From: Sarea resinae
Taxonomy: Eukaryota
Direction: 5' to 3'
NCBI GenBank assembly: GCA_026026165.1
Contig: JAPEUD010000099.1
Span: 1 to 64,000, forward strand
Length of the DNA: 64,000 nucleotides
In this document: one piece after another, positions 1 through 64,000 of the stretch
Position numbering within the stretch: the stretch's first letter is position 1
How the letters are laid out: each line of letters begins with the position of its first letter
Made by a program: the position numbers and the translations under genes
The notes under the pieces: model-generated
Database searches by the model: none
What the model was told of the DNA's origin: nothing
What the model saw: the letters and a program-made list of their open reading frames with translations, nothing else

Positions 1-677
1 AGTGCCCCCCCCCCCCCCCCCCCCCCCCTCCCCTTACTTTCCTAAAAAGAAAAAAATTTAGGCGAGTAAAAGAAAAGAAAAACATATTTGACCGACAGGG
101 ATCTATTCTACGATATCACTATAGGGTAGAGAACATTCGTGTTATATAATGTCATAGAGAGAGGAAGGACAGGGAATCAAGAGTGTCTAGATGACTGTCC
201 AAAAAAAGACGGCATCTTGCAGTTTAAACAGTCGTCGTATTGCTTATATAAGGTAGCTAGCTAGTTAGCTAGCAGAAGATCGACTGGTCAGCATGTAACC
301 CTAACCCTAATACTTGCGAGTATGGAAATATGGAAATAGGGAGGGTTGGGCCAGGAGGCACCCCGCTCTGGGGTGGGCGCCGAGTGAAGAGCCCGAGAGT
401 TAGAATGAGAGAGAAGAGAGAGCGAGAGAAAGAACGGGGAGGGGCACACCCCACGGCACAGGTAGTAAGGTAACAGCTTATAGCCATAGGATTGCTATGA
501 TTTAATACAATATATAACACGGACACGTCTATGCCATGGGGAAAACCAAGAAACGCTGGTAGACTGCCTCCCTACTCCCTCCCTCGCGTGCGGGAATAGG
601 CTATGTGTATCTATGTGTTAGAAAAGAGGGAGATCTGATACGAACAAAAGGCTTTTGAGAATAGGGAGGTGGGGCGG

Positions 678-2638
678 TCAGGTTTCGTCCATTTCATCCT
701 CGTCGTCATCCTCGTCGTCGTCGTCCTCATCATCATCATTGCTATCCTCATCCTCGTCTTTGTTATCGTTATCGTTATCGCTATCGTCAGAAGACGACGA
801 CGACGACGACCCACTACTCTGGGCCCCATTTCTTTTGCCTACATCCCTCCTCTTCATCACGCGTTTCAGCTTTTCCCTCTCCTTGCGCGCCTCGGCTCTC
901 ATGGCGCGTCGCTCGGTCCCCCACACCTTCAGCTGCTCCATCGCCTTCTTCTGGACCGCGCGCGAGTAGTCGAGCGCCGATCGCAAGGCGGCAATCTCGT
1001 CTTCCTGGCTTTGCGCCGGTGGTTGTGAGGGGAGCGAATCGGCATCGGCCGGACCGTCCGTAAGGGGTCGCGTGGATGACAGCAAATCGTGTTTGGTGTC
1101 CTTGCCGTTGGAAGCGTGGTTCAGAGTCGAGGTATTCGTAGTCGCTACAGGACAAGATGCTAGTTCCAGCAGGCCTTCTTCGAGAAGAGAAGAAGGGATC
1201 GCGGGGTTCGCAAGTGTTTGGGTAAAGACGGAGGAGTCCGGGATATAAGAATTGGCAGCAGATAATTTTGAGGAGGGCAGTGCGCCTGTGAACTGCGCGT
1301 TTAAGGTGTAATTCCCTGGTACTGCGGCTCCTGCACCCCCATCCATCGACACCCCATCCACACCCGGCGCGGAGTACGAAGACTCATACCTAGGCTTGAC
1401 GACCGCGACAGCTTTCACCCGCACTTGCTGATCGGCTGTGTTAGTGGCTGTGATGTTGGAAGAAGGAAAGCCTGTTGGTGGTGGGGAGAGCAAATTCGTG
1501 ATCGGTGATGCGAGGTCCGCGATCTCTGATACATAACGATGTTTGGCGACGTCCCATGAGATCAGCTTTCCGGAGGCGTGACCTGTGAAGAGTGTGGTGG
1601 TGTCGTAGGAGAGGACGAGTGAGAGCGTGGAGCCGATGGTGGTCGAAGGAGGAAGGAAATGCGTATTCGGCGGTGGGAGGAGGGGCGTATTGCTGGATTG
1701 CTGGAGCGTGGATATCGGTTGGAGTGCGGGTTTGTCTAGTGTTGTCGATGACGCGGATGAGATTGAAGACGTGGACTGCGATGCGCTGAAGAAATCAATT
1801 ATCTGGACGCTGCCGTCCTCGTACCCGGCGTAGAAAGCGCGGTCCGCGGGGTCGAGCGTCAGACATAATGGCGTCGAGGGTAGGAGAAACGTTCGCAGTT
1901 GGTCGCCGCTATGGTAGTCCCAGATGATGCACGTGGCATCATTGGAGGCAGAGATGGCGATGTTGGTGCGGCCCTGGCTGTGGCCAATGCTCAGGGCCGT
2001 GATTGGTGCGCGATGGGAGGAGAGGGTGCGGATGGGTGATGTGGCATTGACGCCAGAGGAGGTTTTGGAGAATGAGAGGAGGGAGGGCAAGGACCAGATG
2101 TGGATGTTTGAGTCGGCAGAGCCGGAGAGGAGGTAGTTATTTGACGGTGAGATGGCGAGGTGGGTGGTTGGTTGAAGGTGAGAGGGTGGAGAGGAGACTT
2201 GTCGGCCGGTCTGAAGCTGGAAATTGCACAAATCAATATACATGCTCAGTCTAGCACAACCGCCACATCACTAAAACATACTTCCCACACAATTATCCTT
2301 CCGCCTTCTGTCCCGAGCACTAAGAACCCCGCGCCATCATAACTCCCTGCGAGCGCAAGACTGCGAATGCGCTCGGGAAACGCGATTGTAGACTCCTGGT
2401 TGCCCCTCTCGCGATTGTAGACATGAACGACGGCTTTGTCAGCTTGCGCAGCGAAGATGTGAGTTGCGTTTATGACGGCGCTGTTCGCATTGGTGGAGGA
2501 CTTTTTGAAGGTCTGTTTGAGGGTTGGGGACGGGTGGAGGGAGTGGATTTGGATGGAGGCATCTTTGGTGATGGATGTTCTGGAGGACTTTTGGTTTGGG
2601 GCGGAGAGAGTCGCCGTGACGAGGGATTCGGAGAGCAT
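678..2638 (-). CDS. IPI3: Pre-rRNA-processing protein IPI3 / WDR18 (Rix1 complex WD40 subunit), 2 exons, intron ~2217-2281
   Basis: Exon 1 has HIFAAQADKAVVHVY..RGNQES..FPERIRSLAL..LGTEGGRIIVWE. After a GTATGT...CAG intron come WD repeats (LLSGSADSNIHIWSL, HRAPITAL, ISASNDATCIIWD, LDPADRAFYAGYEDGSVQ), then a coiled-coil and acidic tail. Confidence 0.88.
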
Positions 2639-3929
2639 CTTGGAGCGGGGAGGAGTGGTATGGGCCGATGCGCCCTTGAATTGGGGATTATAACATATCC
2701 AGATCGTTTGCGGTGGGTGAGGTCAAAGGATATGCCCGAGTTGGAATTTATTTTGTGTTTGTCTGGTTTGCACTGATTGGTCGATATGTACGTACCTTAC
2801 TCGGTACTTCGACTTGCAGGAGATACTAAGATACCTATGTAGATGGATTAGATCTGATGGCATGATAAGATAACTCTATCAAACTCGATACTCACTGAAC
2901 AGCGACGCCATTCAACATCATCGCCCGTCAACCTCCATCGAGCTTGACACAATAATTATGAATCAGATCAGGCCCATGCCACCTACACTGCCGTCCCTCA
3001 TTGTGCACTTTTGCTACCGTCATGACATGGCCTCTCTCCATGCGCCGTGCGGTGTGCATCATCCCGCTCTCCCCCCAGGGGAAAAGTCCCTCAGGTAGGA
3101 CAGGACGGGGCGGGGATGCTTCGGATGGCGCCTGCAAGGGACCAGGCCCACAAGTGACCTCACATTATCCACGCAAGGACTTCCCGTAACCCGTATCCCA
3201 TGAAAGGAGTGCCATGTGCGATTGATGGTGCCCACGATCTATGGGCGTCCACCTATCTATCCCTAAGTAAATGGCAGGATGACCGCTTTACTCCTTCCCA
3301 AACCCCCTTACCTCGCCTATCCCAGTGTAGACCATCCCGAACGATGGCCGCCTCCTCTTTCTGCGCAAGTCTCTCCGTTTCTTCTCCATTTGGCCCGCGC
3401 TGGCCCGCCGTTGCAAGGTGCTCTTGTCATGCATCGATGGCCAGTTGCCAGGGATGGACATCGTTTGGATATCGCTTGGGACGGGAGATGTGGCTCGCTT
3501 CGTGCGCGGGGGGAGCCCCCTCGGGCCTGACGGTCGAGACGGTCTCTTCTGTCATGGTTGGAATAAAAGTTTTTCCTTTACGCAAGGATATCTCCATCGT
3601 TGCTAGGGCTTTCTGGTGACCCATTGCCTCGGTGACGAAGACCCGTCTTTCTTACGCCATAGACAGGGCTGCCACGAACGGGAGAGCAGCAAGGACTGAT
3701 CTTCGTGGAGAACGAGAGCTATCGAGACCACGAGAGGGATTGAACAATGGCAAGTTCATAAGATGGCCTCTATCCACAGGGTTCCTGGTATCCGGTTCTT
3801 TCTGGGATTTCTGTAAAGCCGTTGTTTGTGCTGTAGCTACCCACTATCAAGCTGTGTGGAAGACGCACCTGTCAATTGCTGCATGCTGGTATCTGCACCG
3901 CATATTTAATTCAAGGACTCTGTCTCATC

Positions 3930-6229
3930 ATGTTTACACCGCGCGACAACACTCCACCGGAGACTACTACAACTGTTGACCCAGACGCGTCTCCAGCGGA
4001 GCGGTCTTCAACACGAAGATGTTACTCATTACCTTCTTCGTGGCGCCAATCTGAGGGCCGATTCTCCCTTGGCTTAAACATCCCGCCTTCTCTTCGACGA
4101 AGACAACCTACGCGCTCGTCGTCTTTCCTACTTGGCCGTCGCCCTTCGCGGGAATCTCAAAGCTCACGAGAAGGCTCATCCCAGCAGAGCGAACCTTCGC
4201 CACCGCTTTCGCCATTTCGATCAGTTTCTGGAATGAAGAAGCCCTTTCCGCTGATGCTGTCAGAGCCCGGGTCGCCTTCCACTTCGGACTTGAGCGCGCA
4301 TAAGACGCTTCCTGCGCAAAATATTTTCCCGATCTCTCAGAGTGCTACTCTCCCGCCAGCGACAAGCACACAGACATCCCACCAGATGGAGGATTCTAGC
4401 CTTTTAATAGGCACGGAACCGTGTGCCATCAAAGGCTCTGACAGTCAAAACGAGTCTGGTTCGTCAGAGAGCACCATCGCAACCGACGATTTCAATTGCC
4501 CGTGTTCCGCTCCCGGATCACCATGCGAGGAACTCTGCATCCTCTCCGATTACGGTGTCTCAGATGAGGCCACTCCATCGCCCGAAGAAGACGATCAAGT
4601 GTGGTTCGAAAGCCTTTCTCGCTGCTCCACCCTTCAAATTGGCCTCTCGGACCTGCTCAACCCTAATCTTGAGAAGGCCTGCGTCCCTGGAGTCGCAGAA
4701 ACTCTTGAAACCCACGGATGTCACCCCAGAAAACCAGCCTCTCTTGAACCATCTCCCATGGAGAAACCCATGAAATTAAAATCAGCGTTGAATGACGAAG
4801 CCCAGTGGCTTGGTGGTTCCCTGGAAATGACATCCTGGCTTGATGATGTCGAAGGTTCTGACTGTGATGGAGACTACCCCATGAAGCAAAGTGCCTTGTT
4901 TAGCGCCTCATCGAGGGACGAGAGCAGCATAAGTTTAACGCCTCTTATCCAAGACGGCATGGACGAGTCAATTGTAAGCGCTGGTTTCCACACATTCCAT
5001 CCGTCGCATGAAAGCAATATGCTGATCATTCCATCTAGAGCTATGCAACAACGCTCACTCCGCGCAAACCAATTGTCGTCCATGTTCGCCGTTCCTCTGC
5101 TTCTTTGGATGCCTCTAGCATCACTAAGTCTTCGTCTCTGCGCTCGGGGAACTCAGGGCTCCAAACACCGAAAATAAGCACGAAACGTGCGCACAATGAT
5201 GCTACCTGGACGCCTCCGGATACGCCAGAACACGTGGAGAAGTTAAAGCTAGCGGCACAGCAGCAAGAGAACAAATCCGCTTCCTCAGATTCCTCTTATA
5301 CCGCGAATGAAAAGCCGGAGAGAACAGCAAAAAAGGCTGCTGTGGGCGACTTCGCAACGCCTCCTCATTCGCCTGATATTATTCACCTTCCCAGCAGCAG
5401 CAGTAGTGCCAGCACGTTAACACCAAGTGAAATTGAACTCCGGATAGCCAGCCTACTCGAAGATTCTGTCCGAGGCTTCCCAGCCACGATGCTACAGCTC
5501 GACTCACCTGTCATCGAGCTCATTCGCGACAAGCACATCTTATCAACGCCATCGTTGTCAGTATTGGCCGGGAGATCCCGAAGACCCTCAAATACTTCTT
5601 CCTTGCCCCCATCTCTCCCACTTTTCATGAACAACTCGCAACAAGGTTGTCCATCCAGCAAGGAAGACTGCCACCACCTGGCACCCTTGCGGTCTATATT
5701 TCCAGAGACATCTGACTTTCTTCGCAGCGCATTCTACGTCCATTTGTTAGCGTTAAATCATATCTCGGCGCTCCCTTTTACCCCTTCTTCCTCTTCTCCC
5801 ACTTCTTCATCGAGCTCTGCCATTCCCACTACCTCTCCCTTCAGAAGAGAACCGCCAAGTTCATTTCCCAATAGCGTCTCGCCAAAAGCACAACTTCGTC
5901 TCGGTATTTCATCTCTGGGCTCAAACTCCGACCCACAAAACACAAACGATCACGACAATGGGAAATCAACGTTCTCTTCAGCATCGACCACGGAGATGGG
6001 AGCAGGTGCCTTAGGTGGAAGGCTGGCTCAAGATGGAGAAGTGGGCGTGGGAGCTAGATTCTCACGCCTGGAAACAGGGTTGAAAGTTTGTGCGGGAAGA
6101 CTTATGGAGGCGATGTGCGGAAGGGGCGGGAGCAGAAGGAGTGACTCTGGACGTGGAGCAGAAGGAGTGGGTACGGACGATGAGATGCTGATGGTGGCTG
6201 TGAGGGAGGTCGTAAGATTGCTGGGTTGA
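3930..6229 (+). CDS. Hypothetical Ser/Pro-rich protein, 2 exons (intron 4974-5038)
   Basis: ORFs 3876-5177 and 5105-6229 join in frame across GTAAGC...GCTGAT...TAG. The C-terminal part has globular-looking segments (FPATMLQLDSPVIELIR, LRSIFPETSDFLRSAFYVHLLALNHI). Confidence 0.65.
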
Positions 6230-7302
6230 ACGAACTCTGAAAAAGTGGCTCCTGTAAGTGGAACGATGAAGATGAGCGAATGGTGGGAACGGAGAAGCTG
6301 CGTGTTAGTCTGATTGCTTCCGGACGATTTCTATCCTCTTTTTCCTGCCCTTGTTTTGCTCTCTGTTCCTCGCATTGCTCTGTTATTTCCCTCCTTCCTC
6401 CTCGTCATCCTCATCTCTTGTTACTGTTTTTATTTTGCTCTTTGCATCTGGTCTCATGATCCACCACGCACGTCACGCAATTTATGAGCCCATATGAGTC
6501 TTGTTTTACGGTCCTTTACGAGTCGAACAGATGAATGATTCGATGAAAGCCTTGTCAGGCAACGAAGAATGATGTAATGATATTTTCTCACGCATGTACT
6601 TTTTTCTTATTCTCTTCATAGCTCAGAAAAACTCAGGGAATTTTGACTTCAAAAGCAAGAGAATGAAACTCACAATAGTAAAACAAATATCTAAGTCGAA
6701 CTGACCTGGCCTAGATATTCTTCGAGCCTTATCTACTCGTGACAGTTAATCTATTGCCTACCTTACGTACCTACTTGCTAGAGATCCCTGAGAGGTAGCA
6801 CCCGGAATAGCTACAGTCGCTAAGCCCATCCAGAGATAAATCATTGGGAGCTCAGAGCCTGAGAGGTGTTTGCGTTGTGTGCATTGAAGCTCTACGCAAG
6901 AGTCCCCTCTTCGAGTGGCACACAGAGCAGCTCAAGCCTTAGGGTTACTAAGTCATGGAGGGACGGCCTTAAGCCTCCGACCGGCCTCATTCTACTGAGA
7001 CGTTCGACAAGTAACGTCTATACGTCCCATGACTGCCTACCTTACCTCACCTTCCCTTCGCTTGTTTGATATCGAAGATGATCTTCAAGGTCATAAGGCT
7101 CAAAGTTGCCTTATTCGTTGATAGGTAGCGAGAACAGATACCATTTTCGGCCAGAGCTTAGTCTCTCAGAGTGCAGCAATCGTTCAGGAAAGCTCCAGGG
7201 TTCGTTCAGGGATTGGCAGCCCATACTCTAGGTAGGTGAGGTGCTGATGGCCACTTCAGGCGACCTCAGAGGCGCGCACCTCACCTCAGCTTCCAATTGA
7301 AT

Positions 7303-8120
7303 AGTTCTGGACTTCTATCGTCGAACGTCTATGAGATTGCCTTCTTTTGCCTTCTTATTCCGCCAATCAACCGATGCGTGGATGGCATCCAATAGATCGT
7401 CTCATCCGATCTGTGTCCAGTTACATTAACCAACCAGATAGTTTTGGACTTTTATCGTTGAACGTCTAGGGAATTGCCTTGTTTGCCTTCGTTTGCCTTC
7501 TTCTTTCACAGACTTATCAATCCGTGGATGACAGCCAATAGACCATCCCGTCCAATGGGCGTCCAGTTGCATCGACCAACCAGATAGTTTTCGGCATTCA
7601 TCGTCGAACGTCTATGAAATCGCCTTCTTTTGCCTTCTTCTTCCACCGACTAATCGATGCGTGGACAGCATCCAATAGATCCTCTCATCCGACCTGCGTC
7701 CAGTGGCATGGACCAACCAGATAGTTTTGGACTTTTATCGTTGAACGTCTAAGGAATTGCCTTATTGCCTTCTTTGCCTTCTTCTTTCACAGGCTGACCG
7801 ATCCGTGAATGACATCAAATAGACCATCCCATCCGATTGGCATCCAGTTGCATCGGCCAACCAGATAGTTTTGGACATTTATCGTCGAACGTCTACAAGT
7901 TTGCCTTAATTCGCCTTCTTCGTCGACGGTCTACCTGGCCAATCACATCCACTGCAACCTTCCCATGGGCCGGCAGTAGTCGCTGACAAGACCTCGAGGG
8001 CCTGTCCGGAAGCTGCGGGTTGCTTCTCTGCCATGTACGAAGTAGGCGACATCCATGGATCAGAATTGCTGCATGGCTGCTTCCAATCAAGTAATTTTGG
8101 ACTTTTATCGTCGAACGTCT
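7303..8120 (+). repeat. Six direct copies of a 28-bp motif (consensus AGTTTTGGACTTTTATCGTCGAACGTCT) in diverged 137-226 bp units
   Basis: Motif starts at 7303, 7440, 7586, 7723, 7867 and 8093. Each is followed by (T/C)GCCTT..(T/C)GCCTTC, and copies 2-5 are preceded by CCAACCAGAT. Confidence 0.95.
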
Positions 8121-8381
8121 CTGAAAACGATTGCCTTCTTTGCCTTCTTGGTTCACGGACTAGCCAATGACACATACCAACATCTCTGCATCCAGGTGCA
8201 TCGACCACTCATGTTTCAGTCCGTGGGAACAATCAAAGGTTCAGTGTCAAGCCGTGTGCATACCTTCGGTGTCCCACGATAATGCCTGATGAGAACAGAG
8301 GGCCAATGTAAAGGGGCGATTTCATTGGGCGTTGGTGGAGGCTAAGGCATAGGGAGCTGCAGCTTTCCGTTGCATATCCAT

Positions 8382-9285
8382 AGACGTTCGACGATAAATG
8401 TCCAAAACTCCTCTCAGCAGTCGGTGGAAAGCAGAACGTTACTCCAAGGACTGGCACCCGACGATGATCCATGCCAATACGCAGTACAGTGATCAATGCA
8501 AATCGCAAAGAGGAGCGAGGGACCTCTATGGCATCAGACGAGGCTAAGGGAGGCAGGACTGCGGCTTTCCGTTGCATATCCAGAGACGTTCGACGATAAA
8601 TGTCGAAAACTCCTCTTAGCAGTCGGTGGATAGAAGAAGAACGTCACTCTAGAAATGGCATCTGACGAGAAATGCCTGTAAACGGCCAGTACAGGGATCA
8701 ACGCAAAGCACCAAGGGCAGGGAACGGCTCGAGGAGGCTAAGGCAAAGAGGGCTGCAGCTTCCCGTCGCATATCCAGAGACGTTCGACGATATTTGTCCA
8801 AAACACATCTTAGCTGTCGATCGATCGAAGAGGAGAATCAGGCGCTGCCTCTTCGATTGGATGCCCAGATCCCCGACAATCCCTCAGGACACTTCTACTG
8901 GTGGAAGGAAAAGTGATCAAATCGGTCGCCTTTTTTCAGGCGATTGACCAACATGAAGGTAGTACACAGTAGACCGGGATGCTGATAGTGCGCTTGTCGC
9001 CTTCATCCATGGAGGCGTCCGATCATGACTGTCGAAGATGATTGGGGGGAGTCGGAGAAGCGACGATGGCCGTGGTTGGTTCATGCAGCTTGATGCAGAT
9101 GGATTGATCTATGCGATTGGTTAGCACATGAACGGAACAAGGCAAACAGGGCAATTTTGTGTAGACGTTCGACGAAAAAAGTCCAAAACTTCATGATTGG
9201 AACCCGTGCCAGCAGCTTCCAATCAAAGACGTGGGTTGAGAGGTGAGCAGATTATGGAGACGTTCGACGATAAATGTCGAAAACT
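8382..9285 (-). repeat. Five inverted copies of the same 28-bp motif (AGACGTTCGACGATAAATGTC(C/G)AAAACT on the + strand)
   Basis: Starts at 8382, 8584, 8778, 9163 and 9258. The first three lie in ~200-bp units sharing GAGGCTAAGG...GC(A/G)GCTT(T/C)CCGT(T/C)GCATATCCA. Confidence 0.95.
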
Positions 9286-10670
9286 ACGTGAGAGGCTGAA
9301 TCCTGACCGGGGGAAAGAGAGGAATCTCCAGATGATGTGAACGCCTCATGCATATGCTACCGGAAGAGGGTAGGTAGACAACGGAGGCTGGGGGTGGGGA
9401 GCGGAGGGTGTGCAGGTGATTCAGGTCGAATGGAAATGTGATGTGATCAAAGCTGTTGCCTTTTTCTGGATTCCATTCGTGCATGTCCGTTGATAGCATG
9501 TGTCAAGATACTGGAAGGTTAGGGCCATGGTGGAATGTTGGGACCCAAGGACATTCGTACTGAGAGTCCCGTGTCCTATTGTTACTCAAACGAGTCTCTT
9601 AACAGCACTCAGACTGTAGTAAGATACGGAGTGCCTACTAGGTATCTTATTTGGCTGCTCGACGAAATGGTTTGAACCTTTGCTAATAAGATGGCTTCCA
9701 CCAAGATCTTCGGACCACGATAATTTGATGCCACGAAATCTGTTAGCTACAATATCTGGAAATCGGGTTCGGAGGAAGGAGCTGAGTCTGTACGAGTGAG
9801 GAATGATAATTGCGATCCATGGCTCAATTTGACATACCACCGGCGAAATTTGCGCGCAACCTAAAGATCCCTGACGCGAAAGTGCGCTCCACGATCTCTC
9901 GAGCCAGATTACACACCGATAGGAGCTCGCAACCCTAGAGGGGACAGCCTCTTATCTCTTCAGACCAGGACCCTTGGAGAATTTATACACAGTACAGCAG
10001 CATCCTTATATTACCTAGGTACTGGAAATTACAGGAGGAATTAAATCTCTCTAAGTATAACTGGTTCCTACTTCAGGAAGGAGTCTATACAGTGTGCCCT
10101 GACATAGAAGAAGTTAGTGGGTTAAAGGAGAAGGTAGCAGACACCCTATTTACCGCATTAAATTCCTCCTAGGATCTAGTTTTCATCGAGTCATCATGAT
10201 AAGTTGAATGAGAGTATGCTAAGGTAGATTATTAGTGTGATCTAGGCAGATAGACAGTACACTAAGTCTTAGCCACTTTTTGAAAATTTTCGAAGAAGCC
10301 GAGCAAAAGAGATAGATGTCATGTACAACATATTTGAATTTCAATTTATTTTCTATTTTATTTGTTGAGTTATGCGGTGATAAAGTCTATACCTCAGGTT
10401 ATAGTGGTCGCGAGGCTCCGATCGTGCCAACTTTTGACCTAGTACGATAGGTACCTGAATAGCTTGGGTAGGCCCTACCTTAGCTGACGACCTTTCTCTC
10501 CTACATCATAGAATAACCTTCTTTCACTTCTCTCACCTAGATCACCCAGATTACAAATTGATCTTAGCCGGCCCAAAGTTTACCTCAGACTTCTCTCACC
10601 TCTCTCCTTCGGGATCGCAAGACATACTAAGCCGGTAAGAAAAGTTAGCCTCAGAAAACCCCAAAGAAAG

Positions 10671-11276
10671 ACGGTAACCGCACACGCCTACCCGCCCCTC
10701 CGCTCCAATCTGAACCTCACAACGCCCATCACCGCCGCCACAGCCCTCGAGCACATCTCCACCTACCTACTCTCCATGACGCGTGGACCACAAACCCAGC
10801 CCTACATCCCGACGCGCTGCTTACGGAGCGCGCCGCGCAGCGTTCCTCCAGCTGCGACGGATCGAAGCCGGGCTTCGGGGCAAGGTTCTAGGTGCCGATG
10901 TCGAGGGTCTTGGGGAGAGTGTGGATGTAGACGCCGATGATGAGGGCGTCATAGGCGAGTTCGGAGAGGGTGTTGCTAAGAAGGGGAAGGGGCCGAAGAA
11001 TGACCGCGCTGGAGAAGACGGCGATTGGCAAAACCTAACGACGTACCACCAATCCGGAGACGGGATCGAGATTGGCGAAATTGGAGCACCGAATACCATT
11101 CTGGGCGATGGGGTGAGGTGTCCGCTCTTGCCGTCAATGATAGGTATGAGGAGATGAGAGATGCAGATGAGGTGGTGGACAAGGAAGCTCGGAAGAAGGC
11201 TAAGAAGGAGAAGGCGAGGCAGCAGAGACGATCGCGGGAAGAGCGATTACGACTAGAGAAGGAGGCGGAGATTTGA
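10671..11276 (+). pseudogene. RPA14: Frameshifted copy of a fungal RNA polymerase I subunit RPA14-like gene
   Basis: Collinear blocks fall in different frames: (T)VTAHAYPP..ATALEHISTYL / TTNPALHPDALLTER / FLQLRRIEAGLRGKVLG..DWQNLTTY..IGEIG / VDKEARKKAKKEK. These match recalled Pezizomycotina RPA14 motifs. The putative start is ACG, not ATG, and there are about 3 frameshifts. Confidence 0.6.
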
Positions 11277-13537
11277 TTTGAGGGCTCTTGTTTCGCAATG
11301 GCTTTGACGTCGAGGCTAATATGAACAGGAACAATCATGAATGGGCTGCTGAAGGTGTCACCGTTCACATGTATCCGCGTCGACGACCACCACATCTAAG
11401 CCGCCAACCGCCACCTACGAAACTTTTCACCTACTCGTATATCGCCGACGGAACATCCAGCATATCAATTATAAACACGTTGCGTTGCGGTCACAACGTT
11501 CAAGCTCACCCTCACCTCTACTCCAGATCTTCTCTATCTCCAGTGCTGATCCATTTCAGCCCTGTGCCATCTCCAACTCTCACTTGAACCACTCGTCTAC
11601 GCCTAACATGAGTGGGAGCAGCACCACGGCTCTTCGAGTCATATCAGACAGCTCTTTGGAGATATCAAGAGCGAGAGAGGACGATGTCCCTCTCAGAGAT
11701 GGAGTGCATGCCATCTCGAACAGTTCCTATCGATCCTTGTCGTCTATAGACAGCCAGGAAACAGTGTTCATTCTGATGAGAGCAACAGTTTACCGACCCT
11801 GGTGTTTCTAGAACCCCGTCACACAACAGCGCGAGAGGTGTGGGGTCACTACCAGAGAGGACTGATCGAAACACCGTGGCGGGCCAGTGTTATGCGTTCC
11901 TTCAAGCAACGTATTTTCTATTCTGTTCCAGCTAATCCGAGCGCAAAACAAGACAACAGCGAGTGTGTAGGCTATTATAGGGCTTCTAGGAACGGATGAT
12001 GTTTCTAAAGCACCAAAAAAAGAAGACAAACAGCGAGTGTTAAGGAGTGGACGTTACACATAATGTCACTCAGATTTGAGTTCTTGCTAAGTTTGGACAG
12101 AATCATTACCGCCACAGCACCGGTTACATCCGCAGCACTGGGACCATATCAAAGGGCAGTGCAACAACGCAGTTCTCTTGGCGCAGACCAGCATTTGTCT
12201 TCAACGTTATCTGCCGGATCACGCAACAAAACTCTGTCTGTTAGCACCTTCAAGCCCGCACTGGCCATTGCAAATGCCGCAGAGTCCCTGTAAGGTCCAG
12301 TGAATAGGCAAACGGTAAATAGGCAAACCTGTTCCCACGTGAGCCAAAAAGACTACTATAACCCAGCTAGTCCGGGTTATGCTTATTTGCCTACTATAGC
12401 GCAATGCTCCTCACAGACCCACGCCCTCAGAATTGGATGCACATACGCTCCTCTATAAGGGCTCGTCTATGGCGAGACTCCAGAAAGTGTTCGAAGCAGA
12501 CGGTACGCTGGACTTTGTGCCATTGGGCAGCACCCTTCCCCCTGGCTGCTTCGACAGGACTGTGCGTGGACTGTAGTTTACGAAGATCCGTACTGTAGCT
12601 TGGCAATACGCGCAATGGGGACGAGATCTTACCCGCGCGCATGTCATTAGGTATTCGCGCGATCCCTCTGTAGCTCTGGCCTGCTAAGCGCGCTTCAACG
12701 ATTAGGCTCCTTTGGTGCGGCGATATTCAAACTTAAGAAGCTCAGTGGTCCAGATGGTCCAAATACTAGTAGCCTTGTTAAATGGTGTAACGAGTCTGTC
12801 AACAGTAAGAGACAGAGTGCCTATTGGTCGTAGTAGGCACGCAGTATCTCATCCGATAGGGCTGCTCGATGAAATGGCTTGAACCCTTGCTATTGGACGA
12901 CCCAGACAGAGCCAGAGACGTACCGGGGTGGCTTGGGTAAGGTAGGTGCTCGCTGAAGCCAAGTCCTTTTATCCTATCCCCTTTAGCCGCCATCCATTTG
13001 CGACGTTCGACGATGAATGTTCCGAGACTATTTCGTACAACACCGAGGTCCACAACCCTCGAAGTACTGGCAGATGGAGATTGGAATCATGTTGACATGG
13101 ACGACCTGTGTTGCGGATTGCAGTCTGGCGTCAAGTCGCATCGCAGATCCTGTGCCGATTTTTCAGTCACAGAATAGCTCATTGATTTTGTATGGAAACC
13201 TTGTGAACTCTTTGCCTTCGATCCCGTTCCAAGCAAGTCGTCTCGAATGCCTTGCTCGAGTAATTCTTCTCTAGCTCGGAAAGAATCAAGGGCCAAGGCT
13301 CTACTCGCTGTTTTATACCTCTGTACCTCCTCTTTATCCATAGTCCAGCAGATCAAGAGCGCTCCTTTTTCGGTCCTCAAAAACGCGAACTCTGCCTCCA
13401 CTTGATGTGACAGACGCGTTCTCACTGATTGATATATCAGCAGACGATCACAGCTTCTTCCAAGTTCTGACACGCTGTCAACACCTTGATGATCCATACT
13501 TGAATCTACCCGTAATGACGATAATGACTCTTCTTAG

Positions 13538-14724
13538 ATGGTTCGACTTCTACATCGGCGCCTTCGTTCTTCCCGGGCTCCAACAGACCACTTGACTCTT
13601 CAACACTCAACGGAGAGACCTTCCGTGCCGTCCGTCGCCCAGACAGCGCGGGATGGGGCCGCTATGCTCCCCATTATCATGATTCCACCCGACGGCCGAG
13701 ATATCCGGAACCCCTATGTTGAGCCTCATCACGGAAGCGTCGACCACGATTGCCACGCTGGTGAGGATCACGGATGTGTATGTCGTGCTAACCTTGTCGA
13801 CTAAGAAGTCAGTGGTGGCCTCGAGTACTGCTGTCTCGACGACGACGGCAATCACACAGCTATCGTCAAATGCATCCTCGGACATAATCACATCGAGAAC
13901 AACGGTAACGACTCTCTCTAGCACGGTCCTTTTCTCCCTCCTATCATCAACGCTCTGCTACCTCAACAGCCGCCACCGCAGACGGCGCCAGTTGGCCACT
14001 TGCACCACCCCGGTTCCCCTCTTCCATTGTACTCGGAAAATCCCTCGAAGCCGATTAGCCTTGGACTTCTTCTCCCTGAGCAGGGTCCATCGTCCCCATC
14101 AGAAGGCTCGAGTGATATCCCCCATGCCGGCAACAGGCCCGGTAGTGGTGGCAGTGAAGCGGCATACCGAGAAACGACCTCTCTGCTCGGAGAACGGCTG
14201 TATCGGCTCCGAAGCACGAACCACAGGATCCCACCAGCATCACCAGCTGCTTTCCAGCCATACGAAGAGGGGCAAGCATATCCATTATGCCGCCACAAGC
14301 ACGCGCTGTCACATTAGCAGCAGCGTCAAAGACCCCACCCAACTCGGCTGCTCCGAACCCCTTGGTCCTCAAAACCCTCTCCTCCAGAGCTGGCTCTTTG
14401 GCTCACACCCTGTCAAACACAAACAGCCAGTATCTCACCAGACCCTGACCTCCTGGCTGGAAATTGTACACACGCTCATCACGAGCCCCGCGGGCCCCAG
14501 CAATAGTGCCGCGATTGGCTGTTTCCAAAACAAAGCCCAAAAGGAGAGGGGTTAAACGTTCGACGAGACCGATAACAGACGTGCAGAATCTGGAGGCACT
14601 TTCACAGACAGTGCGGCCAGCTCGACCAAGGGCGATGGCGATGGTGGTGGCGGCAAAATTCACGGCAGAATCCGCATTAACAACGACGCCAACTCAGGGA
14701 AAAGCCAGTCCTCAATCCCTCTGA
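13538..14724 (+). pseudogene. Probable decayed gene for a Ser/Thr-rich single-pass membrane protein
   Basis: An S/T-rich stretch, a hydrophobic segment (VLFSLLSSTLCYL) and a basic stop-transfer (RHRRRR) lie in ORF 13716-14555. A Pro/Ser-rich tail continues in another frame (ORF 14000-14317). No clean start or splice model was found. Confidence 0.3.
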
Positions 14725-15240
14725 AGCACGCGAGAAGAAGAAGAAGCAGCCGGCGCGGCCCAAAATCCAGACCGTGACATCTGCCTTCGAGGACAAGATG
14801 TGGGCTGTTTGAAGGCCTGGAGCATTGGAACCAAAAAGGTTGAATCTGTGCTTCCATCTAGCACTTCCATAGAACGAAGAAGCACGGAGAACAAAGACAC
14901 GATGGTCTAGACGTGTTTATAGGTGAGTAAGGACATGGCATGCGGTCAGTAGGGATAGGGGGCGGGAAGGCATTGTAGGCACGACGAAAGTCTGAACACA
15001 ACCTTGTGCTCGTATAGGCCCAGAGCCGTGCTCGCACTTTTGTCATGTCGCAACAGGAGGTGTTTTCGCGTAATTATTTAGCGACAAATTGCTATGACTG
15101 TAGGACCGTTGCATGCAAGCAAACATGTCTAGTATTTATTTACCCCTACAATTACAAGATCGTTCAGAAGAGAGCAAAAGTAGAGAATGAACAGGAATAG
15201 AGCTCTTGCGTTTGCGTTCGCGTTCACTTTGTGATATCAT

Positions 15241-15270
15241 ATGTATATATATATATAGATATATATATAT
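15241..15270. repeat. (AT)n microsatellite, interrupted
   Basis: atgtatatatatatatagatatatatatat. Confidence 0.85.
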
Positions 15271-15714
15271 AACCTTCGTACTACTTTCAGCTTTGTACAC
15301 TGTATGAATTCAGTTACTGTCATCGACTTCTATTCATGGCAACTGTGCTATTTGGTTGGTACCTGATGGTTTTTGAGATTCTATCCTACCCTCTGTTATT
15401 GTTGCGAAACTTACTCCTATTATCATGCCCTGGCCTGGCCAGTCTGTTCTGAAATAGGGACTGACAAGATGAGACGAGACAATGGCGAATCAAGAAAAAT
15501 CTGGGAGCAGGATGCAGAATAGGCACCGCATTGTAGTGCATAGCACAGCAAAATCAAGTTACAGGAAAGAGCAGCTCACGTTATAGTCTTCGTTGATGAA
15601 TAGATAGATACCCCCGAGGTATGTAAGGAAAGAACAGAGGAGACACACACGCTCGATGGAGAAGGGGGACCGAAAGCGAGTAGGAATATAGAAGCGAAAA
15701 GAATTAGATTGTCT

Positions 15715-17969
15715 CTAGACGGGCAAAATCTCCTCATCTTCTTTGTCTTTCTCCTTTTCCTTCTCTTCCTCTTCCTTCTCTTCCGCTTTCTCTGTTTCTT
15801 TCGTATTCTCATTGTTGATTTCTGCTTTCGTGTCGGTGACTCCCTCACCACTACCTTCTTCCGCTTGATCACCACCAACACCACCACCGCCACCACTGTC
15901 CTTGTTATCCTCCTCTGTCCTTTCCTTCTCCGTGACCATGTCCGTGACCATGTCCGTCTCGATGACCTCGTTCTGGGCATGGATGGCCTTGTCGCTTTCC
16001 TCGGTTGGAGCAAGAGCAGGACCGGGAGTAGGAGTAAGGGCAGACGACGAGGTGGGCTCGGCTGATTTCTTGAGTTCTTCTGGTCCTGGTTCTCGGTCGT
16101 GTTCTACTTCTGCTTCGGGCTTGGGTTCGGGTACTTGGAGCCGCTCTTCTCTATGAGTTTCTGCTTCTTTTCCTCGTTCTTGTTCATGAGCTAATTCCGG
16201 GGCTGGTTCCGGGGCTAGTTCTGGAGCTGGTTCTATGGCGGGTCCAGGTGATACTGTTTCTGGGGCCGGGGCCGGGGCCGGAGCTGTTGATTCCTGCTCA
16301 TCGACCTCGGCACTATTTGTTGTGGCGGGACCAGAAAGACTCCTCTCAAGACTGTCAAGAATGTTTGGTTTTGCGGTGAGCAAGGCGGACTCAGTTGGTG
16401 GAATTGCATCCGGGGCATGAGCAGGGACGTCGGTAGAGACGGGCTGCTCTTCCGTGGGTGCATTAATGATGGGTTCGGAGGGTGCTGGAGCGGGCACGAC
16501 TGCTGCTGTAGGAAGCATCGGTGGTGACGGCTGAGGCTGAGGATTTGAGGCACCGGCATCTGCGGAGGAAGGGCCAGGATTGGGAGAGGATGCTATCGCT
16601 GGTGCTGGTGGATGTTGCTTGGAATCCGATATGGATTGCTCGGAGAGCTCGGGCTTGATCTCAATCGATTCCTGCACCGCTGCTTCAATATCAGCTGCAG
16701 GTTTCATGGCCGGCTGCTGTAGCGGTCCCCTTGCCGGTCCCGCTGACATCATAGGTTTCGGGGGTAATGAGAGGTCGAGGTGACTAGGAGGTGCGAGGGA
16801 AGGGGCCGTGGGAGGAGGTTTCGAAGGCGACTTAGATTGCGATGTAGAGCCATCCGGGTCCGGTGACGGTGACAATTCTCCCTCTTCTCTATCATCATCA
16901 TCACCCTCGCCTTCCTCTCCATCTTCATTCTCGTCTTCCTCATCTTCACCATCCTGTAGAATTGAGTCGTCTGCCATCTCAGTATCATCGTCACCCGCTG
17001 GCGTTTCTTTGCCGGAAGAGTCTTCTTTCTTAAGATGTTCGGCACCGCTAGCACTAATATTCTTTCCAGCACCGCCTCCAGGTGCACTTTGAGCCCCGAG
17101 TGCCGTTGTATTTGTGCCTTCACCAGCAGGGGCGAATTGAACCTTCTTTCTGCCGCGCCCAGGACCCTTCTTAGCCTTTCTTCTCGGTGGCGGTGGTCTT
17201 CTCCTCGGCGGTGGCGTCGGCTGCACCGGATCGTCAGGAATAACGACTCCTTCTGAATTAACCACACCAACGCCCTCCACCACAGTGCCAGGAGCAGGCT
17301 TCTCTGCAGCCGGAATCTCCTCCAAGATTTCACCCTCGACAGTCTGACCCTCAGGCACGAGCACCTCGATGACATACGCATTCCCATCCGGGTCAGTCCT
17401 ACGCACCCGTGCACGTTTCAAGAATCCAGCATTCCCAGACACATCGGACGCGACAGGCTGCGAAGACAACCCCTTCCTTCTCTTGGCTAGATATTCTGGT
17501 TCCGGTCCCTCCAGGTTCCTCGGTACAAGACTCCATCTCTTAGCCACAAACCCCTTATCGGCCTCGCCATCATCGTCCTCGTCGGCCAGCTCTTTCTCCT
17601 CGTCGACCAGCGGCGTAGGAGGCTTATTCACGGTACCGGCTCGGGCTGCTTGCAGGAGAGCGCGGCTCATTGGGCTGAGAAGATGGGCCTCCTTTGGCAT
17701 GGGCAGTTCCGGCTGGAGATTGCGATGCGCATTCGACTCGTGCTTCGAAGGTGCGCCGACGGGCAAGGGCAAGCGGCGCCAATGGCGTACGGGGAGGCCT
17801 TCGAAGACATCATGGTCGATTTGGGTGGTGCGGCCGGATCGACTTGAGCGGCCACCTGCACGGTACTGCAAGATAGCATTGTTAGGACCATATGTGTGCA
17901 AACGCCGTGCCTAGTTTGCATGCTCGGCACGGGGATAGCTTCAGAGCTCATGTTACGTGCAGGAGGCAT
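15715..17969 (-). CDS. Conserved Pezizomycotina hypothetical protein with a long acidic/Pro-rich tail; short first exon MPPA, then an intron
   Basis: 728-aa ORF with a conserved-looking N-terminus (DHDVFEGLPVRHWRR, ELPMPKEAHLLSPMSRALLQAARAG, EPEYLAKRRKGL, KKGPGRGRKK). An upstream ATG at 17969 is followed by GTAACA...CTAAC...CAG. Confidence 0.8.
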
Positions 17970-18425
17970 GACATACTGGAGCCATTGCGAACGGACAGTC
18001 GTCCAACAAAAACTTCACGCAATTGTCGGTTTCCTCCTTGAAGATCAATTGAATGAGAGATGAAGGTAAACTCGCGATGAAATGCAATATCTGTTACTAT
18101 CTTTGGCGTTGGCTGGAGACTCTCTTCACGATCCGGATACGCGATGCGATGCGACAAGTGAGCTTGGAAGGCCAAAGGTCGCTTAGTCATCATTCATCGG
18201 CTGTAGCTGGAGGAGTAAAGGACTCGTACTCCGTAGAGTAGAAGCCGCCTCGAAGAGCTTCTCCCTACGACAGACATCACCTTGATATTAAGTTTCCTTG
18301 AGCACTTCCAGGTATCTCGAGAGAAAGCAAGGTGAAAAAAAGGCATGAACATAGTTAACTTCGTTTGAAATAGACGACAACTTTTCCTATATATGACCGT
18401 TTCTATATGCCATAATAATGATAAT

Positions 18426-20591
<2,166 letters not shown>

Positions 20592-21421
20592 TCAATTACG
20601 AGCCAGAATGCCAGAGAACGGGGCTGGTGCGTAGAGCAGGTTCACAGGCCGCAATCGGAGCCGGGGGATGAAGAGTCGATAAGGTACCTCTTGCGAGATT
20701 GACTAGATGCTTGGAGCCTTGCAGGGGCGGGCGGGCGGGGTCAGAAAGCGCAGAAATGAAGATCAATATTGAGGTATCGCAATGGGGATGAGAATGCTAT
20801 TCGAGAGGGCGAATACGGGTGCTCAGAAGATTTTATGAGAATGGTTCGGACTGCAGGCTTCTTCTTGTGGACACGATTACTCCCTACGGAGATCCTCCAG
20901 ACTGCGTTTCGGCCGCGTCAAGAGTTACGAAAAGTCGGCACCTAAGTTCCTAGTGGGCTTGGCCGGTGTCATTACAGTTTCGCAAAGGTCACTAGGCCCC
21001 ACATATAATAATCCGCAAAAGAAATATGGTAACTGTTCATTATTGCTGTGCTCGCAATTTCGAAGTCTCATGTTTTATTGTAACAAAGGAAATTGCGAGA
21101 TGATTCGTTGACTGTCGCGTTCAAATGTAGTACAAATACATCCATGGATGCTTCTGTCACTGCCGCACCTAACGCACTCGGGCTTACAGTCGATCCCAAT
21201 ATGGCTGTAACAATTACAAATGTCCTTTGACCGCGAGGTGACCCGGAAGTTCTAGTTCGAGATTTCATCGGACTTCTATTTACAAAAGATGAGATTTATG
21301 ATACGCCCCAAACACCATGCTCAATTTTCAACCATGGCCCAAATGTCGTGACGCCAGAGGTATGCCCCATGATGATGCTCGTAGAAATGGAGGGAAACAA
21401 AACAAGTGCAAAAAGTCTAGG

Positions 21422-22451
21422 CTATGCCTCGATTTTCAGACCCGATCCTAGAGCATCTTGAACCGCCTGCTCCTGGGTTTTAAGCTCCTGCTCCTTCAGA
21501 AATTGAGCGTACTTCGAGCGCGAGTTGTGAATACCACACTCCTCCTTCTTCCGGCCCTTCCAGCGACCAGCTCGTTCATCTTCGCCTTCTTTTATTGGTC
21601 TGACATGTCGTTAGAAAATGAGAAATATTGATTGAAGGAGGATCACTTACGAAGTGGAATGCCAGTCCCCTACACTCTTGTAGCCCCTATCAAGAAGCTC
21701 ATTGTACGGAACGTTGTATGCCCTGATGTAGTCCTGAACCTGCTTGAAGCTCCAATTGGCAAGCGGGTTCACTTTGATCAAGCCTGCTTCGTCGACTTCG
21801 ATGATGTCCAGATCTCCACGCTTCCCTCCTTGACTTCTTCTTCGGCCCGTCAACACAGCACTGACCTGCAGGTCAGAGTAGGCCCTCTGTGCAGGTTCGA
21901 CCTTGGCCACCCAGTCATAGAGCTCCTCATTCTTCTCCCATAACCTCTCGCCGTGCTTCTCGGCGAATTCTCTAGCGTTCTCCACGCCTTGCGGCTTGTA
22001 GATGTGCAAATTCGTATGTGGATATCGCTTTTGGACACGGTCAACGAGAGCCAGGGTCTCATCAAAATGATGTAAGGTGTCCAAGAATATCAGATCGACG
22101 CGAGAGGACCATGGGGATTGAAGTCGAGACAGCATATCCACAGTCACGAGACCAGTCAGGCCGAATGCAGTTGTCTGGTACAAGGATGGCAAAGTGGTGA
22201 TGCACCATCTCAGTACATCTGTTCGGATTATCAGTTGATGATCTGGACATAGTATATCATGGCGCAGATGCTGCTTGAGGGATCTCACCTTCTGGCTCAA
22301 GGTTTTGCAATTGCTGGTTGAGAAACTTTAGATGCGGCTTCGTGAAGGAAACTTCCGGGATATTAGATTCGCTCGAGCAGCCACTGGCATAACCAGATTC
22401 AACATCTCTGGTAGACATGGTTTCGCTTTCGTATTCCTGTGAGACACCCAT
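21422..22451 (-). CDS. MET16: Phosphoadenosine phosphosulfate (PAPS) reductase, 3 exons
   Basis: YQTTAFGLTGLV, LIFLDTLHHFDET, LYDWVAKVEP, VLTGRRRSQG, KVNPLANW, YNELLDRGYKSVGDWHST, and a last exon with ERAGRWKG..ECGIH. Confidence 0.96.
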
Positions 22452-23303
22452 ATTGATTGTGATAGTGAGGATAGAGAACAATCAAATAGTAGAAGACGAT
22501 GATCGATATATGAAGGCTGCTAGCCTAGGGAATCGATGGTGACTGCTTTACAGAGCAAAGAAACCTCCCAATGGATGACAGGTCTTGGAGGTGGAAGAGC
22601 ATACAGCAAGCCGAGCAAGGAGACAAGGAGACAGAGTGGATGTTCATCATGACGACTGCGATAAACCCGAAGATATATGATTATCAGGCACGGCCTACCG
22701 CCATCATGATTGGCAATTATGGCATTAGCAATCAGCATTATGGCATCTTTTGGTGTATTGGTTTGTTTAGTGGTCTTCTGCAATTTTCGCGTGCGATTGC
22801 GTGCTCGCCATAGATCCGATCTCGCCATGACCTAACGTACTCTGGAGTAGGTACTACAGTACTTCTCTGCCCTACTGGAGCCAGAGCGTGCCTCCGGGTA
22901 GTCGATCAGGGACTAAGGCCTGAACAGGTATGACCTCATTCATCTCTCTTCGCTGTCCCCTCGATCCCGCTGCGGGACATTCGTGCGCCCGCAGCTGTCC
23001 GTCCGCATCTCGCCGCACCTCCTGTCCTTGTCCGTCCGCGGTGCCTGAAAGGACTCCCTTCTTCATTGGTGGACGATGGGCGGCGATGGTCGCTAATGCG
23101 ACGCTGACCTTGTTGAGGTAAGATAGCCGAGAATGGTGATGCCATAACCCCTCCTTCGCTTGTGATAGGCGCAGATGCCGTGACACTCGAGTACGTGACT
23201 GATCAGAAGTATCCGCGTACCCGCGCACCCGCGCCGAGGGAGAAGTGAGGGAACGGAGGAGCTGAGAGAGTCTTCATAGCGACTAGCCACCGCCCTCTGC
23301 CAG

Positions 23304-25725
23304 TCACTGTCTTTCCACAGATAGCGATGGTCCACCCTCCAGAATAGAGCACGCCTCCCCTGCAGCATCTCGAATATCAGACTTGTCCGCGGCAGTCATC
23401 GACCCAGCTTTGGCGGCATCCTTCATCTTCTCGAGCCACGTATACTGCTCGGAATCAATCAGTCCCCGAAGCTGTTTCAGCAGTCTCGGCGCATATTTCC
23501 CCGTTGCATAGATCAGCCCCGGTAGAAGTTTGGCGAAAAGAACCAATATGAGTATCAAAAAGAGCCGTGGTCCCTCCTCGTCCTTCCTCATACCCTTGAC
23601 CATCTCTTGAACTTGAACCAGTTTCCTCTCAGACAGCGTCCCTGCGTCGAGGAGAGAAATCTTTTGCTGGTTGGCAAAAGCGTCCATAGCTTCTACCAAT
23701 GGACTAGATATCTCTATTCGCTTTCGAGCATCCCCCTTGAAAGATGCCAAGAAAGCCCGTAGTATGTCGACGTTCCGTTTTGTGGCCTTGCCCCGAATGA
23801 TACTCTTGCTCTCAGCGCGTCTCAACGTGTCCGGAATGACTTCATCGGCCATATAATCTTGCAACAAAGTAATCAATTCGCGTCGTATTTTCTCGTTCTC
23901 GATAGAACGAACTCCAATTTGATAGAGTTCGAATCTTGTCAAGACTTTCTCCCGCCACAACGAAGCCAATTGGTCGTTGCTTTTGAATTGCAGCTGTCTC
24001 ATCTCTTCTTTGAAGGCCTTTTCTGCTTCAGGCCTCATATCATCGCCGAGGAGATGCGAGGCAGTGGACTGGCTGAGTCCGACGTGCTCTTTCCTCTCTG
24101 CCTCGATGATGGAGGCCCAGGAGAATCTGGCTTCGAGCTGGTTTTCCCAGACATCTCGCGCTTGGAGACGTGCTTTAAGCTTTATGGATTTCGCAATGCT
24201 TGCTTTGAAGTTTGACTGGACGAAGCTGTCTTCAACTATCTCGATCGATTCTCTGTCTTCGTCATCTGTCTCATACAAATTCTCAAGAGCTAATCTTTGT
24301 AGCTGCTGATATTCTGCTGCTGATAAAAGTAGCTTGAATTCCTGTTCTCATCAGTTTACATGCTCGGTTGAAGATCCAAGCTCTGCGCTATGAGCAACTG
24401 CTCGGTATAATTGAAGTTTTTTTTTCCGGTGAAAGGGGGGTGGTGATAGGGATGACTCACATCAAGACTTGCGTATCCACCTTCGTCGAGCTTTCCCCGG
24501 ACCACTTTCATGACCTCATCAAAGTGCACTCTCGATATGACCTTTTTCATAAATATAATTGCTTGATTGTTTGAATGTCGAAGCACATATTCTCGCTGCT
24601 CTTCACTGCTTGAGAAAAGATTCCCATGCTCAGAAAAGTCCAGAGAAGCTACTTCACCCGTTCGTAGCTTATTCATGAGGTCTTCTCTTTCTTTTTGAAG
24701 GAAAACGGCTGGTAGAAACTCTACGTCTCCATTCCACGGTCTCAAATTTCCATTAAGACCCCTGATCTTAGCATGGACAAGTCGTTCCACTATTTCTTCA
24801 AGTAGCTTTGCTGGTGGTGATCCAGTAAAAGATGAGGGTTTGAGCAATTGTGGCCTAGGCGCGCTCTATTAGCATAAGATCTTGTCTGTAGTCACGTTAC
24901 ATCTACTCACTCTTGCAAATCCTCTAAGGAATTCAGAATTTCGCTCTCGAGCTTCTCCTGGTATTGCTTTGAATAGATGTATTCAATCCCACTAACTCTG
25001 TCGATTATGAGTAGATCCCCTTCGCTGATAGCTTCAGACACGTCTCGACGAGCATTACTATCTTCGAAAAGTGTCTTGAATACATTCTCGGAGATGTTAC
25101 AGTTGTTGCAAAACTGTCCTAGAAGTACCGGTCCTTGTCTTGCTTGTTCGTACAGTTGCTTCAAAAGATTATCGTATCCATGCCTATAAGATATCGGCTC
25201 AGCAAAATGGTCAGGCTTGTAGTGTTTTAGACTTTGTATGAAACCCCCCTGCCTCATTTCCCTCCTTTTTTTAAGACACAATTCAATCAGCATTCTAGTT
25301 AAGAAATGATATGATTACCTTGTTATCACCGTGTCTTGGCCATCAAGGATAGAATAATGAGGCTCAGTGTCGTCCTTCAGAATGTCTCGCACGATATCAT
25401 CACCAAGATCCACTTCTTTCGCGATAGACGATATAGACCACCTATCTGGTCCTAGAAGCGAGTAAGTAGAGACAAAGTGCGGCCATTTTCGCAAATCCAA
25501 TTGAGCCCAAGATTTGTCATGTATCCTTCGCATATGAATCAAGAAAACAAAAACAAATGACTTACCAGACTCGAGCAGAGCTAATATTCTTCGATGGGCA
25601 TCTTGAGTCCTTAGGAGACCCGATCTTGAACGCAAGGATAGGAGCACAGGCTGCCCAGAACGATCTGAAGGCAGTGATGCAGAGAATTGATCAAATAGCA
25701 ATCGGGTATCCTCTTCTGAAAACAT
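23304..25725 (-). CDS. UFL1-like (E3 UFM1-protein ligase 1 family) protein, ~5 exons
   Basis: Four minus-strand ORFs are linked by introns. Blocks resemble metazoan UFL1 in order: RWSISSIAKEVDL..TVITR..YDNLLKQLYEQARQGPV; FLPAVFLQKERE; FDEVMKVVRGKLDEGGY; C-terminal PRLFLILILVLFAK..LIYATGKYAPRLLKQL..IDSEQY. The gene itself is fairly secure; the family call is from recalled similarity. Confidence 0.65.
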
Positions 25726-26295
25726 AGGACGCTTTTGATCTTGCTTCTGTACTTTTGAGCCAATTAAAGGGAGCGAACGAAGAAAAGATGGTTTCATATC
25801 AATGTCCATGATGCCAAAACTGAGGGAGAAACAATAGACGTGAAGTGGGCAGACGTCTTCCAACGTTGGTCCCAGTAATGACAGATAAATAAAATGGCTG
25901 GTTCGTTTGCTAAGGTAAGCCCTTCACTGTGAATTAAAGTTGAAAGTAAAATGTGCTGCTAATTTATGTGGACATTTTCTTCCATGATCCACAGATCCAT
26001 GGATACAGCTTCGATGGGAAGTTATGAAGTAAAAGGTAAAAGCTGCGCTAGTGACCACCAAAGGCCGCCGTAGTAGCTGCGGTTGCCCTAGATCTTTGCC
26101 TCAGTATACTCAGACCTCGCTTGGCAGGTGGTCCGCTGCGCACGGACCACTATTGCCTAAATAGGCAATCCACCAGCCAGAGGTCTGAGGCAATTTCTCT
26201 AATTTTCTACGTCAGCAGCGGCTAATTTGTATAGAGTCAGCAATTATCAGCAAGCATTAATTTCAAACTATAAGATATCTGCAACTACAACGCCT

Positions 26296-29056
26296 ATAGC
26301 AGTGATAGCTATATTATCTGAAAGCTACACTTCTGTTCTATAATTAATTACTATATCTGCTTCTAGGACTAATCCTAACGTGCAGAGGAAGCGCTAGCAG
26401 ACAACAACTATTTCTGCACTAATATCTGCGCTAACCACGCTACAGACATCCTCTTCTGCATTGCTAACCCTTATATTAGCGCTGTTAGCATCGAATACTA
26501 ATTAGTCTCTGCTAGAAGCGTTAGCAGATAAGGTTATACCTAGCAGAATAAGTGCAGAGGCTAAGCTCTACTATATTATCGCTAAGTTGTAGGAGTGGCA
26601 GGTGACGCCTTTAACTCTTATAACGTTCTAGCTAGAATATATAAAGGATAATTAAAACTTCTGCTAAGCTAAGCAAAGGAAAGACCTTATTAGATTAGTC
26701 CTTAGATTTAATAATATTAACAATCTTCTGTTAGAAGCAGATAAAGGCCTAGCTATAGTAATAGACAGCAGTATTAGCCTTATCCGCGGCGAATTAAACT
26801 AGCTATAGAATTGTTGTCAGCTGTTTAGCTAATACAGTAAAGACTTAGACTTTAAGACACTTAATATAACTCGCTCTGCAGGCAACATCTTAGAGATAGC
26901 GCCTATGTTATCACGACTAATTAGCAGTGCAGCTGAATTGTAGTATGCAGCGAAACATTAGCAGAGGACCTATTTAGCAGACGCTAGACAACTTGTTATA
27001 ACAGCATCTATATTCTGTCTTAGCTACGCTAAATCGTTAATGAATTGCTTTGCCTGCCTACTAGGATTATATCTATAAGACTCTAGGTTGACACAGCGTG
27101 CGCTAAGCACGCTCTATAGCCTAGGTCTAGTGGATAGATATCGCATAATAGACATGCAGAAACAGCAGATATTAGATTAGAGTAAGAAACGTGTCCTCTA
27201 AACGCTACTATCAGCTAGGGCTAACTAAACAAAGGCAGATATCTGCTTAGCCGCGCAGACATAGGACTACACTATTATATATAACAACTTTAAATGGCAT
27301 GTAAAAACATAGCATCAAACAGTTAGTTATACTAGAACGCTCTACTTATACACCACTAGAAAACTCCTACGCAGACAATGTTTACTAAGCAAAGGACTAA
27401 CACAAGACATGTTCTACTCTAATGTTTGTGCTAATATAATGACTCTTCTAGAAGCAGATAGAAATTGAGTCGATAAAACGCAGGCGCAGATATCAACGCA
27501 TTTAGTTGCTAGTGCTATTCGCACAGCATGTCTAGACGTTGTTAATGCTATATTCGCAGCAGATATTAATGCTTTCCTGCAAATGCCAGCTGTTAACGTT
27601 CTTCTGCCCTTGCAAATAGAGCATATAACTCTTAGACTAATCACTAAATCTAAGGGCTCTATAGCAGGCATATATTAGGTGTTAGACAACATCTTTGCTA
27701 GCTAACTAGGGAAGGATACAGTCGACTTTAAAAACAAGTTAGTGTTAGTATTTAGTGACTAGAAAACAACAGCGCTAATCTGCTCTTATTAGCTTAAGCG
27801 ATTAGAGGCAGCAGATATACATAATCGACTTAATTAGATATTATTAGTACCTAGCCTCTTTCACTTGCAGATAAACCTACTAGCATTGATTGTTAGATCG
27901 CACTACAGCAGACAAAGCAGTCTCAACTAATACTCAACGTTATATTCGCATATAAATTACCTTAGTCGTCAGAATATACCCGCAGATAAAGCGCTGTTTC
28001 ACTACTAGCAAGAGCTTGTTTAACATAGCTTTCAGGCCAGAATAGTTGCACTATTTATATCACAACTGTCTGTTTTATATAGACAACAGAGTAAAGGCTA
28101 ACTAGATAAGATGCTCTGCAAAATGACTCCTACAAACTTTCTCGCTTAGGTAGAGAATATCTGCAAAACTGTCTTCTCTGCTGCTAGCTATTAGGAGTTA
28201 GCTTAATATAAGAAGGATATACATAGTAGAGATAGAGATATAGCAGGTGCTAGTTGAAAGCAGAATTATAAGCAGCAGCATCTCCTGCATGATTCTAAGT
28301 ATTTCAATCACATCTGCTTTCTGCACTATGTAGAAACATACTTAACCTTAAGGCATGCTATTAAATTCGCTGATATTGGTTTGCTTTGCCGCGCGATTAC
28401 CTGTAGCTGTCTGTATTTTAGCAGAAGTGGTTCGCATAACTATTCGCAGGAGATAATCTAATTTTAGCAGCTAATATTAACGCTAACGTGTGATCTGTGT
28501 CTGCAGGAGGCTATACTTGCGAATAGTCTTGTCAGCAACTACAACAAACTAGGTGCCTTTATAGAAGTCGATTAGATAAACAAGCTGTTAAATCTAGAAT
28601 TAAAGACTATCTTATAGACTAAAGGCAATTCAACGTTCGATATAACAGCTTTATTTAAATAGTTAGTGCTGCTGACTAGCTATCTTACTCTGCTCTATAC
28701 TGAGTTTAAGTTTGCATTTAGCGAGCAGACAAACACTTCTTATACTAACAAATCTGCTGCTACAGATATTAGGAGTCTTGCAGATATTATTGCCTAAGAC
28801 TCTATAATCTGCTGCAAGGATAGGATGTCTGTATATATAGCTCTAGGATTGTTGCAATTAGGTGTTATACAACTAGCTTAGAAGGGGCTGCCTACGCTTG
28901 CTAGCAGATATATAGATCTAGATAAGGAGGGTATTTCTAATATAGACTAACAGATAGTAGAGGTGTTAGTAGGCCTTGATATAAGTATATCTTAGCGGCT
29001 TTATTATGATTTGTATAATAGCTGACTTTATTGTAGGCACTAGATACCTGATTAGT
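26296..29056 (+). pseudogene. Academ-type (DUF6589-like) transposase with many RIP stop codons; boundaries approximate
   Basis: Translated relics: LLVPSLFHLQINLL (~27841), FNHICFLHYVETYLTLRHAIKFADIGLL..YF..SGSHNYSQE (~28303-28450), AILANSLV..FIEVD..NKLLNLELK (~28509-28605). Confidence 0.75.
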
Positions 29057-29174
29057 ATAGCGGACGAACGCATGATTATACCACTTCCTAGTTATATACT
29101 AAATCATGATTGCAATTTAATTCTATCTACTATTGTGTGCCTAACTAGCTAGCTGTTAGCTTAGCCACGTCAGA

Positions 29175-30840
29175 CTAACAGCCTATACAGCAGATAATGT
29201 TTAGGATCTTAAGGATGTCACTTGCTATACGCGACTGCCTTGCTCTTAGATCTGTAATGTCTGCTTGCAAATCAGCTATTAAGTCATTGCTAATAGCGGC
29301 TGCAGCAGCAGAAGGTCCTGCAGACGCAGAAGAAGGTGCTGTTGTAGCGACAGTATGTCCTGCAGACGCAGACAAAGCGGCTAGCTAATAAGAAGGACGT
29401 TAGCAGGGCTAGGTTTCAGCAAGAGGTGAGTCGCTAGCTGTGTCTTTATCTAGGTCATTATTATTAACAGCTTCCTTAGTCTTCTGTTGCTAAACAATTC
29501 GTTAGCTAACCTAGTCTAATATACATATGCATTAAACATACCTTCTATAGCCTTTTGCCACTGTCTAACGCATTATTCTTGCGCTTTTTGCCTTTATTAA
29601 GACATAAAGAGGTGCAGACAGCCTTCTTAATATGTCAGCTATAGCGGATATTCACTATAACATACTACTGCTATAGCGGATATAGCGGATAGATATACTA
29701 GAGGAGTATTATTATTATTCGCATTGATTACACACAGTTTTCTAGCCTAGCAACACCTTGCGCAACTGTCTCCTAGCTTAACTATATGCTTCTTAACTTC
29801 TTAGCAGTAGACCTTGCAAGGGATGCCTTTTTTAACACATTGTTTGCACTTGTAGGTTAGCTCTATGCCCTAGTATAGGTCGTTGAATATTAAATCAGCA
29901 TAGGTATAGGCTTTCTAGCGAGTCTCCTTTAGCCTATTCTAAACAGCGTCTAAACACGTCAGCTAGTCTAGTTTAGTTAGACGTGCAATAAACCACTGTT
30001 TATTATAAAATTAGCATTGCGCACAGTTCTCTATAGCGGCAGATAATTAGGCCGCGGCGGCAGACAGGCTAGCAGCAAACAGGTTAGCGGCAGACAGTTA
30101 GGCGGCGGCAGACGATTAGGCGATAGCAGCAAACAGCTTATCTTCAAACAATTTCAAAGCTTTAGCATTGTTATTATCCTCTAAGACAAACCCTAAAGAC
30201 TAGTCTAACGCATACTCTGCTATCCCTTTACCTTTGTCCTTTAGCCCTATATCTAAGTTATCTTTATCTAATGATTTGTCTGCTAACTCTTTACCTTTAT
30301 CCTTTAGTAGCGCTGTACCTAATTCACCTTTGTTAGAGGGTTTGTCTGCTGCTGCCCTTTTAGTATATTGTTTAATTTCTGCACGTGGCGGCAGGCGGAT
30401 TAGGAAGGGATATTCCGACTAATACTTGATTGCAGGGGCAGCAGACGACTTAGCAGAGGCAGCAGACAAAACAGCAGCGGCAGATAAGACAGCAGCGGCG
30501 GCAGATAAGACAGCAGCGGCAGCAGAGACAGCAGCGGCAGCAGACTTAGCAGCAGCAGCAGACTTAGTCCTAATTAGAAGTCAGTTATTATATCTGATAT
30601 AATAAAGAAAAGTTTAAGATCAGGTTAGTTAAACAGTTAAAACTTACATGACTAATGTTAAGGTTTCCTCTCTAATCAGACAAAAGTTATTAGCAGCTAA
30701 CATACTATAAAGTTGCTAGTAAGAGGTTAGAGTTAGTTAGAAGTGTTAACTTACACTAGCCTTAAAGCACCTTTAGTACTATTCGCAACGTTTAACAGAT
30801 ATTGCTCTAATACACTGTTCTTAGCGAAGTTATCAGCTAT
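29175..30840 (-). pseudogene. Third transposon gene: intron-containing, Ala-rich repeats, Zn(II)2Cys6-like motif, C-terminal coiled coil
   Basis: C-x2-C-x6-C-x17-C-x2-C-x6-C at 29732-29848. Two GTAAGT...CTAAC...AG introns lie at ~30595-30755, and the C-terminus reads IADLQADITDLRARQSRI. Boundaries approximate. Confidence 0.55.
30435..30566. repeat. GCAGCGGCAGA(TAAG/CTT)-type minisatellite inside the transposon
   Basis: Repeated gcagcggcagataagaca / gcagcagacttag units of 18-21 bp; they encode Ala-rich repeats on the minus strand. Confidence 0.8.
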
Positions 30841-31118
30841 AATAATAGCAAGGATAATATAGATGTTAGTTATCAATAATTGACAGGCTGTAGCAGAGTT
30901 ATTAAACAAAAGAGGTGCGATGTTAACAATGTTAATAAGGTTAACAAGGTGATAAGGTTGATAATATTTGCAGGTTAGCTATATAAAGAAGTGGTTCTTT
31001 GTTTAAACAAAGAAATCGCTAGTCAACTATTCACTTGATTTATTAGGTGTACTTGTTTGCTAGATGCAGAAGTTGATAGCAGGTAGAGGTGAGTATTTAT
31101 ATCTACCTTAGCTAGAGG

Positions 31119-33539
31119 CTAATGTCTCTTATGTGATCTATTAGGTGTGTCTAACAGAGTGTCAACTTGTAGTATATGACGCGGATCAATAACAGGTGGC
31201 AAATCAGCTAGCTGACTAGATATATCAGATGCAGATAATAAGGACAAGTTAGCTACAGCTAGTATTAAGGCTGCAGGTTGCATAGTTAAATCCTCTGCGT
31301 ATATACAGGCTAACAACGCACTTAATTCAGACTAGCTAAGATCACTACCAGCCTATTCTGCATATCTTAGCAACGAACCTACATTATAAATACTAGTCTT
31401 CTAAACGCATATCTGCTGTATAACGTCCTCTAATATTATACATCCTGCTACAAGGACCTAGGTCATGTCCTTGTACTTTGTCTGTGTCTGCTCTAACATC
31501 TACTACTTAATCTAAACAGCTATATATTTGTTAGAGTAGCTGGATCGCGGCGTAATACCTGAGTTTAGCGGTTAAAAGTATAGCTTCCTAGATAAAACTA
31601 GCTCTAGGTTGCAGTTTAAACAGCAACGTCTGTGTAGAACAAGTTCCTTAGTGTTTTTGTCTGCTAGCTGCTTATTAAACGCCTGCATAAATATTGCCTG
31701 CAAGCAGCCTTTCTCCTCGTTCGCAAAATTGTATAGCAGAGGAGGAAGCTCTGCTCGCTGTTTGTATACATCTTTGTGCTTGACTTTCACAGGCTAAGGA
31801 CCTATTTCAGCTAGTACAGCAATATGCAACCCCTCTAGACTTAGCTCTTGCATTATCTGCCGTTTAATATCTGTGTTAGCTGCGTTGTCATCTGATAATG
31901 CAACAGAGAAGACAGCAGAATCAACACTTATACTGTTAGAGTCTGCGCTTTTATATGCCTGCTCTTGACTTAATAGACTTAGCTAAGACAAGGAAGTTGA
32001 TGTCTGCGCGGCAGATGTCTGTGTGCTAGATATCTGCGATCTTAACTGCTAGCTATTATTACTACCTGCTTACCTTGCCCTAGTCTGCACCCTAGGACCT
32101 TTACACTACTTATTAATAAAAAAAATTGCCTCTCCTTTCTAACTAGCACCTTGTGCTGCCTGACTAAATCGTTGCTATACTAAGCTTAGAAGGCGATCAC
32201 AAAAGATGCTAAGATAAACCACCTGCTTAATATCTACGACGTCTGCACCCTAGGCAACTGCATCTAAACAGAGCAACACTTTTATTCTTAACTGCAGCTG
32301 TGAAAACTCTGCCTATATCTGCTCTTTGTCTTGCTTTGCAAGGGTAGCGTAGTACATATCAACTGTGTGCATTGCTAACCGCGCTAAATATCTGCGGTCT
32401 CTTAGCCACTAACAGACCTTGTTGCAGGCTTCTATAAGCTGCTGTTTACTGTTAATAAATATCGCTGTCTTTAGGATCTGCTACAGAGTTAGACAGTAAC
32501 GTCGTTTAGTATAGCTACTATTAGCAGACAGCACAGGCGTCTTAGATTCTATAGCTAGCGCGGCTAATGCAAGAGATTCTAGCCTAACCGCGGCAGATAT
32601 TCTAATGTTCGCAGATATAGTTAGCTAGGACCTAGCTATATCTGCAGTGTCCTTAGCACAGCCCTTAATAACAAAGTATAGGCAGTCAAATGACTTCTTA
32701 TCACTGCAGCAGATATATTCGCAGATAATAGCTAGCTCTAGTCGATTAATTAAGGTGCAGATCAATTTGACGTCGTTATTAAAGCAAGTAAGCTAGTATA
32801 CCTTTGTAAAGGTGTTGTTATCTAGTGTTGCAGTGCAAGCAAACTAGGGCTTGTTTCCTAGAAATCTGCAGAGGATACTAAGCTTAGCATAGGAGCTGCA
32901 AAAGGAGGACTAGTTTGAAATTAGATGAACCTTATCTAGCACTACAAGCGCTATCTGCTCCTGCAATTGTATGTCTTTCTATATCCGCTTAAAATTTGTG
33001 CTAACTGCAAGCTCTAGTGAGATTAGAATGTGTGTATATTTGCAATTGCAGATATCCTTAAGGAGTTAGTTGTTATTGTTCTAACCTGTTATATAAACAG
33101 GCTTTATACTTGTAAGCTCCTTTATCTGCATAGTCTGCTTATCTCTAATCTTATTTAGCAGAAGAATAACAATAACAATAGCGTTGCAGACTAGACACAG
33201 AATTGACTGCATAATTATACTCTTACTAAACGAAGTTTTAGCAACTAGAAAGAGATCTTTCTTAGTGTATATCAGCTAGCAGAGCGCCTGCAGCTGACCT
33301 ATCCTTCTGCTATATAGGTATATCGCGCAGATAATTGCATTAATTGCTGCAAGCTATGCCTATTTGTCTGTATAGTAGAGCTCTTAAAGTCTGTCTTGCA
33401 AGGCCTATATTTGACGCTCTTTATCTGTAGTAAGGTTGCTATATGCTATTGCTTCTGCTTGTAAACGTTCTTTATCTGCAGAGAGTAGCTGCAGTAGGCA
33501 GACATATTTGCCCTAGTTAGAGCGTCTTCTTTAAGGCAT
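31119..33539 (-). pseudogene. RecQ-like superfamily 2 helicase of the transposon, RIP-mutated; 3' boundary approximate
   Basis: Walker A relic DLFLVAKTSFSKSIIMQ (~33210-33260), DExH relic LVVLDKVHLISN (~32915-32950), CLTAIL (motif III), VDMYYA, VLLCLDAVA*GADVVDIKQVV (motif V) and QRFSQAAQG (motif VI). Confidence 0.8.
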
Positions 33540-34505
33540 CTAGCAAATATAAGTGATCTAATAAGGAGACTATAGCTTTTTCTAACCTTATATAATTCTC
33601 TAAAGTCGTTACAGCTGATATAGTGCAGGCGTTGTTGTGATATTAAGGTGGAAATAATCGTCCTATAGTAAATCTACTGCTTATTAGTGCAAACAGTTAT
33701 TTTCACTTTAAGGCATAAGATAATCTAATTAACTGCACCTGTTACAATACAATTAGGACTATTTAATAGCCCTGTTAAAACTGTATAGATAATTAGATTT
33801 CTATAGCCGCAGCAGATGTGGTTGTAGATATATGCTGATAAACTTATTCGCTATACAGATGAAAAATCTGGTTTTGCTGCAAATTTTCAGAAAAATTGCC
33901 TCAGACCACATTTTCGTGGATTACCCTTTCGGGAATGCTTAGTCATTCATCCGAACGGGCCGGATGTTAATCCGGATCCACGTGATGTGGTCTGAGTCTA
34001 CTGAGGCAACCTAGATCTTCAGCCCCGCCAGCTCTTCAGCTGTCCCTCGGCCCCTCGACCGCGCCGCAACTGCTTTGACGAGCCATTCCAAGCATTCCGA
34101 AAGTTCCCCGACTAAAGTCAAACCCTTGCTTATACGGGACAAAAGCATGAGATGTTTTTTATAACTCAGCGATTTCTAACCGAACATACATATGCCTGAG
34201 CTCGAATGCTGGTCTTGTCTTCGCTGCTCGTGACCCTATACCTTAGATTCAACCCTATTAGCGTGCTGGATCACCGCGTCTCCAGCGCGACTATTGTCGA
34301 AGCCTATATCGCTCACCGACGCCCCAGCTGACCTTCCGGTCTCTTAATCACACGCAGTATTCCGGGATATTATAAGAATCTGTTGAAGAGTTGAGAAACG
34401 ATACCGGGCCAGAAATTTTACCCGGGGCCGGGTTCTCACATCCCGAAGCGGATTCAACATTGCAAATCTGGTACATTGTACGGATCCGAATAACAACAAA
34501 ATATC

Positions 34506-36110
34506 ATGGCAACTGGAGACAAGCCTGCGCGCGCAGGGCGGCCTATGCTGCGACATAGTTCAATGACGGGTGGATCGTACATTCAAGATCACCAGCAATA
34601 CCGGCCCCAGCCTACGGAGAACGGCATCGATGGCATTGTTGAGAGCAACCATGACCCCATCGAATCCGATGGCCAGCTGCTCTACCCCGTCAACAATGAG
34701 AGCTCTCCAAGTCCCTCGCGGATCAAAGACAGCGGCATCATTCATGCAATGTCGCATCGGAATTGTCAGCCGGGGCCGGACGACGCTAAAAAGGTGGTTG
34801 CTACAATATTTTACAAGAGTGATCGCCCACGGCCTCCGCCCGTCGATGCGTCAAAGGATGATCTCGAGCCTGAAAATGTCTTGGAACCCACCTATCAGAG
34901 AGGAGCAGCTCCTATTCAGAACGTCAAGGACTACCCTCTAGAACTGCCACCACCTGAGCCTGAGCCTCTCGACCATCTATACGGGCCATATGTCTCACAA
35001 ATATGTTTAACATACTTCCTTCACATCCTTGATGAATTACAACACCCTTACCAACGGGTCACTTCTTCACATCGTTGCCTAGATTCGCCATCACATCCGA
35101 GAGTGATGGATATAATGTTTTCTCCTCCGCCTAGTCCAGAGTACCTCTCCTTCGAGGAATTACGGAGACACGAAAGCATATGGCGATTTGAAAGAGAGTG
35201 GAATGTAGAGGTCGTGCTGCAACATGAGGACATCTTCAGAAAGCATAAGCGATTAGCAGTCTTTGATATGGATAGCACTCTGATCCAGCAGGAGGTCATC
35301 GATGAGATCGCGAGGGAGATTGGTGTACAGGATGAAGTCTCAGTAAGCCTTGACAGCGGCCTTGGAGATTAGAAAACAAGCTGACTATCAAGGCTATCAC
35401 TGCGCGTGCAATGAATGGCGAGCTTGACTTCACTGCATCTCTTGAGGCTCGTGTAGCGCTTCTCAAAGGCGTCCCCGCTGACGTCTTTGAGAAGCTGAAG
35501 TCCGTCATTACTTTAACACCAGGGGCTCGCGAACTCTGCACAGCCTTGAAACGATTAGGTTTCAAGCTTGCCGTACTGAGTGGCGGATTCATGCCGCTCG
35601 CCCAATGGCTGGCTAACGAGTTGGGCATCGACTATGCGCATGCAAACAACGTAAGTCGAGGCTTTGATAAGACGAACGTAGACGAGCTACTCATTTCCAC
35701 GAGTACTTATTGCTAATATGTAATTCCAGCTTGTTGTGTCTGAGGACGGCCGCTCGCTGACCGGCGAACTCACTGGCTCCATCGTCAATGCCGAACGTAA
35801 AGTACAACTTCTTCGCACCATTGCTGCGCGGGAAAACATTCCCCTTCACCAGGTATTAGCCGTCGGTGACGGTGCCAACGATCTCCCGATGCTGAAGGCT
35901 GCCGGCCTGGGTGTCGCCTTCAACGCCAAGCCCCTCGTGCAGCTTGAGGTAAATGAAGCTCAATCTTGCTGGTTCACTACCGTATGCTTGATATGATAGC
36001 TGACGTGCTTTCGACAATAGGCTCCTGCGCGCCTCAACTCCGACAGTCTGCTCGATGTCCTTTATCTGTTGGGCTTTACTAAGGAAGAGCAAGAGGCGAT
36101 ACTAGAGTAA
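34506..36110 (+). CDS. SER2: Phosphoserine phosphatase (HAD family), 4 exons
   Basis: KRLAVFDMDSTLIQQEVIDEIA, AMNGELDFTASLEARVALLKG, LAVLSGGF, AVGDGANDLPML..AGLGVAFNAKP. Introns at 35343-35392, 35651-35729 and 35949-36020. Confidence 0.95.
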
Positions 36111-38075
36111 TGATCGACGTCCGCATTCATCGGCCCTGCTTCCCCCACAGAATGCGCCGCGGGGTACTCTCACCCTTGATTCAACACTCGTGCGTAACAC
36201 TAACTATCATCTACCCCTTCCTCTCCCGGCCCGCCGTCACTACCCCTCGGCCGCTTCCCTCCTACCTGTTCGCTGCTGCTGCCACTATAAACAACTTCCA
36301 CCTCGCTTTCTACTACGGCCCATGGAAGCGTAAGGATATTGTCTACCATGCCCCCAGCTTCGAGCCCACATAAGTGCCTCTGTCCGCCCTCTGGCCGGTG
36401 AGTGCAGCTTCGACCAAGGCATATATCGAAGCTTTCTGTCATAGAGTTTATCAGAACATGTCACGAAAAAGCGATATCCTATAGCGATGCCTGAACGATG
36501 ATTTATTCAGATACAAAACCCTCAGCAGCTAGCCGTCACTGCTTTTGAGTTTGACCTCGTGCAAAGCCAGTCATGATGTCTCAGTCTGATGAACGTGCAG
36601 ACCTAGTATTGTTCAAGTGAAGATAGGTGAGACGAAAGATGGACGTGGTTGGCGATCATATCTTAGTATTTACTGAAGGTACTGCAGGTGAGAGACATGA
36701 TCAGACGATGTTGAGCGTGCTTCGTACCGTAGGTATATACTCAGGCTATTGCGTACTATGAGATCACTGCAGTGTGTGGTCCAATCAATACTGGCCTTTG
36801 CTTTTTGTAGGTAAGGTAGATTGAGGTTCAGCTCCTGACCCTCGTCGATGATGACGACAGATGGCCGGACGGGGTCGTCTGGTGCTGTGCTGTGCATGGA
36901 TAGCGGTTGTTGCTGCCTCGTATGAAGCACACATCCTCGTACTTCCAAGCTATTTGTGTGCTGGTGTCTGGTCATTCCGAGCGCGTACGAGACGATCGAC
37001 CATACCGCAGTAAGCGTTCCCGTCGCTTGTCCGTCACATCCTTCAAGGGGCACATTCAATGATTCGAGGCTCGGGTGTGCAGGGTAGCAACGGGAACGTC
37101 GGTAAGATGGTGTCACGCAGATCAAAGGATAAGATCAATGAAGACGGGAATCATTCATCAATAAGCAAAACAATACTCGAGTACTCTAATGGATGCCTTT
37201 GTTATTCGTCCCGTGCGACCATAACAATTAGGTACGAAGTACTTGGTACCTTGAGGTGGTTACCTTAGTAAGGTACCTACCATAGTACTCGTACTCGTAC
37301 TCTACCCGGCAGTACGAAGTTCCACGTACTACGTCGTAGATGAACTCGTAGATCGACCTCGCGTTGCCTGTTGCCGCCCGACGGGGTCAGGTAGATCTAC
37401 TTCTGTATCTCAAGCGAGTCTCCCAGCCGCCCAACTACCCAGCTTTGTCTACTCCGGAGTAGTGCAACTGACTCTCCCCATCATTATTACTCGTAACCTT
37501 GCACTAGCACTCTGCTGCTTCGCCGCCCGTCCACTCGTCGAGCCGTTGTGCAGAGCGAGAGTCAGCAGCACAGCTTCAGTTGGACTTCGTCTTCTCCATC
37601 TTCGGACCACAACACCTCCCACAACATCCAGAGAATCGAATTTCCACCTTCTTCGTCGCTCACAGATGACGCTGGTGATTTCTCTCGTCCATTCCCTCTC
37701 GGCGCGGGAGGGCCATTAGATCAATTCCTTCAAAGTTCTCGTCATTCCTTTGATCACTTTATCCTTGGCTATACTTCTCGGCGTCCTCCGCATTACCATT
37801 CCATCTCAAAACGAGAGCTGATTGCTTCACAACCACGCTGGCCGAGTACGTCAAACTGTCCCTTGGCGGTCTTTGTAAAGGATCAACTCACCTACTGACC
37901 GCGAGGTTTTGGACACTGCAGTTATCTATTCCTTCAAGGCTGGGCCCACGGCGGCCGGCTTGCCGCCTCGTCCCGACCTTCGTCTTCCCACCTTCGCTCC
38001 TACTCCTCCAATAATCCAAAGCCCGCTTCCCCAAAACCGATATCTAAGTCTCACTCGACGTCCGCTCTTTCAAAA

Positions 38076-40108
38076 ATGGCGACTGTGGCAACCCCCCCAC
38101 GGTTCACCGGCCCACAGTGGCATCCCGATGGAGATATCATCAGCACGATACCCGATCCGCGTAGTCCGGCCCCATCTCCACATCCATCGAGAAATCCATC
38201 TCTCACGTCTTCGCAGCATCCAGATCACAACAGCGAGGTGGAGGCCCTCAGTAACAAGCTTATCAGTGCGATCAACTACCAGACGAGCCTTGATGATACG
38301 TTGGCAGCAACACGACATGAATTAGAGGCGGCAAAACAGAAGTTACGCAAGCTTGAGGCTGCCAACCAAGAACATGCAGATATGCTAGCAACTGGGATGC
38401 TGGTAAAGCGAACGGAGGTCGAAGGAGAAACGTTGCAATTGAGGGGCGCCCTGGACGAGGAGAAGAAGCAAAGAGGCGTGGCTGAGAAGGACAAGAAAAA
38501 CATTGAGCAAGAGCTGGAGAATTTGACAACTGCTCTATTCGAAGAAGCTAATAAGGTAATAACCCCAAGGTCGCTCTTGAGCTGTCCATGACTTACGCGT
38601 GACAGATGGTGGCTGCTGCTCGAAAAGATCGAGAGGCGGTAGAACGCAAGAATGATCAGCTCAGATCTCAGTTGAACGACACAGAACTCCTCCTCGCCTC
38701 CCACCAAGAACAACTCACAGAACTCAAGACAGTGATGCAGCAGATGAGTTCTGACCGTGACGAGACAGAAACCAACACGAACATTTCCACCGCGCCATCA
38801 ACGCCAGCTCTAGGTACACAGGACGGCTTTTCGAGGACCACAGAAAATCTTCACCTATCTCCGAATGGCGCAATCGCTGATGATGTCTCACCCGCACAAC
38901 CCCTGAGCTTTTCTCACTTGATACATCCGATCTTGCGGAATGATTTGCAAGCGTACGAAGACTTCCGTTCTCTGCTCCAAGCGGCAAAATCGACTGCTCC
39001 GCCAAGTCGAGCTTCCAGCGGGTCTTATGGCGGTCTGAACATGATGGGACTTCGAAATTTTGCCAGTTCCAGTCAGTTACACGCTAACGCAACTGCATCT
39101 GCAAATGCAAGCGCGGCTACACCTGGTCCGTCTCCTACGTCACCTGTCACGCCAGCCTCCAACAATAGCGCTGGGTCGGGCAAAGAAGCAGCTACTTCTC
39201 TGAGAGATACGCCGTTCTACAAAAGAGTTCTCATCGAGGACCTTGAGCCGACTTTACGCTTGGACACTGCACCCGGTCTTTCTTGGCTTGCCAGACGAAC
39301 AGTCATCCACTCGATGAGTGATGGCAGTCTTGTCGTTGAACCAATGCCAGCCTCATCTAGACGTTATACATACACCTGCTCTCTTTGTGGTGAGTGTCGT
39401 AAGGGAGACGAATACGCGCGGACCCACCGATTCAAGTCGAGTGACAGCGATAGCGCGCAACGTTACCCCTTATGTAATTTTTGCCTTGGTCGAGTCAGAG
39501 CTTCGTGTGATTTCCTTGGCTTCCTGAGGATGATCAAGGATGGGCATTGGCGTGTGGATGGCCCCGAAGGCGAGAAAGCGGCTTGGGAAGAAAGCGTGAG
39601 GCTTCGAGAGAGGATGTTCTGGACAAGGATTGGTGGTGGCGTGGTCCCTGCATTTGTTCAAATCGGCGACTCGCCAAGGCCATCTGCAAGTCACGACAGG
39701 GTTGGCGAAGACGGTAAAGATGATTTCATGGCTGGAAGGGAATCAGTTGAGAGTAAAGATGTACCGCGGGATCGGGTGACCGAGGATATCTTCCACTCGG
39801 ATGTTAAGCGGGCATCCATTGGCAACAAGATAATCTCGAGGGATGCGTTGACTCATGTTACCACCGGAGCTATGGGATCCAAGGAGGACATCAACGAAGG
39901 AGAACTCGCCGACAACAATCCACAAAGTCCTACGGATGCGAGAATCGAGAACCAGACTGCGGAGGAACTTCGGAAGAATGTTCGAAATTCGATGGCCTTG
40001 AATGTAACAGACATTGGCAAGCTAAAAGATCTTGATGCCGAGTCGTCGTCATCCGAAGCGGAACCACGGCTATCTCTTACCATTCCAGGCGCTTTTGAGG
40101 AAGTATGA
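38076..40108 (+). CDS. SEC2: Rab (Sec4) guanine-nucleotide exchange factor Sec2, intron 38556-38605; possible upstream extension from 37838
   Basis: EVEALSNKLISAINYQTSLDDTL, IEQELENLTTALFEEANK/MVAAAR, FYKRVLIEDLEPTLRLDTAPGLSWLARR, CSLCGE, YPLCNFCLGRVRASCDF, WEESVRLRERMFWTRIGGG. Confidence 0.93.
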
Positions 40109-42850
40109 ATTCGTCGTAATCACATTCAACCTCTAGCAAGCGTCCGATCCTCCGGCACTGCATCATTTGAAGGGCATTAGCTCTGTATCCTATCTTGCCG
40201 ACCACCAACAACATGGATATCATCTCCAATTCTTCAAAAGCAACATTTTGGGCGATTCTTGCCTCTATGAACCTCTCACTTCGCGCTGGGATGCAAGCCT
40301 GCTACTCTCCCGTCTCCTTTATTCGGCTGTTCTGTCATATTCTCCCTCGTTCACCATTCGAGAGACTGGCTGGGCAGCATTCGTCTCATTACTGCGGCTA
40401 CAAGCACATACGGACAATTTTTCTTACGAATATTCATAAACGAAAACGACTTACCAGTTCAAGTTCATCTTCTTTTCTCTTTCGTCGAAGTTCTCAAGCA
40501 TACATCTTTTGGTCTGGTCTGGTTGGCCTCCGGTCAAGCGCTTTCCTATTTCGCGTCGGCCATTGGTCAATGGTTGAACGGGATTCTCATCTGTCTGTTT
40601 TGTCTGTATCGGATTTTCGCGATCTTTTGTTTGTGTCTCTTGAGTCAGGTAAAACATTTAACGTTGATTGACAACTCAATCTCATGTACGAATGAATTGA
40701 AAGATGGCAAGGAAGACTAGGAAGGGCATGGGAAGCTAAAGCAAGGACGGCCGGAAATTCATTATAAATGTCTGGTTCATGCGCAGCGAAAGCGAAGTTG
40801 TATTTGTACGATTAGGTAGCTTATCTGGGTCCAAATTACCCATATAGTATGCTTCTCTCAAGAGAAGGGTCTCGCAGTAGATACGTCATGGAGCATATTC
40901 ATAGATTGTTTACATTTGACGTGGATAACAATGATCTGGCTTAGAAGATTTACTTGACTTACATGATATTTAGTACATCTACGGTCTGCTAGAGAGATTC
41001 TTTTTCAAGAGCGCAAAACGATAATGTACTGCTGCTCTTTTTAATATCGCTACTACTGCGTATTACTACAAGAGCGACTGGAAATGCTACTGTTCATGTC
41101 TAATGCTGCGCATTTGATGGCACTAGTAGTAGATTTCCCGAACCTTTACTTTGCAGTGGACTGTCGCCGTTGCAGCTAAAGGAGCGGCATCCCGGTCGGC
41201 TTCGGTCCAGGCGTAGACACTTTGCAGAGTCCAGACGGAGAAAACAGCGCTGGGTAAGGCAAATAGGGCAGATACCGGCCCCCGTTGCACCAAGGGGCCC
41301 CAGTCGAAGCACGCACGATACCCCTGCTATCAGGTAATAGAACGAGCTGCGAGCTGAAGCTGGAGGGACGGATTCATGCTCGTGTTTTGAGTTTGTTGTT
41401 TATGTCGCGAACCGGCAGTGTTTAAGTGCAACTGCAACCGGGCGCTCCTTCGCTCGCTCGTGTTCGCATTCGGGTTCCTAACCTGGGTAGGGCTCACGCT
41501 AGTGGGGTTAAGCATTCTCGCTACCTTAGAGCTCTCGTACTATGTAGACGCCTAAGTTTTCTCTCCGTCTGTTCTAGAGTAACTAGGAACAGTATGAGGA
41601 AGATCGCTATTCTCGTATTGAAGGGAAAAGGAGCGCGAACTGAAGAAGACGAGAAGTGAAGAATGGAAATTACATATCCGTAAGTCCAATTGCGATACGA
41701 GTTCGAAAGGGGCCTACGTTTGAGGCGGTTTCGCGGCTTAGTGATGCTAGAGAAGACGAAGGGGTTGGAAGGAAAAGATTGGTCGAGGCGGGGGAATAGG
41801 GCACTGTGCTTATTGTTATGAGGAGTTTGGGAGCAATCCTTCGACCTAGATTACTGGAACAACGGGTGATGGCTTCATCGCTGGTGTGATCGATTAGGAC
41901 CAGGACATACTCCGAGTACACAATCTACCTACTCTGTACTTCGTACCTTATCTTCTCATCACCTACCTAAAGTTCCCAAGGTATTCATCAGGTAGAAGAA
42001 TAGAGTTACGAGGTCCCATACGGAGTACTCAATTGTCCTCCGCATCCAGTTTGGCTCGCCGGATCCTACGCTAGGCCTGAGGCTCCATCAACCCCCCAAA
42101 TCGTCAGGACTATACTCTGGGTGATTACTAGGTGCCTACCTTCTACCTTTCCACGACAATGCCAATCCTATTGCGGACGCAAGACAGTTTCGGAAGAAGC
42201 ATAGTCGCTCCTACTTTCTGATGAATTAGAACACCTTGCTGACTACCATTGCGTTTGGCTTTGCCTCCTGCATCTACCTACCTAAGGCAGGTATTATCTT
42301 ACCGTCCTCGGTATGGTGGCTTGTTTACCAGGTGGATATAACGGCCAGCGCCTCCAACGGGCCAAATTGATGTGTCAAAGCTGTCACGGAGGATGACATT
42401 TTCAGCTCTTTTTAGCTTTCTTGGCTCTTCCTAGCTTCACATCATGCACCCTGGCGGACCTGGCTTTACAGGTAGACGAGTGCGCAAGGCGCAGCCTTAT
42501 GGCATAGATACGCTGTGTGCGGCCTGGGCTGTGTAACGAACGAGGGGCAGGAGGGATTGATATATTTACCAGCGCACTCTACTCTCCATTGCTCTGCAGA
42601 CCCCAGTGAATTTGTTTTTGTCTCTCCTTCCTCCCTGTCCCTGAGGCCAGCTGGGCACACTGCTCTCTTCCCCAAGAATTTCAGCTTCGATCTTTAGCTT
42701 CAAGGTGCAGATCTGCGAGGCACATCAATTTCCTTTTTCCTGACGAAGTCGTCGTTTCAGCAGTCTTCACCAATCTCCTGGATGCACCAATTTCTCTGAC
42801 CGGACAATATTTACTATGATACCAGCATCTTCGTCATTCATCTGCTCAGA

Positions 42851-43784
42851 ATGAAGCCAACGATTGCACTCCCCCTCCTTTCTGTCTTCTCCGCGTCACA
42901 TCTCCTTCTTCTCGGAGCCGCTCTTCCGTTGCCTGCTCCGGCGCCCCCACATCACTATCCCATCAACGACATTCAAAGCTTTATCCTCGGCACTCACAGC
43001 TGGAATAAATACATCGACAACAGTCCGGCCCAATCGGAAACTTTATCCCAGTCGCACAGTTCAGCGGAAATACAGCGTCAAAAATTCCTCGACTCCGACG
43101 AGGATGAGAATGACACAGAGGTCGGCCTACGCCCAACCCCAACGTCTGATCTCATGCCGGAAAAGAGACCAATGTCGACATTTGAGTTGATGCAGCAAAG
43201 CCGGCGCACCCATGTCACTACATCCGCTCCTTCTGTACCACACGCAGCAAAGGACCCCGCAACCCCACCATCATTCCTCTTCGGCCCTCCTCAAGACAGC
43301 CTTGACTTCCAACAGTTCCAGCAACACCCCATCCCAGCTTCCGCCAAGAGAGTCATAAACGAATTCAACAAATTCAACGGCGGCACCCTGCTGGCTTTCT
43401 TCCTACTCGCAACTTTGATCGTCGAGATCGGCGAACGGGTCTTCTTCACGTGCGTTAGCCTTGTTCTTTCTTTCTCACGTCGTTTTGCGATTTGTTTATA
43501 CTACTCATCTACAATTATGGTACGCGTTCTGGTTAACTGATTTATCATCCAGGTCCCACAGCGACGATGCAGAAAATAACGATTACCCTAGTGCAAAGGA
43601 GAAGATAATCATAATCGATGGACAGAGTGTCAAATCGAACCAGCTCAACGTCGCTTGGAGTGATCTTCCCAGGACGCACCATCCTCCCAGATACTCGACT
43701 CCCCCAATATATACAAAGCCATCATGGGATGAAGAGAAACACAATTCACTTTCAGAGAAACCAGACTTCCTCCCTCAATATTGA
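42851..43784 (+). CDS. Hypothetical protein with a signal peptide and one transmembrane helix, 2 exons (intron ~43450-43552)
   Basis: Hydrophobic N-terminus MKPTIALPLLSVFSASHLLLLGAALP, TM segment TLLAFFLLATLIVEIG, and a GTGCGT...TTAACTGA...CAG intron joining ORF 43461-43784. Confidence 0.65.
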
Positions 43785-44199
43785 GTTCGTTCGCCTCAAC
43801 CTCCACCATTTACAACCTTGCTCTCGCCACCAGGCCTTCTATGGTCTAGCAGCATGCTTCTGTTGCTACACCAACGACACCGAATATTCCTACTCTTCGT
43901 TGCCCGTGGCTTTCTTTAGCTTCGGGAGCTGGATTAAGGATAGGAATTAAAGATGGAGATACGACTCTATAATCCTCAGTTTGCCTGCTCTCAATATCCC
44001 GCTTCTGTCGGCAGAGCGACGACTCGCAATGAGCCCAGTAGGGAAATAGAGGAGCTGAAAAGGGGCAGGCTATAACGGCCGGACAGGCCGAACTACTATA
44101 TTCAGCCAAAAGCGTCCGGCCAGCCGAGTTCTGACCGAGCGACCACATCAACCCCTATATGATTGATCAATGCCTAGAGGCTCAACAAGAGGTCGCCAT

Positions 44200-44900
44200 G
44201 CTCTGGAATTCATTATCTAGCTAGCTCAGAAGGCTAATCATTATCTTGCATATCCACCGCGTGCTTTGTTGCTTCCTGAAAACCGATGTATTGGGCTTTG
44301 TGCTAGCCTCTCTAGGTCTTCCTCCCTATATCCCTCTATGCCTTGTACACAGCCTAGATAATCGCATCTTGGACCCTAGCCTGCCCGCCACGCATATTGT
44401 AAAGCTCTAGATGGCTGTTCTAAACAGCGTTCTTAACGCGCTTCTAAAGGTTTCTGATTAGGTTCAAATCAGGAGAGTGACGAAGCTACCCTATAACCTA
44501 ATGACCTCGTGTTACTAATTAATTCCTTAACCCCCCCACCCCCCTCTGACTATCTACGCGTGTATTTTCCTGCAAAAAGTCTTAGTCTAGGTAGACTATA
44601 TCTTCTATTAGAGCAAGTAGGCGTGGTATAGGACTGTCTTGTAGATTATACTACTAGAAAATGTACGCGGCCTGTAAAAATAGGAGTAGGTCTTTATATA
44701 ACAATGCCTCTATAAATCCCCTACTAAAGCAACCCTAAAATGTAATACTAGTCTAAGTCCTTGTGCTTCCTGTATAGAAGCCTCTTTGCCTTCTCTACTT
44801 CGCCTAGCTAGACACAGCCGCTCTGCTGCTGGCTAGCTATTTACTAATGTTTCCTTTTCTACGTCTGTGTTGAACTGTCCTTTGCGAGACATAAAGGTAG
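44200..44900. mobile_element. Probable RIP-degraded repeat relic, family unidentified
   Basis: Local TpA/CTAG enrichment and lack of long ORFs, similar in texture to 26.2-33.8 kb. No termini or protein motif recognised. Confidence 0.35.
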
Positions 44901-46636
44901 CGTGTTCTGCTGGATTTCTGCAACGGGCCAGCGCGCGGCTCTGCTGCTCTAGGCTGCGTTCTACGCCGCGTTGAACAGTCGCTGCTGCGGTAGTATTCCC
45001 AGGCCTGCCGGCTCGTGGTGCAGAAGCATGGCTGTTGCGCTCTGTGCCTCGAAGCGTTGTGTCAGCTACTGTGGAGTGGAGGAACACTCATGGCGCGCGC
45101 AATTAATTGCTCGATTCGAAGCCTCGGCCCCATGCGTGCCTCGGATCTCATCCCGTACAGCAGGATTCAGCTCTCTCTGATCGGTTGCAGGTTGTTGCGA
45201 CATGCATGACTTTGTGCGTTGAGGCCTTTGTTTACCTCGCTCAATAGGCACGATCACGCATTCAGCCTATGATTGGAGACTTCTGTCGGCTCATCATAGT
45301 AGACAGAGACGGACTCGCAGGGGCAAACCGGGGGAGGAAGAGAGGAGAGGAGAGGAGAGGAGATGCACAGTGCCAAAGAAGAAAGATGAGAGCGGGGAAG
45401 CAAAGAAGAGAGAGTGACTCGGAGAGCACCAGTCATGGGGCGGAACCCCTCAGTACTATGATACGGAGTCGATCTGCCTCGTCGATGGCGGCTGAGGCGG
45501 CTGGAATCCTTTCCAGGAAGATCGGCTGGTCTGGCGCACGATGACGAAGTGCTCGTCTCGCCTGCAGTGAGATATGCAGGGTCGTTTGCTGTTTGGAGCA
45601 TCACACCCGGGTAACTACTTCGATAAGATTACCCATCTTAAGATATCACTTTACCTCCATGTGGCGTCACGACGGGCTACCTACTTTACCCACATACTGC
45701 CTACTGCCTTTGATATAGGTTCCACGATGTTCGCTGGGGACACAATCACGCAACAAGGCGAAGGAGGTCGAGGGACGAAGTACGAAGTACGAAGTAGAGA
45801 GAGGATTCCGAGGCGGAGAGCATCTGACCGCTTTCAATGCACGGTGCTGCTTACATAGTAGAGCCTCCCCTTGCAATAGTCCACGCTCGCTCATGTGCTG
45901 CTCGTACTCTAGAGCTAGCGAGGCAGTACTCCGGAGTGCAGAGTACTCGAGAGAGGCATATCGGTACCTCGGTGAACATGCGTCGACTGGCTCTTTTCGG
46001 TGAGCTTCTCCGGCGGGGTCGTGGAGCGCGCGGGTACTTGGAAGTCTTCTCAGCGATCGCCGTGTACTACATACCTTTCGCGTTGCGCATCCAAGAGCGC
46101 CAAGCTGCCAAGCATGTGCCAAGCATGTCACCGCCTTCCACCGCCGCCGGAGCTGATTGGAGACGGAATACTTCGCACGGCGCCCGCTGCTCCATACTCA
46201 GAGCGTCAAGTCCTCTCCCCCACGACAACAAGAGCAAGATACCTACACAGGAGTTGAGACACTCACGACAGCAGATGGCCTGAGAGTCATCTCCGCCTTC
46301 AGACTCATCAAGCCATCATGGTCCGGTATATCACATGCATCGACTCATAGTTCTTGTAGACTACTCCGTACAGATTGGATCTATCTCCAGCTTATCATAT
46401 CTCTTTCCCCACGATTTTACCCCAGTCTGACAAGGGCACTTGACTACCGCCCCTCTTCCTGTCATACCTTACCTGCCAGGTGCTCGATCATCATCACTTG
46501 CGCATAATATATATAAGCCTTTTCACTCTTTTATTTCGCCTCTTTCTTTCTCCATCGCCGTCGTCGCTTCTTCGGTCGTCATCGCAGCGGCCGCTTATTG
46601 CGCTGCTCCTCTCAATAGAGCTGAGGTCATCTGAGC

Positions 46637-49079
46637 ATGCCTTCCTCCGTCGCCCCCGGGCCAGGCCAGCCAAACGTTGCGCCCCCACAACCAGATACGA
46701 CGAATGTCTCGTCCGCGGATCATTCAGATGCTGCCAAACCGCAAAGATGGCGGAATCTTTTTGGCAGATCAGGTGCGGATCGCCAGAGTACGGGGTCCGC
46801 AGAGGACGTGGAAGACCAGAAGCCTCGACTCCCGAGATGGAATATGGGGATGCTGAATGACAGAGACACGGAAGAAGTCCCGGGTATGACATCCGCCTGT
46901 GCTTGCTTTACTAACCCTCAATCAAATGCCGTCTAGCTAACAAATGTATCAAGGCTCAATTCTCTTGCTCCCCACGTCCGATCATAATGCGCCTCTCGGT
47001 CTTAGGAATCAACCAGCTCGGACCTCTGCATCTTCTCTTCCTCAGTCCCCTTTCACGGCCCGGTCACGGCGGAACAAATCACGATCACCTGCGCCAAAGA
47101 AACGAACCCCAAATGGACAGATTATTCTAGATCCTCAGCCGGATGACTCTCTCAACGACCCCTTGAATTGGCCAGCTCGTCGTCGTGATGTTGCTCTAAT
47201 CTCTCTTGGATTATATTGCATGATTGGCGGTGGAATGACACCAATTCTGGCCGCAGGCTTCACTAATATCTCGCATACTTATCATGTCACCGTACCAAGA
47301 GTAGCCCTGACCACGGGACTGTATATGATGGGCCTTGGAGTTGGTTCGGTATTTGCAGCACCTACAGCTATTCTCTTTGGGAAGAGGCCAGTCTACTTAG
47401 TTGGTGCGATCGTCTTTATTCTTACTGCCGTTTGGTGTGCGCTCTCTCCCAACTACGCTTCGCTGGTCACGGCAAGAGTGTTTCAGGGCATAGCAGTCAG
47501 CCCTGTCGAATGCTTGCCCTCGGCAACCATAGCAGAGATTTTTTTCCTCCACGAACGGGCATACCGCATTGGAATCTACACGCTACTCCTTCTAGGCGGC
47601 AAAAATCTCGTGCCACTGGTCAGCGCTGCTGTTATCCAGAGCTTGGGATGGCGATGGGTCTTCTGGTAATCTTTTCTAGCTAATTCTTATCGCAGCTAAC
47701 GTTTCAAGGATTGTTGCCATGATCGTCGGTTTCTGCTTCTGTCTCCTGTTCTTGTTTGTCCCAGAGACATTCTGGGATCGAACTCCTCGACCACACGAAC
47801 ACAAGCCAAAAAAGCATACAGGACATATGAATTTCTCCGGGTTGTTTCATTCTCACCATCAAGCAGAAACTCCCCACGCAGATGAAGGGGAAGCCAGTAA
47901 TTTCGATCCTGACAAGGTTGCACAAGCTACTAGCTCAGGCGCTGCCGAACCGAGCACTCAGAGACGCAACCACAAAGCCTCTCACGTGGGCTTTGTTGAA
48001 GAGGAAAAGGATATCGCAGATATCAGTTCATCGGCTGCTGCTGGAGAACAGCCAGTAAACGTGCCTGAAATCAGCATCTCTTCCCCAGCTTCACAAAACC
48101 AGCCCGGTCAAGACGTTGGCTATTTTGATCATGCCGCTTTAGATGAAAAGGGCACGCCGATGGATTCGGAAGCGAGATCTTCCGAGATCGAACGCAACGA
48201 ATACCTCTCAGCAAACGCACCCCTTCACTACACGGCAATTCTCCAGGATCGCCCTCCCAAAAGCTTCAAGCAAACTCTTAGACCCTGGAACGGCCGCCTT
48301 CGTCATGATAACTGGCTCCGGGTCGCCTTCCGTCCCTTCATCCTATTTTCGTATCCTGCAGTCCTCTGGAGTACTGTCGTTTACTCTTTGAGTATCGGCT
48401 GGCTAATTGTCCTTTCCGAATCTGTTTCTACCATCTATCGCTCCCGCGACACATATAATTTTACCGCCCTCGGTGCCGGTCTTGTATATATTTCACCTTT
48501 CGTCGGCGGTGTTTTAGGGACAGCCGTTGCTGGAAAAGTCAGCGATATCATCGTACGGTACATGAGTCGGCGAAATGGCGGTGTCTACGAGCCTGAATTC
48601 CGTCTTGTGATGGCTATTCCAGTGGCCATGTCGACCTCTATCGGCTTGATGGGCTACGGCTGGAGCGCCCAGGAGCGTGACAAGTGGATAGTGCCAACGG
48701 TTTTCTTTGGCATCATCAGCTTTGGGTGTTCGCTGGGCAGTACGACCGCTATTACATTTTGCGTTGATAGCTACCGTCAATATGCGGGTGAGGCGCTCGT
48801 CACGCTGAATTTTTCAAAAAGTATGCATGTCTCCTTCCGTAAATTTAGAGGCGCTCGACCTTGGAGATCGCCCGACTGACTTATCTAATAGACATATTTC
48901 ACGGCCTCGTCTTCTCTCTCTTCTTCAACAAGTGGCTCCAATCTGACGGCTCCAAGGACGTTTTTCTCGCTCTAGGCGGCATTCAGCTCGGCTGTCTGCT
49001 CTTTACTATTCCGATGTATATCTATGGGAAGAGGGCCCGCATGTGGACTGTAAAGAATAACTTCATGGAGAAGTTCTAA
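46637..49079 (+). CDS. MFS transporter, HOL1-like, 4 exons
   Basis: ILDPQPDDSLNDPLNW, FGKRPVYL, ARVFQGIAVSPVECLPSATIAEIFFLHERAYRIGIY, LGWRWVF, FVPETFWDR, RRNGGVYEPEFRL, YIYGKRARMWT. Confidence 0.92.
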
Positions 49080-50959
49080 TCATCTTTTTTAAACTGGAAA
49101 TACGAATTTGGACCTCGTGGGAGGTCCATTATGCTTGGACCGGCTAAAGCCTTCGGGGTGTCAGGCGTTCTTTTGAATAATCTACGAGCCTGAGCTTAGG
49201 GGATGAATTTTCGAAACGATATCTTACCATCTTCTCATCAATGAAATACATAAATCTCTACCATAGTTTCCAACATCCACTCACTTCGGGGTCTTTGTTA
49301 CACCATTTCCAACGGATCCTACCGCGAAAGCGCCACTGGATTGAAGTCACTATTGCAGTCCTGCGGGCATTAGGCTTGCATGGATTCGGCCTTCATCCCT
49401 TCCTATTGACTATTACGCCAGAGTTCTCGCCCATTGTGTGGCGGGGTATCCCGAGGGTAGATGTGGACAATCAGCCAAAAGTGTCACTTGCTCTGGAAGC
49501 CAGATGGATCGTGGGCCTCTATTTTGATATGCACGAGTCTGAGCGACAGGGGGAGAACTCTCGGGGCCCGTCCTTCTCCTCGTTCCGGCCAGATTTGAGA
49601 GTCGACTGTAAAGACACTCTGTTGTCGATTGCCTCAATGCATCGTACCTGGCCAGAAGTCTGCGTCAGGCCACCAACGCTCCCCCCAAAGCTATAGCTTT
49701 TTAATACTCGCTGTAAAAACACAGAACTACAAACGGGACACCTTTTTTTTTGGATCTGGCTGCAAACAATATCACAAACAATTATGAGCCAGCTTTTCAG
49801 ACAATCGAAACAACAGAGCTGCTGGAGATAATCAGATCAAGTTGCATCAGTATTACATATCAATCTGGTTGCACCTACTTTAGATCCGAACGCATACTTC
49901 TGGCCAGCCACTATAGCTGGCTGATGCTAAGATCACGACCTTATCAGGCGTATTTGACTCGCTGCTGTGGCTCGCTGCTGTGTCCCGTCTCTCTCCATCT
50001 CCCCCTGTCCCCCCCTTCTCTGCACGGCATATGAGTGACAAATCACCTTTGAGCAATTAATGTATATTGTCATGCCAATATTCAGAATCGCCTACTTTCT
50101 GATATTAGCTTACACAACATGAGTGGCAAAGGAAGGGATCTTGCGGATTATCAAGTGACCCTTCAGAGGCTAGAGATACCTCCTCTAAGGTGGTTCGACC
50201 CGAAGAAGATCTGATATGATTTTTTGCATCCCTAAGGTAAGGTAGGTAGTGACCTATTATCCTGGTGTTTACTACTAGAAGAGACATAGATTTGTTTGGT
50301 AGTAGCTTCACATCTAAGATTGTGGTAGTCTGCTTTCTACGTAGTACCTTCTGTTCCTGATACAAGAAAGAGTTGTGTAGCTCCGATAAACCTTTAGACA
50401 CTCTAATGCAGTACTTTAGCATGTTTGCTAGAAGCAGGGCCTCTATCGGATAGCAATTCGCTATCACATATTGACGGTGACATCTATATTGATCGTTTCA
50501 CCGAACTGAAATGCGCAGTACGCCTTTTGCAGCTACTCCTCTATGCGAGGAAGCGGGTGAGCTGCAAGCTGCCGACTTCCATTTGCGACTCGATGTCAAG
50601 CATGAGGAGAGCAAACATGACAACGACAAGTCACTCAGACGCCTAGGCTGGATCCCCGGTAGCCAATTTTCGTGAGATGTGAAGGCTTAGATGTAAGGTG
50701 GGGAATATGAGTGCTATCCATTTCGTTCCTTCTATTCCGCAGACTCATTCACTGCAACATGCATCTGACCTCGGGCTGCCTTCCGACCTCGTATAAGTAG
50801 CCCAGATCTCCAACGTGCCTTTGCTTCTCTTTGATTGACATTCTCTCTGCCACGCTGCCTTCCTTCCCTCGAGTCTCTTCGTCTTTATTGTGATTACATA
50901 CCTTATACTCAATCTGAGATCTGGGCCTTCTCTACCCTTCTCCAACCAACCAACTCAAC

Positions 50960-52431
50960 ATGTTTCGCCGGGTCAGTGGCAGTCTTCCGCCAGACTTTGA
51001 ATTCCCCGAGACTTTGGAAGGTCTAGGGTATGTCTGTTTCACTGCCTCGGAAATTTTTTCCTGTGTACCGCAGGCGATGACGCAGCTGACTTGAGTCCTG
51101 ACAGCTATTTCATCAACGACAAGGACCAGATCAAACAGATCGCAGACCCATCGGAAGACTTCGATTACTTCGTCTCCAAGAATGACCGCTACAATGAGAG
51201 ACACCGTGAAGCAATGAACAGTATTCCTCTTTCTATCCTCCCCCAGATGCACACAATGAAGCTAATCAACCTCATAGCCTGCATCCGCCGGGTCCTCTCT
51301 GAACGATTAGAGGCCCTCAACCTCAAGACTGTACGCCTTCCCCGCGGCACCAGCCCTACCGCTCCTCACATCCCCATCCTTGCTTCCCATTGCGCCATCT
51401 CCGACGCCGAGCGCATCATCATCATTTTCAACGAGGCTGGCCAAGACCTGGGCGTCTGGGCCTACCGCGATATTGGCGACTCGAAACGAGGCAACCTCTC
51501 CTTTGGCACCGCCATCAATCTTGTCGAGGAGATCGCTAGCCGTCACGCTAGCCGTCGCTCTGCCTGTCAACGTCGAACACCACCGTATCTGATCATCGCG
51601 AATCCGGGGCAGCTTGTTTGGCACCGAGCTGGGAAGAAGGCCATGACTATGCCTACGTGGTTTGCTCTTCAGCGGCAGAGTGCGGTGCATGACGCGATGA
51701 GATTGGACGAAGTATTCAACAGCGTCGAGGGACACCGAACCTGCAAGGAGCATGTCGCTTCGGTGTTTGCAATGATCGAGAAACTATTCGCCGAGGAAAA
51801 TATCGAGGTGCAGGTGATCGGGATCTCTGATGGAGCGACCGCGGCTGTCAATTATCTGAATGCCAATTGTAGGTCCATTGTCTCTATTATTATACCCTTT
51901 TCTTATTATCGTATTCTCATAGTCCTCGACTAACCTTCATAAGGGGAGTACTGGAACTCCCGCATCACAGCCTTGGCCCTCTGCTGCCCCACCCACACCC
52001 ACCTCGACCTCACAAACGACTCGTTTGCCGGCTTCATGCAAGCCCGTGGCCGGGCCTACCTTCTCTCGGATCTACCCGCCGGCATGCCCATTTATGGCAC
52101 AGAGGAAACCGAGCTCTCCGACTCTGTACATGGCCACTATCGCGAGTACTCCGACGAGGTCCATGGCGGTAGCGGCATATATGGGTGTAATTCCTACAGC
52201 GGTGGCGAGGAGCAGTACACGGAAAGTGTGCTGCCAAGATGTTATCATGACATATTGGATTACTTTGATGAGGTCTTCTCAGACCCCACGTTTGTAAATC
52301 CAGAGATTATGGTCTTCGATGGGAAGGACGATGAGGAAGATGTGGAGTGGGAAGCGGTGATGCAAGAAGAGGGGAAGAGTGAAGTTGCTGAAGAGAGAAA
52401 GTTTGTGGAGGTCGACGAGGGCATTGACTGA
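50960..52431 (+). CDS. Arb2-domain protein (Argonaute-binding protein 2 family), 4 exons
   Basis: MFRR..PPDFEFPETLEGLG/YFINDKDQIKQI..FDYFVSKNDRYNERHREAM; PHIPIL; QDLGVWAYR; IIANPGQLVWHR; these are motifs recalled from fungal Arb2-domain proteins. Confidence 0.8.
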
Positions 52432-52731
52432 GCTAGTGGGCCTGAAATAAAGACTCCTCTTGTCTGCTGGTGTCGAGACTGGGGAACAGTGAGCGATGAG
52501 CTGAGAAGTCAAGTTTCCTATAGGGTTAATCTGCATTTATTTGACATTCCCTGGGGCCACTTTCCAGATGCAAAACGCCGTATATGTACAATTACCCCAT
52601 TTGAGCCCAGGTCCCGATACTGGAGCCACTGTTGCACCTCAAGGTATTCTACAACATCTTTGATTTGCCCCGCCGTTTTCCCTTGCATCCACGTCAAGGC
52701 GTACACCAACACGCCTGGCACGTCTCCGGGT

Positions 52732-53419
52732 CTACCAACTTGCTTTCCTCACTCCGGGCAGGTTTCCGTCGAGGGCGTTCATTCGGAACGGGTACTAAGT
52801 CACATATCATAAGTCAGCTTCGTCATCCTCAAATCGACGCAATTCCATCCGTCTCTCCCTCTGCCCCTCGCAATTCCATACAAGCATCCCACGGCCCCAA
52901 GTCTCAATCCCCTCATTATCCCCCATCCACACCCTTTTCCACCAGATTCTTCGTCTTCTCTCCAAAACACCTTTTTTGTCCAACGGTACACCCTCGAAGC
53001 CAAAAAAAAAACAGGGATATGAGCACTCACCCTCGCCATCCTAAAGTCTCTAAACACACCCCGGCCCTTGCCGCCCTCGATACACCGGTTCGTGATCTGC
53101 GTGCCGCGCGTATAGGCGTGCATCTGGCTCAGCTGTAGTTGTGCCTGCGCGCGCATTCGCTGCGGCAGCGTCGTGTTGCGGATGATGTAGCGGAGCGCTT
53201 GGCTGTTAGGTGTATGGATGGATGTTAGCTTGGGGATTTTGTACGGGCCGTGGCATGGCGGGAGGCGGAACTTGGGGAGGATAATGGGAATTGAGTGAGA
53301 GGGAGGACTGACCGCTCCGTCTCGTGCTCGGCGAACACTTTGCGTTTGGTGTGGTCGCGGATTACGCGGATGTTGATGAACGAGGCGATGTCGAGCGTCT
53401 TGGCCCGGAACTGTGACAT
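52732..53419 (-). CDS. MRP2: Mitochondrial small ribosomal subunit protein uS14m, 3 exons
   Basis: IRDHTKRKVFAEHETER/QALRYIIRNTTLPQRMRAQAQLQL..TQITNRCIEGGKGRGVFRDFRMAR/YPFRMNALDGNLPGVRKASW*. Confidence 0.94.
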
Positions 53420-55314
53420 CTTTGCTGTTCTTCGCGCTTCCGCGGGCCGGGGCGGATGGATGAGACGTGTGGTCGCAGTAAGAAGTGGGGATAGAGGGGT
53501 GAGAGAGAGGTGAGAGGTGAGAAAGGAGAGAGCAGAGAAGGGGTGCTGATGGTGATGCGATCGATATTGATCGATACGATTACGGACCGGAGATTTTGAG
53601 GTTCTGTTCGTGATAGCGCCCGCTTGCGATGGCTTGGGGGCCTTGTAGAGGTGAGTAAGCGGATGCGGAGGGTGTGTGATGACTAAGCGTGCACTGGCTT
53701 TGTTTAAGATGTGCCACGGAACACCTCAATGCCTTATGACATCCCCAAGCAGTTTAGAACGCCAAACTCGAGCCTTTATGATGACTACTGAAATGCATGG
53801 CAAACATCTCTACAGATTCCAGCATGAAGCTGATTACCATCTTTAATCGAAAATTAGACGTGGCCCATTCTGACTTTTGCAGTCTTCGTATCTCGTAGTC
53901 GAACGGGAAACGTCCATGGAGGGGTGCTCCCTTTTTGGTTCACAATTTCGACAGCATGTTGCGAGCTGCAACTCTGCTTACCCACCACCAACATGTTATT
54001 TTCTCCTCTGCTTGCTGGACGAGATGCCTATACTACTAGAAGAGAAGTCGATCTTGCCGGACAGAGATCCCATTATCATCTGGGCTAAGAGGAGGCGAAC
54101 TTGATAGCTGGATTTGATCGGACTTGCACTCAACTGCATCGACACTCGTGCTAGCACTTGCTTGAGATGCCAGTCTAGCCCGAGGGCGATGAAATGGGAT
54201 GGCAAGGGGATGGCAAGGTAACGACGGCGGGGCAGACGTGGGCAGCCGTGGCATGGGGTGAGTATATGGAATCGGCATGCGTTGGCGCCTTTCTAGGTGA
54301 AGGGTTCGCGGACCCAGCCTGTCATCACATTCATCTATGAAGCTGTCGACTTCCAAGCTTGGCGCAACTTCAGGGCCAATCGGCGATTGTGCCGGGCGGA
54401 AGACTGCATCCAAAGGAAAGGGAGTTGGCAGACGGTGGCCGGATGGGCCGACTAACGCTCTGGCGGCCTACTCATCATCGTTGCACCGAAGAAGTGCTGC
54501 CGCTTCCCGATCACCTCGATTCCGCGTCTTTCTGATAGATCCCGCATTTGAGCTTTTTGATCACACCGCGCGAATTGAGGCTGCCGAAAAAAGGACTTGC
54601 GTTGGTATTGCCATTCATATGAGATTGAGCACGCGCATATCTTCATATCCTTTCCATCATGAGCGAATGCTTGGGGACTCCGCTGAGGGTTGGCCGGTAT
54701 GCCTTCTTTCGAATGGTCGGAACAGAGCCGACGGCTTTTCGGTGCCAAGCTCACTCCTGGAGCTTGATTAATTTTTCCCGTATCTCTCTTTCACTCTTGT
54801 CTACTAGATATCTATTCTGGGTGACGCATTCAATTGAATGTGTCCTGGGCCAGATTCGGATTGAATACTTCGATCAATCGGCCTAGGGCTTATTGATATT
54901 CACTCACTCTCTCTGTTGACGTTTCCTTGTGCCATTGTCCATCGAAATGCTCGTGGGAACTTTTGCATCGAATTGACCCTGTAACAGCCAACTGCGTTCA
55001 GCTTCTGCACGCTCCACTTTCGATCGCGACTTAATAGAAGCGCATGAACCTTGATAATTCACGAGGTAAGTATGAGACTGATCTGAAATATCTTGCCTGA
55101 ATGAGGTTGGATTTCCGGCTGTCCTGTGCCTGCATGACACGACAGTCTCCCTGTTCGTCGCGCGTGCAGGAGGCCGAAAGATCATGTCTCCTCCCGAAAG
55201 GTGTCATTTACTCTCACGACAGCCTTTATAAGGCAGCAAAAGGAGCTTTTCTCAACGTAACGCTAATCCGTCCTGCCCCCTAAACAAGCTAGTCAGTTCC
55301 ATCTATAACATAGG

Positions 55315-57991
55315 ATGAAGTCGTTTCTTGGCCTGTGGATCGGATTTGCTTCTGCAAATATCATATTCAATCACGTTCCGCTTCTCTGTGAGCATGGAAC
55401 TACTCCATACAGCGGTTGCCTGAGGGGGCAAGAATGCTCGAAGGAAGGACTGTAAGTCATGAACGGACCATTGTTTGGGCGGCCAAGTTTGATCTGTGGT
55501 CCGGTAGCTGCGAGGCCCCCAATCTTAGAGATGAACCTTTCTTGTTCTCACGAGACCGGACCTTTGAGACGGAGGACAATGATATCCCAACGACAGCTTC
55601 CCGGTCTGATGGTCGATGCGGCTCACAATTCGATAACGCTTCTTGCGATCCTGATGGACCTTATGGTGGGTGCTGCAGCAATTACGGGTTCGTTGGATAC
55701 CCTTTTGCCTTTTCTTTTGCGTTGCTCTTGTCGAGAGACTGTTTCCGGCTTGTAACCGTTTGCTCCCAGTACTCGGAGTGAAAGGAGGGGCTAACGAGAT
55801 ACACTTTACAGGTACTGTGGCACAACTCCGCAACAGTGAGTCGAAAGTAAGCCCCTGAATGGGTGCTTGAGCTGATATCGGCCAGTTGCCTTTTATCGAA
55901 CGGATGCCAGAATGGATGCGAGGCCTCAGTGACGGCGACGGGGTCTCCAATATCTTCATCTCATTTGAGTAGCGTTCCATCCTCTGACCCGACTACCTCG
56001 GGTGAGCCCGTCCTAGGAAGTCCCACTTCAAGCTCAACGCCTCGATCAACTGGCACCGTCACAACCGATGGAACCTGCGGCAGTACCAACAACGGAACAG
56101 TTTGCGGGAGCTGGCCGCAAGGCAGCTGCTGTAGCATGTATGGCTGTAAGTCGTCTCACTCGTCACTTGACTACTTCGTGCTCATAGCTGGTTAGACTGC
56201 GGTAATACAACGAGCCACTGTGGTGATGGATGTCAATCAGGCCCTTGTCTGGGTCCCAGCCAAGTCCCGGCTCCAGGGCCTAGTCCGGCTCCGGCAAACG
56301 CCAATCCGGGAGCCTTCACCATTGTGGGACAGTCAGGTGTACCCGCCATGCATGCTGGCTTGCTGCAGAATGGCCGAGTTGTCTTCTTGGACAAGGTCGA
56401 GAATTTCACGCAATTGAAGCTCTCAGATGGACAATTCGCATACTCGTCCGAGTACGACCCGGCCACGAATCAAGCTGTAGCCCTCGCATACAAGACCAAT
56501 GCTTTTTGCTCTGGTGGCGCCTTTCTCGCCGACGGACGGTTTATAAGCGTAGGTGGCAATGCGCCTCTTCCAGATGTTGACCCTACAGTAGGCGATGGCT
56601 TCGATGCAATCCGCTATCTTTCGAGATCGACTACAGACGCCAGTCTTGATGGACAAGAATGGTCTGAGCCAGGGAACAAGCTCGCAAGCGCTCGCTGGTA
56701 CGCGTCAGCCCAGATTCTCTTAGACGGCAGCGTCTTCGTCGCCTCGGGAAGCCTGAACGGCCTTGACCCCACCGTGCCAGCAAACAACAACCCGACCTAC
56801 GAGATCTTGTCAGCAGAGGGCATCACGAACGGCGTCAACGTTCCCATGGACATTCTTGTCAAGAACCAACCTTATTACATGTACCCTTTTCTGCACCTTC
56901 TCCCCGACAACTCCCTCTTTGTCTTCGTCTCCAAATCCGCCGAGCTCTTTGACGTATCAACGAATGCCACCATTCGCACTTTGCCTGACCTCCCAGGCGA
57001 CTACCGCACCTACCCAAATACAGGCACGTCAGTCCTACTTCCCCTCTCCAGTGCCAACAGTTGGAATCCTGAGGTCGTAATCTGCGGTGGTGGCGCCTAT
57101 CAAGACATCACTAGCCCCACGGACCCAAGCTGCGGTCGCATCCAGCCGCTCGCAGCTGATGCCTCATGGGAGATGGACTCTATGCCCCAAGGGCGCGGAA
57201 TGGTGGAGAGTGTGCTCTTGCCGGATGGAACGGTGGTTTTTCTCAACGGCGCCAATCTCGGCGCGCAGGGGTTCGGGCTGGCGACTGATCCGACGCTGGA
57301 GCCTTTGATCTACGATCCGACGCAGCCACTCGGCCAGCGATTTTCGAGCGGCACGCCATCAACCATTCCGCGGCTGTATCACTCTGTGGCGCTATTGCTA
57401 CTCGATGGCACGATCTTGGTTGCCGGGTCGAATCCAGTCCAGCAGCCCATTCTGACTCCTTCGGCCGCCAATCCATATGTCACGGAGTTTCGGGTTGAGA
57501 TTTGTGAGTCGTTTTTCTTTCCTTGGGGTGTCAGCCTTTCCACTGCATTAATTCCCTGCCTCTCCCCTCTCCCGCTTTACTCGTTTTTAATGTCGACCAA
57601 CTCACCTGACGAGGCAAAACCAGACACACCGCCTTACCTCAGCCTTCCCCTCGCCACGGCCCGGCCAACAAACATCACCCTCTCCAGCACGAGCCTGACC
57701 CTCACCACCACCTTCACCATCTCCTTCTCCGCGTCCCCGACGGCACAGAACGTCACGATATCCCTCTACCACGGCGGCTTCGTGACGCACTCGCTGCACA
57801 TGAATCAGCGGATGATCATCCTCGACCATACTGGCTGGGTGCCTGGGCAGGCGGTGCAGGAGCTCGAGGTCGCCATGCCGGGCATCATGGGCACGGATGC
57901 TCCCGAAGCATTGGTGCCGCCAGGCCCGTATGTGGTCTGGGTTGTTGTGGACGGCGTGCCGGGGAACGGGACATTTGTCTCGGTGGGATAG
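55315..57991 (+). CDS. Secreted copper radical oxidase (glyoxal oxidase-like, CAZy AA5_1) with two N-terminal chitin-binding (CBM18/hevein-like) modules, multi-exon
   Basis: Signal-like MKSFLGLWIGFASA; DGRCG..C..CCSNYG/YCG and DGTCG..C..CCSMYG/YCG..CQSGPC modules; catalytic motifs NAFCSGG, ARWYAS, RLYHSVA and GFVTHSLHMNQR. Confidence 0.92.
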
Positions 57992-58979
57992 ATCTTGTTG
58001 ATGCCTTGTTTTGTTTCTTTTTTCTGGTATCAATGGCTATGAAAGGCGGGGAAGAGGGGTCAAGTTAGCAAGGCAGGGTCATCTTCTCGTCATCACTAGA
58101 CTGGGTCCCATACCTACACAATGATAGCAGTTTTTCCATCCACGCCTTTGCCTCGTCTGTGATCGATGGCCCTGGTGTTATTCGGCCTGACAACTGCTCA
58201 CAAAAGCGTGAGCCCTCAATGTACCCTCACAAGGCTCTGAAGGTGCTCTTGGATGTGACGTTCACGCACGATGCAAAAGACAAAACAGAGCAGTGAAAAC
58301 ATACCGTCTCATAATCCTCTCTCGACGTCGTTTAGCATTCACAAATGACCAAACCACTCCCTCCTCTGACACCGCACACACATAAAATACAAAGTAGAAA
58401 AGGGAAGGGCGTGAAAGCCATGGCGAAAAATGCGTGCTCTTTCACAACCACCCCTGTTCAGGATTGTCAAGATTAGGTATGTATCATCAACACACATCGT
58501 CATTGAGTGCACAGACTACCTTACCTTAGGCACCTCCTTTAGTCACTCTTAGGCGGATTCTTGAGCGCTATAGCCGCCGAGTCGAGTCAGGGTCTTGTGT
58601 CAGGGGATGGGATGTATCAAGGCACGTTCATTTTCGCTTAATTAGACGCGCCATTCTCGCCAATTATCGTTGGACGTCTATGTGTTTCACAGGGTTTTTC
58701 TTTTTGGGAGCTCTACCTTGGGGGCCGTGTGTGGATAATAGGGATATAGAGGGGATTTTTAAACACCTACCAGAGCAAGCTTATAGGGGGGGTAGAGTAG
58801 TACTGCTGCTGCTGCTGGTGGAGATCAAATATGTGGTGGAAGGAAGCTCCTAGATAGGGGAAACAGGAGAAGAGGAGGAGGGGGAGGGCGGGGGAACTTT
58901 GTCTTGATTTCTATGGTTTGAGGGATTGGAGATTATCAGGTAGAGATCTGTAGATTTATCGTTATATCTATAGGATTGT

Positions 58980-59010
58980 AGAGAGAGAGAGAGAGAGAAA
59001 GAAAGAAAGA
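58980..59010. repeat. (AG)n/(AAAG)n microsatellite
   Basis: agagagagagagagagagaaagaaagaaaga. Confidence 0.8.
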
Positions 59011-59839
59011 TTACATTACTCTACTCTCTCTAGCTCTTTTACTATATAATCACTTTTATTAAATAAGAATGCAGAGGTAGAATATGTAGGTAAGACTTAT
59101 ACTCCTTTCAGGGGCGCTGCTTTTCTGGGCTTCAGGCTTATCGACACGTTTGCATTCAGTAAGATTTATACACTGCTAGTAGACTAGACTAAAGGGAAAA
59201 AGTCTCTCGTTAACTGCTAGAAGGAAAGAGAAAATATGGGTGGAAAGGCCGTGATGGTGAAAACAAAAAGGAGGAACGTATAGCCTGACTGGAGGCTAAA
59301 GTCATGACAATAGTCTGGCAGAACTTTGCTTTTGTCGACGCGATTTGAGCCACTCGTTGCGTGTCTAGGGGGAAACGAGTGTAGTGAGAGCTGACGTATC
59401 CCGCCTGGGTGAATCAATATAATGTATTTGATCGTCTTGGCTTACAATAGGGGCATGGCTAACTTCACGACTGGAAACTCCAGGTCTCGAGATTTTCCTG
59501 TCATGTTCTGTTGGTTCTCGACCACTAGTCTGGCACAAGGCATAGGCATATGCTACAGGCTTCACCTCAGTGTCTGGCTGATCATCTAATCACCATAAAT
59601 CGACATACTCCTGGTCACACAACAGAAAACACTCGGACTGAGGTCTTTAGATGAATGATCATGTAAGATTCGAGAGATGCATGTACAATACAGAGATATA
59701 GATTAGAGTGAGGCACGGCGGAGAAAGATATGCAGTATCCACAAAGCCCAACCACCCTTTTTCCAGCGACAGCTTACTACAATAGTGACACCTTGAACAT
59801 GGCAGACGGACGCACGAACACCTTGACAGAAACGACTCC

Positions 59840-62564
59840 CTATGTGTTCTTCCCGACAACAGTCCCATTCCCGAGTCGCACCTGAAAAGCCTGAAAATCA
59901 ATAGTCCAGCCGTTGGGCAACAACGTACTCTCAGAAGACCCGTTGGCGGCGCTGAGGAAAGTACTCATACGCTCCTGCGCACTGATAGCCGTGTCAAGCT
60001 GCGAGGTCTCCTGCAATACGAATAGCGTGGCCACTCGAGCAAAATCGAGAGCTTTGTCGTTGTCGGTCAGAGACGTTGACGTGGCCGATGGGGTAGCACT
60101 TGACGATGCTGAAGTGGTGCTGGGGCCGGCGAATATGATACCGTCCGAGGTGGCGATGGGGTCATGCGACGAGGGAGCTGTGAGGGGTGGGGAGACATAG
60201 GAAGTTGTCGCAGCCGAAGCCGCTGTAGTGGAGACGTCTCTTTTATCTTGCAGAATGGTTGGTGTCGGAGTTGAAGTTTCCGAAGGTGCTGCTGCTTGAG
60301 ACTCCAAGAGAGGAAGAGAGCGCGCCAGACGTGCAGACCGACCATTGATCGTGACGAGAGCGTTCTCGGAGACGCAGGAGAGATTACTCGCAGAGAAGGC
60401 GGACAGAAGTGTAGAAGAGTCAAGAGGAATACTGAAGTTCGCCTGGGCGCCTTGCAGCAGTCGTGGTAGAGCCGAGCCAACGGTAGCGTTTTGTATCTGA
60501 GACTTGCTGTCACTGACATCAGTGGTTGTGCAGCCATCTGAAGCCGGCACGCTGCACCGAGTCCCTGTAAAGCCATTGGAGCATACGCAGCGACAAGATG
60601 TCGAGGTCAAAACACTTGTACCACCATTGGCACAAGGGAAGCTTTTCATGCATTGAGCTGCTGTAATTGTATTATCCTTGTGGTGTCGAGGGACAACAAC
60701 GAGTGTCACGGGAATCACCACTGCGGCAACAATGATGAGGACCAGGATGATCATGAAAAGGATAAATCCCCAGAGCGGCATACCACAGCATCTGCGGTGT
60801 CTGCTTCCACCATCGGAGGGAGATAGTGGAGGTGCCATCTGCGCTTGAGCGAGTCCACTAGTAGCAAATGGTGAAAACCATCGAGACATTGGCCGTGAAT
60901 GACGTTCACCAGTGGGAGTTGCGAGGCCAGGAGGGGGGAAAGATGCGAGAATATCGGAAATGGAGCCAGAACGGCGTTCATCTAGACTCTATTAGCCATC
61001 TCTGGCCCAGTATCCTCGAGGGAAACTTACTGGTAAAGGCCTTCTCGTTACTGTCCCCGTCATAATAAAGCTGATCCAGTCGACTTGCCGGCCGACTGCG
61101 ATCTAGTACAGCAGCAAGCCTTGTTGCCCTCCTGATCAGATCCGGTAGACTCGTCAAACTACCCCTGGCTTCCGCCTCTTTGACAGCGTCAATATTAAGT
61201 CGCGGCGGCCGACGTAGATTAGTCACTCGACTGCTGAACGACAAAGGTTGAGTGCCAAATGTATTCGACATCGGGGGGTCGAGTGCTCCCCCTTTCTCAA
61301 GGCCTCCTAATATCTCAGTACGAGAATCCACTGGCAGATTAGATGTCGATTGCCCTTTGGCGTGGGCTTGCGTTCTGGTACCGGATGATGATGTCTCGGA
61401 GGACGAAGAGGGATCGAGCAGACCAGTTCCAAGACTAAGAGCATCAGTGCTTGAAGGCTTCCCAGCTCGAGAAGCACCAAGTCCCGCGGCAATAGCACCT
61501 CCAGTCGCCCCCGCAGCTACCGCAGCACGCCCTACACTACCTTTGCTTAAATCCGAAACGCTGGACTTGCGCGATAAGTTCTCATTGGAAGCGTTTTTCA
61601 GAGCAGAATTCTTGGCATCTTGCGAAAGTTTTTCCGAGCTTTTGATAGTGGTCAGAGACGGCTTGTGCCTCTTGCCCACACTAGCTTGTCTGACAAGGGT
61701 GCTGTCTTCGTGGTCGGCTGAAAAGGGCGATCTAGGGACTTCTCGATCCGCAGGATCATCCTCTTCGGCGAATTCTTCCGCGTATGGGCCTGAATAATAC
61801 GCGGGAGGGCCGGAACCCCAGCTGGATGGAATGACATTACTCGACGCAATTGAACCATGCCCGTGCCAACGTCGCGCTTCGGGGTTTTCTTCTGGTATAG
61901 GGGAAACGAATGAGCCTTGTGAGTAGTACGAAGAGACACCTCGCCGTGCCACTGGAGGAGGCCGCGTATTAGGAACTCGTCGTGGCGCTTGTAGCGTGGC
62001 CGGTACAGGGAAATCGGGTATAGTTCCGACTGAAGATGCCTCCGACAATCGAGTTGAGGTTGTTGATGGCGCATAATCGGTGACTCTCTGAACTCTGTTG
62101 GTGGAGGCGTGAGAATTGTCTTGGCCATAGGTCGCCTGAGGCAGGTATTCTAAGCGTTGCGTTGGATGGAGCAGTCGTTGCGGGTCAATATACTGGTCTT
62201 GAGAGCTGACGTTCTCATCTCCAAACGGCGAAAGCGGTACCAGAGCCGGTCTTGATATGGAAGCGCCGATAGCACCTGGGTTTCCTCGCGGATTCGAATA
62301 TCCCGGCCGCACCGGTTCCTGGCCAAGTCGGCCACTGTTACCCCGATCCTGATATACACGGCCATTGACATCTACTCTCACAGGGTACTGGTGACTGGAC
62401 TCTGGCTGATGAAATCCCGCAGATTGAATATGCTGTGGTCCGGATCGCATGCCATTTTGTACTCCTGCTCTTGCTCTCTTCACAGACCCTTGCTGAGCTT
62501 TCCCTCTGCTCCCACTATCATTTCCAGCATCCCTCCGTTGAGGACCTCGAGGGAACGGGTTCAT
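59840..62564 (-). CDS. Conserved fungal type II membrane protein with an extracellular EGF-like motif, 2 exons (intron ~60985-61031)
   Basis: RRPPRLNIDAVKEAEARGSLTSLPDLIRRATRLA; RRCCGMPLW followed by a TM helix; C..CANGG..CRCVCSNGFTGTRC; ALDFARVATLFVLQE. Confidence 0.82.
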
Positions 62565-64000
62565 TTATACAACTTTCGAATATCTGACTCACGCTTGCTT
62601 CTAACGAACTTCGAGAACGAGACTTCGCGTGCAAACCCACCAACGAGATCTGTATAGTCGGCCGAGATATCTATTCCCGTGTTTGCGAAAGGGTGTTTTT
62701 GAGTAGAACAAGATTTCTGCGGCCAGCCGGCAAACGTTGATCAAAATCCAAGACAGGATGACTTTTGAATGAATAAAAACGAGAGTCTGGCTTATCAAAG
62801 CCAAATTTTCAGAAAAGTGCGATCAGCGAGCGACGAAGAAGTGAAGAGAATCAAAGCGCGGAGGTTTTATGTCCGCTTGGCCGGAAAGGTGCTTTAGCTT
62901 TCAACAGAAGCTGTGGAGCGCTCGTTGTCCTGGCCGTTGTGGGATGGAGAGGTTAAGATGCAAGCGGGATATCATCGAGGACCGAGCGAGATGTTGCAAA
63001 TGCCGGTAAAGACGGACTCGTCGGAGGTCGACAAATGAAAGTGGTTCCCTATATTGATAGCAATGTAGAATGAAAGGTGCTTCAATGGCCAAGTCAGCTC
63101 TCGGTAATCTTCGATCTATAGCACGAATCAAAAGAGCAAGGGACATATTGGCAGATAGATGCCAGTCGAAGAGAACAATGGAACGTGGTGATGGTGAAAG
63201 GCACCCCATTTCATAATCGCAGAGACGATCGGATAGCAAAATGCGGCAGAGCAGCAGGAGGCACTTGGCTCTAGTTGTAGACCGGCAGCTTGCAGCTTCA
63301 TGCCATCCTCTTCCTGGGATTTGAAGGGCAAACAGAATCCACGTACATTGGCGTCCAGCAAATCTCAATCCCGCATAGGAATCTAACTCCACGTATTCAC
63401 GAAGCAGGCACGTCTCAATCGAGTCGCATTCAGTCGTCGGGTGAGGTATTCGCAATCACAATCGTCCGCTTCTCGTCTCAGATTTCGAGAGTCCTTCGCA
63501 TCATACACGGCCGCAAGCCAAATCGCAGTGGAATGAACGTAAAGTCGGTACCAACGAAGGGAGCACGACCTGTCAAAGATCGACGTTGAAGAGAGCCTCG
63601 AGCTCGGATGAAGAATATGAGGTTGAAGACGAACGGACAGTGGAAGGTCAGGAGAAGATAATTGGAAGGTAATCCAATCGCCAAGGGACGGCACAGCAGG
63701 GCTCCGATTGGGTGGTTCAGCACTGGGCTTCACTCTCACTCACTCTCACGGCAAAAAGGCAAGACAAGGAATTGCGGCAAAGCAGAGCAAAGCAAAGCAA
63801 AGTAAAAGAAACATGGAGTACGAAGTGGTCAGAGGGGTCGAATAGATCGAACGGGATATATCGAGTACTCCGTACTGTACCCATGGCCAGACAGGGCAGG
63901 GACGGGGCAGGGACAGGGCCCGGGCAGGCCGTTTGCCAGTCTGGGGCTCGAGGCATCTCACCCTTCTCCTGTTCTTTCTTGTCTACTCCGGAGTACTACA

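Follow-up and report, generated by a model that had tools for sequence, protein, structure and literature searches.

Eleven copies of a 28-bp motif in two opposed blocks of Sarea resinae DNA, a candidate row of protein-binding sites

Our study concerns 64,000 nucleotides of the fungus Sarea resinae (GCA_026026165.1, contig JAPEUD010000099.1, positions 1-64,000, forward strand; hereafter the window), in which a gene-free stretch of about 2 kb carries eleven copies of a 28-base motif, the core, arranged in two opposed blocks. The end of the nearest gene on the left points at this array, and on the right no recognisable gene is found within 6 kb. A homologue search with the open reading frame at 10780-11154 returned no relative of near its length. 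Pfam analysis of 45 open reading frames revealed no recombinase, and those near the array (at 3837-14552) match no Pfam family, nor do the six read-through frames of 6230-15700, so that neither a mobile-element nor a DNA-binding domain is found there. The sole element in the window lies at 26-34 kb and encodes a DUF6589 protein; it shows no convincing core under a RIP-aware pattern in which C/T and G/A were allowed. One core-like match with three mismatches (30611-30638) is marginal and sits within this AT-rich element, not at its ends, and we take it to be a chance match.

Each of the eleven copies matches the consensus AGACGTTCGACGATAAATGTCCAAAACT with 0-3 mismatches, and no core match arose in 100 shuffles that preserve dinucleotides. 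The minus strand carries six cores, which start at 7303, 7440, 7586, 7723, 7867 and 8093; the other five, at 8382, 8584, 8778, 9163 and 9258, lie on the plus strand. The start-to-start distances are 137, 146, 137, 144, 226, 289, 202, 194, 385 and 95, and the final minus core ends at 8120 while the earliest plus core starts at 8382. The earlier note on this DNA had described eleven copies in two opposed blocks at these positions, and both the count and the opposition hold; its picture of the make-up of the array has to be amended, as there are two families of unit, L (about 137-146 bp) and R (about 194-202 bp), which have the core as their sole common sequence, plus one inverted L unit. The first five minus cores occupy one L unit each, together with CCAAT boxes and CT-rich sub-repeats of the GCCTTCTT type, and these units form a higher-order repeat of about 283 bp (L1L2/L3L4; 7301-7652 against 7584-7933, 84.7% over 352). 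The first three plus cores occupy the R units (8338-8640 against 8540-8834, 77.6% over 312), and the inverted L unit forms an inner inverted repeat with the sixth L unit (8081-8207 against 9202-9077, 75% identity over 128 bp). By eye, the R-unit flanks are unlike L units save for a short AGTCGGTGGA-AGAAGAAG stretch. Also by eye alone, and below PWM scoring, a core-like remnant lies at about 8276-8300 in the central stretch.

Table 1. Parts of the array and occurrences of the motif elsewhere in the window.
Feature	Position	Strand	Basis or remark
Truncated head-to-head remnant, AGACGTTCGACAAGTAACGTCT	6998-7021	+	Family D7; left box with 1 mismatch
Left block, five tandem L units (137-146 bp)	7289-7950	-	TRF period 137, 2.9 copies
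Sixth L unit, core 8093-8120	8079-8207	-	Left arm of inner inverted repeat
Central stretch where the orientations meet	8208-8336	.	PWM: no match above 12
Right block, three tandem R units (194-202 bp)	8337-8834	+	Family D3; TRF period 194, 2.5 copies
Inverted L unit L7, core 9163-9190	9077-9202	+	Right arm of inner inverted repeat
Outermost right core, perfect-dyad variant	9258-9285	+	29-mer 9257-9285 identical to 8583-8611, flanks unrelated
Decayed solitary core, GCGACGTTCGACGATGAATGTTCCGAGACT	13001-13029	+	nhmmer E 1.9e-4
Left box alone, 1 mismatch, AAACGTTCGACGA	14554-14566	+	Possible chance match
Decayed solitary core, AGACGTCCAACGATAATTGGCGAGAATG	58652-58679	-	PWM 21.9 (at most 13.0 in 20 shuffles); nhmmer E 0.011

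The core stands out sharply from the units that carry it. Information per column is 1.5-2.0 bits within it and at most 1.0 outside, with abrupt edges, and pairwise identity among L units is 526/588 (0.895) in the core against 1296/2610 (0.497) in the rest, which bears out the claim that the core is better kept than its flanks. Across all 55 pairs of the eleven copies core identity is again 0.895 (1379/1540), and L, R and outer units are hardly alignable outside it. Two pairs of 29-mers are 100% identical despite unrelated flanks, 7867-7895 with 8381-8409 and 8583-8611 with that of the outermost right core. The core consists of a 13-bp left box, a 5-bp linker and a 10-bp right box: the left box, AGACGTTCGACGA, contains GACG twice, 7 bp apart; the linker is A/T in 53 of 55 cells though its sequence differs among copies; and the right box reads GTCCAAAACT or GTCGAAAACT. 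A dyad, TTCGAC-GATAAAT-GTCGAA, spans both boxes and is perfect in the copies at 8584 and 9258, as had been observed before, and in no other of the eleven. Over all copies, arm complementarity extends to 54/66 cells at the inner six positions and to 11/77 at the next seven outward, and the 7-bp spacer occurs in six versions.

Recent constraint is limited to the left box. In five recent unit pairs this box shows 0/65 differences against about 13.1 expected (P = 4e-7), a statistic for which the box limits were set after the data had been seen and in which two of the five pairs have one unit in common; the P value stays below 1e-4 even after multiplication by the roughly 150 possible 13-bp windows. 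The expected number was computed from the BLAST identity of each pair itself, which is the conservative choice; for the 7303/7586 pair an alternative flank figure takes in unique sequence outside the array and was not used. In the same pairs a flank-like rate of change is seen in the right box, with 7/50 differences, and in the linker, with 6/25.

The motif is also present outside the array, which extends the inventory of eleven. The remnant at 6998-7021 consists of eleven left-box bases, four further bases and then the box start inverted. The solitary core at 13001 has right-block orientation and the core alone in common with array units, and that at 58652 sits 49 kb from the array; both are decayed, so retention of the motif is not general. 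The isolated left-box match at 14554-14566 may be due to chance. Contigs from the probable source sequencing run, the one run found to contain the stretch, carry near-perfect cores in unrelated flanks: 29 contigs matched, of which 8 tile the locus and 16 fit it in part, with loose ends at core borders. Two foreign contigs hold two cores each in opposite orientation, 21 and 36 letters apart, with their right-box ends facing each other, a polarity opposite to that at the array centre. Beyond this run, the two other organisms of the same sequencing study gave no matching contigs, which is no proof of absence. The strict core pattern found 0 loci in metagenome collections, and a relaxed 17-base pattern found 44 loci there with a single match each, at which the free positions look like chance (17-23 of 28 identical). 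In prokaryote genomes 27 loci were returned, each a lone match in a bacterial or archaeal record and none related. Among the papers listed by a literature search with a half-core string, the titles and abstracts concern CpG oligonucleotides, vaccines and unrelated genes, and none is relevant.

The array is not RIP-mutated, unlike the 26-34 kb element: CpG observed/expected is 0.97 in the array and 0.64 in the element, and TpA/ApT is 0.47 and 1.47 respectively, in agreement with the claim that its CpGs are intact where those of the transposon are not. Core-free bins of the array show the depth of a single copy among the source-run contigs, a measure that covers likeness of 80% or more and would overlook copies of greater divergence, and the arm sequences have no second copy there at 80% identity or more. 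A unique array that is free of RIP and single-copy in its core-free parts was not recently one of several long copies. As there was no recent multi-copy state, and RIP has been active on the 26-34 kb element, selection on the array as a multi-copy 2-kb transposon is hard to invoke.

From this analysis, we propose, tentatively and with confidence somewhat short of even, that selection has maintained the array as a row of at least eleven putative sites for one sequence-specific DNA-binding protein, the row being probably of mobile origin. The left box has remained unchanged while its surroundings drifted, and the copies are therefore most likely docking sites for such a protein, with selection presumably acting on the host. 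The putative site would be bipartite and polar, made up of the left box, an A/T linker of variable sequence and the right box, and the short 6-7-6 dyad across both boxes suggests binding by a dimer. The row would have grown through tandem duplication of whole units and one inverted duplication, after which the units would have drifted apart while the box was held. The dispersal of the motif points to an origin by copying, that is, from a mobile sequence, because a 28-bp motif cannot recur by point mutation; this mobile origin may have been followed by retention at the array locus. Binding might load protein with high avidity on to the gene-free gap, which would then serve as a platform for cis-regulation or for the organisation of chromatin. 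Some observations count against a row of binding sites: the right box and linker evolve like the flanks, the solitary copies are decayed, and the gene surroundings offer no nameable target of regulation. Were the whole array a single recent insertion, its constraint could go back to a mobile ancestor and not to this locus.

Should selection be holding the left box here, the fungus would possess an undescribed sequence-specific DNA-binding protein with a long bipartite site and dispersed targets, eleven of them at one locus in two opposed rows. The array gives a handle for finding this putative protein, and it would allow a test of whether the ends of mobile elements were taken up as sites for regulation, boundaries or replication barriers in a genome where RIP is active and only very short repeats can spread.

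A serious but on balance unlikely alternative is that a non-autonomous foldback-type DNA transposon left the array behind as an inert relic, or seeded it as a satellite. Its opposed arms would be tandem sub-repeats with one transposase-binding site, the core, in each; the core would have been conserved by past selection for transposase binding before this copy landed, and the dispersed cores would be other relics of the family or small palindromic MITEs. The earlier note had suggested an array of binding sites or a foldback-like element, and its general idea of binding sites, possibly foldback-like, is strengthened by the left-box constraint and the dispersed motif; the termini and target-site duplication of a foldback element were looked for and not found. 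Long inverted arms of tandem sub-repeats are indeed present, with six units facing five opposed cores, and the layout of opposed units of about 140-200 bp, non-coding and in rearranged forms, each with one short conserved site, resembles that of Galileo and Tetris (PMC3688188, PMC4079207). In Galileo (Drosophila, P superfamily) the long TIRs contain tandem repeats in which THAP binding sites lie (PMC3688188), and Tetris has tandem repeats of about 220 bp in its TIRs, which seed satellite arrays (PMC4079207). Galileo, Tetris and classic FB elements have opposed arms of tandem sub-repeats of about 136-220 bp, with a short protein-binding site in the sub-repeats, and are often non-coding and strongly rearranged (PMC3688188, PMC4079207), a form that the array shares if its core is such a site; the THAP recognition sequence of Galileo is called short (PMC3688188), against 28 bp for the array core. 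The scatter of the core among unrelated flanks, the decayed solitary copies and the local head-to-head remnant at 6998-7021 would fit such a family, and the close opposed pairs in the foreign contigs are MITE-like and short enough to escape RIP.

The array differs from these foldbacks in its RIP-active fungal host and in a site constrained since the latest duplications; in a dead relic the left box should decay as fast as the flanks, and no differences are seen where 13 would be expected. No terminal domain and no matched outer ends were found: sensitive self-BLAST over 5.5-16 kb detected no outer terminal repeats, and inspection at 7289/9202 and 7303/9285 revealed no target-site duplication. 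The arms are unequal, with 6 against 5 copies and two unit types, and are single-copy in the source run at the identity given above, and a multi-copy element of 2 kb should show RIP here, which the array does not. The foreign close pairs have a core polarity contrary to that of the array centre, no transposase domain is found in the region, and the DUF6589 element offers no convincing core. The literature searched describes no fungal foldback element. Were the array nevertheless such a relic, it would show in a fungus an architecture that has been described chiefly in Drosophila, and its value would lie mostly in repeat annotation.

A more specific version of the binding-site reading, which we consider improbable, is a polar protein-loading platform kept by the host and derived from domesticated mobile-element ends, serving as a replication-fork trap or a chromatin boundary. 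The two blocks would then be opposed rows of high-affinity sites for one protein, working as an architectural device of the chromosome, and the dispersed single and paired cores would belong to the same system. The bacterial Ter/Tus fork trap and the RTS1 and rDNA barriers of fission yeast comprise opposed groups of polar fork barriers. By analogy, their asymmetric sites of about 20-30 bp, grouped with opposite polarity on either side of a central zone, may be compared with the array; the likeness is one of architecture alone, and the array units are tandem duplicates while Ter sites are not. The CENP-B box of primate alpha satellite is a protein-binding box whose binder is a domesticated transposase, which would suit a sequence of mobile origin that the host later put to use. 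There, as in the array, a short box stays constant in drifting tandem units; alpha satellite extends over megabases against 2 kb here, and the array has opposed blocks and no sign of a centromere. In Aspergillus nidulans, AMA1/MATE is a non-coding inverted duplication of a dispersed repeat with clusters of short motifs, known for plasmid replication and with arms of kilobase length. It shares with the array the form of a fungal non-coding inverted duplication with a clustered short motif; its kilobase-long arms and its motif differ from those of the array, and the likeness is one of description. The papers listed by a literature search on AMA1/MATE all use AMA1 plasmids as tools.

A strained and quite improbable reading makes the array a decayed minisatellite of the ordinary kind that has undergone one inversion, functionless and with the core its slowest-drifting part by chance. 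The tandem structure with higher-order repeats, the ordinary substitution spectrum of the youngest unit pair (29 transitions, 12 transversions) and the location in a gene-free gap would all be expected of such a repeat. Divergence is not uniform over the unit, however: the left box remains unchanged with a probability under neutrality that stays low after correction for the choice of window, identical 29-mers occur in units whose flanks cannot be aligned, and the same 28-mer is found at other loci in unrelated flanks.

We regard as very improbable the proposal that the units are small transcription units in which the core is a common promoter module, with an upstream box, a TATA-like linker and a second box; equally faint is the prospect that they yield short non-coding RNAs or, by convergent transcription, feed a small-RNA locus. 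The A/T-rich linker suits a promoter, as do the CCAAT boxes and CT-rich tracts of the L units, which are common in fungal promoters, and opposed blocks would give convergent transcripts. The parts that would be transcribed are the least conserved, though, and no support was found for a structured RNA, a tRNA or an Rfam family: a search of 6000-10600 gave no Rfam match at E up to 5, a scan of the window gave 0 tRNAs, and folds of the units were no better than those of shuffles (z -0.8 to +0.7).

It is scarcely credible that the array consists of tyrosine-recombinase core sites serving inversion or excision, as had been suggested earlier: there is a real short dyad around a 7-bp asymmetric, A/T-rich spacer, in the manner of the inverted dyads around 6-8-bp asymmetric spacers of lox, FRT, dif and att cores, and one inverted duplication within the array, but the symmetric arms are 6 bp long against 11-13 bp in those systems and lose complementarity beyond that, the dyad is perfect in two copies, the strongest constraint falls on an asymmetric 13-bp box and not on two symmetric arms, no recombinase domain is found nearby (Pfam, open reading frames and read-through frames), and partner recombinase sites have identical spacers, so that the six spacer versions would block strand exchange between most pairs of cores. 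Among the folds, a 6-bp hairpin forms solely in the perfect-dyad variant (z -2.0). The GTTCGA of the core coincides with the centre of the Pol III B-box (TFIIIC) consensus, to which, judged by eye, the conserved positions on either side do not conform (about 6 of 10).

Sequence comparison within the window indicates that the 28-bp core of this array is constrained. The 28-mer, AGACGTTCGACGATAAATGTCCAAAACT, occurs in 11 copies at three or fewer mismatches in the whole 64-kb window; 100 dinucleotide-preserving shuffles yielded no match. Cores of both orientations meet between 8120 and 8382, at the centre of the array, as the earlier note had described. The array is non-uniform and is built from two tandem unit types, L and R, whose flanks are dissimilar. 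Within the left block a higher-order repeat of about 283 bp is apparent (L1L2 against L3L4, 84.7% identity over 352 bp), and the L units additionally carry CCAAT boxes and CT-rich sub-repeats of the GCCTTCTT type. A near-palindrome is also present in the L units; in L1 it reads GGATGGCATCC and adjoins a CCAAT box.

Features of the array and its surroundings, with strand and basis
Feature	Position	Strand	Remarks
Minus-strand cores	7303, 7440, 7586, 7723, 7867, 8093	-	n = 6
Plus-strand cores	8382, 8584, 8778, 9163, 9258	+	n = 5
Left block, L1-L5	7289-7950	cores -	five tandem L units, 137-146 bp
L6, sixth L unit	8079-8207	core -	130 bp unique sequence from left block
R1-R3, start of right block	8337-8834	cores +	three units, 194-202 bp
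L7, inverted L unit after R block	9077-9202	core +	75% identity over 128 bp to 8081-8207
Outermost right core	9258	+	
Truncated head-to-head core remnant	6998-7021		profile/weight-matrix scan
Decayed solitary core	13001-13029		nhmmer E 1.9e-4
Decayed solitary core	58652-58679		score 21.9; maximum 13.0 in 20 shuffles
WD40 gene	681-2267		
ATP sulfurylase	18429-20591	-	PUA-like and APS-kinase-like domains
PAPS reductase	adjoins ATP sulfurylase	-	pair spans 18429-22327
Sec2, MFS, Arb2, glyoxal oxidase			further neighbourhood genes

The expectation that the core is better kept than its flanks was borne out. Column information is 1.5-2.0 bits within the 28 bp and at most 1.0 outside, with abrupt edges, and identity among the L units is 0.895 in the core (526/588) compared with 0.497 in the remainder (1296/2610); all 55 core pairs together give 0.895 (1379/1540). 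Two pairs of 29-mers (7867-7895 and 8381-8409; 8583-8611 and 9257-9285) are 100% identical, while the flanks of their units cannot be aligned. The core comprises a left box, a 5-bp linker and a right box. The left box, AGACGTTCGACGA, varies only by one G-to-A change common to L2 and L4; the linker is variable in sequence, yet A/T at 53 of 55 positions; and the right box is GTCCAAAACT, replaced by GTCGAAAACT in two copies. Across five recent unit pairs (L1/L3, L2/L4, R1/R2, R2/R3 and L6/L7) we counted 0/65 differences in the left box, 6/25 in the linker and 7/50 in the right box. For the left box, 13.1 differences were expected (P = 4e-7) when divergence was set conservatively by BLAST identity for each of these pairs; the separate flank figure for L1/L3 takes in sequence beyond the array. 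The box limits were set after the data had been viewed and R2 enters two of the pairs, and P stays below 1e-4 when multiplied by the roughly 150 possible windows. The linker and right box show no departure from expectation. An additional left-box-like 13-mer with two mismatches lies within L5 (7920-7932, minus strand), 25 bp from its core.

The motif is also found beyond the array, a point that the earlier note had proposed to check. Scanning the window with a 28-mer profile and a weight matrix recovered three decayed or truncated copies, whose likeness to the array units is limited to the core. Allowing up to two mismatches, the left box alone has 18 matches where 1.25 would be expected; six fall beyond the array proper, and three of these carry a single mismatch and are located within 7.0-14.6 kb. 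Of 29 contigs from the probable source run placed on the locus, all at single-copy depth, eight tile it and 16 match partially, with loose ends at core borders and flanks of low agreement, and raised contig depth is restricted to bins containing a core. These patterns indicate cores, with unrelated flanking sequence, at further loci in the genome, numbering on the order of ten. The largest stack of contigs falls on 8584, a perfect-dyad copy, which suggests that the dispersed copies may have the perfect form, TTCGAC-GATAAAT-GTCGAA. Two foreign contigs each hold a pair of oppositely oriented cores, separated by 21 letters in one and 36 in the other; such pairs look like very short MITEs and could escape RIP. 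A mobile origin of the motif is likely, because its spread requires copying and these close pairs are MITE-like. A short block recurs as a direct repeat 3.2 kb apart (9653-9685 and 12860-12892, 91% over 33 bp; second part 9618-9637 and 12804-12823). Each copy has, within the next 45-110 bp, a core-like stretch that has decayed (9707-9742; 13001-13029), and the block may represent an older, third type of unit in this family.

From this analysis we tentatively favor a row of putative protein-binding sites kept by the host. The main alternative, an inert relic of a foldback-type transposon, agrees with the architecture of the array, but we consider it less likely: the left box is unchanged since the latest duplications, whereas flanks have changed by 15-25%; self-comparisons, even sensitive ones, reveal no outer terminal repeats, and neither termini nor a target-site duplication were found. 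Among the source-run contigs, no further copy of the arms was found at 80% likeness or above. Furthermore, the array is free of RIP although a long repeat 17 kb away in the same genome was mutated, so that it has probably long existed as a single copy; its CpGs are intact, as previously remarked (CpG o/e 0.97 and TpA/ApT 0.47, against 0.64 and 1.47 in the element at 26-34 kb). In the youngest unit pair, the substitutions are 29 transitions and 12 transversions. Selection at the level of an element would require many transposing copies, which is disfavored here, and thus the host-kept array ranks first and the relic second; of the earlier lead, the idea of a protein-binding row, possibly foldback-like, is retained. 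Tyrosine-recombinase core sites, defined by 11-13 bp arms and identical spacers, are rejected: the proposed dyad around a 7-bp spacer is real but short (inner six arm positions complementary in 54/66 cells, the next seven outward in 11/77) and fully paired in only 2 of 11 copies, the spacer has six versions, and neither the ORF Pfam scan nor the read-through frames of 6230-15700 contain a nearby recombinase.

For host-kept binding sites, the boldest reading is that the opposed rows would have a polarity-dependent role, such as a fork barrier or boundary; they may be no more than the record of one inverted duplication. Points of comparison for the array are the CENP-B box, Ter/Tus, RTS1, TFIIIC B boxes and AMA1/MATE. 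Half-core strings retrieved no relevant paper in the literature searched; the motif may still be described under another form. At the RNA level, no Rfam family matched 6000-10600 at E up to 5, no tRNA occurs in the 64-kb window, unit folds do not outperform those of shuffled sequences (z -0.8 to +0.7) and the consensus core has no fold (z -0.08); a 6-bp hairpin forms only in the perfect-dyad variant (z -2.0).

The neighborhood of the array is housekeeping in character. The sulfate-assimilation genes are adjacent and share the minus strand, and the closest solved chain to the ATP sulfurylase is 1i2d_A (E 7e-108), a Penicillium enzyme. Six read-through frames of 6230-15700 match no Pfam family, placing the array in a 9.5-kb stretch without a recognizable gene; this holds several ORFs of 100-290 aa, one of which (10780-11154) found no homologue of near length, and either contains orphan genes or forms a gene desert around the array. 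To the left, plus-strand ORFs (3837-6226) have their 3' ends toward the array. The AT-rich, RIP-mutated element at 25900-34600 encodes a DUF6589 protein riddled with stops (plus strand, residues 519-941 of read-through frame 1, E 9.6e-45), a family named in a single paper of the literature searched; its minus strand shows a weak match to Helicase_C (E 1.2e-4). Two palindromes lie outside the array, at 15239-15271 (28-32 bp, 87-93% self-complementary) and 35458-35495 (38 bp, 84%).

Follow-up and report, generated by a model that had tools for sequence, protein, structure and literature searches.

Conserved fold-back units at both ends of a helicase-encoding transposon family, most likely AcademH, in Sarea resinae

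A transposon in the genome of Sarea resinae raises the question of why the end of a DNA element should be able to fold into a branched hairpin, and whether such a fold serves the element or has arisen in passing. The element lies in a stretch of 64,000 nucleotides (contig JAPEUD010000099.1 of assembly GCA_026026165.1, positions 1 to 64,000), the whole of which is here called the window, and an initial annotation had described its left terminus as a T-shaped hairpin reminiscent of parvovirus ends. The matter touches on a wider one, namely why some DDE transposons encode a helicase; the literature, in the excerpts available, ties the helicase only to the length of the target-site duplication. 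We report, with high confidence, that the hairpin is a real and conserved structural feature, and suggest that a fold conserved at a set distance from the site of cutting is a candidate helicase substrate.

The element, its copies and its genes

The transposon spans positions 26096-34009 of the window (7,914 bp) as an AT-rich block killed by RIP, and is bordered by a 9-bp target-site duplication, CCTAGATCT, at 26087-26095 with an exact copy at 34010-34018 (both plus strand). Like AcademH it has terminal inverted repeats, here about 21 bp long at both ends; the left repeat (26096-26116, plus strand; TTGC-CTCAG-TATA-CTCAG-ACC) matches the right one (33989-34009, minus strand) at 20 of 21 bases, and each end carries three CTCAG motifs, one of them inverted. 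The 25.5-Mb genome has at least 16 matching places for the left end and at least 16 for the right, and the 12 complete copies comprise full-length members of three subfamilies, A, B and C, with a mutual identity of 58-69% (RIP included), together with one gene-less copy of 965 bp that retains a 9-bp duplication and both fold-back units. The 9-bp duplication is exact in 13 of the 14 two-ended copies tested in the genome (8/9 bases in the remaining one) and in both of the metagenome elements tested.

One copy, L033, is nearly RIP-free, with 4 in-frame stops in the 905 codons read of its transposase region and one more near the end. A domain scan covering 13 of its 56 listed ORFs assigned a DUF6589 protein to the plus strand and, to the minus strand, a helicase with DEAD, Helicase_C and RecQ_Zn_bind matches as well as a small frame with a weak PF00172 match (E 2.2e-4). 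Remains of all three genes were located in the window using tblastn from L033: a RIP-destroyed transposase gene at 26347-29004 (plus strand; DUF6589, with a predicted DDE fold modelled on the relative P0002), in which a PF20231 match (27454-28722, E 1.2e-45) contains 19 stops, a RIP-destroyed RecQ-like superfamily 2 helicase gene at 31599-33320 (minus strand), and a remnant of the small third gene with a Zn2Cys6-like motif at 29723-30028 (minus strand). The region between the two main genes (29723-30560) holds this Zn2Cys6-like frame and short tandem repeats, which give acidic repeats when read in L033. The family does encode the helicase that the initial annotation had ascribed to the element; that this helicase acts on the fold is a proposal.

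The transposase model of P0002, a close relative, was built from 128 sequences (pLDDT 90.9), and its best matches among 48,161 chains were Hermes (Z 10.3; 276 aligned, rmsd 5.7) and the P element (Z 10.2; 286 aligned, rmsd 4.5), with further matches to integrases and RAG1. Foldseek likewise ranked Hermes first, with no row at E 0.001; an earlier model (9 sequences, pLDDT 55) gave no usable structural match, and a sequence search of the PDB returned no match. Judged from the P0002 model, the transposase is a DDE enzyme with a hAT/P/RAG-type fold.

The AcademH lineage of the Academ superfamily was reportedly defined by Kojima in 2020 (in Mob DNA). The AcademH helicase is RecQ-like. According to excerpts of one study, AcademH has target duplications of 9 or 10 bp and encodes a helicase, and AcademX has duplications of 3 or 4 bp and encodes a nuclease (PMC10045372). 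Our element resembles AcademH, as portrayed in excerpts of PMC10045372 and PMC10799480, in its DDE transposase and helicase, its 9-bp duplications and its low copy number in an ascomycete. Given a predicted DDE transposase, a RecQ-like helicase and a 9-bp duplication, the family is therefore most likely AcademH. A literature search for DUF6589 returned one paper, apparently on another topic.

Some copies are rearranged. Among subfamilies A, B and C and the copies L043 and L050 the ends are mosaic: in A the left end resembles that of B and the right end that of C, and in L050 the left end is C-like and the right end B-like, which suggests either end swapping or uneven constraint. At L048:2600-2750 (contig C137) a right-end unit is joined almost directly, without interior, to an inverted and degenerate piece of the left-end arms. 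At L049:5033-5179 (contig C90) a right-type end unit of 147 bp stands alone with a terminus-like repeat on either side; 6 of 9 flanking bases are alike and all three differences are transitions, and it is possibly an end unit that once moved alone. On contig C118 one copy (L045-L046-L051) is split by an 11.8-kb insertion, probably an LTR retrotransposon, with 400-bp direct repeats that are 97% identical; contig C11 repeats a stretch of this copy and its flank, perhaps as an assembly duplication.

Elsewhere in the window, a cluster of direct and inverted repeats, built around the core GACGTTCGACGATAAATGTCCAAAACT with periods of about 140 and 200 bp, occupies 6997-9300 and is single copy in the genome except for 28-32-bp matches on contigs C59 and C109. 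Adjoining ATP sulfurylase and PAPS reductase genes lie on the minus strand at 19081-22327, about 4 kb to the left of the element.

Folding of the two ends

The pairings that the initial annotation had drawn for the left end all agree with the sequence, as do their coordinates. Specifically, CTCAGACCTC (26109-26118) pairs with GAGGTCTGAG (26180-26189) and TGGCAGGTGG (26122-26131) with CCACCAGCCA (26170-26179, one mismatch), and inside them lie the hairpins GTGGTCCG/CGGACCAC (26128-26150) and ATTGCCTA/TAGGCAAT (26152-26169). Both had been called perfect hairpins and both do pair, but the ATTGCCTA arm differs from the drawing in that its halves are only 2 nt apart and it therefore folds as 7 bp with a 4-nt loop. 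The left fold-back unit (26109-26189) consists of a trunk (26109-26127 with 26170-26189) closed by an inner CTGAG, arm 1 (8-bp stem and 7-nt loop) and arm 2, the ATTGCCTA arm. The inverted inner copy of the terminal repeat is also present, as GGTCTGAGGCAA at 26182-26193 (TTGCCTCAGACC on the minus strand).

Computed as DNA, the left end folds at -28.1 kcal/mol compared with -12.5 ± 2.6 kcal/mol for 200 shuffles, none of which was as good (z -6.06), and its minus strand gives a z of -6.22. Two registers compete at this end: the fold either begins 13 nt inside the terminus or includes the outermost 9 nt at the cost of a 9-nt bulge. The minimum free energy structure makes up just 1.9% of the ensemble. 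At 26126 the A is found in the copy in the window alone, both sister copies having G.

The initial annotation had confined the feature to the left terminus, but the right end (33896-34009) folds into a stronger T of different sequence, at -35.5 kcal/mol (z -8.88; about -8.9 on both strands). Its fold-back unit (33896-33996) comprises an inner repeat copy (33896-33907), a trunk (33900-33921 with 33976-33996), a long arm (33924-33959) and a short arm (33960-33975), and the interior alone gives a z of -4.9. The same register is conserved at both ends: the first 13 nt of the terminal inverted repeat (those of the left repeat included) are unpaired, the second CTCAG pairs with the inner CTGAG, and a trunk (16-20 bp in this genome) and two arms follow. 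The shuffle statistics at both ends and the other copies led us to reject a chance origin of the fold.

Conservation of pairing among copies and distant relatives

Between subfamilies the left units are 85-97% identical and the next 200 bp only 51-67%. The stems of the left arms are invariant across 7 distinct left ends (one gap cell in arm 1), and changes sit in the loops, that of arm 2 reading AAAT, AACT or AATT. Because the stems never vary, the left ends of this genome have no measurable covariation; they show conservation, not covariation. The right ends of subfamily B are 66-68% identical to those of A and C, with 18-24% transversions, which equals the next 200 bp, and both versions keep the trunk and both arms as a T (interior z -4.6 and -4.9), one arm also keeping an ACTAAG loop. 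Double-sided changes were found in 9 of 28 right-end consensus pairs (8 sequences). When the trunk is left out, the interior still beats shuffles in each of the six end types of this genome, left and right (0-1 of 200 as good). The fold is lost in one heavily RIP-mutated copy (z -1.2) and weak in one old solo unit (z -1.6).

Distant relatives were sought by a metagenome scan using a 9-protein alignment, which gave at least 54 loci; among the 54 listed, 14 have a helicase match, most of the remaining loci being too short. The end motif TTRYCTCAG-N3/4-CTCAG or its fold occurs in 24 of the 27 listed loci with at least 1 kb upstream (counting one contig that starts inside the unit, and L075, where the end is 2.8 kb away and maybe that of another element), and L054, L060 and L085 have neither in the at least 1 kb upstream examined. 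The fold-back stems of these relatives are unrelated in sequence to those of the window element. When loci were scanned without use of the motif, the best 110-nt fold coincided with the terminus in 11 of 19, and 4 of the 8 misses have less than 1 kb upstream.

The ends fall into 11 transposase groups that are at most 60% identical to each other, values which RIP lowers. In all 11 groups the fold starts 12-13 nt from the end; the units measure 77-116 nt, trunks are 16-22 bp, two arms are usual, and across families only the CTGAG core of the inner copy is kept. The T is common among ends, not universal: 13 of 19 end types form it on both strands, and by group a two-armed T is seen on both strands in 8 of 11, on one strand in 1, and plain hairpins only in 2. 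Unbranched are the right ends of L058 and L065 as well as L072, L075, L091 and L097.

Trunk positions +4 to +8 are Watson-Crick paired in 63 of 90 cells (18 end types) compared with 28 ± 4.7 when the 3' arms are swapped, and none of 10,000 swaps reaches 63 (maximum 48). This statistic is too favourable, since the inner boundary was placed where pairing is greatest and 5 of the 18 rows come from one genome; heavily RIP-mutated duplicates, three ends found only by the blind scan and four motif matches that do not close (L056 x, L094 x, L075 right and L060 x) were left out. In 15 of 19 end types the adjoining stretch, taken at the same length, scores close to zero (z above -2). Pairs in the units are Watson-Crick nearly throughout, with G-T pairs making up 11 of 586 and 23 of 612 on the two strands. 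The ends of related elements are structured, and the double-sided changes and the trunk pairing beyond the arm-swap level show compensatory changes of the kind that the initial annotation proposed to look for. The T topology itself was rejected as a statistic, as 701 of 950 controls with the trunk kept and the middle shuffled branch too; branching is cheap in controls and therefore only the stability of the arms is informative. None of 50 controls (which also shuffle the upper trunk) has arms as stable in 14 of 19 types, and for 3 of 12 T-shaped types arm stability is marginal (11-18 of 200). What the ends conserve is the pairing, not the letters.

In a family of about 5 kb (L089, L090 and L094) the left and right units, each a T, have the same sequence and therefore form long true inverted repeats. 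At L064:538-700 the left end is tandem: a partial end of 57 nt extends as far as the tip of arm 2, the full terminus restarts there at a TTA microhomology, and a 9-bp duplication flanks the outer start. The arrangement resembles a template switch at the tip of a hairpin. A rule by which left and right units differ by one helical turn was not reproduced with the measure used here, because unit lengths differ by 14-17 nt in this genome, 3 nt in L064, 28 nt in L058 and 0-1 nt in L089, L090 and L094.

RIP leaves the ends nearly untouched; in three subfamily B copies the first 100 nt have 1 mutation compared with 46.3 expected on the left and 1 compared with 44.1 on the right. We rejected this sparing as proof of selection because RIP fades near repeat borders, within about 150 bp according to excerpts of one report (10.1101/344036), and because the controls failed: the edges of retroelements yielded mixed profiles and no usable pairs, LTR copies lay inside other repeats, and the genome has just one DDE_1 element. 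Comparison of L033 with L041, L042 and the C118 copy shows that this fungus mutates CpG by RIP at rates (0.28-0.75) as high as those for CpA (0.27-0.76), with CC and CT at most 0.16. The end motif and the fold mark elements of this kind even where RIP has erased the genes.

Readings of the fold and known systems

On balance we lean towards the reading that each end is a cis-acting signal which transposition reads in folded form, as single-stranded or cruciform DNA, probably once the helicase has unwound it. Pairing that is free of sequence constraint and held at a fixed offset from the cut site argues that the end becomes single-stranded or extruded at some step, and the Watson-Crick pairs, together with the similar folding of both strands, suggest DNA rather than RNA.

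Rather unlikely, in our judgement, is that the folds are a by-product: excision or gap repair would expose the ends, which would snap back and be copied through template switching, so that palindromes regenerate without having a job. Template switching can also create compensated palindromes, and the multi-base compensated swaps between subfamilies resemble such switches, as do the rearrangements whose junctions lie at arms or at their tips (L064, L048); arm number and length also vary freely. A single snap-back, however, yields one perfect hairpin, whereas the trunk here is bulged and bears two separate arms; mismatches in the trunk are shared between subfamilies, and the start of the fold stays at its 12-13-nt offset in 11 transposase groups. 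Moreover, the by-product would itself need a single-stranded end.

We regard it as improbable that the end is read as duplex, that is, as a mini-element with inward and outward transposase sites, like the terminal repeats of KolobokP, whose palindromes bind dimeric proteins. The three CTCAG motifs per end, one inverted, would fit this, and so would the solo 147-bp unit on C90 with its 6/9 flanking bases alike, but the latter is a single old case without an exact duplication. Sites for proteins should also keep their sequence, whereas trunks and arms are unrelated between families, and the bases past the inner CTGAG rebuild a full terminus in just 3 of 19 types.

AAV-like rolling-hairpin replication, in which the T primes synthesis and the element is copied as a linear single strand, is unlikely for this element, and we give it very little credence. 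It would account for the shape and size of the T (77-116 nt), for the ability of the 3' end of subfamilies A and B to pair with the inner copy, and for the identical units at both ends of the family of L089, L090 and L094. However, among assembled copies the arms have one orientation, with no flip/flop, in all 16 left ends listed in the genome (two of which share flanks and maybe represent one locus), within every right-end subfamily and in 10 left ends of one metagenome family, and primer pairing is possible in 3 of 19 end types. No HUH (Rep) nickase domain was found in the 13 of 56 listed ORFs of L033 that were scanned, the helicase belongs to superfamily 2 and not superfamily 3, the 9-bp duplications are clean, and the terminal pattern had 0 matches in the viral collection, as also in the prokaryote collection. 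We discount action of the fold in RNA, e.g. in read-through transcripts, for although stability slightly favours the outward strand in 15 of 19 types (p 0.02, with rows that are not independent) and this strand has more G-T pairs (23 vs 11), both strands fold almost equally, G-T pairs stay below 4%, in relatives some 1.0-1.2 kb separate the unit from the transposase match downstream, and no Rfam family matches the ends.

For an end read as folded DNA, a nick-unwind-fold-cut path is possible and is put forward tentatively as a whole. The transposase would nick the 3' ends, the element's helicase, the simplest source of single strands, would unwind about 100 bp (RecQ helicases move 3' to 5'), and each strand would snap back, rebuilding a CTCAG/CTGAG duplex with the outer 12-13 nt left single-stranded. 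The strand to be joined would then present a 3' tail of 12-13 nt on a duplex, as at the cleaved end of the P element, whose ends carry long 3' overhangs; the other strand would form a 5' flap to be cut by a host flap nuclease, a job possibly done in AcademX by its own XPG-like nuclease. The T cap may stop the helicase or lock the open state. Donor footprints with a repeat stub of at least 9 nt on both sides had 0 matches in the genome, the assembly of which may be incomplete, and the assembled contigs of two sequencing runs, from which absence cannot be shown, contained no empty site and no strand-change joint.

The lineage could, as a similarly tentative generalisation, be one of DDE transposons whose ends work only after a RecQ-like helicase has melted them and the strands have refolded into T-capped duplexes with a 12-13-nt tail, the folds being bound and released. 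If true, cut-and-paste chemistry would be joined to folded single-strand recognition, which to our knowledge is known only for HUH and tyrosine enzymes, and the AcademH helicase would be explained. The genome offers both a near-intact copy (L033) and a reporter-sized one (the 965-bp gene-less copy).

No folded Academ ends are described in the excerpts seen of PMC10045372, PMC5751038, PMC10799480, PMC12730594, PMC9587614 and 10.1101/344036; within this limited literature search folded ends may be new for Academ, though the paper defining AcademH, its supplements and Repbase could mention them. The likeness to parvovirus/AAV ends noted by the initial annotation holds for the shape, a two-armed T of approximately 100 nt on a trunk, found at either end of an element that encodes a helicase, and fails for flip/flop, for the 3' primer and for the catalytic chemistry, which is predicted to be that of a DDE fold like hAT and P. 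AAV and parvovirus ends are T-shaped folds of about 100 nt with flip/flop isomers and a paired 3' primer, served by an HUH nickase with a superfamily 3 helicase; in our element, by contrast, the fold starts 12-13 nt inside the end, a paired 3' primer is usually missing, and the left and right units are unlike in most families.

KolobokH has a TTAA-type target duplication of 4 bp, and membership in that group was rejected for our element, where duplications of 9 bp with variable sequence are found instead. Excerpts of one study describe KolobokP end units with inverted repeats of their own and a RecQ helicase encoded by fungal KolobokH (PMC9587614). Judged from those excerpts, the units of KolobokP are long direct repeats whereas those of our element are inverted, about 100 nt long and self-folding, and our element differs from KolobokH in having its helicase as a separate gene on the opposite strand. 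In integron attC sites and the end hairpins of IS200/IS605, short fixed motifs likewise go with a variable interior conserved as structure. Those bacterial sites are used as folded single strands by tyrosine recombinases or HUH enzymes, and differ from our element, whose enzyme has a predicted hAT/P/RAG-type DDE fold. Finally, the Drosophila P element and Hermes (hAT) have the transposases that best match the P0002 model in structure; hAT and RAG make hairpins on flanking DNA, and P-element ends are partly single-stranded, with neither a fold-back unit nor a helicase of their own.
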